Shown here: positions 1-34,706 of the stretch, in pieces
Position numbering within the stretch: position 1 is the first letter of the stretch
Layout of the letters: each line of letters starts with the position of its first letter
The notes under the pieces: model-generated
What the model was told of the DNA's origin: nothing
What the model saw: the letters and a program-made list of their open reading frames with translations, nothing else
The model's database searches: none
Assembly: GCA_038851565.1 (NCBI GenBank)
Contig: JAWCKV010000004.1
Span: forward strand, 1 to 34,706
DNA length: 34,706 nt
Direction of reading: 5' to 3'
Source: Candidatus Hadarchaeales archaeon
GTDB lineage: Archaea; Hadarchaeota; Hadarchaeia; Hadarchaeales; Hadarchaeaceae
Translations under genes and position numbers: made by a program

Positions 1-1
1 C

Positions 2-721
2 TACGCATGCACCCTTGATGGTCAGGTGTACGCGCTGAACGCGTCCACAGGCGGCCTGCTCTGGGAAAAAAGCCTCAACGGCTCCCCGCTTGCCCCGGCT
101 GCCGTTGAAGCTGTCCTGGTTGTTGCCACGCGTGAAGGGGAGGTGACGGCGTTTGACAGAAACGGCGGAGTCATGTGGAGGAGCTCATTTGAGGATGGGA
201 TAACGTATGGTCCAGCAATTCACAACGGTGGGGTCTGGTTTGCCACCGGAAAAAAGCTCTTTGTGATGGAAAATGGAAACGTTGAAAAGGTGCTGGAATT
301 CCAGGCCAGCGTCACATCGTTTTCCCTCAAGGATGGAGAGGCGTACGTCTGCCTTGAGGACGGCACCGTGAGGTCGGTTAAGGATGGAGAAGTTGGATGG
401 TCATTCACCTCCCCGGCAGGTGCGCCTCACTCGATGGCTGTGGCCGAAAACACGATCTTCGTGTCGTGCGGAAACAGGCTTTTCTGCCTTGAACACGGCA
501 CGGGGGAGGCGATATGGGAGATGTGCATCCGGGGGGACTCACTGGCTGTCGCCTACGGTAAGATTTTCATGACATCGGAAGATGGAGGGATATACTGCAT
601 CGGAAGCTGGGGAAAGGCGCAGAACGAGAGCTTCATTGCCGGACTGGCATACATCTGCGCTGCGGCTGTCCTCGCGTTTCTCCTGTACATGCTTGGAAGG
701 AAAACGGGCAAGAGAAGGTAG
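2..721 (+). CDS. PQQ-like/BamB-type beta-propeller repeat protein with C-terminal membrane anchor (5'-partial)
   Basis: Frame is open from position 2 (YACTLDGQVYALNASTGGLLW). Repeated 'ALdxxTGxxxW' blades. Hydrophobic C-terminal helix followed by a basic tail (GRKTGKRR). Confidence 0.8.
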   Translation, partial: YACTLDGQVYALNASTGGLLWEKSLNGSPLAPAAVEAVLVVATREGEVTAFDRNGGVMWRSSFEDGITYGPAIHNGGVWFATGKKLFVMENGNVEKVLEFQASVTSFSLKDGEAYVCLEDGTVRSVKDGEVGWSFTSPAGAPHSMAVAENTIFVSCGNRLFCLEHGTGEAIWEMCIRGDSLAVAYGKIFMTSEDGGIYCIGSWGKAQNESFIAGLAYICAAAVLAFLLYMLGRKTGKRR

Positions 722-722
722 C

Positions 723-1958
723 CTATCCTGATCCTATGCCTCCCTCCTCCCCGGAGGCGTGCCTGAATGCCCTCACCATCAGGAACGGGGACGCAAGGGT
801 TGTGACCAGAACTATCAGCACTGTCATTGAGAGAAGGCCGTGCGCAACCACGCCGGACCTCACGCCTATTGCGGCTATCACGAGCGCGACCTCGGCCCGG
901 GGAATCATCCCCACGCCCACCCTGAGGGAATCCATGCCCGAGAACCCGCCCACAAGGGCACCTCCGCCACAGCCAACGATCTTGCTGAGGAAGGCTGCGG
1001 CGATTATCGCCGCGCCTGCCAGAAGCCCCACTCCGGCCAGCTCGCCGAAGTCCATCCTTATCCCCATCTCGGTGAAAAAGATCGGTATGAAGAGCGCATA
1101 TCCCATGCTGGTGACCTTATCCCTCAGCGACCTGGCGACCGGAAGCTTGCTCATAACAATACCAGCCAAAAAGGCGCCCGTGATTGCAGCGAGGCGCACC
1201 AGCTCCGCCAGAGCGCTCACGACAAACACCACCACGAGGGCTAGGGCCAGGGCCATCTCCTCTACCTGAAATTTTCCGATGAACCGCATGAGCCTTGGGA
1301 GTATCCTGAAGCCGAGCACGAGCACCAGCACGATGAACGCCGCCATGAGGATGATGGTCTCCGAGATCCCCATTATGGAGAGGGAGCCCATCACAATTCC
1401 TGAAAGTATGCTCAGGACCATTATGCCCAGAACATCGTCGATGACCGCCGCCTCCAGAATTGCCGTCCCGACTCGCGTGTGAAGTTTTCCGAGATCGACA
1501 AGAGTCCTCACGGTTATGCCAACGCTCGTGGCTGTGAGAACTGCTCCGAGAAAGGCGGCTTCAATCGATCCCCACCCTGCAAGCCAGGCCACGCCGAAAC
1601 CGAACATGAAAGACGCCAACACGCCGCCGCCTGCTATGAGGCTGGATACCTTCCCCGCACTTTTGAATTCATCCAAGTCGACGGAAAGGCCTGCGAGAAA
1701 TAGCAGGAGGATTATTCCGATGTTGCTGAAAACGCTGAGCGCCTGACCGGCCGGGGAATACATGTTTATGAAAAGGGAGGTGCCGAGAAGCGCGTTCGAT
1801 ATCTGGCCTGCGACGAACGGTCCGAGCAACATGCCTGAGATGAGCTCTCCGATCACGGGCGGCTGTCCCAACCTGGAGAAGAGCTCTCCGCTGAGCTTCG
1901 CGGCAAGCAGTACCACCGCAAGGTACACAAGGACCGATGAGAGCTCCATTTCGTTCAT
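723..1958 (-). CDS. Cation:proton antiporter, CPA2 (NapA/KefB-like) family
   Basis: About 12 hydrophobic segments with motifs GxILLLFLAGL, ATSVGIT, AVIDD and GMIPRAEVALV. Confidence 0.9.
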   Translation of the reverse strand: MNEMELSSVLVYLAVVLLAAKLSGELFSRLGQPPVIGELISGMLLGPFVAGQISNALLGTSLFINMYSPAGQALSVFSNIGIILLLFLAGLSVDLDEFKSAGKVSSLIAGGGVLASFMFGFGVAWLAGWGSIEAAFLGAVLTATSVGITVRTLVDLGKLHTRVGTAILEAAVIDDVLGIMVLSILSGIVMGSLSIMGISETIILMAAFIVLVLVLGFRILPRLMRFIGKFQVEEMALALALVVVFVVSALAELVRLAAITGAFLAGIVMSKLPVARSLRDKVTSMGYALFIPIFFTEMGIRMDFGELAGVGLLAGAAIIAAAFLSKIVGCGGGALVGGFSGMDSLRVGVGMIPRAEVALVIAAIGVRSGVVAHGLLSMTVLIVLVTTLASPFLMVRAFRHASGEEGGIGSG

Positions 1959-1993
1959 CCAGCCTGCCCTCTGCCGCCTTTACAGATGCCTCC

Positions 1994-2461
1994 TTACCTG
2001 AGCAGCCTGTAGAACTCCACTATGTTCCTCAGGCAGATGAGACCAACGAGTTTGCCCTTCTCGGTGACCGGCAGATGCCTGAGCTTGTGGGCGGCCATTA
2101 TGTTCAAGACCTCATCTATGCTCATGTCGGGGCTCACCGTCACGGGATCCCTGGTCATTATCTCCTCCACCCTTGTGGCCAGTTTCTTCTTCAGGTCCCT
2201 CACAGTTGCAGGACCAACCACTGATCTCTTCGATGGAACCTGAAGGATGTGCAGCACATCGCTCTCTGTCACTATGCCGACGAGTTTTTCGTTCTCATCG
2301 ACAACCGGGAAACATCCCTCTATCTGTGACAGGAGGCGTTCGATCATCTCATCTATGGGGGTTTCAGGCCTCACCTTTCTGGGCCTTGTGTTCATGACCT
2401 CCCTCACCCTCACGAGGGCTAGCTGTGACGGGCTTATGGGCCTCCTTTCTGCGATCCGCAT
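1994..2461 (-). CDS. CBS-domain pair protein
   Basis: Two CBS repeats: VREVM...FPVVDENEKLVGIVTESD and VEEIMTRDPVTV...HLPVTEKGKLVGLI. Confidence 0.9.
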   Translation of the reverse strand: MRIAERRPISPSQLALVRVREVMNTRPRKVRPETPIDEMIERLLSQIEGCFPVVDENEKLVGIVTESDVLHILQVPSKRSVVGPATVRDLKKKLATRVEEIMTRDPVTVSPDMSIDEVLNIMAAHKLRHLPVTEKGKLVGLICLRNIVEFYRLLR

Positions 2462-2585
2462 CCCCTGCGATTGTTATCGCAGAGGCTCTAATAAGCGTTG
2501 GGAGGACTGCCCGCTAAAAACGTGACAGGGTTGGTGGGATGCCAACTCGCTTTCATTCCTTCGAAATTCACGCGGTTTCTGCGCA

Positions 2586-2837
2586 TTACTTTCGATATGC
2601 TGTGCGCCGATGTCTAACATATTGGATTTCGACTGAAGTTTCGCTTTTTATCCTGTAGATAATCCTGTAGTCTCCGGCCCGCAGTTTCCAATATCCTTCC
2701 CATTCTCCGTGGAGTTTATCGCCCGCACGTATATCGTCAAACAATTCGTCTATCGCCAGCTCTATCTGTCGCTTGGTCTTTTCAGGTAGCTTTTTTATGT
2801 CTCGCAACGCTCTTCTGGTGAAAGTAATCTCTATCAT
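2586..2837 (-). CDS. Type II toxin, RelE/ParE family
   Basis: 83 aa basic protein with FTRRALRDIKKL...KLHG...WKLRAGDYRIIY...VRHRR, directly downstream of an antitoxin gene. Confidence 0.88.
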   Translation of the reverse strand: MIEITFTRRALRDIKKLPEKTKRQIELAIDELFDDIRAGDKLHGEWEGYWKLRAGDYRIIYRIKSETSVEIQYVRHRRTAYRK

Positions 2838-2861
2838 TTCAATGCCAGTTGTACTAGAGTT

Positions 2862-3161
2862 TTATCTTGCTCTCCTCACGCGCGGCGGCTGGTGGCCAAA
2901 CACTTCCTCGTAAGTGTAAATCCTTCGCGCCGCTGAGTCCTCCTGAGCTTCTCTAAGCGCCCGCAATGCTGCCGGATCTGCCATCTCCTCGAGGGTGGCC
3001 ATCATGCTGTTGTACTCTTTCGCCCCGATTAAGACCGCCACTGGCTTTCCTTTTCGGCTCACGACGATCTGCTTTCCCGCTTCAGCATCACGGAGCAAGC
3101 TGGGCAATTTTCGGTGCGCTTCTTTTACTCCCACAATCCTTCCGACCACTGAAATCCCCAA
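2862..3161 (-). CDS. Type II antitoxin, Phd/YefM family (start may be a slightly downstream GTG)
   Basis: VKEAHRKLPSLLRDAEAGKQIVVSRKGKPVAVLI matches the Phd/YefM N-terminal fold; acidic C-terminal half. Confidence 0.88.
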   Translation of the reverse strand: MGISVVGRIVGVKEAHRKLPSLLRDAEAGKQIVVSRKGKPVAVLIGAKEYNSMMATLEEMADPAALRALREAQEDSAARRIYTYEEVFGHQPPRVRRAR

Positions 3162-3188
3162 TTAACAGTTATTTTTCATGTATTTATG

Positions 3189-3212
3189 GGTATATACCAA
3201 GGTTAATACCAA
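3189..3212. promoter_or_regulatory. Putative TA operator: tandem near-palindromes GGTATATACCAA-GGTTAATACCAA
   Basis: Perfect 10-bp palindrome GGTATATACC (3189-3198) followed by a 2-mismatch copy, about 30-50 bp upstream of the antitoxin and overlapping TATA-like sequence. Confidence 0.5.
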
Positions 3213-3222
3213 GATCAAAACT

Positions 3223-3300
3223 TGGTGGGGTCGCCGAGATTTGAACTCGGGTCACCGGCTCCCGAAGCCGGCAGGATGGACCAGTCTACCCCACGACCCC
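3223..3300 (-). tRNA. tRNA-Pro(CGG), intronless, CCA encoded
   Basis: Reverse complement is GGGGTCG...CCGGC-TTCGGGA-GCCGG...CCGAG-TTCAAAT-CTCGG-CGACCCC-A-CCA, a full cloverleaf with anticodon CGG. Confidence 0.96.
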
Positions 3301-3347
3301 TAAGAAGATCGCAGCGTCAAAAGTAAAAACTTACCGAAATGCCGGGC

Positions 3348-4556
3348 TCAGATCTCCTTTCTTCCCTCTAGCAGCTTTTCAAGTTCCTTCTCAAGCCAGG
3401 ACACCGGGATCTCCTGAACCGATATCCTGCTCTCCCTTTCTCCCCCAACTTGCTTCAGGTCCACCAGCCCGAGCCCCTCCATCCTGTTGAGGTACTCCCA
3501 GAACTGACTCTTCTTTCTAGGCTCCTCACCGTATTCCTCGCACGATGCGGCGTAGGCCTTCTCCAGCTCGCCGCTTACAACATAGGCCCTTCCCGAGGAT
3601 TTCAGCTTCCTGCAAAGGGACAGGAGCAATATCTTCTCGTGGGGGAGAAGCTCGCGTAGAACCTCGCGCTTCACAACCGGGTAGACCTCGGCCTTGGCCT
3701 CCCTCACGTGCTCCGGGGTGACCGTTCTCTCCGTCCTCCCGTCCGCGATCAGTCCGGCCCTCCAGAGGAGCTCGAGCGCAAATCTCGCGTCCCCGGTCGA
3801 TGACGCTATATCCGCTATGAGGTCGAGCGCCTCCTCCTCAACCGTCCCCGACCTGAAGGCCTCGCTGACCCTCTGGGAGAGGATGTCCCTGAGCTGACCG
3901 GCGGAGTATCTGTTGAGCTCGAGGACGTTGTGCATGAAGGTGCTCTGGGTGGACAGGTCCATCTTCCTTAGGAAATCCCTGTCCTTCGCTATGGCTATCA
4001 CGCTTATCCGGTTTGGCAGGCCCGCCTCCTCCCATGCCCTGGTCAGGGTGTAGATGAGGTCCGGTCCGTTGAGGAGCACGTAGTAATCGGCCTCATCTAG
4101 CCCGATGACCAGGTATGCATCATGCGCCTTCATGTAGGTCTTCACAACGTCAAGCAGCTTTTCTGGAGAGAGCCCGTGATGCGGCCACCTCGGGTTGTAG
4201 TGGTGGTGGATCCTGGAGACAACCGAGAAGTAGCTCTTCTCCTTCCTGCAGTTTATGTGCAGGTAGCTCAGGTTCAATCCCTTCCCCTTGGCCTCGGATT
4301 CCAACTCACTGCCGAATCTTCTGGCCAGGGCGGTTTTTCCCACCCCCACGCTTCCTGTGATGAGGACCCTCTGGCTCATCCTGTTCTCAAGCAGGGGCCT
4401 GAACACCCTGACGAGCCACCTGAACTCCTCCTCCCTGTGAACGAGAACTGGAGGAACATAGTCCGGTGAAAGCTTGCTCGCATCCCTGAAGACCGAGGGC
4501 CTCTCCAGCTCCTCCTCAAACAGCCTCCTCATCTCCACCCAATATGAACTCCGCAT
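3348..4556 (-). CDS. cdc6: Orc1/Cdc6 replication initiator family protein (divergent paralogue)
   Basis: VFRDASKLSPDYVP..LVHREEE, Walker A GSVGVGKT, Walker B LDEAD, GDARFALELL, C-terminal winged-helix region. Confidence 0.9.
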   Translation of the reverse strand: MRSSYWVEMRRLFEEELERPSVFRDASKLSPDYVPPVLVHREEEFRWLVRVFRPLLENRMSQRVLITGSVGVGKTALARRFGSELESEAKGKGLNLSYLHINCRKEKSYFSVVSRIHHHYNPRWPHHGLSPEKLLDVVKTYMKAHDAYLVIGLDEADYYVLLNGPDLIYTLTRAWEEAGLPNRISVIAIAKDRDFLRKMDLSTQSTFMHNVLELNRYSAGQLRDILSQRVSEAFRSGTVEEEALDLIADIASSTGDARFALELLWRAGLIADGRTERTVTPEHVREAKAEVYPVVKREVLRELLPHEKILLLSLCRKLKSSGRAYVVSGELEKAYAASCEEYGEEPRKKSQFWEYLNRMEGLGLVDLKQVGGERESRISVQEIPVSWLEKELEKLLEGRKEI

Positions 4557-4577
4557 AGGTGCCTAAAAACAGGACAA

Positions 4578-5684
4578 TTAGGCTACCTTCACCATGTGCG
4601 TCTGGAGATAACCGGTGATAACGGGGATATATCCCCTCAGCTCTTTGTCCAGTTCCGGATCACCGGTGTCGACCTTGAGCACCGGGGTCAGACTGAGCTT
4701 CTGAGGAGTCGCCAGCACTATTATGTTCTTCCTGCCGACCTTCCTTATCACCTTGGGGCTTATCTGCTGGTTGCCCCTCCCGAAGATGAATCCCTGTCTC
4801 CCCAGAGGGCTGACCACGATCGAGGCTGGCCTGCCCTCTATCTCCTCCAGTATCTGCCTCTCGTTGACATCCTTCCCCACGAGCTTGTAGTCCCTTACGA
4901 GGTCAACTCCCAGAAGGGTTGAGTCATAAATTCCCAGCTCCTCAGCCACGGCCCTCGTGGTGGTTCCTGGTCCGAGGATGTAGGTCCTGCCCCCCTCCAT
5001 GAGCTCAACCATCCATCTTGCTATGGCCTTCTGATCTGCCACCTCTAGGCCAGAACTGCCCTCCTTGCCCGCCTGCATCATCACAGGTTCATACGGCACC
5101 ATGAGGTATCCCCTGAGGGTCGCGGCAAGCTCATCCTTGCGGTAGGCTTCCTCGTCTATGTCCATCACCTCTGCCTCCCTCAGCGGCAACCCCTGGGAGA
5201 GAAAGAGCGCTGCCACATCGCCGGCTGCCTCGGGCGTGTTCGCGAAGACCGCGGAATATATCTTTACCCCTGATGGCACGCCGAGAACCGGCACGCTCGC
5301 CCCGGCTGCCTCGTAAACATCCCTAGCGGTTCCATCCCCTCCCACGAAAAGTATGAGCTCCGCCCCCCTCTCGATCATTCCCCTCACGGCCCTTTTCGTG
5401 TCATCAGCCGTTGTCTGACCTGGATTTATCTCCCCGAAGACCTCCACCGGGAGGCCGCACTCCCTCGCCCATCTCTCCCCCATCTCTCCCGGGTAGGTGA
5501 TGATCCTGAGGCTCTCCTTGAGCGGCAGGAGCCTCTTCAGCGCCTCAACCGCCCTTCGCGGCGAAACCGGCTCCGCTCCAAGCTCCATCGCCCTCCTCAG
5601 GGCCTCCGGACCGTCTGTTCCCTTCAGGCCAACCCTTCCGCCCATGCCCGCTATCGGGTTTACCACAACCCCTATCTTTTTCAT
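4578..5684 (-). CDS. ATP-NAD kinase / AcoX-like family protein
   Basis: VNPIAGMGGRVGLKGTDG, GGDGTARD, GVPSGVKIYSAVFA, GFIFGRGNQQIS. Confidence 0.85.
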   Translation of the reverse strand: MKKIGVVVNPIAGMGGRVGLKGTDGPEALRRAMELGAEPVSPRRAVEALKRLLPLKESLRIITYPGEMGERWARECGLPVEVFGEINPGQTTADDTKRAVRGMIERGAELILFVGGDGTARDVYEAAGASVPVLGVPSGVKIYSAVFANTPEAAGDVAALFLSQGLPLREAEVMDIDEEAYRKDELAATLRGYLMVPYEPVMMQAGKEGSSGLEVADQKAIARWMVELMEGGRTYILGPGTTTRAVAEELGIYDSTLLGVDLVRDYKLVGKDVNERQILEEIEGRPASIVVSPLGRQGFIFGRGNQQISPKVIRKVGRKNIIVLATPQKLSLTPVLKVDTGDPELDKELRGYIPVITGYLQTHMVKVA

Positions 5685-7210
5685 CGAAACGTCCCCAGGC
5701 CCATGCCTGCCCTGCCTTGCTCCTTGATGCGCATCCTCCAGCTGAGAACTGGCTCCCTTGCGGCCTTTAGCTCGTCCAGCCTTCCTATGGCAGTGCTCAG
5801 GGGGGCCGAGCGCAGCACTTCCGGCCTCTGCCTTGCATCCCTCTCTATCTCGCGCATCGCTCTCGCGAACCTGTCCAGCTCCTCCTTCGGCTCGGTCTCC
5901 GTGGGCTCCACCATAAGCGCCTCGGGCACTATCGGTGGGAAATAGTAGATGGGCGCGTGCATTCCGTAGTCCAGGATGCGCTTCGCCACGTCCCTTGCCG
6001 TTATTCCGGTTTCCCTCTTCAGCGGCTCAGCGGTGAATACCACCTCGTGCTTGCATATCCCATCGAAGGCTGGCCTGAACCCTTCAATCTCGGAGACCTT
6101 ATTCCTCACGTAGTTGGCGTTCACGACCGCCGCCTCCGTAGCTTCCCTCAGGCCCTCCTCGCCCATCATGAGGATGTATGTGTATGCCCTCACGAGCACC
6201 CCAAAGTTACCGTAGAATGCCTTTATCTTCCCTATGGACTCCGGCCTGTTGTAATCTAGATAGTACCTTCCGTTCTTCTCATCGTGCTCGACCACCGGAA
6301 CTGGAATGAACTTCTCCAGCCTCTCCCCAACCCCGACCGGTCCCGCACCCGGCCCTCCTCCTCCGTGTGGGGAGGAGAAGGTCTTGTGGAGGTTGAAGTG
6401 AACGACGTCAAATCCCATGTCTCCGGGCCTAGCCCTTCCCAGTATGCCGTTCATGTTCGCGCCGTCGTAGTAGAGGAGCCCTCCCGCATCATGGACCATC
6501 ACTGAGATATCCTTTATCCTGTCCTCGAAGAGCCCCAGCGTGTTCGGATTCGTCATCATCATCGCCGCCGTCCTGTCTGAGAGGGCCGCCTCAAGCGCCT
6601 CCATGTCAACCCTGCCGCGCGAATCCGATGGAATGACCCTGACCTCGAATCCTGCCATGGCGGCGCTAGCGAAGTTAGTGCCGTGGGCAGAATCCGGGAT
6701 CAGCACCTCGGTTCTTCTTTCGCCAATTGATCTATGATACGCCCTTATCAGGAGAAGTCCCAGAAGCTCCCCGTGGGCACCTGCTGCTGGCTGGAGGCAG
6801 ACCCTCTTCATTCCAGCGATCTCCGCAAGCATTCTCTCCAGCCTGTACATTATCTCCAGGCATCCCTGGACCGTGCTCTCGTCCTGATATGGATGGACGT
6901 TTGCGCTCTCGTCCAGGCCAGCCATCTCGTCGCATATCTTCGGGTTGTATTTCATCGTGCACGATCCTATCGGATAGAAAACCAGGTCTATGCAGTAGTT
7001 CATCTGCGAGAGCCTTGTGTAATGCCTGACGACCTCTGGCTCGGAAAGCTCTGGCAGGTTCAGCGATCTCCTCCTGAGGTTTTCAGGTACCTCCGGCTCT
7101 GCCAGCCTCTGGCCCGGGAAGGAGACGCCTTTCCTCCCGGGCCTGCTGAGCTCAAAGACCAGCGGCTCCAGGCCTGACTCCGTGCCCCATCTCGCCTGCC
7201 TGAAGCTCAT
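5681..7210 (-). CDS. gcvPB: Glycine dehydrogenase (decarboxylating) subunit 2
   Basis: GSCTMKYNP, QPAAGAHGE, SAHGTN, PLP motif NLHKTFSSPHGGGGPG. Start MSFRQARW overlaps the gcvPA stop (ATGA at 7207-7210). Confidence 0.95.
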   Translation of the reverse strand: MSFRQARWGTESGLEPLVFELSRPGRKGVSFPGQRLAEPEVPENLRRRSLNLPELSEPEVVRHYTRLSQMNYCIDLVFYPIGSCTMKYNPKICDEMAGLDESANVHPYQDESTVQGCLEIMYRLERMLAEIAGMKRVCLQPAAGAHGELLGLLLIRAYHRSIGERRTEVLIPDSAHGTNFASAAMAGFEVRVIPSDSRGRVDMEALEAALSDRTAAMMMTNPNTLGLFEDRIKDISVMVHDAGGLLYYDGANMNGILGRARPGDMGFDVVHFNLHKTFSSPHGGGGPGAGPVGVGERLEKFIPVPVVEHDEKNGRYYLDYNRPESIGKIKAFYGNFGVLVRAYTYILMMGEEGLREATEAAVVNANYVRNKVSEIEGFRPAFDGICKHEVVFTAEPLKRETGITARDVAKRILDYGMHAPIYYFPPIVPEALMVEPTETEPKEELDRFARAMREIERDARQRPEVLRSAPLSTAIGRLDELKAAREPVLSWRMRIKEQGRAGMGLGTFR

Positions 7211-8589
7211 GCCCTTCCCCCCATAATCTCCGCCACCGCGTCCGCGAACCTGTCCAGGTCCTCCTTCGTGTGGACCTCCGTCGTGCACAAAAGTGAGGAC
7301 TCACCGAGCCACGTGAATTCGCCCCTAAGCGGCTTTCCTCCGTGAACCCCTTTCCGAAGGAGCTCTGAGTTCAGCGCGTATGCCGTCTTTCCTGTGCACC
7401 TCATCACGAACTCGTTGAAGTGAGGGGACTCAAACAAGGGCGCCTGCACTCCTTTTATCTCGCCGAGCCTTTTCATCAGATATTTTGCGTTGGAGGCGCA
7501 TATCTCCGCCACCTCCCTGAGGCCGGCTGGCCCAAGCGAGGCCAAGTATACGGCCGCAGCTATAGCGCAGAGCGTCTCATTTGAACATATGTTCGATGTC
7601 GCCCTCTCCCGCCTTATGTGCTGCTCCCTTGTCTGAAGCGCCATGACGAAACCCCTCATTTTCCCATCAACCGTCGTGGTCATCCCGGAGATACGGCCCG
7701 GAAGCGTCCTTATCATCCTCTCCTCGCCCCTGCAGGCGAATATTCCCAGCGTCGGCCCGCCGAAGCTCACAGGATTTCCAAGCGGCTGCCCCTCCCCGAC
7801 GACTATGTCAGCTCCGTACTCTCCCGGAGGTTTAAGTATGCCGAGCGAGATGGGGTTAACGCCGACAACGAAGATGGCGCCGGCCCCGTGCGCCATCCGC
7901 TCTATCTCGTCCACCTGCGTCTCCAGAAATCCCAGGTACGCCGGATTCTCTATGTAAACTCCCGCCACTCCCCCATCCAGCTTCCTCCTCAGGTCTCCTA
8001 GGTCCACCTGACCGGTCCTCTCATCGTGTTTTACCTCCACGACATCGATTCCGGGGCCCGAGGTGTAGTTCAGCAGAACTGAGAGGCGTTCCCTGGACAT
8101 CAGATCGGGAACAAGAAACCTCTTCCTCCCGGTTAATCTGCAGCACATGAGGGCGGCCTCACCAAGAGCGGTCGCCCAGTCATACATCGATGCATTTGCC
8201 ACCTCAAGGCCCACAAGCTCGCATATCATGCTCTGGTACTCGAAAAGCGCCTGCAGGACGCCCTGGCTGACCTCGGCCTGATAGGGCGTGTAGGAGGTCA
8301 GATATTCTGCCCTTGAGATGAGCGCCCTGACATGGGACGGAACATGATGATGCCAAACGCCTCCCCCCAGAAAAGCCGGCATTTCGGACAGGGAAACGTT
8401 TTTGGACAGGATCTCCCTCACGTGGCGCCTGATCTCCTGCTCCGACATCCTGGGCGGCAGGCTCAGCGGACGCCCCAGCCTCACCTCCTCGGGAATATCG
8501 GAAAAAAGATCGTCAACGCTGGCCACTCCTATCTCCGCCAGCATCTCCTCCCTGATCTTCCCGAAGTTGGGAATGTAGTGGTGGCTCAT
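7207..8589 (-). CDS. gcvPA: Glycine dehydrogenase (decarboxylating) subunit 1
   Basis: YTPYQAEVSQG, NASMYD, FGGP, QTREQHIRRERATSNICSN. Start taken at MSHHYIPN. Confidence 0.95.
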   Translation of the reverse strand: MSHHYIPNFGKIREEMLAEIGVASVDDLFSDIPEEVRLGRPLSLPPRMSEQEIRRHVREILSKNVSLSEMPAFLGGGVWHHHVPSHVRALISRAEYLTSYTPYQAEVSQGVLQALFEYQSMICELVGLEVANASMYDWATALGEAALMCCRLTGRKRFLVPDLMSRERLSVLLNYTSGPGIDVVEVKHDERTGQVDLGDLRRKLDGGVAGVYIENPAYLGFLETQVDEIERMAHGAGAIFVVGVNPISLGILKPPGEYGADIVVGEGQPLGNPVSFGGPTLGIFACRGEERMIRTLPGRISGMTTTVDGKMRGFVMALQTREQHIRRERATSNICSNETLCAIAAAVYLASLGPAGLREVAEICASNAKYLMKRLGEIKGVQAPLFESPHFNEFVMRCTGKTAYALNSELLRKGVHGGKPLRGEFTWLGESSLLCTTEVHTKEDLDRFADAVAEIMGGRA

Positions 8590-8599
8590 CTTCCTGCAC

Positions 8600-9022
8600 T
8601 TACCCAAGCGCTTTCAAATACTCTTCGTATTCCCTCGCGCTCATCAGTTTTTTGATCTCATCAGGGTCCTTGGGCTCTATCGTGCATATCCATCCACGAT
8701 CGTATGGGCTTGTGTTCACGAGCTCGGGTCGATCCCTCAGCTCTGCGTTCACTTCCCTTATTGTCCCGCTCACCGGAGCATAAACCGCAGACACGGCCTT
8801 TATGGACTCGAGGATGGCTACCTCCATGTCCCTCTCCTTTTTATCCCCGAGTTGCCTCACCGACTTACCCACGCTTGGGAGCTCCACATACACGACATCG
8901 CCAAGCTTTGCCTGTGCGTAATCAGTGACCCCAACCCTCACCACTTTTCCCTCTGCCCTCGCCCACTCGTGGTCCTTCGTGTAGCGGAGGTCCTCTGGAA
9001 TTTTTATTTCGCCCCTGCCCAT
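8600..9022 (-). CDS. gcvH: Glycine cleavage system H protein
   Basis: YTKDHEW, GVTDYAQAKLGDVVYVELP, lipoyl-Lys motif ESIKAVSAVYAPVSG, PELVNTSPY..GW. Start taken at MGRGEIKIP. Confidence 0.95.
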   Translation of the reverse strand: MGRGEIKIPEDLRYTKDHEWARAEGKVVRVGVTDYAQAKLGDVVYVELPSVGKSVRQLGDKKERDMEVAILESIKAVSAVYAPVSGTIREVNAELRDRPELVNTSPYDRGWICTIEPKDPDEIKKLMSAREYEEYLKALG

Positions 9023-9060
9023 CTTCGCACCTTTTCCACTCTTCAGCTCCAGTAAAAACC

Positions 9061-10014
9061 CTATCTCCACATCTCGTCCTTTATCCACTCCAGCTCGATC
9101 TTGGATGGCGGCCTAGGATAGTTGTAAATCGGCCCCCGTGGCGACTCGTTGAAAAACGGCCTGTTACAGCCCGGACACCCGGAGGTCTGAAATGGCTCCC
9201 CTGAGCTGATTATCTCGTCCAGCGGCTCCTCGTCCATTCCAAAGTGAACGGCCCTGCCCTCCCTAAATTCCATTTGCTCTGACCTTGAAAGCCCATGGGA
9301 GATGAGATATCTAATCACCTGGACCCTCCGGTACGATCCTATCTCCGGTTGGGGTCTCTTTTCCATGGGCGTGCCAATCACCGGAAAAAAAGCGAAGAGG
9401 CCGACATCTATGCCCAGATCGTGCATCCGCTGGATCGTCCTCGCGGCCTCCATCTCGCTCTCACCAAGGCCGACGATCAGATGTGTGGTCGCCTTTCCGA
9501 AAACGTCGCGCGCCTCGACCAGCGCCTCAACGTGCCCCTCCCACGTATAATCCGGGCCCTTTATCCTGGCGAAGAGCAGAGGAGTAGAGCAGTCCAACGG
9601 TATGCACATCCTCTCAGCCCCGGCTTCCTTGAGGTCTTCAATTTTGTCCGCGCTCACTGGGGGAGAACAAACGGAGATCGGTATATCGCACGTCTTGCTC
9701 AGTTTTCTAACGATCTGGAGGGCATCACGAAAAGAATTTTCATGGTTTACCCGCTGTACGCATATCCTCCGGAAACCGGACTCAGCCAGCCTCTCCAGCA
9801 CTTCCTCTGCCCTCCACTCCGGCCAAACCACCCTTGAGATCATCGATGGATCTCCCCTGGCCTCCCTTGCCTTTGGACAGAACCTGCAGTTCGCTGAGCA
9901 TCTCTCCATTCCGTCGAGCATGATGTGGGCGGCGGAGGGGGCCACATCCTGCTTTCCCTCCCAGAGTCCGAGAACAACTCCTGTGCCGAATGCCACCCTC
10001 AGCCGTTCGACCAT
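9061..10014 (-). CDS. lipS2: Radical SAM protein, LipS2-type lipoyl synthase subunit
   Basis: CSANCRFC (CX3CX2C) plus C-terminal TSGCPGCNRP, the LipS2 signature; adjacent to gcvH and lipS1. Confidence 0.85.
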   Translation of the reverse strand: MVERLRVAFGTGVVLGLWEGKQDVAPSAAHIMLDGMERCSANCRFCPKAREARGDPSMISRVVWPEWRAEEVLERLAESGFRRICVQRVNHENSFRDALQIVRKLSKTCDIPISVCSPPVSADKIEDLKEAGAERMCIPLDCSTPLLFARIKGPDYTWEGHVEALVEARDVFGKATTHLIVGLGESEMEAARTIQRMHDLGIDVGLFAFFPVIGTPMEKRPQPEIGSYRRVQVIRYLISHGLSRSEQMEFREGRAVHFGMDEEPLDEIISSGEPFQTSGCPGCNRPFFNESPRGPIYNYPRPPSKIELEWIKDEMWR

Positions 10015-10910
10015 CTGACCCACCCTCTGGCTCCCAGAGGCACCGAGCAGCATGCATCCATCAAGCCAACCCTCATCCCCATCCCGGAGGCAAGCTCAAG
10101 CGTCTTCCGGCTTGGCATCTCCATCCTATCCGCCCCCGCCATCAGAGCTTCCCGCTCATATCTCTCCCTGTCAGCTCCCCTAGGCCTCATGCACCCCAGG
10201 GAGATCTCCCCGGATATCCGCCTCCTCGCCTCTGCGATCAGCTTCCCGACCGCCTTTGGACTCGGGGGACGCATGCCGCCAAAAGCTGTGCCTGAAGGCG
10301 GCACGAAAGCCAGAAAAACAAGGACCTCCGGATCTGCATCCACCGCGATATCAACCGCGCTTTCCCCAAGCAGCTCCCCGCCATGCGCGCCTATGCATAT
10401 GTGGGGGACCACATGGGGGATGTGTCTGCGAAGATCGTTCATGGCTCTCCTGTAGTCGGCGGGAGCTTTGTCAAGTCCGGTCAGGAGCTTTATTGTCCTG
10501 CGGTCGCCAAACAGCTCGAAGTCAACGAGGTCTATTCCTGCCCTGCCAAGTTCCCTGACCAGCCATCCCGGCGGGAGTCCGGTGTGCGCCGCCAGGAACA
10601 GGTTTGTTTCCTCCTTTATTGTTTGTATGACATCGAGGCAAGAATCCAGCGGAACATATCCCTCCTCGTTGCAGCCCCCGCTCAGCATCACGCCAAATGC
10701 CCCGCCTGCCTCCAGATCCCTGCACCTGCCGTACAGCTCCTCGGGTGTCGTGCACGGCATCATCCCCCTCAGGTACCTTCCCTCGCAGCGCGCGCACATG
10801 AGCTCGCAGCTATGGCCTGTTACGGATATCGCCGGGAACCTGTTTCCCGGAAAACTGGCGATGAAATGTCGCTGCTCAGCCTGCGTCCCTCTCACCTCAT
10901 CGCGTTCCAC
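9999..10910 (-). CDS. lipS1: Radical SAM protein, LipS1-type lipoyl synthase subunit
   Basis: FPAISVTGHSCELMCARC, GCMR motif and C-terminal CC (DACCS), the LipS1 signatures. Confidence 0.85.
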   Translation of the reverse strand: MERDEVRGTQAEQRHFIASFPGNRFPAISVTGHSCELMCARCEGRYLRGMMPCTTPEELYGRCRDLEAGGAFGVMLSGGCNEEGYVPLDSCLDVIQTIKEETNLFLAAHTGLPPGWLVRELGRAGIDLVDFELFGDRRTIKLLTGLDKAPADYRRAMNDLRRHIPHVVPHICIGAHGGELLGESAVDIAVDADPEVLVFLAFVPPSGTAFGGMRPPSPKAVGKLIAEARRRISGEISLGCMRPRGADRERYEREALMAGADRMEMPSRKTLELASGMGMRVGLMDACCSVPLGARGWVRWSNG

Positions 10911-11647
10911 TCAACGGATGCATATTTCTTCCTCAGCTCCAGAGCAAGCCTGAGCTCATCGTCCGTCATGTCCCCGTGAAGGATCTCCGCCCCCATGACC
11001 TCCTCGAATCCCCGGATCACGTGCTCCCTCACCTCGCTCACGCCCGGCCTTCTTCCGATCTCCCTTTCCACGGTGGTCACCCTGTCGTAAACGCTCTCTA
11101 TTCCCTTATCCGATATCTTCGCTCCGCCGACCCTGAGGATCTCAAACATTCTCCTCACGTCCGGGGAAATGAGGATGGTCCCGTGCTGCAGGACGCTCCC
11201 CCACCTCCGCGTCTGCGCGCTCCCAGAGATCTTCCTTCCGTTCACCTGGACATCGTTGACCGGCCTGAACTCCGCCCCTATTCCCATCCTCCTTAGCCCG
11301 GCCACCAGTCCCCCGCAGATGAGCCCATAGGACTCCATTATGTCCTCCGGCACATCCTCCTCGCGGCAGACGAAGCTGTACGTTAGTTCGCCTTCTGAGT
11401 CGTGAAAAACCGCCCCGCCCCCGGTGATCCTCCTCACCACATGTACGCCGTATCTCCCCGCTGCATCGAGATCGACCTCTCTGGCCAAACTCTGGAAAAA
11501 ACCTATGGAAACAGCGGAGGGGGTCCATGTCCAGAACCTCAGGGTGCTCGGGTACCTTCCCTCCGAATTGAGCCTGAGCAGGGCCTCATCTATGGCCATG
11601 CTCGTGAAAGCATCATCCCTGCGCATCGGCAAAACCCTGATCCTCAT
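10892..11647 (-). CDS. lplA: Lipoate/octanoate-protein ligase catalytic subunit
   Basis: MAIDEALL, VSIGFFQ, VVRRITGGGAVFHD, NDVQVNGRKISGSAQ, QHGT. Confidence 0.92.
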   Translation of the reverse strand: MRIRVLPMRRDDAFTSMAIDEALLRLNSEGRYPSTLRFWTWTPSAVSIGFFQSLAREVDLDAAGRYGVHVVRRITGGGAVFHDSEGELTYSFVCREEDVPEDIMESYGLICGGLVAGLRRMGIGAEFRPVNDVQVNGRKISGSAQTRRWGSVLQHGTILISPDVRRMFEILRVGGAKISDKGIESVYDRVTTVEREIGRRPGVSEVREHVIRGFEEVMGAEILHGDMTDDELRLALELRKKYASVEWNAMR

Positions 11648-11930
11648 GGCTCCCAGCCGCCTTCATCACGGCCTCAACCCAGTGCTCAACGTCGACCATC
11701 GGCGTCCTGGCGCCGGTCCTATCGTAAAATCTCCTCACGGCTCCCCTCACGGCCTCCCTCTCCACGCACACGCCGATAAGTTCCCTCTCCAGCTCGAAAA
11801 GCGCCTCCTCCGGGTACATGAAGAAGTCCCCGGTGATGGATACGCGTGATATCCTGTTTTCCTCGATGCCCACCTCCACCCTTATCAGTCCCTTCGGGGC
11901 CTTGAAATCCGCCCGTCCCACTACTTCCAC
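11613..11930 (-). CDS. lplB: Lipoate-protein ligase accessory (C-terminal domain) subunit
   Basis: KAPKGLIRV...ISRVSITGDFFMYPEEALFELERELIG resembles the stand-alone LplA C-terminal domain. Confidence 0.85.
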   Translation of the reverse strand: MEVVGRADFKAPKGLIRVEVGIEENRISRVSITGDFFMYPEEALFELERELIGVCVEREAVRGAVRRFYDRTGARTPMVDVEHWVEAVMKAAGSHEDQGFADAQG

Positions 11931-12703
11931 CTCGTGAGTATTTCCTCCCTTCTGAAGGTCGCCTTGCTCAGCAGAAACAGCCCAGCATCCGCGAGCCCCA
12001 GCACCGCAGCAAAGAGCCCGAGCGAGAGCGGGTTGAGGGAAATCGCACCAATCATGTACATCATGTAGAATGCGATGAACGGCAAAATCGGAATTGAGCC
12101 GATCTGCATTGCCGCCCTAACATCGCTCACCTTGGATGAAACTAAAACGCAGAACGAAACTGAAAAGAGGGCCATCAGCGGGCAGTAGACGCAAAGAACT
12201 GCGACGGAGAGGAGATTGGGCAGAAGCAGGTGCCCCAAGGCCTGAAAAGTGAGCACATCCACCACGACTGTGAGGCAGACGAAGGATAAACCCGTGGCGA
12301 GCATTGCCGGAAGGAAGGCACCCAGCATCTTCCCGGCGAGTATTTCGGAATCAGTGACCGGGGTCGCCAGGAGCGGCTCCAGCTGCCTGTTGACCTTCTC
12401 CCCCACGAAGGTGTAGGACGCTATGACCGAGGGCACCATTACCGGGATGACCATGAAAAGCAGGAGAGTCATGTTGACCACCGCCATTACCATTGCCTCC
12501 CTGTACGGTAGGCCTGCCGGGGCAAATGGCGGGAGCTCTTCACTGAGTGGCAGCTCCATGTTCAAAACGGGATAGATGTACACGATGGGCAGGACGACGG
12601 AAAGCACAAGCGGCAGCACGACCATGCCGTAAAGCACATATCTGTGTTTCCTCGCGCTCGCCATGTCCTTCTTCGCAATTTCCCAGACCCTATCTCTCCT
12701 CAT
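11921..12703 (-). CDS. ABC-2 type exporter permease
   Basis: Six hydrophobic segments, motif FVGEKVNRQLEPLLATPVTDSEILAGK. Start taken at MRRDRVWEIAKKD. Confidence 0.88.
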   Translation of the reverse strand: MRRDRVWEIAKKDMASARKHRYVLYGMVVLPLVLSVVLPIVYIYPVLNMELPLSEELPPFAPAGLPYREAMVMAVVNMTLLLFMVIPVMVPSVIASYTFVGEKVNRQLEPLLATPVTDSEILAGKMLGAFLPAMLATGLSFVCLTVVVDVLTFQALGHLLLPNLLSVAVLCVYCPLMALFSVSFCVLVSSKVSDVRAAMQIGSIPILPFIAFYMMYMIGAISLNPLSLGLFAAVLGLADAGLFLLSKATFRREEILTRWK

Positions 12704-13613
12704 TCCTTCCCACCAGCCTGAGGTAGACCTCCTCCAGGACGTTCGGCGGCCTCGTGACATACCTTATCCTCCCGCCCGCCCTCACCACAGCACTGACCAT
12801 GGAAGGATTCACCCTGTCCGGATCCTCCACCTCCACAAGCAGCCTGTTTCCCTCTGCGCTCACCCTCCCCACGCCCCTGACCCTCTTCAGCGCCCTCACA
12901 AACCTCCTGGCCGGACCTTCCAGATGTATCTCCGTTTTGGACCTCCCAAACTGACGCTCCAGCTCCCTCGTGGAACCAACCGCCACCAGCCTCGTGTTCA
13001 GTATTGCCACGCGATCGCAGAGCCTCTCGGCCTCGTAGAGGTTGTGAGTGCACATGACTATCGTTCTCCTCTCCCGCTTCAGCTCCAGCACGAAATCCCT
13101 GACTATCTTCGCAGCATCGGGCGAGAGCGAGGCTGTGGGCTCGTCCAGGAACAGCACATCGGGCTCGTGAACCATCGCCCTTATGATCGCTATCTTCTGC
13201 TGCATGCCCTTCGAAAACCTCCCTATCGGCTCATCCCTCCTTCCCCACAGCCCGACCATCCTGAGCAGCTCCTCTATGTTCCTCCTTTTTCTGGCCTCCG
13301 GGACTCCGTACAGCCTGGCGTAAAAATCTAGGTTTCTGTACGCGCTGAGCTCCGGGTACAGCCCTGGGTTCTCGGGAAGCAGCCCTGTGATCTCCCTTAT
13401 CCTCATCGACTCCCTCCCTATTTCATGCCCTCCGACAAACGCTGTCCCGGATGTGGGCCTCAACAGGCAGCAGAGCATCCTGACCGTGGTTGTCTTCCCC
13501 GCGCCGTTTGGGCCCAGAAGCCCGAATATCTCTCCCCCCCTCACCCGCAGCGTGAGATCCTCAACTGCCGTCGTGCCGTCAAATCTCTTGGTGAGACCTG
13601 CAAGTTCAACCAT
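12690..13613 (-). CDS. ABC exporter ATP-binding protein
   Basis: GPNGAGKTT, FSKGMQQK, LFLDEP, CTH switch. Start overlaps the macrodomain stop (TGATG). Confidence 0.92.
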   Translation of the reverse strand: MVELAGLTKRFDGTTAVEDLTLRVRGGEIFGLLGPNGAGKTTTVRMLCCLLRPTSGTAFVGGHEIGRESMRIREITGLLPENPGLYPELSAYRNLDFYARLYGVPEARKRRNIEELLRMVGLWGRRDEPIGRFSKGMQQKIAIIRAMVHEPDVLFLDEPTASLSPDAAKIVRDFVLELKRERRTIVMCTHNLYEAERLCDRVAILNTRLVAVGSTRELERQFGRSKTEIHLEGPARRFVRALKRVRGVGRVSAEGNRLLVEVEDPDRVNPSMVSAVVRAGGRIRYVTRPPNVLEEVYLRLVGRNEER

Positions 13614-14128
13614 CACTTCAGCTTTTCCAGCCAAGCGCTCACCATCCCCTCGTTCCTGTCGCACAGTATGATCCTCCTAAGGGCCTTTGGCGTGAAGCCC
13701 CTGAGCGCGGAGATCATTGCCTCAGCGGCATCGGCAGACGAAAGCCCACCAACCCCTGTGCCCATCCCGGGCATCACGAGACTTTCCGCCCCAACCTCAT
13801 CCGCACACCTCAGCGCGGCCAGGACGGCCATTCTCACCTTTTCCTGGGTTGTGGGCATCGCTGGCCTCTCCATGGTGGGAGAGTGTATCACCCATCTTGC
13901 GTTGAGCCTGCCCGCGGTTGTCGCAACCGCCCTGCCGACCGGAACCGGGGCATGCCTGAGCGCCTCCTTCTCTATCTCCTCGCCTCCCGCCCTCTTCAGG
14001 GCACCAGCGGCCCCGCCTCCCATGTACATCAGGCTATTCGCGGGATTGCATATCGCGTCTGCGCTCTCCCTCGTTATATCCCCAACGCGAACAATTACCG
14101 TAAATGCCCCTAGATTGAACTCCTCCAT
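13613..14128 (-). CDS. Macro domain (ADP-ribose binding / O-acetyl-ADP-ribose deacetylase) protein
   Basis: GDIT...DAICNPANS..YMGGGAAGAL...VIHSPT...PGMGTGVGG; RBS GAGGTG before MEEFNLG. Confidence 0.9.
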   Translation of the reverse strand: MEEFNLGAFTVIVRVGDITRESADAICNPANSLMYMGGGAAGALKRAGGEEIEKEALRHAPVPVGRAVATTAGRLNARWVIHSPTMERPAMPTTQEKVRMAVLAALRCADEVGAESLVMPGMGTGVGGLSSADAAEAMISALRGFTPKALRRIILCDRNEGMVSAWLEKLK

Positions 14129-14191
14129 GGCACCTCTCCACATTTCTCATGAGGTTTCTTAACTCTATACGGCGCTGGATATAACGGGGAC

Positions 14192-14536
14192 ATGATGAGA
14201 GCGAGATTGAGAAATGTGGCCTTCGACTTTCTGTTCGGCGGGCTGCTGGTCGCCGGAGCCCTGCTTGTCGCGGCGTTTCTTGGGCCGACCGCCGGCGGCA
14301 TCCTCGCCGGTGCACCGATAAGGACCGGAGCGGTGATATTTCTCCAGTACCTGCACAAAGGGCTTGAATCGGCCGCGGAGCTGACGAGGGGAGTCCTGGT
14401 GGCGATGATGGCAAATGTGGCCTTTGCCCTTGTGCTATACCTGGTCCTTCCGAGATACGGAATAGTCACGGGCTTTCTGGCATCAGGAGCAACTTTCTGT
14501 GTTGCCGCTGCTGTCCTGAGCCAGCTGGTTCCGTGA
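14192..14536 (+). CDS. Small four-TM membrane protein, DUF3147-like
   Basis: FLFGGLLVAGALLVA...GPTAGGILAGAP pattern with four hydrophobic helices; fills the gap between two minus-strand genes. Confidence 0.6.
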   Translation: MMRARLRNVAFDFLFGGLLVAGALLVAAFLGPTAGGILAGAPIRTGAVIFLQYLHKGLESAAELTRGVLVAMMANVAFALVLYLVLPRYGIVTGFLASGATFCVAAAVLSQLVP

Positions 14537-14537
14537 C

Positions 14538-15362
14538 TCAGGCCCGCCTGCCGAGCAGGACACGAAGGAGCTTTTCAGAGGTATCCTTCAGCCGCGGTTC
14601 TCCCGTACCGGCGCTTTTCACTTCTGACTCTCCCGCTATTACCTTCGCGAGCTCACCCACCGCCCTTGAGGCCTCACAGTCGGGATCGTACACGATGAAT
14701 GGAACCCCTTCGTGCTCGGCCTCCTGCACCTTCGGGTCCTCCGGGATCTCGGCAAGGATCGGCATGTCCCCCACAGCCCTGCCCATGAACGTCTCTATCT
14801 CCTGAACCGTGAGTTCTGCCTTTCCTGTAATCCTGTTTATGACGAGGCCTCTCGCCCAGGTTCCGAGAAGGTTTGCCATCCGGATTATCTTGTGTCCGTC
14901 AACGAGGCTAGTATAGGTTGGGGTCAGAACCGGGATTGTCTCCTGCGCAGCCGCTATCGATATTATCGTGTCGTCGCCTATCCCGGCAGGTGCATCTATC
15001 AGCAGGAACTCGGTCTGGCTGAGGAGCTCCGCGACCGCCTCCTCCACTTTTTCCCTCCTGATGCCTGACAGCACCTCATGGACGTCCTCAAACCTGAACC
15101 CGACCGGCATCACCTTAACTCCGTAATTTTGATAGAGGGCATCTTTCACCTCTGCCCTTCCCATCAGGACATCCTGGAAAGACGGGCTGACCCTGTGCAT
15201 CCCCATAACTATCGCCAGGTTTGCCATTGTAAGATCCGCATCGAGAATCGTGACATCCATCCCCAACGTGCCGAGGGCTATTCCAAGATTGGCTGTTACC
15301 GTCGTCTTGCCGGTCCCGCCCTTCCCAGAGGTTATCGATATGGAGCGCTGCCTCCTCTTCAC
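14538..15362 (-). CDS. minD: MinD/ParA-family ATPase (archaeal MinD type)
   Basis: Deviant Walker A SGKGGTGKTT, LDADLTMANL, LIDAPAG, EIPEDPKV. Confidence 0.85.
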   Translation of the reverse strand: MKRRQRSISITSGKGGTGKTTVTANLGIALGTLGMDVTILDADLTMANLAIVMGMHRVSPSFQDVLMGRAEVKDALYQNYGVKVMPVGFRFEDVHEVLSGIRREKVEEAVAELLSQTEFLLIDAPAGIGDDTIISIAAAQETIPVLTPTYTSLVDGHKIIRMANLLGTWARGLVINRITGKAELTVQEIETFMGRAVGDMPILAEIPEDPKVQEAEHEGVPFIVYDPDCEASRAVGELAKVIAGESEVKSAGTGEPRLKDTSEKLLRVLLGRRA

Positions 15363-15438
15363 TTGCCCCCTCCTCCCAACTATCCCATTTGATGAGGTGT
15401 TATAAAAAGGGAAAATTCATATGAGGACACGGGAGTCG

Positions 15439-15987
15439 ATGGATGCCATTGAGGCAATCCTGAAAAGGAAATCCATTCGCTCGTACTTGCCCGATCCGAT
15501 CCCCCGTGAAAAGCTGATGAGGGTGCTTGAGGCCGGGCGCGCGGCTCCATCTGCAGAAAATCTTCAACCGTGGTACTTTGTGGTGGTGACAGATGAGGAG
15601 AAGAGGAGGCGCATAACAAAGGCGTGCAAGCTCGCGCGCTTTTTGAGGGAGTGCCCGGTGATAATCGTCGGCTGCGGCGATCGGAGGCGCTCTCCAAGAT
15701 GGTATGCAATAGACACCGCGATCGCCATGGAAAACATGGTGATCGCTGCGACCGCGGAGGGACTGGGAACGTGCTGGATCGGGAGCTTTGAAGAGGAGAA
15801 GGTCAAAGAAATCCTAAAAATTCCGGAGAACTTCAGCATAATCTCCCTTCTCGCTGTCGGTTACCCGAGTAGAAAATTGGACTTTTTGGGATCTCTGCTA
15901 CACATCCTCCGGAGGAGGAAAAATCTGAACAAAATAGTCGGGTTCGATGTCTACGGGCAGCCGCGGGGACTGTATCAATCTCGCTGA
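15439..15987 (+). CDS. Nitroreductase family protein
   Basis: RKSIRSY, APSAENLQPWYFVVV, LGTCWIGSF, LLAVGYP. Start taken at MDAIEAI; alternative ATG at 15421. Confidence 0.92.
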   Translation: MDAIEAILKRKSIRSYLPDPIPREKLMRVLEAGRAAPSAENLQPWYFVVVTDEEKRRRITKACKLARFLRECPVIIVGCGDRRRSPRWYAIDTAIAMENMVIAATAEGLGTCWIGSFEEEKVKEILKIPENFSIISLLAVGYPSRKLDFLGSLLHILRRRKNLNKIVGFDVYGQPRGLYQSR

Positions 15988-16991
15988 ACGAGGTGAGGGG
16001 CCTTCTCAAAATATGTTCGGACCGGGGCAAATAATTCTATCAACCCGCTCGCCACTCCTGCCTTTAGGTCAGCCGGGTGGAGCTTGCCCTCTGAATACAG
16101 GTCCCTCAGCTCGGATGTCGTTTCTATCTCTAGCGGCCCTCCGTGTTTTTGTGCTCTCTCTATTTTTAGGGTTCCGAGCCGAGGCAGCACAAGTTGTTCC
16201 GCATACTCGATAACTGGGTTGCCGTCTATCACCCTCGGTGGGCAAAACGCCCTGCCTATTTTCTCCTTTATATGGTTCGGGGGATCCCTCACCGATATGA
16301 AGTTCCCTCTGCTGGAAGACATCTTCTCTGAACCATCTATCCCGTGAAGAAGAGGCAGATGAAGACACACCGGCTTTTTGTAGCCTAAGGCAGGCAACTT
16401 CTCTCGAGCGATCATGTGGACCTTTCTCTGATCCTTGCCACCAACTGCTATGTCGACCTTGAGGTGGGCGATATCAACCGCCTGCATGATCGGATAGATC
16501 ACCTGCGCAACATCTGGGTCCTCAACCCTTCTCGCTATCTCCGCCATTGATCTCCTGGCCCTGAGTAAAGTCGTCTGTGTAGCCATCCTCATGACATCAA
16601 TTATATACTCACCATTCATCTGAAATTCAGAACCCAGCCTGAAATCCGTCGTCTTTGGGTCCAGGCCGAGGGCGATGAAACAGTGTTTATTGTACTCCGC
16701 AATCCTTCTTATCTCCTCAAGTTCGCCTTTGCCGTTAAGGTAGGCATGAAGATCCGCCAGGAGAACCGTGACCCTCCCGCCTGCTTTTTGGAGATCCACA
16801 AGCTTGAATGCCGTCAGGACGTGCCCGAAGTGTATTTCTCCCGAGGGCTCATAGCCGCAATAGGCTGAAAACGTGCCCTTCGAAACCATTTCCCTTAGTT
16901 CTTCTTCTGTCACTATTTCAGATGAGCCACGGGATACCAACCGCAACTTCTCTTCCATCTCCACAAACACACCATGAGAAACTCGCTCCAT
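15975..16991 (-). CDS. tyrS: Tyrosine--tRNA ligase, archaeal type (true start may be 16958)
   Basis: YCGYEPSGEIHFGH, LLADLHAYLN, YPIMQAVD, GGKDQRKVHM, KMSSS, LHPADLK. Confidence 0.95.
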   Translation of the reverse strand: MERVSHGVFVEMEEKLRLVSRGSSEIVTEEELREMVSKGTFSAYCGYEPSGEIHFGHVLTAFKLVDLQKAGGRVTVLLADLHAYLNGKGELEEIRRIAEYNKHCFIALGLDPKTTDFRLGSEFQMNGEYIIDVMRMATQTTLLRARRSMAEIARRVEDPDVAQVIYPIMQAVDIAHLKVDIAVGGKDQRKVHMIAREKLPALGYKKPVCLHLPLLHGIDGSEKMSSSRGNFISVRDPPNHIKEKIGRAFCPPRVIDGNPVIEYAEQLVLPRLGTLKIERAQKHGGPLEIETTSELRDLYSEGKLHPADLKAGVASGLIELFAPVRTYFEKAPHLVQRD

Positions 16992-16994
16992 TGG

Positions 16995-17372
16995 CTAAAA
17001 GTCTTCCCTGCGCCTCCAAGCCCTTGATTTCCACTGCAGGACGAGTTCCTTCCACTTTTCAAATTTTTCTGATTTGCGCCCACCAACTCCCCTCGAAAGA
17101 AGATTTGCCAGCTGGATCAGCTCTTCTTTCTTTCTTATCTCCAGACGGTGTAGGTTTCCTCTTTTTATCACCTTCCCCACCCCCAAGATACTCCTGGCCA
17201 TTTCCACTGGAAATTCGTCCTTAGAATCTGCATAAAACACTGGGTTATTGTAAAGGTATGTCTTTTCTCCTTTTTTTGTGATCTTTTTTATAACTATTTT
17301 ATTTACGGAGAAAACCCCCTTAATCTCCACAAAGGCCGTGATCCACCCCAAATCGAATTCTTTTATTGTCAT
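16995..17372 (-). CDS. Free-standing single-motif LAGLIDADG-fold protein with degenerate catalytic motif
   Basis: LGWITAFVEIKGVFSV aligns with I-CreI-type YLAGFVDGDGSI; later ILGVGKV and a K-rich C-terminal helix fit the fold. The catalytic Asp position is Lys. Confidence 0.65.
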   Translation of the reverse strand: MTIKEFDLGWITAFVEIKGVFSVNKIVIKKITKKGEKTYLYNNPVFYADSKDEFPVEMARSILGVGKVIKRGNLHRLEIRKKEELIQLANLLSRGVGGRKSEKFEKWKELVLQWKSRAWRRREDF

Positions 17373-17684
17373 ATTTATACCATATATTTATCATAACTAA
17401 ACAAATTAATTAAATAAATGGTTCCAGTGGAAACAAAGGGGTAGGGGATCATCGTCCGGTAAGTTTCAAAATAAAACATCAGAATATAAATCAATAAATT
17501 TCAGTTCCAACCAAGATAACGCCTTAGTTACTTTTAAAAAACATTTTAAATCAATAAATAATCTAAATGACAATTCTTATTTTGAATATCATTAAAAAAA
17601 AGAAAATAATAAAAAAACGGTTTTATCATAATCCAGCTACCCCTCTCCCCGATCTTCCCATATACAAAAAAAGAAGAGCCTAGC
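17373..17684. other. Candidate replication origin (oriC): ORB plus AT-rich unwinding element
   Basis: Canonical ORB at 17421-17441, very AT-rich 17460-17630, and gene orientation switches from mostly minus to mostly plus here. Confidence 0.75.
17421..17441 (+). promoter_or_regulatory. Origin recognition box (ORB) with G-string
   Basis: GTTCCAGTGGAAACAAAGGGG matches the archaeal ORB consensus (TTCCAGTGGAAA dyad plus G-string). Confidence 0.85.
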
Positions 17685-18509
17685 TTGGTGGCGCGCGTGT
17701 ACTACCAGAGAATCGATGTAAAACGAGCCGTGTGCGGGTATGCGGAGTCTGGAAAGGGCCATGGAGTACGAGAGTGTGCATTTTTCAACAGAAAGAATGG
17801 AGCATTCCACAGGTATCTGGAGACGCCGGAGGGGAAGAGTCCGGTTGATCTCACGGCCAAGGGATTTTCGGAGGCCCTCAGAATGGGGGCGGATGCATTT
17901 TACTGTTCTTACTGGGTCTACGACAGCCGAGACTTTTCAACGCCAATAGGCAGGGACCTGGTATGGATCGTGAGGGCGGAGAAAGGAGACCTGAAATTTG
18001 CAAAAAGAATAACAAAGATGGTAGTCGAGGCGCTTTCAAGCGCGGGTGTGGACCCGCTGGTTAAATACTCCGGCGATATGGGATTCGACATAGTTATCCC
18101 GCTCGAGGATATCCCATTTGAGGTCTGGTTGGGGGATCTAAGGGCGCTGGATGAGCTGCAAGGGGAGCTTTCAGAGACGATTGTGGGCTACATCCGCTCA
18201 CGGCCCGGCGTCACCGTTGAGGGCGGCAATTCCACCTTCAGGATAAAGGAGGACGAAAAAACCTCCCTCCTCTCCGAACTCCGGGTTAAGCGAGGCCTTT
18301 TGCTTGCGCCGATGAGCATAAACCCGGAGACCGGCCTTGTCTCAGTTCCGGTGGATCCGATTGAGTTGGACTCATTCACTATTTTCGATGCTAGCCCATC
18401 GAGAGTTAAAACGCGTGAGTGGGCTACCGGGAGAGCACCGAATTATGGTCTGATGAGATACGCGAAGGCATGGCAGCCCCAGGCGGTTTCAGGCAAGAGC
18501 ACGGGATAG
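17685..18509 (+). CDS. Archaeo-eukaryotic primase (PriS-like) homologue, predicted catalytically inactive
   Basis: AEP motifs in order but eroded: IGRDLVWIVR (expected DLhhDhD), VKYSGDMGFDI (expected SGxxGxH), LLLAPMSINPETGLVSVPV (expected RxPxSxHxKTGxVSVP). Confidence 0.7.
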   Translation: MVARVYYQRIDVKRAVCGYAESGKGHGVRECAFFNRKNGAFHRYLETPEGKSPVDLTAKGFSEALRMGADAFYCSYWVYDSRDFSTPIGRDLVWIVRAEKGDLKFAKRITKMVVEALSSAGVDPLVKYSGDMGFDIVIPLEDIPFEVWLGDLRALDELQGELSETIVGYIRSRPGVTVEGGNSTFRIKEDEKTSLLSELRVKRGLLLAPMSINPETGLVSVPVDPIELDSFTIFDASPSRVKTREWATGRAPNYGLMRYAKAWQPQAVSGKSTG

Positions 18510-18550
18510 CGCCCCATAGAGGTTTTAGATAGACGAGCTAAAGGAAGCAC

Positions 18551-19180
18551 GTGGACGAACTCATTTCAAGAATATTGGAGCTAAAGCGCAGCGAGGTAGG
18601 AGCAGAGGTTCGGAGGAGAGTGCGTGAGTTCAGGGCGCTCAACTTGAAGGGCAACAGGGAATGGTTTTCCGAGCTATGTTTTTGTATACTCACCGCCAAC
18701 GCCACGGCAGAGTCAGGGATGCGCGCTCAGGCGCTCATCGGCGCAAATGGTTTTCTAGAGCTCCCTGAAAAGGATTTGGCCCGCGAGTTGAGGAGGAGCG
18801 GATACAGGTTTCCAGAGAGCAGGGCAAAGTACATAGCGGAGGCGAGGAAGAAGTGGCGCATCAAGGACGTACTGCAGGGATTCAAGGATCCAAGCGAGGC
18901 GCGCGTTTGGCTGGTGGAGAACATCATAGGGATAGGGTGGAAGGAAGCAAGTCACTTTTTGAGGAACGTGGGTTACCTTGATTTTGCGATCTTGGACAGG
19001 CATATACTGAGCATTTTTTGCCAGCATGGTTTGATAGATAGAATTCCGCGCTATCTGTCAAAAAGAGTTTACTTGGAAATAGAAAAAAAGGCGGAGGATC
19101 TCGCAGGAAAAGTGGGGATGAAGCTGGGCGAGCTGGACCTCTACCTGTGGTGCATGAAGACGGGAAAAGTTCTCAAATAG
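18551..19180 (+). CDS. ogg: 8-oxoguanine DNA glycosylase / AP lyase (OGG2 type)
   Basis: FSELCFCILTAN, HhH GIGWKEASHFLRNVG, AILDRH, C-terminal LDLYLW..KTGKVLK. Confidence 0.93.
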   Translation: MDELISRILELKRSEVGAEVRRRVREFRALNLKGNREWFSELCFCILTANATAESGMRAQALIGANGFLELPEKDLARELRRSGYRFPESRAKYIAEARKKWRIKDVLQGFKDPSEARVWLVENIIGIGWKEASHFLRNVGYLDFAILDRHILSIFCQHGLIDRIPRYLSKRVYLEIEKKAEDLAGKVGMKLGELDLYLWCMKTGKVLK

Positions 19181-20033
19181 CCCCGATTAGATGCGTGCCG
19201 TCGCAGGACATTCCGGTATTCAGGTGGCTCAGTCCTTCCCTGCACGTGGCAAAGGTCAAATTGTTTCTTTGGCATGCTTCCCTAACCAAAAGCATGAGTT
19301 TTTCTCTCATCTCCATGGGAAGGTACCATCCACGCTTTCTTTTCCCCCTTGTGAAGTAAAGCTCATTGAGCTTTGATGCTTCATCACGAAAGATCGAGGA
19401 AAACCTCCTCCAGCCATCAAGGCGAGGTTTGAATGTAGATCCGGTTACGTGTGAAGCACCGTGCTTGGCGGCAGCCCCAACGATGGACTCCACCTCATGA
19501 TCGTTGAGGAGCGGGATGAGCGGATCTAGCCGGAGGGCGACAGGGATCTCGTGCGAAACCCTCCTCATGGCCCTTAACCTAGCGCTTGGACTTGGGGCGC
19601 CTGGTTCCAGCTTAGATGCGAGAGTTTCGTCCAAGGTCGTAATGGTGAAGCTAACTACACATGGGATCTTTTTCAGCAGATCTAGATCGCGGACAACAAG
19701 GTCAGATTTAGTTATTATCTGGACCTTTCTGCGTTCCCTGGCCATGAGCTCCAGACATCCTCTTGTGAGCCTGAGCTCGGCCTCCACAGGAGGATAGGGA
19801 TCTGAGCTGTTTGACATGCTTATCACTAGATCTGGATCAGCTTTTCTCAAGTCGCGCTCGACCCTGTACAGCAGATCTTTCTTCGGCCTGCACTCAAAAG
19901 CGCGGGGAATGTAGGAGGAGATATAGCAGTAGACGCATGAGTGGAGGCACCCCGTGTATGGATTAAGCCCGTACTTCCTGGGGCATGTGCATAGCGGATC
20001 CTTCCAGGGGTCAAACTCGCGTATAACGTCCAT
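19173..20033 (-). CDS. Radical SAM protein, SPL-like family
   Basis: FDPWKDPLCTCPRKYGLNPYTGCLHSCVYCY, SNSSDPYPP, LEPGAPSP. Start taken at MDVIREFDPW. Confidence 0.85.
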   Translation of the reverse strand: MDVIREFDPWKDPLCTCPRKYGLNPYTGCLHSCVYCYISSYIPRAFECRPKKDLLYRVERDLRKADPDLVISMSNSSDPYPPVEAELRLTRGCLELMARERRKVQIITKSDLVVRDLDLLKKIPCVVSFTITTLDETLASKLEPGAPSPSARLRAMRRVSHEIPVALRLDPLIPLLNDHEVESIVGAAAKHGASHVTGSTFKPRLDGWRRFSSIFRDEASKLNELYFTRGKRKRGWYLPMEMREKLMLLVREACQRNNLTFATCREGLSHLNTGMSCDGTHLIGAI

Positions 20034-20054
20034 CCTACCAAAAGAAGTAATATT

Positions 20055-20330
20055 GCGCCGAGATAAAGGCCCCCACATCCCTCCATGACCCCGGGCGATG
20101 TAGCCCAGCCGAACCACCCGAAGGGCAGCCCGCCAGACCACATCGTTCCGATCTTTTCAGACCGTGTGGTCACCCTTTCGAGTTACCACGCCGCGGCCCT
20201 GAAGAGACTCTGAACCAGTCTTGTCAGCCTGCTGTTCGGAGCACCACGGATCGGCCAAACCCACGGTACCCCTACCAGTGGGATCCACCAAGACCAGTTC
20301 TAGAGACCTTCCGGATCACCCTCTCGGCGC
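20055..20330 (-). ncRNA. Unassigned highly structured RNA, about 276 nt
   Basis: Terminal 9-bp helix GCGCCGAGA/TCTCGGCGC, several nested helices and two GAAA-capped hairpins. The non-Watson-Crick pairs read as G-U only on the minus strand. BRE/TATA upstream and a T-rich tract downstream. Confidence 0.7.
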
Positions 20331-20353
20331 GTTTTTTACTCAATTTAGTAGGA

Positions 20354-20366
20354 TAAAAATTTTCCG
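20354..20366 (-). promoter_or_regulatory. BRE-TATA promoter for the structured RNA
   Basis: Minus-strand CGGAAAA-TTTTTA, with the TATA element 24-29 nt upstream of the first G of the terminal helix. Confidence 0.6.
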
Positions 20367-20384
20367 TTTAGGTTCAAACCAAGC

Positions 20385-20404
20385 GCGAAAAAGCTTATAT
20401 ATAA
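20385..20404 (+). promoter_or_regulatory. BRE-TATA promoter for the Cys-rich microprotein gene
   Basis: GCGAAAAAGC-TTATATATAA about 40 nt upstream of the GTG at 20445. Confidence 0.6.
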
Positions 20405-20444
20405 ATCCAATGTGATTTCACAGGACGTGACAGGAGGAATTCTG

Positions 20445-20582
20445 GTGCCAAAGTGCTGCTCCTCTTGTTACTTGTACGAGGATTGCGAGAAAAGAAATGA
20501 GTGCTGCGAGGAGTGCGACTTTTACAACAGGGGAAGGTGCATGCTTTCCGAGGAGGATGCGTACAGCGTCGTCAAGGACTAA
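20445..20582 (+). CDS. 45-aa cysteine-rich microprotein (putative metal-binding)
   Basis: MPKCCSSCYLYEDCEKRNECCEECDFYNRGRCMLSEEDAYSVVKD; RBS GGAGG and a TATA box upstream; below the ORF-track size cut-off. Confidence 0.7.
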   Translation: MPKCCSSCYLYEDCEKRNECCEECDFYNRGRCMLSEEDAYSVVKD

Positions 20583-20640
20583 CCGTAGCTATAAAGAACG
20601 CTAATTAATGTGAAAAGCCCACGTTTAGCTGGAGTTGAGC

Positions 20641-21177
20641 ATGCTGGAAGATCCATTTGGCGAATTCTTCAGGAAAATGTTAAGGTACTTCTGGGTGGCT
20701 GATAGGGAACACATGGACATGGTGAAGTGGTGCGATTTTCGGGACCTCAAGTGCGGCCCAAGCATGCCCTGGTTTAGGATAGAAATAGGAAAGACAGGAG
20801 AAGGCACGCCCAGGGTGGTGGTGAAAATAATAGGGGAGCCCCAGAATAGGAGGTTAAGCAGGGCCTCAACAGCCCATGCCAAAGCCTCGAAGCCGTCGAT
20901 GAAGCCCCATGGAGCGATAAAGAAGATGCTTGAAACGAACGTGTGCAGGGTTGAGAGACCCAGTGAGATCGTGATAGCGATGGAGGCCCAGGGCGTCAGA
21001 GAGGATGACGTGGAGGTTAGGCGGGTTGGCGGCACGGTTGAGGCCATAGCAAGAAAGCCAACCGGAGAGGCATATTTTTGCGCGGTGGAGCTGCCGAAAA
21101 ACGCACGGCTGGACGAGCGAAGGATAGAGCTCAAGGAAGGCATGTTGAAGATCACCATCCCAAGGCGCAGCGTTTGA
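20641..21177 (+). CDS. Hsp20/alpha-crystallin family protein (divergent)
   Basis: N-terminal EDPFGEFFRKM; C-terminal IVIAMEAQGVREDDVEV...VELP...LKEGMLKITIPR. Confidence 0.75.
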   Translation: MLEDPFGEFFRKMLRYFWVADREHMDMVKWCDFRDLKCGPSMPWFRIEIGKTGEGTPRVVVKIIGEPQNRRLSRASTAHAKASKPSMKPHGAIKKMLETNVCRVERPSEIVIAMEAQGVREDDVEVRRVGGTVEAIARKPTGEAYFCAVELPKNARLDERRIELKEGMLKITIPRRSV

Positions 21178-21214
21178 AGGGTTGGGTGAGAAAGGCCAGG
21201 TCCGGGGGGAAATA

Positions 21215-22405
21215 TTGAAGTACGTTGTAGTTGTCGGCGATGGAATGGCAGATTATCCACTGGAGGAACTGGGAGGAAAGACACCTCTTCAGGTGGCGAA
21301 CAAGCCGAACATGGACTCAATAGCGTCCCGCGGCATGAGCGGCCTCCTCAGAACAATTCCAACTGGAATGGAGCCGGGTTCGGACGTGGCGATAATGTCA
21401 ATCCTGGGATACAACCCTAAAAAGTTCCACACCGGAAGAGGACCGCTGGAGGCCGCTGCACTCGGCGTGCGTCTCAGCGACAAGGACGTAGCATTCAGGT
21501 GCAATCTGATCACAGAGGAAAATGGACTGATAAAGGACTACAGCGCTGGCCATATTTCAACTGAGGAGGCAAGGATACTCCTGAACGCGGTAGCGGAGAA
21601 GTACGGGGATCATGGCGAGTTCTACCCCGGGGTTAGCTACAGGCACCTCTTTGTCATGAGAAACGTGCCGTTCTCGTCCAGCATACGAATTGTCCCTCCA
21701 CACGATGCATTGGGGGAGAGAGTAGCGGATCATCTTGCATCCCCCAAGAGGAGCAAGATGGCACAAATCGTGAATCAGATAATGCTTGGATCCAAGGAGA
21801 TATTGTCCGGGCACAGAGTTAACGTATCCCGGGTCAGGAGGGGAAAAGCTCCGGCGAACATGGTGTGGCTTTGGGGGCAGGGAAGAAAGCCCAGGATGAA
21901 GACGATGAGGGAGAGGTTCGGGCTGGATGGGGCGGTGATCTCAGCAGTGACAGTGGTCAAGGGAACCGGAATATGCGCGGGACTTGAGAGCGTTGAGGTC
22001 CCCGGGGCAACCGGTTACTATGACACGAGCTACGGCAACAAGGCCAGATATGCGCTCAAGGTCCTCAAGGAGAAGGACATGGTCCTCGTCCATGTAGAGT
22101 CCCCGGACGAGGCCGGGCATGAGGGAAACATCGAGGAGAAGATAAGGGCAATAGAGAACATAGACTCGAAGATCGTCGGGAGGATAATGGATGGGACAGG
22201 GGGGGAATGTAAGATAGCCGTGATGGCTGATCATCCGACCCCGATAAGGGTCAGAACGCACACCCCGGAACCCGTGCCCTTTTCAATGACTTCAAGCTCG
22301 GGAAAAACCGATGGCGTCAAGCGCTTCGACGAGTTCTCGGCTAGAGGAGGAAAACTCGGCCTCATGGAGGGACACAGGTTCATACGGACGATGGTGGAGT
22401 TTTGA
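21215..22405 (+). CDS. apgM: Cofactor-independent phosphoglycerate mutase family protein (ApgM / proposed homoserine kinase subfamily)
   Basis: GDGMAD, GKTPLQ.A..PNMD, PGSDVA, GRGPLEA, HVESPDEAGH, DHPTP, HT.EPVPF. Start taken at TTG 21215. Confidence 0.88.
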   Translation: MKYVVVVGDGMADYPLEELGGKTPLQVANKPNMDSIASRGMSGLLRTIPTGMEPGSDVAIMSILGYNPKKFHTGRGPLEAAALGVRLSDKDVAFRCNLITEENGLIKDYSAGHISTEEARILLNAVAEKYGDHGEFYPGVSYRHLFVMRNVPFSSSIRIVPPHDALGERVADHLASPKRSKMAQIVNQIMLGSKEILSGHRVNVSRVRRGKAPANMVWLWGQGRKPRMKTMRERFGLDGAVISAVTVVKGTGICAGLESVEVPGATGYYDTSYGNKARYALKVLKEKDMVLVHVESPDEAGHEGNIEEKIRAIENIDSKIVGRIMDGTGGECKIAVMADHPTPIRVRTHTPEPVPFSMTSSSGKTDGVKRFDEFSARGGKLGLMEGHRFIRTMVEF

Positions 22406-22445
22406 GAGAGCATTATAAGCCAGCCGGATGAATTGAAAGTGGGCT

Positions 22446-22955
22446 GTGAAAATGCTGGTGAAAATGGTGCTTGAGCTGGAGGACACGCCCGGTCAGCTTC
22501 TCCGAGCGCTCGAGCCCATATCCAGATTTGGAGGAAACGTGAAGAGCATAATGCACGATAGGGAGAAGAAGACCCAGATGGGAAGGCTCCCTGTCACCCT
22601 GGCTTTCGATATACCCAGCAAGGCCCTTCTAAACAGGATAATCAGGTCCCTGAGGGAGGGAGGGATAAGGATCATACAGCTTGGGGAGAGGGAGGCAGCG
22701 GTGAGAAAAACCGTCCTGCTGGTCGGGCACATCATTCACACCGACGTGAGGGACACAATAGACAGGCTGAACAGGATAAGGGGAGTGATGGTATCAGACC
22801 TGGACTTGGCCATGGGAGGTCCAAACAGGGAATCCGCGGCCACAATGACAATTTCAGCGAGCGACGAGAAAAAAGCTGAGAGGGCCTTGGCGACCCTTTC
22901 GTCCATATCTAAGAAAAAGGGGCTCCTCATGATAACCTCTCTCGGTGATGAGTGA
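22446..22955 (+). CDS. ACT-domain protein (allosteric partner of homoserine dehydrogenase)
   Basis: LELEDTPGQLLRALEPISRFGGNVKSIMH, LVGHIIHTDVRDTIDRLN; overlaps the hom start. Confidence 0.85.
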   Translation: MKMLVKMVLELEDTPGQLLRALEPISRFGGNVKSIMHDREKKTQMGRLPVTLAFDIPSKALLNRIIRSLREGGIRIIQLGEREAAVRKTVLLVGHIIHTDVRDTIDRLNRIRGVMVSDLDLAMGGPNRESAATMTISASDEKKAERALATLSSISKKKGLLMITSLGDE

Positions 22956-23962
22956 TGCGCCTCATACTGATCGGATTTGGAAATCTGGGCAGGGGGCTAT
23001 CGCGCGCGTTGATCAGGAAATCGGGCCCGCTCGGGAACATGGGGCTCGTGCCGAGAGTGGTGGCCGCTGTCGATGAAAGGGGGGCGGTCATGGATGAGAA
23101 CGGACTGGACTTGCGCCGCTTGCTTTCAGCCGCGGAGAGGAAGGGGACGGTGGCGGCATGCGCCGGAGGAAAGGCCGGCATGGACGCCATTCAGGTCATG
23201 GATGAGGTGGATGCAGATGTGGTCTACGAGATGACCCCCACCAACATAAAGACAGGCGAGCCGGGACTCACCCACATAAAGGAGGCCATGAAACGCGGGA
23301 GGCACGTCATAACTTCAAACAAAGGACCCTTGGTCGTCGCCTTCAGAGAGCTGGAGGCACTGGCCAAGAAGTGCGGCGTGGAGTTCAGGTACTCGGCGTC
23401 GGTCGGCGGCGCGGTACCTGTCATAGGGCTGGCCAAGAAGCTTCTGGCAGCCAACGAGATAGTGGAGATAAGGGGGGTTCTAAACGGCACGACAAACTAC
23501 ATCCTGAGCCGCATGACCAGCGAGGAGGTTCCTTTCGAGATAGTTCTGCGCGAGGCGCAGGAGATGGGGGCAGCAGAGAAGGATCCATCGCTTGACATCA
23601 AGGGCATAGATACAGCCTGCAAGCTCACAATATTGGCGAACTCAATATTGGGAGTGGATGCAACCCTTAGGGACATTAAAGTAACCGGGATAGAGAGAAT
23701 CTCACTAGAGGCGGTCAGACTCGCCAAGAAGGCTGGAAAGACAATAAAGCTGATAGGCGTGGCAAGGAAGGACAGGCTTGAGGTTGGACCAAAGCTTGTG
23801 CCACTTGGGCACCCGCTGGCGGTGAGCGGGACGCTCAACGCCGTGACATTTGAACTGGATCTTGCAAGGGAAATAGCGATCTCGGGATATGGCGCGGGTC
23901 CCCAGGAGACATCCAGCTCCCTTCTAAACGATCTTATAGACATCCACCGGAGCCTTGAGTAG
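22952..23962 (+). CDS. hom: Homoserine dehydrogenase
   Basis: IGFGNLG, HVITSNKGP, SVGGAVP, GVLNGTTNYIL, DIKGIDTACK, GYGAG. Confidence 0.94.
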   Translation: MMRLILIGFGNLGRGLSRALIRKSGPLGNMGLVPRVVAAVDERGAVMDENGLDLRRLLSAAERKGTVAACAGGKAGMDAIQVMDEVDADVVYEMTPTNIKTGEPGLTHIKEAMKRGRHVITSNKGPLVVAFRELEALAKKCGVEFRYSASVGGAVPVIGLAKKLLAANEIVEIRGVLNGTTNYILSRMTSEEVPFEIVLREAQEMGAAEKDPSLDIKGIDTACKLTILANSILGVDATLRDIKVTGIERISLEAVRLAKKAGKTIKLIGVARKDRLEVGPKLVPLGHPLAVSGTLNAVTFELDLAREIAISGYGAGPQETSSSLLNDLIDIHRSLE

Positions 23963-25180
23963 ATGTGGCTGGAATGCATAGAGTGCGGCAAGAAGCTTGA
24001 CATAGATGCAAGGGAATATGAGTGCCCCGAGTGTGGGGGGCTGCTGGAGGTTGAGTTTGATCTGGATAAACTAAGGGATGGGCTGGACGTTAAAAAACTT
24101 AAGGATGGGCCCCTTTCGGTGTGGAAGTACAGGGACTTTCTCCCCGTGAGGGACAGATCCAAAATAGTCACGCTCGGCGAGGGAGGGACCCCGTTATACA
24201 GGTGCGATCGCATGGCAGAGGAGCTTGGGATCAGGGAGCTCTACGTGAAGTACGAGGGAGCCAATCCAACGGGATCCTTCAAGGACAGGGGGATGACTGT
24301 GGGAGTGACGAAGGCCCTTGAGCTAGGGGTGAAAATAGTTACCTGTGCCTCAACCGGAAATACCTCGGCATCTCTCGCCGCATACGCTGCCAAGGCCGGG
24401 CTGAGGTGCCTTGTGCTCCTCCCAAGCAAGAAGGTCGCGCTTGGCAAGCTAGCGCAGGCGGCGATCTACGGAGCGGAGATAATCTCCATAAAGGGGAATT
24501 TTGACCAGGCGCTTGACTTGGTTAAAAGGCTGTGCAGGGAGAGAAAGGACATATACCTGATGAATTCCCTCAATCCCTTCCGACCCCAGGGACAGAAGAC
24601 CACCGGCTTTGAGATAGCAGATCAGCTCAACTGGAAGGAGCCAGACAGAGTTATAGTTCCAATGGGAAACTGCGCCAACATATGGGCGATTTACAAGGGA
24701 CTCTACGAGTACAGCCGGGTTGGCGTCATTAAAAAAGTGCCAATGATGACAGGAATCCAGGCGGAGGGCGCAATGCCCATAGTAGATGCCATAAAGAGCG
24801 GGGTGGACCGTTTCACACCGGTAAAGAACCCGGAGACGATAGCAACCGCAATAAGGATAGGCAATCCGGTGAACGGTCCAAAGGCAGTAAGGGCCATCAG
24901 AAAAACTGGCGGAACGGCCGAAAGCGTGAGCGACGAGGAGATCATGTGGGGCCAGAAGGCCTTGGCCAGGCTTGAGGGAATTGGGGTGGAGCCATCCAGC
25001 GCCGCCACCGTTGCTGGGCTGAAGAAGTTGCTCGAGCAGGGAGCTGTGGACAAGGATGAAAAGGTGGTCTGCGTGGCAACCGGTAACGTGCTGAAAGACC
25101 CGGAGGAAGTCATAGACATATGCGAAAGGCCGGTAGAGGTCGATGCTAAATACGATGAGATGATTAAATATTTGAAGTGA
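23963..25180 (+). CDS. thrC: Threonine synthase
   Basis: N-terminal CxxC/CxxC, LGEGGTPL, NPTGSFKDRG, CASTGNTS, GQKT, ETIATAIRIGNP. Confidence 0.95.
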   Translation: MWLECIECGKKLDIDAREYECPECGGLLEVEFDLDKLRDGLDVKKLKDGPLSVWKYRDFLPVRDRSKIVTLGEGGTPLYRCDRMAEELGIRELYVKYEGANPTGSFKDRGMTVGVTKALELGVKIVTCASTGNTSASLAAYAAKAGLRCLVLLPSKKVALGKLAQAAIYGAEIISIKGNFDQALDLVKRLCRERKDIYLMNSLNPFRPQGQKTTGFEIADQLNWKEPDRVIVPMGNCANIWAIYKGLYEYSRVGVIKKVPMMTGIQAEGAMPIVDAIKSGVDRFTPVKNPETIATAIRIGNPVNGPKAVRAIRKTGGTAESVSDEEIMWGQKALARLEGIGVEPSSAATVAGLKKLLEQGAVDKDEKVVCVATGNVLKDPEEVIDICERPVEVDAKYDEMIKYLK

Positions 25181-25184
25181 TCCC

Positions 25185-26489
25185 ATGAAACCGCGCGAGG
25201 CAGTGAACAGAATGTTTTCGCTTCTGAGGGAGCATCATGAGTGGTTCAAGAGGTCAATCCCCCTCATAGCGAGCGAGAACGTAACAAGCCTGGCGGTCAG
25301 GGAGGCCATGATATGCGATTTCCAGCACAGGTATGCGGAGGGCTGGCCGTATGAAAGGGTGTACGCGGGCTGCAGGTACATAGATCAGGTGGAGATCCTC
25401 GTCATGGAGCTTGCGAGGGAACTTTTTGGCGCAGAGCATGCCAACGTTCAGCCCATTTCCGGGGTGGTGGCAAACCTGGGGATGTACACTGCGCTCACAA
25501 AGCCGGGGGATTTGATGATGTGTCTCTCCATACCATGCGGTGGCCACATCAGCATGGGGAGGGAGCAGATGGGGGGGACAGCCGGGGCAGTCCACGGCCT
25601 CAAGATAGAGTACTGGCCCTTCGACGAAAAGCGCATGAACATAGACGTTGACGCCGCTGCAAGAAAGCTCAGGGAGGTGAGGCCAAAGCTCGCGCTCTTC
25701 GGCGGCAGCGTCTTCCTGTTTCCGCATCCGGTGAGGGAACTTTCAGAGGTCGCGAGGGAAGTTGGGGCATATGTGGGCTACGATGCCGCTCATGTTTCTG
25801 GGCTTATAGCGGGAGATCAGTTCCAGCATCCCCTGAAGGAGGGCGCGGACATAATGACGTGCAGCACCCACAAGACCCTTCCCGGGCCGCAGCGTGGGAT
25901 GATATTATGCAAAAAGGAGCTGGCTGAGGCCGTCAATCGGGCGGTATTCCCAGGCGTTGTCAGCAACCATCACTTGCACTCCATGGCGGCCTTGGCTGTT
26001 GCGCTGGCCGAGATGTTGGAGTTCGGGAGGGACTACGCGGCCCAGATAGTGAAAAATGCGAGGGCATTGGGCAAGGCGATGTATGAGAGGGGTCTGGACG
26101 TGCTCTGTCCAGATCTTGGCTTCACGAACTCCCACACGTTGGTCGTGAGCGTGTTGAAGTATGGAGATGGTGGAGAGATCGAGAAGAGGCTGGAGAACGC
26201 CAACATCATACTCAACCGTAACCTCCTGCCATGGGACATCCGCGAGGGCAGAAATTTCAGAAAGCCCGGAGGAATAAGGCTCGGCACATCTGAGGTCACA
26301 AGGCTTGGAATGAGGGAGAGGGACATGGAGGAGATAGCAGAGTTCATAAAGAGGGTAGTCATCGACGGGGAAGCCCCGGAGAGAATAGCCGAGGAGGTAG
26401 CGGAGTTCAGGAAGGATTATCAGAATATCCACTATTGTTTTGACTCCGCAGCTGAGGCATACGAGTACATCGAGCTAAAAAAATTTTAA
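25185..26489 (+). CDS. glyA: Serine hydroxymethyltransferase, archaeal type
   Basis: LIASEN, RYAEG, NVQPISG..AN, YDAAH, PLP motif STHKTLPGPQRG, GIRLGT. Confidence 0.95.
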   Translation: MKPREAVNRMFSLLREHHEWFKRSIPLIASENVTSLAVREAMICDFQHRYAEGWPYERVYAGCRYIDQVEILVMELARELFGAEHANVQPISGVVANLGMYTALTKPGDLMMCLSIPCGGHISMGREQMGGTAGAVHGLKIEYWPFDEKRMNIDVDAAARKLREVRPKLALFGGSVFLFPHPVRELSEVAREVGAYVGYDAAHVSGLIAGDQFQHPLKEGADIMTCSTHKTLPGPQRGMILCKKELAEAVNRAVFPGVVSNHHLHSMAALAVALAEMLEFGRDYAAQIVKNARALGKAMYERGLDVLCPDLGFTNSHTLVVSVLKYGDGGEIEKRLENANIILNRNLLPWDIREGRNFRKPGGIRLGTSEVTRLGMRERDMEEIAEFIKRVVIDGEAPERIAEEVAEFRKDYQNIHYCFDSAAEAYEYIELKKF

Positions 26490-26529
26490 ATTTTTAGTTT
26501 GATGTGGGATGCGAAGCTTTCCAGAGACC

Positions 26530-26567
26530 ATTTCCACTGATTTCCACTATTTCCACTGGAATAGGGG
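26530..26567 (+). repeat. Three tandem ATTTCCACT units ending in an ORB-like TTCCACTGGAATAGGGG
   Basis: ATTTCCACT at 26530, 26540 and 26549; the last copy completes the TTCCACTGGAA dyad followed by GGGG; followed by an AT-rich tract. Confidence 0.65.
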
Positions 26568-26925
26568 ACTATACTTTTCTTTTTTATTGAATAGAAACTT
26601 TTTCGTTTGATAAATAAACAAACAATAAAACGAAATTATATCGGAAGAGGGTGATTTTCCATTGACCTCTCTCTAAAATCCGGAAAAAAACTCCCCTTCA
26701 CTTATTAATGGAATAAAAAAAGGAGGTCTTGGGGATGAAAAGGATATGTGTGGGGAGAAGGTTCATCGAATGTCGAAAAAATTTACAAAAATTATTTCAT
26801 ATTGGAAGGCCTATAGTTGAAAATATTTCTTTAAACTCAGGCATAGTGGTGAAAAATTTTTACAAAAGTATTTTTAAGTACACAGAAGTTCGTCTTCCAC
26901 TGGTTTGGAGGCTGGAGGCTGCGTT

Positions 26926-29900
26926 ATGGGAGTCAAGGAGAGGTTAGAGGAGTTTATCCACAGGAAAGAAGTGATAAAGGAGATCAGGAGGAGAACCTCG
27001 GCAGGTCACAAATCGGTCATAGTTGAGTTTTCCGACCTGCTGGAGTTCGATAAGGACCTAGCAAAAGCCCTGCTGGACTCCCCGCACGAGCTCCTGGAAT
27101 GGGCTGACAAAAAGCTCGAGGAGCACACGGGCATCCCCAACATGCACCTGCGCGTCAAGGGGCTGCCTGAAACGGTCGAGATAAGGAACATAAGGGCCGA
27201 GCACGTTGGAAAGTTCATACAGATAGATGGGATCCTCACAAAGGCCGGAGAAGTGAAGCCCGAGGCGAGGGAGGCGGTGTTCAAGTGCAGGTTCTGCGGC
27301 GAGGAGAACAGGGTGCTTCAGGGTGGAGAGCTCTTCAGGGAGCCACTCTCGTGTGAGAATCCGAACTGTCGCAGGAAGGGGGCGTTTGAACTTGTTGTGG
27401 AGAGCACGGTGTTCAGGGACTGGCAGAGCATATCGGTTCAGGAGCCTCCCGAGAAGCTGAGGGGGGGAAGGATACCGCAGAGGCTGGATGGGATAGTGAG
27501 GGACGATTTCGTTGACATCGCGGTCCCGGGAAATCATGTCGTGATCACCGGCGTGCTGAGGGTGTTCCAGGAGAGGCAGAAGAGGGAGCGCAGGACTACC
27601 TTCAGAAAGATACTGTTTGTGAATCATATCGAGGTTAAGCAGAAGGGAGTGGAGGAAACCGAGCTCACCCCGGAGGACGAAAAGAGGATCAAGGAGCTGG
27701 CAAAGGACCCATGGCTAAGGAACAAGATCATCCAGTCGATTGCGCCAGCGATTCACGGCCACGATCTGGTGAAGGAGGCCGTGGCCCTCCAGCTCTTTGG
27801 ATGCAACCCAGTGGAGCTTCCGGATGGGACGAGGATAAGAGGGGATATCCACGTGCTGCTATGTGGGGATCCGGGATGTCTGGTGGCTGATGAACGCATC
27901 GTGCTGGGTAACGGAGCTATTGTGAAGATCGGGAGTTTGGGAACAAAACACCTCGAGCGGTTGAACTTACAGGTCCTGACGGGGCAGGGACACACAAGGG
28001 ATTTGGCGACTAGGTTTCACATCTATCGAGACCAGCCAATAATAGAAATAATTACAGAGACGGGAAAATCCATCAAAGGAACACATAATCATCCCCTGCT
28101 GGTGCTGGAGAGGAGATCATCTAAAGGTTTTCCGAGCCCACCGCTCAGGGTCTGGAAGAGACTGGACGAAATAAAGCCCGGAGATAAGGTTGTGGCGGTT
28201 CCTTGGATCCCATGTACCATCACAGCCCCCTTAAAAACGGGATGGCGGATCTTGCCACGAAAATATGGGCCGCGGCCCAGGTGTAAACTTCCGGAGTATC
28301 TTGACGATGAAGTGGCGGCGCTTTTGGGATACATGCTTGGAGATGGTTGGGTTAGACGCGATAGAATAGGTTTTGATATTAACTCCGAGGAGAGAGACCT
28401 TTTGCCGATTCTCACCTCAATTATAGAGAAAAAATTCGGGTTATCTCCCAAAATCAGAGGGAGACTGTGGGCAGAAAGTTACTTTGGACAAAGAAAGGTC
28501 AGGAGACGGCAGCCTCTCCTGGAGGTCACAGTTCACAGCGTTGACCTCGCTGCCAACCTGAGCTTTCTCAGGGAAAAGCGTGTCCCCGACCTGATAATGA
28601 TGTCTGGCAATAGGGTGGTGTCCTCATTCCTGGCCTGGCTTTTTGAGTCCGACGGTTGTGTGTTTTCGAGGGGCAGGGGAAGAAGAGGAATTCAGCTCAA
28701 GGGAAAAGAGATAGAGATGTTGCGTGACGTTCAGATGCTGCTTTTGAGGTTTGGCATTCATTCCAGGATAGTTGGAGACAATCTCGTAATACGAAGGGCA
28801 AAATCCATCATCAAGTTCTCCCAGAGCATTGGCTTCAGATCCAACAAAAAGAGAAGAAAACTAGAGGAGCTAGTTTCATGTTGTAAAAATTTAAAGCACT
28901 GCAGAGGACAGAGTCGCAGCGAGCGTGTCGTTATAGTTCGTCCAGCTGGTTTTGCAGACGTTTACGACATAGAGGTTCCCAGATCCCACCGGTTCATAGC
29001 CAACGGTATCGTCTCTCACAACACGGCAAAGAGCCAGATCCTCAAGTGGGCGTCAAACGTGGCCCCAAGAGGGCTTTACACCTCGGGAATGAAATCAACT
29101 GCAGCCGGCATAACTGCAGCGGCGGTTCGTGATGAGATAGGCGGGGGGTGGGCGCTTGAGGCAGGAGCTCTTGTGATTGCAGATGGCGGTCTTGCGGCCG
29201 TGGATGAGTTTGAAAAGATGCCCGAGCAGGAATCGTCTGCTGTGCTTGAGTCAATGGAGCAGCAGACGATTAGCATAGCCAAGGCCGGGATAGTGGCCAC
29301 GCTGAACACCCGCACAGCGGTGCTCGCCGCAACCAACCCTAAGCTCGGCAGGTTCGATAGGAACCGTCCACCATCGGAGCAGCTTGGAATAGAGCCAGTT
29401 TTGCTCTCAAGGTTCGACCTAATACTGCTGATGAGGGACGAGCCGCGCCCCGATCTGGATCGTTCTATAGCCCAGCACGTCCTGCAGATGCACTCCGCCC
29501 CGAAAAAGGCGTCAAAGGCCCCGTTCGATCCGGAGTTCCTCAGGAAGATCGTGATATACGCCAGAAAGTACCTGGATCCAAAAATAGAGGACAAGGAGGT
29601 CATGAAGAGCATCGAGGACTTCTTCGTTGAGTGGAGAAAGATAGTGGCGCAGGGTGCACCTCTCCCCATCACTGTCAGACAGCTCGAGTCGATAATAAGG
29701 CTGGCAAAGGCAAACGCGAGGATGAGGTTGAGCGACAGGGTAACGGTTGAGGACGCGAACCGCGCGATCTCCCTCATCAAGACCAGCCTCAGCGAAGCCG
29801 GAATAGACACCGAGGCAAACGTGGTGGACATAGACCTGATAATGACAGGCATACCCAAGTCCCAGAGGGAGAAACGCCAGAAGATAATGGACATAATAGA

Positions 29901-30069
29901 GAGGCTCGAGGAGCAGTACGGCGGCGCAGCCCCTATCGAGAAGGTGAAGGAACTGGCGGTGGCGGAGGGAATTTCGGAGAAAACTGTGGAGTGGACGATT
30001 GAGGAGGAAAAGAAGCGGGGGTACCTGTTTTCGCCCACTCCTGAGACCGTGAGCAGGGCGGTGAAGTGA
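26926..30069 (+). CDS. mcm: MCM replicative helicase with one intein
   Basis: Zn finger CRFC...CENPNC, QSIAPAIHG, Walker A GDPG/TAKSQ split by the intein, Walker B VDEFEKM, Arg finger SRFD, ITVRQLES. Start taken at MGVKERL with RBS GGAGG. Confidence 0.96.
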   Translation: MGVKERLEEFIHRKEVIKEIRRRTSAGHKSVIVEFSDLLEFDKDLAKALLDSPHELLEWADKKLEEHTGIPNMHLRVKGLPETVEIRNIRAEHVGKFIQIDGILTKAGEVKPEAREAVFKCRFCGEENRVLQGGELFREPLSCENPNCRRKGAFELVVESTVFRDWQSISVQEPPEKLRGGRIPQRLDGIVRDDFVDIAVPGNHVVITGVLRVFQERQKRERRTTFRKILFVNHIEVKQKGVEETELTPEDEKRIKELAKDPWLRNKIIQSIAPAIHGHDLVKEAVALQLFGCNPVELPDGTRIRGDIHVLLCGDPGCLVADERIVLGNGAIVKIGSLGTKHLERLNLQVLTGQGHTRDLATRFHIYRDQPIIEIITETGKSIKGTHNHPLLVLERRSSKGFPSPPLRVWKRLDEIKPGDKVVAVPWIPCTITAPLKTGWRILPRKYGPRPRCKLPEYLDDEVAALLGYMLGDGWVRRDRIGFDINSEERDLLPILTSIIEKKFGLSPKIRGRLWAESYFGQRKVRRRQPLLEVTVHSVDLAANLSFLREKRVPDLIMMSGNRVVSSFLAWLFESDGCVFSRGRGRRGIQLKGKEIEMLRDVQMLLLRFGIHSRIVGDNLVIRRAKSIIKFSQSIGFRSNKKRRKLEELVSCCKNLKHCRGQSRSERVVIVRPAGFADVYDIEVPRSHRFIANGIVSHNTAKSQILKWASNVAPRGLYTSGMKSTAAGITAAAVRDEIGGGWALEAGALVIADGGLAAVDEFEKMPEQESSAVLESMEQQTISIAKAGIVATLNTRTAVLAATNPKLGRFDRNRPPSEQLGIEPVLLSRFDLILLMRDEPRPDLDRSIAQHVLQMHSAPKKASKAPFDPEFLRKIVIYARKYLDPKIEDKEVMKSIEDFFVEWRKIVAQGAPLPITVRQLESIIRLAKANARMRLSDRVTVEDANRAISLIKTSLSEAGIDTEANVVDIDLIMTGIPKSQREKRQKIMDIIERLEEQYGGAAPIEKVKELAVAEGISEKTVEWTIEEEKKRGYLFSPTPETVSRAVK
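27877..29022 (+). mobile_element. Intein (382 aa) with LAGLIDADG homing endonuclease domain, inserted in the MCM P-loop
   Basis: Starts CLVADE; block B T.NHP (GTHNHPLL); endonuclease motifs LLGYMLGDG and FLAWLFESDG; block F VYDIEV; ends SHN followed by Thr(+1). Confidence 0.93.
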
Positions 30070-30070
30070 C

Positions 30071-30613
30071 ATGAGGAGAGATGTCAAGTTCACAAGGGAT
30101 CTGGAGGAGATCAAGCTGGTGGATCGCTCCATCGGTCCTTTCTCCAGGGGCGATGAAGCCGAGGTGTGGGAGTGGGATGCCGAGGTGTTTGAGAGGCACG
30201 GCATTGCCGTGCCTGCCAGGCAGGTATCCGTTCAGGATATCAGGAAGATGATCCTCCTTCAGGAAAGGAACTCCGGGCCGATAGCTCTTCCGGATGGGTT
30301 CTACAGGGAAGTCAGGTCCAGAGTAGAAAACCTGAGGAGGGCAGGCGATGAAAAGGCCGCCGAGGAGCTGAGGTCCGCCCTCATGACCCTTGTCGAGATA
30401 AGGCTCCCCAAGATCGTCCTGCTTTCGCTTTCCCCGGAGGCGGCAGCGGAGCTTCCAGCGGAGGAGGCATTCCTGCTGAACAGGTTAGCTGGAGAGGTGG
30501 AGGAGTGGAGCAGGAGCGTTGTGGATGGAAAATTCGGAGAGGAGGTGGGTGAGAATGGAACAGGGAGGGCTGTTCCACGCAATACTGGAGACGAAGCCGA
30601 TATTCAGGAATAG
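30071..30613 (+). CDS. GINS subunit, Gins23-type (B-A domain order)
   Basis: N-terminal beta domain IGPFSRGDEAEVWEWDAEVF..G; helical domain LPDGFY...RLPKI...EEAFL; directly after mcm. Confidence 0.8.
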   Translation: MRRDVKFTRDLEEIKLVDRSIGPFSRGDEAEVWEWDAEVFERHGIAVPARQVSVQDIRKMILLQERNSGPIALPDGFYREVRSRVENLRRAGDEKAAEELRSALMTLVEIRLPKIVLLSLSPEAAAELPAEEAFLLNRLAGEVEEWSRSVVDGKFGEEVGENGTGRAVPRNTGDEADIQE

Positions 30614-31835
30614 GGAGTACCTCAGGCCGAGCTACACGCCTGAGGAGCTTCCGCACAGGGAGGAGCAGATCAACCAGCTTGCCAGGATACTTGCTGCCCC
30701 GCTTCGAGGGGAAACTCCGTCCAACGTCTTCATATACGGAAAGCCCGGCACAGGAAAAACGGCGAGCGTCAGGTATGTGGGAAGAGAGCTTGAGGGGATC
30801 AGCCATAAGGCCCCGCTCAAGGCAGGGGTGATCTATTTGAACTGCGAGATAGTCAACACTCCGTATCGAGTGCTGGCAAATCTTTCAGACTACTTCCTGA
30901 GCAGGCTTGAAAAAACTAGGGGAGAGGAGTTCCTGAAGTCGGCAAGCCTCCCGAGTAGGGTCCCGATGACCGGCTGGCCAACGGATGAGGTATACAAGAG
31001 CTTCTACAAGGCGCTAGACGAGGAGAGACAGCTCGCAGTGATAGTGCTTGACGAGGTCGACAAGCTTGTGAAGAGGTGTGGCGACGACCTCCTGTACCTC
31101 CTGACGAGGATGAATGCTGATCTCTCCCAGGCCAAGGTCGCCGTGGTGGGGATCTCAAATGATACGAACTTCATGGAATACCTGGATCCCAGGGTGAGGA
31201 GCAGTCTCAGCGAGGAAGAAATAATATTCCCGGCGTATAATGCGCTCCAGCTCAGGGACATACTGGAGAAGAGGGCAAGGATGAGCTTTGTGGACGGGGT
31301 CATAGGAGAAGGGGTGGTCCAGCTTTGCGCTGCGCATGCTGCAAGGGAGCACGGGGACGCGAGGCGGGCACTAGATCTCCTGAGAGCTGCGGGGGAGATA
31401 GCGGAGGTTGAGGGAGCGGAAAAGGTTACAATTGAGCACGTGAGAAAGGCGCATGCCAAGATAGAGCAGGATCAGATGGTGGAGGTCATAAGGACGCTCC
31501 CGGCTCAGTCAAAGCTTGTGCTCTACAGCATAGTTTGCCTCATGGAGAGGACACCGCGCAGGATAGTGAGCGGTGATGTCTACAACGTTTACAGGGAAAT
31601 GTGCGAGGGGAGCGGGTTCGAGGCTCTCACGCACAGAAGGGTCAGCGACCTGATATCAGAGCTGGACATGCTGGGGATAATTGAGGCCAGGATAATAAAC
31701 AGGGGTAGACATGGAAGGACAAAGGAGATAAAGCTCAACATTCACCCAACTCAGGCAAGGGCAGCCATGCAGGAGGATTCTCTGATCTCAGAAATGGATG
31801 CGGTTATCATCGCGAGAAAGGCGTACGGTTCCTAG
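30555..31835 (+). CDS. cdc6: Orc1/Cdc6 replication initiator (conserved origin-binding type)
   Basis: YTPEELPHREEQI, GKPGTGKT, LDEVD, LDPRVRSSL, GDARRALDLL, winged helix RRVSDLISELDMLGII...RGRHGRT. Confidence 0.95.
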   Translation: MEQGGLFHAILETKPIFRNREYLRPSYTPEELPHREEQINQLARILAAPLRGETPSNVFIYGKPGTGKTASVRYVGRELEGISHKAPLKAGVIYLNCEIVNTPYRVLANLSDYFLSRLEKTRGEEFLKSASLPSRVPMTGWPTDEVYKSFYKALDEERQLAVIVLDEVDKLVKRCGDDLLYLLTRMNADLSQAKVAVVGISNDTNFMEYLDPRVRSSLSEEEIIFPAYNALQLRDILEKRARMSFVDGVIGEGVVQLCAAHAAREHGDARRALDLLRAAGEIAEVEGAEKVTIEHVRKAHAKIEQDQMVEVIRTLPAQSKLVLYSIVCLMERTPRRIVSGDVYNVYREMCEGSGFEALTHRRVSDLISELDMLGIIEARIINRGRHGRTKEIKLNIHPTQARAAMQEDSLISEMDAVIIARKAYGS

Positions 31836-31845
31836 TGTGAGTTCC

Positions 31846-33369
31846 ATGGACGAAGGAATGCTGATACACAGGTTCATGGACCTGGGGGTGCAGCTCAGCG
31901 AGGGAGCCTTGAGGCTTATAATGAATCAGGCCAATCCAGAGGCCGCTGCGGAGTTCGTCATATCGAAGATATCCACGATGGAGAAGAAGCCACTGGTGGT
32001 AACAGCCGAGGCAATAGCATCGATGCTCGAGGGCGGCATAGAGCCAAGCGCGCTTGAGGAGGAGCAGATTTCCGTGAAGGAGGTCATTGGCGGCCGTTCC
32101 AAGTTAAGGCCTGCCGCCGCCGAATACGAGCCCAGAGTGAAAATAGCGAGGGACATAACCGGAAGGAGCTACACGGAGGGAGACATAAAGGACTTCTTCT
32201 CTCTCTTCTCCGACAGGTACGAGAGGATGAGCAGAATGCTGAGGGTGAGGGTGGAGCTCCAGGATGCAGTGCCGATCGAGAGCCTTGCAAGAATCGGAGA
32301 GAGAGAAACTGTGAAGGTGATAGGCATGGTCGCAGAGAAAAGGGAAACTTCTGCCGGCAACATTATGATGGAGATCGAGGATCCAACTGGAAGGGCCTCG
32401 GCCCTTGTGTTCAAGGGAAAGAAGGAGCTCCTTGCGAAGGCGATGGAGGTTGTGGTGGATGAGGTGATAGGGATCGTTGGATCCGTCAGACCTGGCGACA
32501 GGATCCCGAGGATTTTCGTCAACGACATAATATGGGCCGATCTGCCTTTTAAACGTGAGCCGGGAAGATCTGAAGATCCGGTTTGCGCCGCCCTCATATC
32601 GGACCTCCATGTGGGAAGCGAGATGTTTCTCGAGGACGTGTTCATGAGGTTCCTGAAGTGGTTGAAGGAAGGAGAAAACGGAAGCGTCGGGGCGGAACTC
32701 GCGGGAAGGGTGAAATACGTGATAATAGCAGGGGACATAGTGGACGGGATAGGGGTCTATCCGGGACAGGAGGATGAGCTGCTGATAGATGACATATTCA
32801 GGCAGTATGAGGTTGCCGCGGAGCTGCTGTCTGAGATACCGGATTACATAACTGTGATAGTCATCCCGGGTAATCACGATGCGGTTCGCCCGTCAGAGCC
32901 GCAGCCGGCGATACCCAAGGACATCGCGGGGGAATTTTACGATCGTGGATTCCTGATGGCCGGGAACCCGGCTTTCGTCAACGTCCACGGGGTTAACTTT
33001 CTTGTTTATCACGGGAGAAGCATGGACGACGTGATAGGGGAAATGCCTGGGCTGGACAGAAGGGACTCCGTAAAACCCATGATGAAACTCCTCCAGAAGA
33101 GGCACCTCGCGCCGATATACGGCGGGAGAACCGCCCTTTCGCCGGAGAAGGTGGACTACATGGTAATAGATGAGGTCCCTGATGTCCTTCACTGCGGGCA
33201 CGTTCATGTCAACGGATACACAAAATACAGGGAAGTTTCGGTTGTGAACTCTGGCACATTTCAGTCAAAGACGCTCTACATGCAGAAGCTCGGAGTGGAG
33301 CCGACGCCTGGCATCGTCCCGATATTTGACCTTAAAACCCATCAGGTCAGCGTGATGCGCTTTGCATAG
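31846..33369 (+). CDS. polB: DNA polymerase D small (proofreading exonuclease) subunit DP1
   Basis: OB fold then phosphoesterase motifs SDLHVGS, GDIVDG, PGNHD, YHGRS, RHLAP.YG, GHVH, NSGTFQ. Confidence 0.94.
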   Translation: MDEGMLIHRFMDLGVQLSEGALRLIMNQANPEAAAEFVISKISTMEKKPLVVTAEAIASMLEGGIEPSALEEEQISVKEVIGGRSKLRPAAAEYEPRVKIARDITGRSYTEGDIKDFFSLFSDRYERMSRMLRVRVELQDAVPIESLARIGERETVKVIGMVAEKRETSAGNIMMEIEDPTGRASALVFKGKKELLAKAMEVVVDEVIGIVGSVRPGDRIPRIFVNDIIWADLPFKREPGRSEDPVCAALISDLHVGSEMFLEDVFMRFLKWLKEGENGSVGAELAGRVKYVIIAGDIVDGIGVYPGQEDELLIDDIFRQYEVAAELLSEIPDYITVIVIPGNHDAVRPSEPQPAIPKDIAGEFYDRGFLMAGNPAFVNVHGVNFLVYHGRSMDDVIGEMPGLDRRDSVKPMMKLLQKRHLAPIYGGRTALSPEKVDYMVIDEVPDVLHCGHVHVNGYTKYREVSVVNSGTFQSKTLYMQKLGVEPTPGIVPIFDLKTHQVSVMRFA

Positions 33370-34159
33370 GGCACTTGAGGGCATCTCGGGGATCATGCTC
33401 GATCTCGATGGAGTTGTGTGGGTGGGCAGAACTCCGGTAAAGGGAGCTCCGGAGGCCGTGAGGAGACTGAGGGAGATGGGAAAGAAAATAGTCTTCATGA
33501 CCAACAACTCGGCGAGGAGCAGGAAAGAATACATTTGGATGTTGAGGAAGATCGGGATAAGGGCGAAGGAGAACGAAATAGTCACGTCGGGGCGCGCAAC
33601 CGCCGTTTATCTGAGCCGTTTGCGCAGGGAGGTCAGGGCGTACGTGATAGGTGAAAGGGGATTGAAGAGAGAGCTCGTGCAGGCTGGCATAAAAGTTCTG
33701 TCCGATGAGGATGCCGGAAATGCGACCCACCTTGTCGTAGGCAAGGACAGCACAATAAATTACAGGAGAATATGGTCTGGATTGAGGGCCCTCATGGGGG
33801 GAGCCGAGTTCGTGGCGACCAACACGGATGCAACGTATCCCACGGAAAATGGCCTTGCGCCCGGAGCCGGAGCGATGATAGGCGCGATGACCGGATGTTC
33901 TGGGAGGACGCCGGATATTGTAATAGGAAAGCCCTATTCCCACATGCTTAAGATCGGGCTCGAGATCATGGGCACAACGGCCCGTGAGACGGCCATAATC
34001 GGGGACAGGGCAGAGACGGATGTGATGGCCGGAAAGCTGGCAGGCATGAGGACTATTTTGGTCCTAAGCGGTGTGACTAAGAAAAATGACCTGAAGAGGG
34101 TAAAAAAGGACATGCGGCCCGATTATGTTTTTGATAGCCTGGCGGAGGTGGTCTCTTGA
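33362..34159 (+). CDS. HAD-superfamily subfamily IIA hydrolase (NagD-like)
   Basis: DLDGV, TNNS, ATNTD, IGKP, IGDRAETD. Confidence 0.92.
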   Translation: MHRALEGISGIMLDLDGVVWVGRTPVKGAPEAVRRLREMGKKIVFMTNNSARSRKEYIWMLRKIGIRAKENEIVTSGRATAVYLSRLRREVRAYVIGERGLKRELVQAGIKVLSDEDAGNATHLVVGKDSTINYRRIWSGLRALMGGAEFVATNTDATYPTENGLAPGAGAMIGAMTGCSGRTPDIVIGKPYSHMLKIGLEIMGTTARETAIIGDRAETDVMAGKLAGMRTILVLSGVTKKNDLKRVKKDMRPDYVFDSLAEVVS

Positions 34160-34173
34160 GCCATGCGAGGGGA

Positions 34174-34706
34174 ATGGAGGATTACTTCAAGACAATAGAT
34201 GGACAAATAGAGAGGATATATGAGCTGGCGAAAAAGGCGAGGGCGCTCGGGATAGATCCAGAGCTTGAGCCGGAGATACCTCGCGCTGGCGACCTGGCCT
34301 CAAGGGTCGAACAACTTGTCGGCCCGAATGGAATTGCCGAAGTCATACGCGAGATGGAGAAGACGATGGACAGGGAGGAGCTGGCACTCAAGGTCGCCGA
34401 GATGGTCATAGATGGAAGATTTGGAAGGTTGGACGAGGAAAAGGCGGCCGAGCAGGCCCTGAGGACCGCGCTAGCCATCTTGACCGAGGGAATAGTCATC
34501 GCACCTCTTGAGGGGATAACAAAGGTGGAGATAAGGAGGAATCCTGACAACACGAGATACCTGGCGATATGGTTTGCCAGCCCGATCAGGGCGGCAGGCG
34601 GGACGGCAGCCGCGCTCTCCGTGCTTGCGGGCGACTTCGTGAGGAGGAAGCTATTTCTGAGCCACTACAAGCCCACCCCTGAGGAGGTGGAGAGGTTCGT
34701 TGAGGA
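34174..34706 (+). CDS. polC: DNA polymerase D large subunit DP2 (3'-partial; start may be TTG at 34156)
   Basis: MEDYFKTI...ARALGIDP...EIPRAGDLASRVEQLVG...ALRTALAILTEG...APLEGI...FASPIRAAGGTA; frame is open to the window end. Confidence 0.93.
   Translation, partial: MEDYFKTIDGQIERIYELAKKARALGIDPELEPEIPRAGDLASRVEQLVGPNGIAEVIREMEKTMDREELALKVAEMVIDGRFGRLDEEKAAEQALRTALAILTEGIVIAPLEGITKVEIRRNPDNTRYLAIWFASPIRAAGGTAAALSVLAGDFVRRKLFLSHYKPTPEEVERFVE

Follow-up and report, generated by a model that had tools for sequence, protein, structure and literature searches.

To our knowledge, few large structured RNAs are known from archaea beyond rRNA, tRNA, SRP RNA, RNase P RNA and guide RNAs. In bacteria, OLE, GOLLD, ROOL and raiA are large orphan structured non-coding RNAs (ncRNAs): they are linear, covary heavily, have a narrow phyletic range and their own transcription unit, and had no known role at discovery. 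In archaea, the tRNA-splicing endonuclease EndA cuts a motif called bulge-helix-bulge (BHB). As described in PMC4090602, this motif is a 4-bp helix with two 3-nt bulges, and in pre-tRNAs its central helix contains the first two bases of the anticodon. EndA and RtcB circularize an ncRNA in Thermoproteus, according to PMC4731332, and the general circularization pathway is summarized in PMC12558985. The Thermoproteus case is the SRP RNA, which is reported to come from a stand-alone gene with a TATA promoter; its leader and trailer form a BHB, it is cut by the tRNA-splicing endonuclease and ligated into a stable circle, and this circularization repairs a permutation of the gene (PMC4731332). Circles with the same motif and cut positions are described for the pre-16S and pre-23S rRNA intermediates and for tRNA introns, where they are intermediates or by-products of a larger functional RNA (PMC12558985; PMC4090602). 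In the intron of tRNA-Trp, the BHB circle releases a functional RNA, a C/D box sRNA of ~50-65 nt that is housed in the tRNA gene (PMC4090602).

We analyzed a stretch of 34,706 nt (the window) from contig JAWCKV010000004.1 of a Candidatus Hadarchaeales archaeon (GCA_038851565.1), and we report an RNA encoded on its minus strand at 20055-20330. We consider it likely that this is a dedicated ncRNA gene of a new family whose transcript is circularized by an EndA/RtcB-type pathway, with a role as a scaffold as our best guess. The identity of the enzymes, the status of the circle as the main functional form, and the function are our inferences. As in Thermoproteus, the gene is stand-alone with a TATA promoter, the leader and trailer form a BHB, and the transcript would be cut and ligated into a stable circle. 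Unlike the Thermoproteus SRP RNA, the hadarchaeal RNA matches no known family, shows no detectable permutation, and occurs alongside a normal SRP RNA. It shares the motif, the cut positions and the circular product with the pre-rRNA and tRNA-intron circles, but in this case nothing besides the circle is conserved as a product, and the "exons" measure 15 and 10 nt. As with the tRNA-Trp intron, a functional RNA would be released as a BHB circle, but this one is 251 nt, has its own gene, and lacks conserved C/D or H/ACA boxes. In size class, covariation, narrow range and possession of a transcription unit it resembles OLE, GOLLD, ROOL and raiA, although it has no similarity to them in sequence or to their Rfam models. 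A full-text literature search, mostly at the level of abstracts, found no prior description that links these archaea to such an RNA. The processing pathway is already known; the novelty lies in the RNA family and in how the pathway is used. The RNA would add a heavily covarying family of ~250 nt to those known from archaea. If our reading is true, then the tRNA-splicing machinery also makes a free-standing circular RNA, beyond introns, rRNA maturation and the repair of permuted genes.

The original prediction, made from the letters of the window, was of an unassigned structured RNA of ~276 nt on the minus strand, with its own BRE/TATA at the right spacing and with TTCTTTT after its 3' end. It also proposed an Rfam scan, a collection of homologues with a test for covariation, a look at metatranscriptomes, and a check that the RNase P and SRP RNAs exist elsewhere in the genome. 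The predicted gene and its signals agree with what we found. Folding of 20055-20330 gives -151.5 kcal/mol for the minus strand, versus a shuffle mean of -111.4 (z = -7.84; 0 of 200 shuffles were as stable), and -96.7 kcal/mol (z = -3.97) for the plus strand. BLASTN against 40 relatives and its own genome matched this stretch in 15 of 41 genomes. The homology limits in relatives are exact: both BLASTN and a covariance model put the start at 20330 and the end at 20055/20054, and in an alignment with flanks (n = 15), conservation begins at GCGCCGAG and ceases at CUCGGCGC. The covariance model scores 20055-20330 at 248.3 bits, across model positions 1-282. The promoter (20353-20366, minus strand) has a purine-rich, BRE-like CGGAAA and then a TATA-like TTTTTAT (20353-20359) whose center is ~26 nt upstream of where the RNA begins. 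A TTTWTAT block is at the same distance in all 15 aligned homologues, and the remainder of the upstream flank is without conservation. The TTCTTTT run (20040-20046, minus strand) lies 9 nt past the RNA and is likely an archaeal terminator; a T-rich run follows the conserved end in all 15 aligned homologues. The stretch from 20055 to 20330 on the minus strand is an independent, single-copy, structured ncRNA gene with a primary transcript, or precursor, of 276 nt.

The RNA does not belong to a known family that we could identify. At the gathering score, Rfam 15 (4,227 models) matched only tRNA in the window, with nothing on the RNA. A local scan of 19900-20500 at E ≤ 10 gave two chance-level matches alone: DUF3800-VI inside the RNA (E = 3.7, 15.3 bits, versus a gathering score of 35) and CRISPR-DR43 in the promoter flank (E = 6.6). 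In 18 homologous loci, a local search at E ≤ 5 found no full or partial match on the RNA. We rejected archaeal SRP RNA and archaeal RNase P RNA as identities; the original prediction had found no RNase P or SRP helix-8 signatures. Neither RF01857 nor RF00373 matches the RNA at E ≤ 10, and the genuine RNAs are full-length on other contigs (Archaea_SRP at C29:496-826, 131 bits; RNaseP_arch at C14:17070-17358, 220.9 bits). On inspection of the alignment, we saw neither C/D nor H/ACA boxes that were conserved, and none of the snoRNA families in Rfam gave a match. GGCUGACAAG has a candidate CUGA and ACA, which differ among homologues (GGCUGGC, GGCUGUC, GGCGGUC or GAAGAG).

The structure of the RNA is supported by covariation. 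RNAalifold on the 15 aligned sequences gave 90 pairs, of which 36 have compensatory changes, and the covariance model was built from this alignment. Its matches in genomes and metagenomes (59, of which 45 are distinct) are the homologues used below. Across the 45, 96.0% of cells are in standard pairs, versus 35-47% if the partners are slid by 1-3 columns; 50 of the 90 pairs have changes in both partners; and none of 500 column shuffles attains any of five measures. The G-U pairs had been noted as specific to this strand, and several of them are invariant in 45/45 sequences, which fixes the strand.

The outermost helix, P1 (20322-20330 with 20055-20063, minus strand as for all features of the RNA), was drawn correctly as the terminal helix in the original prediction. 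It has 9 bp, 99.5% of its cells are paired, and 3 pairs change on both sides; its strands lie in the leader and the trailer that would be removed. P2 (20318-20321 with 20067-20070) has 4 bp and all four change on both sides, with pair 12:300 being GC in 26 sequences and AU in 19, with no mismatch. A 20-nt joining segment contains a near-invariant CCGG (C, C and G in 45/45, the fourth G in 44/45), an invariant CUA, and then a conserved G. Arm A (P3-P6, 20212-20300) is a 12-bp stem followed by irregular helices. Its facing strands GUGGAUCCCACUG and CAGCAGGCUG are at least 88% conserved in every column across the 45 sequences, and its apical loop has a conserved GGCC core (majority consensus UAGGCC). 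Arm B (P7-P12, 20080-20205) is a stem that leads into a three-way junction with P9, a hairpin that is GNRA-capped in most homologues, a short P10, and a long P11-P12 hairpin with invariant G-U pairs.

Most of the helices that had been drawn by eye are recovered by covariation: the hairpins at 20166-20189 and ~20149-20164 are P9 and P10, and the long hairpin at 20096-20145 is P11-P12. The 12-bp helix 20289-20300/20212-20223 is P3, which covaries, but the branched domain that it was thought to enclose is an unbranched irregular arm. A second helix, 20311-20318/20086-20094, is ruled out. Its 3' strand belongs to P8, which does covary (5 of 7 pairs change on both sides), whereas the near-invariant CCGG in its 5' strand does not. 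A search by mutual information for tertiary pairs or pseudoknots gave nothing convincing except 25:285; the top scores were dominated by shared ancestry, and true pairs were 5 of the top 60. In a subgroup of homologues (L165, L170, L175, L047 and L044), 9-12 nt are inserted ahead of the 3' strand of P2. These nucleotides can pair with the GUCUC segment (GAGAC/GUCUC or GAGAUCC/GGAUCUC) and repeat the CUCUAG motif, which suggests that this subgroup may use a different closing helix.

P1, P2 and two 3-nt bulges together are, judging from the alignment, a BHB motif. The original prediction contained neither this processing site nor its probable circular product. The 5' bulge is G-A|U (20315-20317) and the 3' bulge is U-U|A (20064-20066), as placed by the spacing and by the RNA joint described below. 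Because the first two anticodon bases are inside the central helix, the cut comes after the second nucleotide of each bulge, so we predict cuts at 20316/20315 and 20065/20064. The 5' spacer, from P2 to the conserved CCG(G), is 3 nt in 43/45 sequences, and the 3' bulge, from P2 to P1, is 3 nt in 45/45. P2 has 4/4 pairs in 42/45 sequences and 3/4 in the remaining 3. All elements together (P1 of exactly 9 bp, P2 of 4 bp with every pair formed, and 3 + 3 nt) occur in 39/45 distinct sequences. The inner helix is weak: 2/4 positions pair in 35/45 sequences and 4/4 in 5/45, and in 31/45 there is a single consecutive pair adjoining the bulge. As for the strict hBHBh' form, the 9-bp outer helix is present, and in the genome's own well-fitting tRNA introns the inner helices have 1-4 of 4 pairs. 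In a diverged copy from another genome (G023, see below), the minimum-free-energy fold has a continuous 12-bp helix in place of the BHB motif.

We also examined the 14 tRNA introns that ARAGORN identified in the same genome. Four of these (Arg-GCG, Arg-CCU, Ile-GAU and Ser-GCU) fit the BHB geometry perfectly, with all 4 central and all 4 outer pairs; Trp has 3/4 central and 4/4 outer pairs and also fits. The other 9 of 14 misfit, and several of these are probably miscalls. The tRNA-Trp gene (G000 C6:11329-11457) has a 53-nt intron with UGAUGA and CUGA boxes, like other archaeal C/D-box introns, and the mismatch in its central helix is one C-A in otherwise standard geometry.

The genome encodes EndA (PF01974, 116 bits) and RtcB (PF01139, 372 bits, cut by the contig end). 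We read the genome as encoding a single EndA, of 179 amino acids, and the assembly has two genes for it (G000 C49:3577-3834 and C10:17891-18148). The second copy is 89% identical and lies on a contig that is 82-84% identical in DNA, so it is probably from a co-binned strain rather than the two copies being alpha and beta subunits. From its size, we presume that this EndA is of the strict homotetrameric type. Only the (alpha-beta)2 and epsilon2 types are reported to cut relaxed motifs efficiently (PMC6379350).

Evidence for a circle comes from X7, a metatranscriptomic RNA-Seq run that we examined as assembled contigs. Its contigs are near-identical to the RNA of the window (with 1 or 2 differences in every 70-110 nt). 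Across 20074-20311 the summed word depth is 140-527, and in the flanks it is 0-8. The two edge bins have depths of 26.4 (20040-20073) and 11.7 (20312-20345), which correspond to one contig of depth 99.6 matching over 9 and 4 bases, so the cover stops at 20065 and 20315. That same contig, of 158 nt, reaches 20315 and continues at 20065, that is, it goes back by 251. It has 51 letters on the shorter side of the junction, with no shared letters, and it joins RNA position 266 to position 16, which are exactly the two predicted cut sites. This joint is absent from the DNA runs X1 and X10, which cover the whole stretch. Given the extent of the cover and a contig that joins the predicted cut sites, we take a 251-nt circle (RNA positions 16-266; 20065-20315), made by EndA and an RNA ligase, to be the most likely form of the mature RNA, as seen in one contig from one metatranscriptome with a near-identical organism. 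The RNA is apparently abundant in the single metatranscriptome that holds it.

We propose the following maturation. The precursor of ~276 nt would be transcribed from its TATA promoter, and its ends would pair as the 9-bp P1 and the 4-bp P2, flanked by 3-nt bulges on opposite strands. EndA would cut after the second nucleotide of each bulge, which would remove a 15-nt leader and a 10-nt trailer, and an RNA ligase, most likely RtcB, would join positions 16-266 into the 251-nt circle. Cleavage would also remove the 5' strand of P2, and the freed 3' strand would then pair with an upstream segment to form a hairpin, PX. PX would close a core of two arms, namely arm A with its near-invariant internal loops and arm B with its three-way junction. 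This exchange of helices between precursor and circle would be a simple and testable case of refolding that is coupled to processing.

PX was found by running RNAalifold on the 45 sequences rotated as circles. Its 5' strand is AAGGUCUC (20303-20310), just after the CCGG, and its 3' strand is GGGGCCUU (20066-20073), which includes the freed strand of P2 and two retained bulge bases. The loop of the hairpin holds the ligation junction and the near-invariant CCGG. For this 7-pair helix, 89.1% of cells are paired (versus 28-61% when slid), with both partners changed in 4 of 7 pairs; in 500 shuffles, 83 reach the pair count, 2 the cell count, and 4 the covariation score. We regard this as moderate support from the alignment for the pairing. 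An alternative or pseudoknot pairing between these two segments had been suggested from the letters, and PX bears it out, in competition with the better-covarying P2. In our model, PX can form only once cleavage frees its 3' strand. The minimum-free-energy fold of the linear RNA prefers PX over P2.

It is also possible, although we think it unlikely, that the functional form is the linear 276-nt RNA and that the junction is a minor by-product, a decay intermediate, or an artefact of the library or the assembly. The joint is carried by one assembled contig, from which the ratio of circular to linear RNA cannot be derived, and surveys of archaeal circular RNAs report many ncRNA circles without a known role (PMC3326292; PMC12558985). 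The linear RNA already has a very stable minimum-free-energy fold, and the inner helix of the BHB is weak. However, both ends of the joint lie exactly on canonical cut sites without shared letters, and the depths of the edge bins in X7 (26.4 and 11.7) leave no contig over the leader or the trailer. Also, covariation maintains P2 and the 3 + 3-nt spacing in 39/45 sequences, and a plain terminal stem would need neither. A far less probable explanation, to which we give very little weight, is that a known RNA (SRP RNA, RNase P RNA or a piece of rRNA) has diverged strongly or been circularly permuted. The permuted SRP RNA of Thermoproteus is reported to be restored by the same processing (PMC4731332), and our Rfam scans took the RNA in its linear register. 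But even in local mode Rfam gave no partial match (at E ≤ 10 in the window or at E ≤ 5 in the 18 loci), and the genome has full-length SRP and RNase P RNAs elsewhere.

The neighboring genes raise two more alternatives. In the window, the RNA ends 22 nt before the start of a radical SAM gene (Pfam Radical_SAM and DUF1848; the nearest NCBIfam models are PA0069 and Rv2578c, all below their cut-offs), and a gene for HSP20 is upstream and divergent. Of 30 genome loci, 17 have the radical SAM gene downstream on the same strand, 22-183 nt away, and HSP20 is found at 13 by tblastn or at 20 by clustering of ORFs at a looser threshold. These arrangements could suggest a cis-regulatory leader (a riboswitch or a thermosensor) for either the radical SAM gene or the divergent heat-shock gene, and the original prediction had left the choice between a leader and an independent ncRNA open. 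We decide it in favor of the independent ncRNA, and we consider the leader highly improbable. At 9 of the 30 loci, a convergent gene for an Ogg glycosylase is directly downstream instead, so synteny rules out a leader of the radical SAM gene; at one of these nine (G015), a 27-aa remnant of the radical SAM gene is left. At 4 of 30 loci, neither gene is in the available downstream DNA, which is under 500 nt for two of them (G041 and G004). Furthermore, a promoter and a T-run belong to the RNA itself, its transcription points away from HSP20, and another genome (G010) keeps the radical SAM gene, beside the small cysteine-rich gene discussed below, without the RNA. Alternatively, the RNA might be a BHB intron in the 5' UTR of the radical SAM mRNA; splicing would act on read-through transcripts, and the circle would be the excised intron, whether or not it has a separate function. 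The 17 loci with the same-strand gene fit this idea, and BHB motifs are reported in some archaeal pre-mRNAs (PMC6379350). We think that an intron is improbable, if less so than a leader. It is contradicted by the nine loci with the convergent Ogg gene, including the one with the remnant, and a T-run stands between the RNA and the radical SAM gene. The contigs of X7 cover the RNA at 140-527 and leave the gene almost bare (0-8), and 50 covarying pairs are far beyond what excision would need.

On the other side of the RNA is a gene for a small protein (20448-20582, plus strand) of ~45 amino acids with an acidic tail and eight invariant cysteines (CC-x2-C-x5-C-x5-CC-x2-C-x7-C). It has no match in Pfam or NCBIfam. 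The gene is divergent from the RNA and adjoins it at 25/30 loci. As a partner specific to the RNA it is ruled out: the protein is present in 41/46 genomes of the family, including two genera that largely lack the RNA (4/4 genomes of g10 and 6/8 of g11). Because its gene abuts the radical SAM gene in G010, it could be a metal-binding protein or the peptide substrate of the radical SAM enzyme.

A filtered search with the covariance model found one copy per genome in 31 of the 66 genomes of the phylum, and all 31 are from one family. There were hits in 30 of the 45 other genomes of this family and in 0 of 20 genomes from five other families. If we include the diverged copy in G023, then the RNA is found in 32/46 genomes of the family and was not found in 14/46. 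In public records, the member genomes are named Candidatus Hadarchaeum, Hadarchaeota, Hadesarchaea and Hadarchaeales. One public record is labelled Hodarchaeaceae, and its RNA match (275.3 bits) equals that of a member of the family (G003), so it is probably the same genome. The model confirmed 24/24 metagenome loci. A loose motif pattern gave at least 80 loci in public contigs, and of the 9 that were tested with the model, the 5 labelled as archaea were all positive and the 4 bacterial ones were all negative. In viral contigs, a motif pattern gave no matches. The public runs that hold DNA of the RNA are hot-spring metagenomes.

Within the family, the filtered search gave 0/4 for genus g10 and 1/8 for genus g11. 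At the syntenic site in G023 (g10), with filters off, there is a diverged copy of 259 nt (L201:1749-2007, 64.8 bits), which lacks the CCGG segment. In G010, which is 95% complete, there is no RNA at the syntenic site, where the small cysteine-rich gene directly abuts the radical SAM gene, and nhmmer found nothing in the whole 1.05 Mb. In G010, at least, the RNA has truly been lost. In G018 (L200, ~1675-1850), a GC-rich stretch at the syntenic place has a weak match of 8.4 bits and is possibly a decaying copy. At the syntenic sites of 7 further RNA-negative genomes, also with filters off, there was one match (10.9 bits, E = 0.044, L206 in G057), which we read as chance, as it pairs the two ends alone and skips the whole core. 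In genus g11, the ~260 nt at the syntenic place lack conservation from species to species, and the absence of the RNA looks like loss. The RNA is dispensable in some lineages. Its sharp presence and absence (32/46) gives a handle for finding partner proteins by phylogenetic profiling.

As to function, our tentative suggestion, which is somewhat short of probable, is that the RNA is a heat-stable and exonuclease-resistant scaffold that binds one or more proteins via the near-invariant loops of arm A. This is based on those irregular loops, the GNRA loop on P9 in most homologues and the conserved G-U pairs, along with the high apparent abundance and the circular topology in a lineage from hot springs. 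A ribozyme or another autonomous activity is a minority possibility. More speculatively, and we doubt it, this could be the first dedicated gene with a large, tertiary-structured circle as its sole product, either the core of a lineage-specific ribonucleoprotein or a ribozyme that has its own cellular role, with the switch from P2 to PX as a checkpoint in maturation.

Our searches for partners and targets gave no candidate. There was no conserved partner gene among the neighbors at 30 loci, and no antisense target stood out among exact genome matches, on both strands, to conserved stretches of at least 6 nt. A conserved 13-mer occurs in the genome in the RNA itself alone, and a conserved 10-mer occurs 9 times, versus 1.6 expected. 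The RNA contains UAG and UGA stops, and the circle lengths predicted for homologues are not divisible by three. In phylogenetic profiling against all of G010, 239 of 936 crude ORFs of the window's genome were without a match, and the result was uninformative. Within the window, those without a match comprise genes for glycine cleavage and lipoate, together with a toxin-antitoxin pair.

A cluster at 4578-12760 (minus strand) encodes the P and H proteins of glycine cleavage, a lipoate-protein ligase, a radical SAM protein, NAD kinase and an ABC-2 permease, and it has no counterpart in G010, which is near-complete. At 2586-3161 (minus strand), there is a ParE toxin with a Phd/YefM antitoxin, also absent from G010, beside a tRNA (3226-3300). 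The window also has two AT-rich islands, at 17100-17700 and 26400-27000, with a GC content of 0.31-0.37 versus ~0.55 elsewhere. The first island is just before an ORF (17685-18509) with a weak match to the LigD primase-polymerase.
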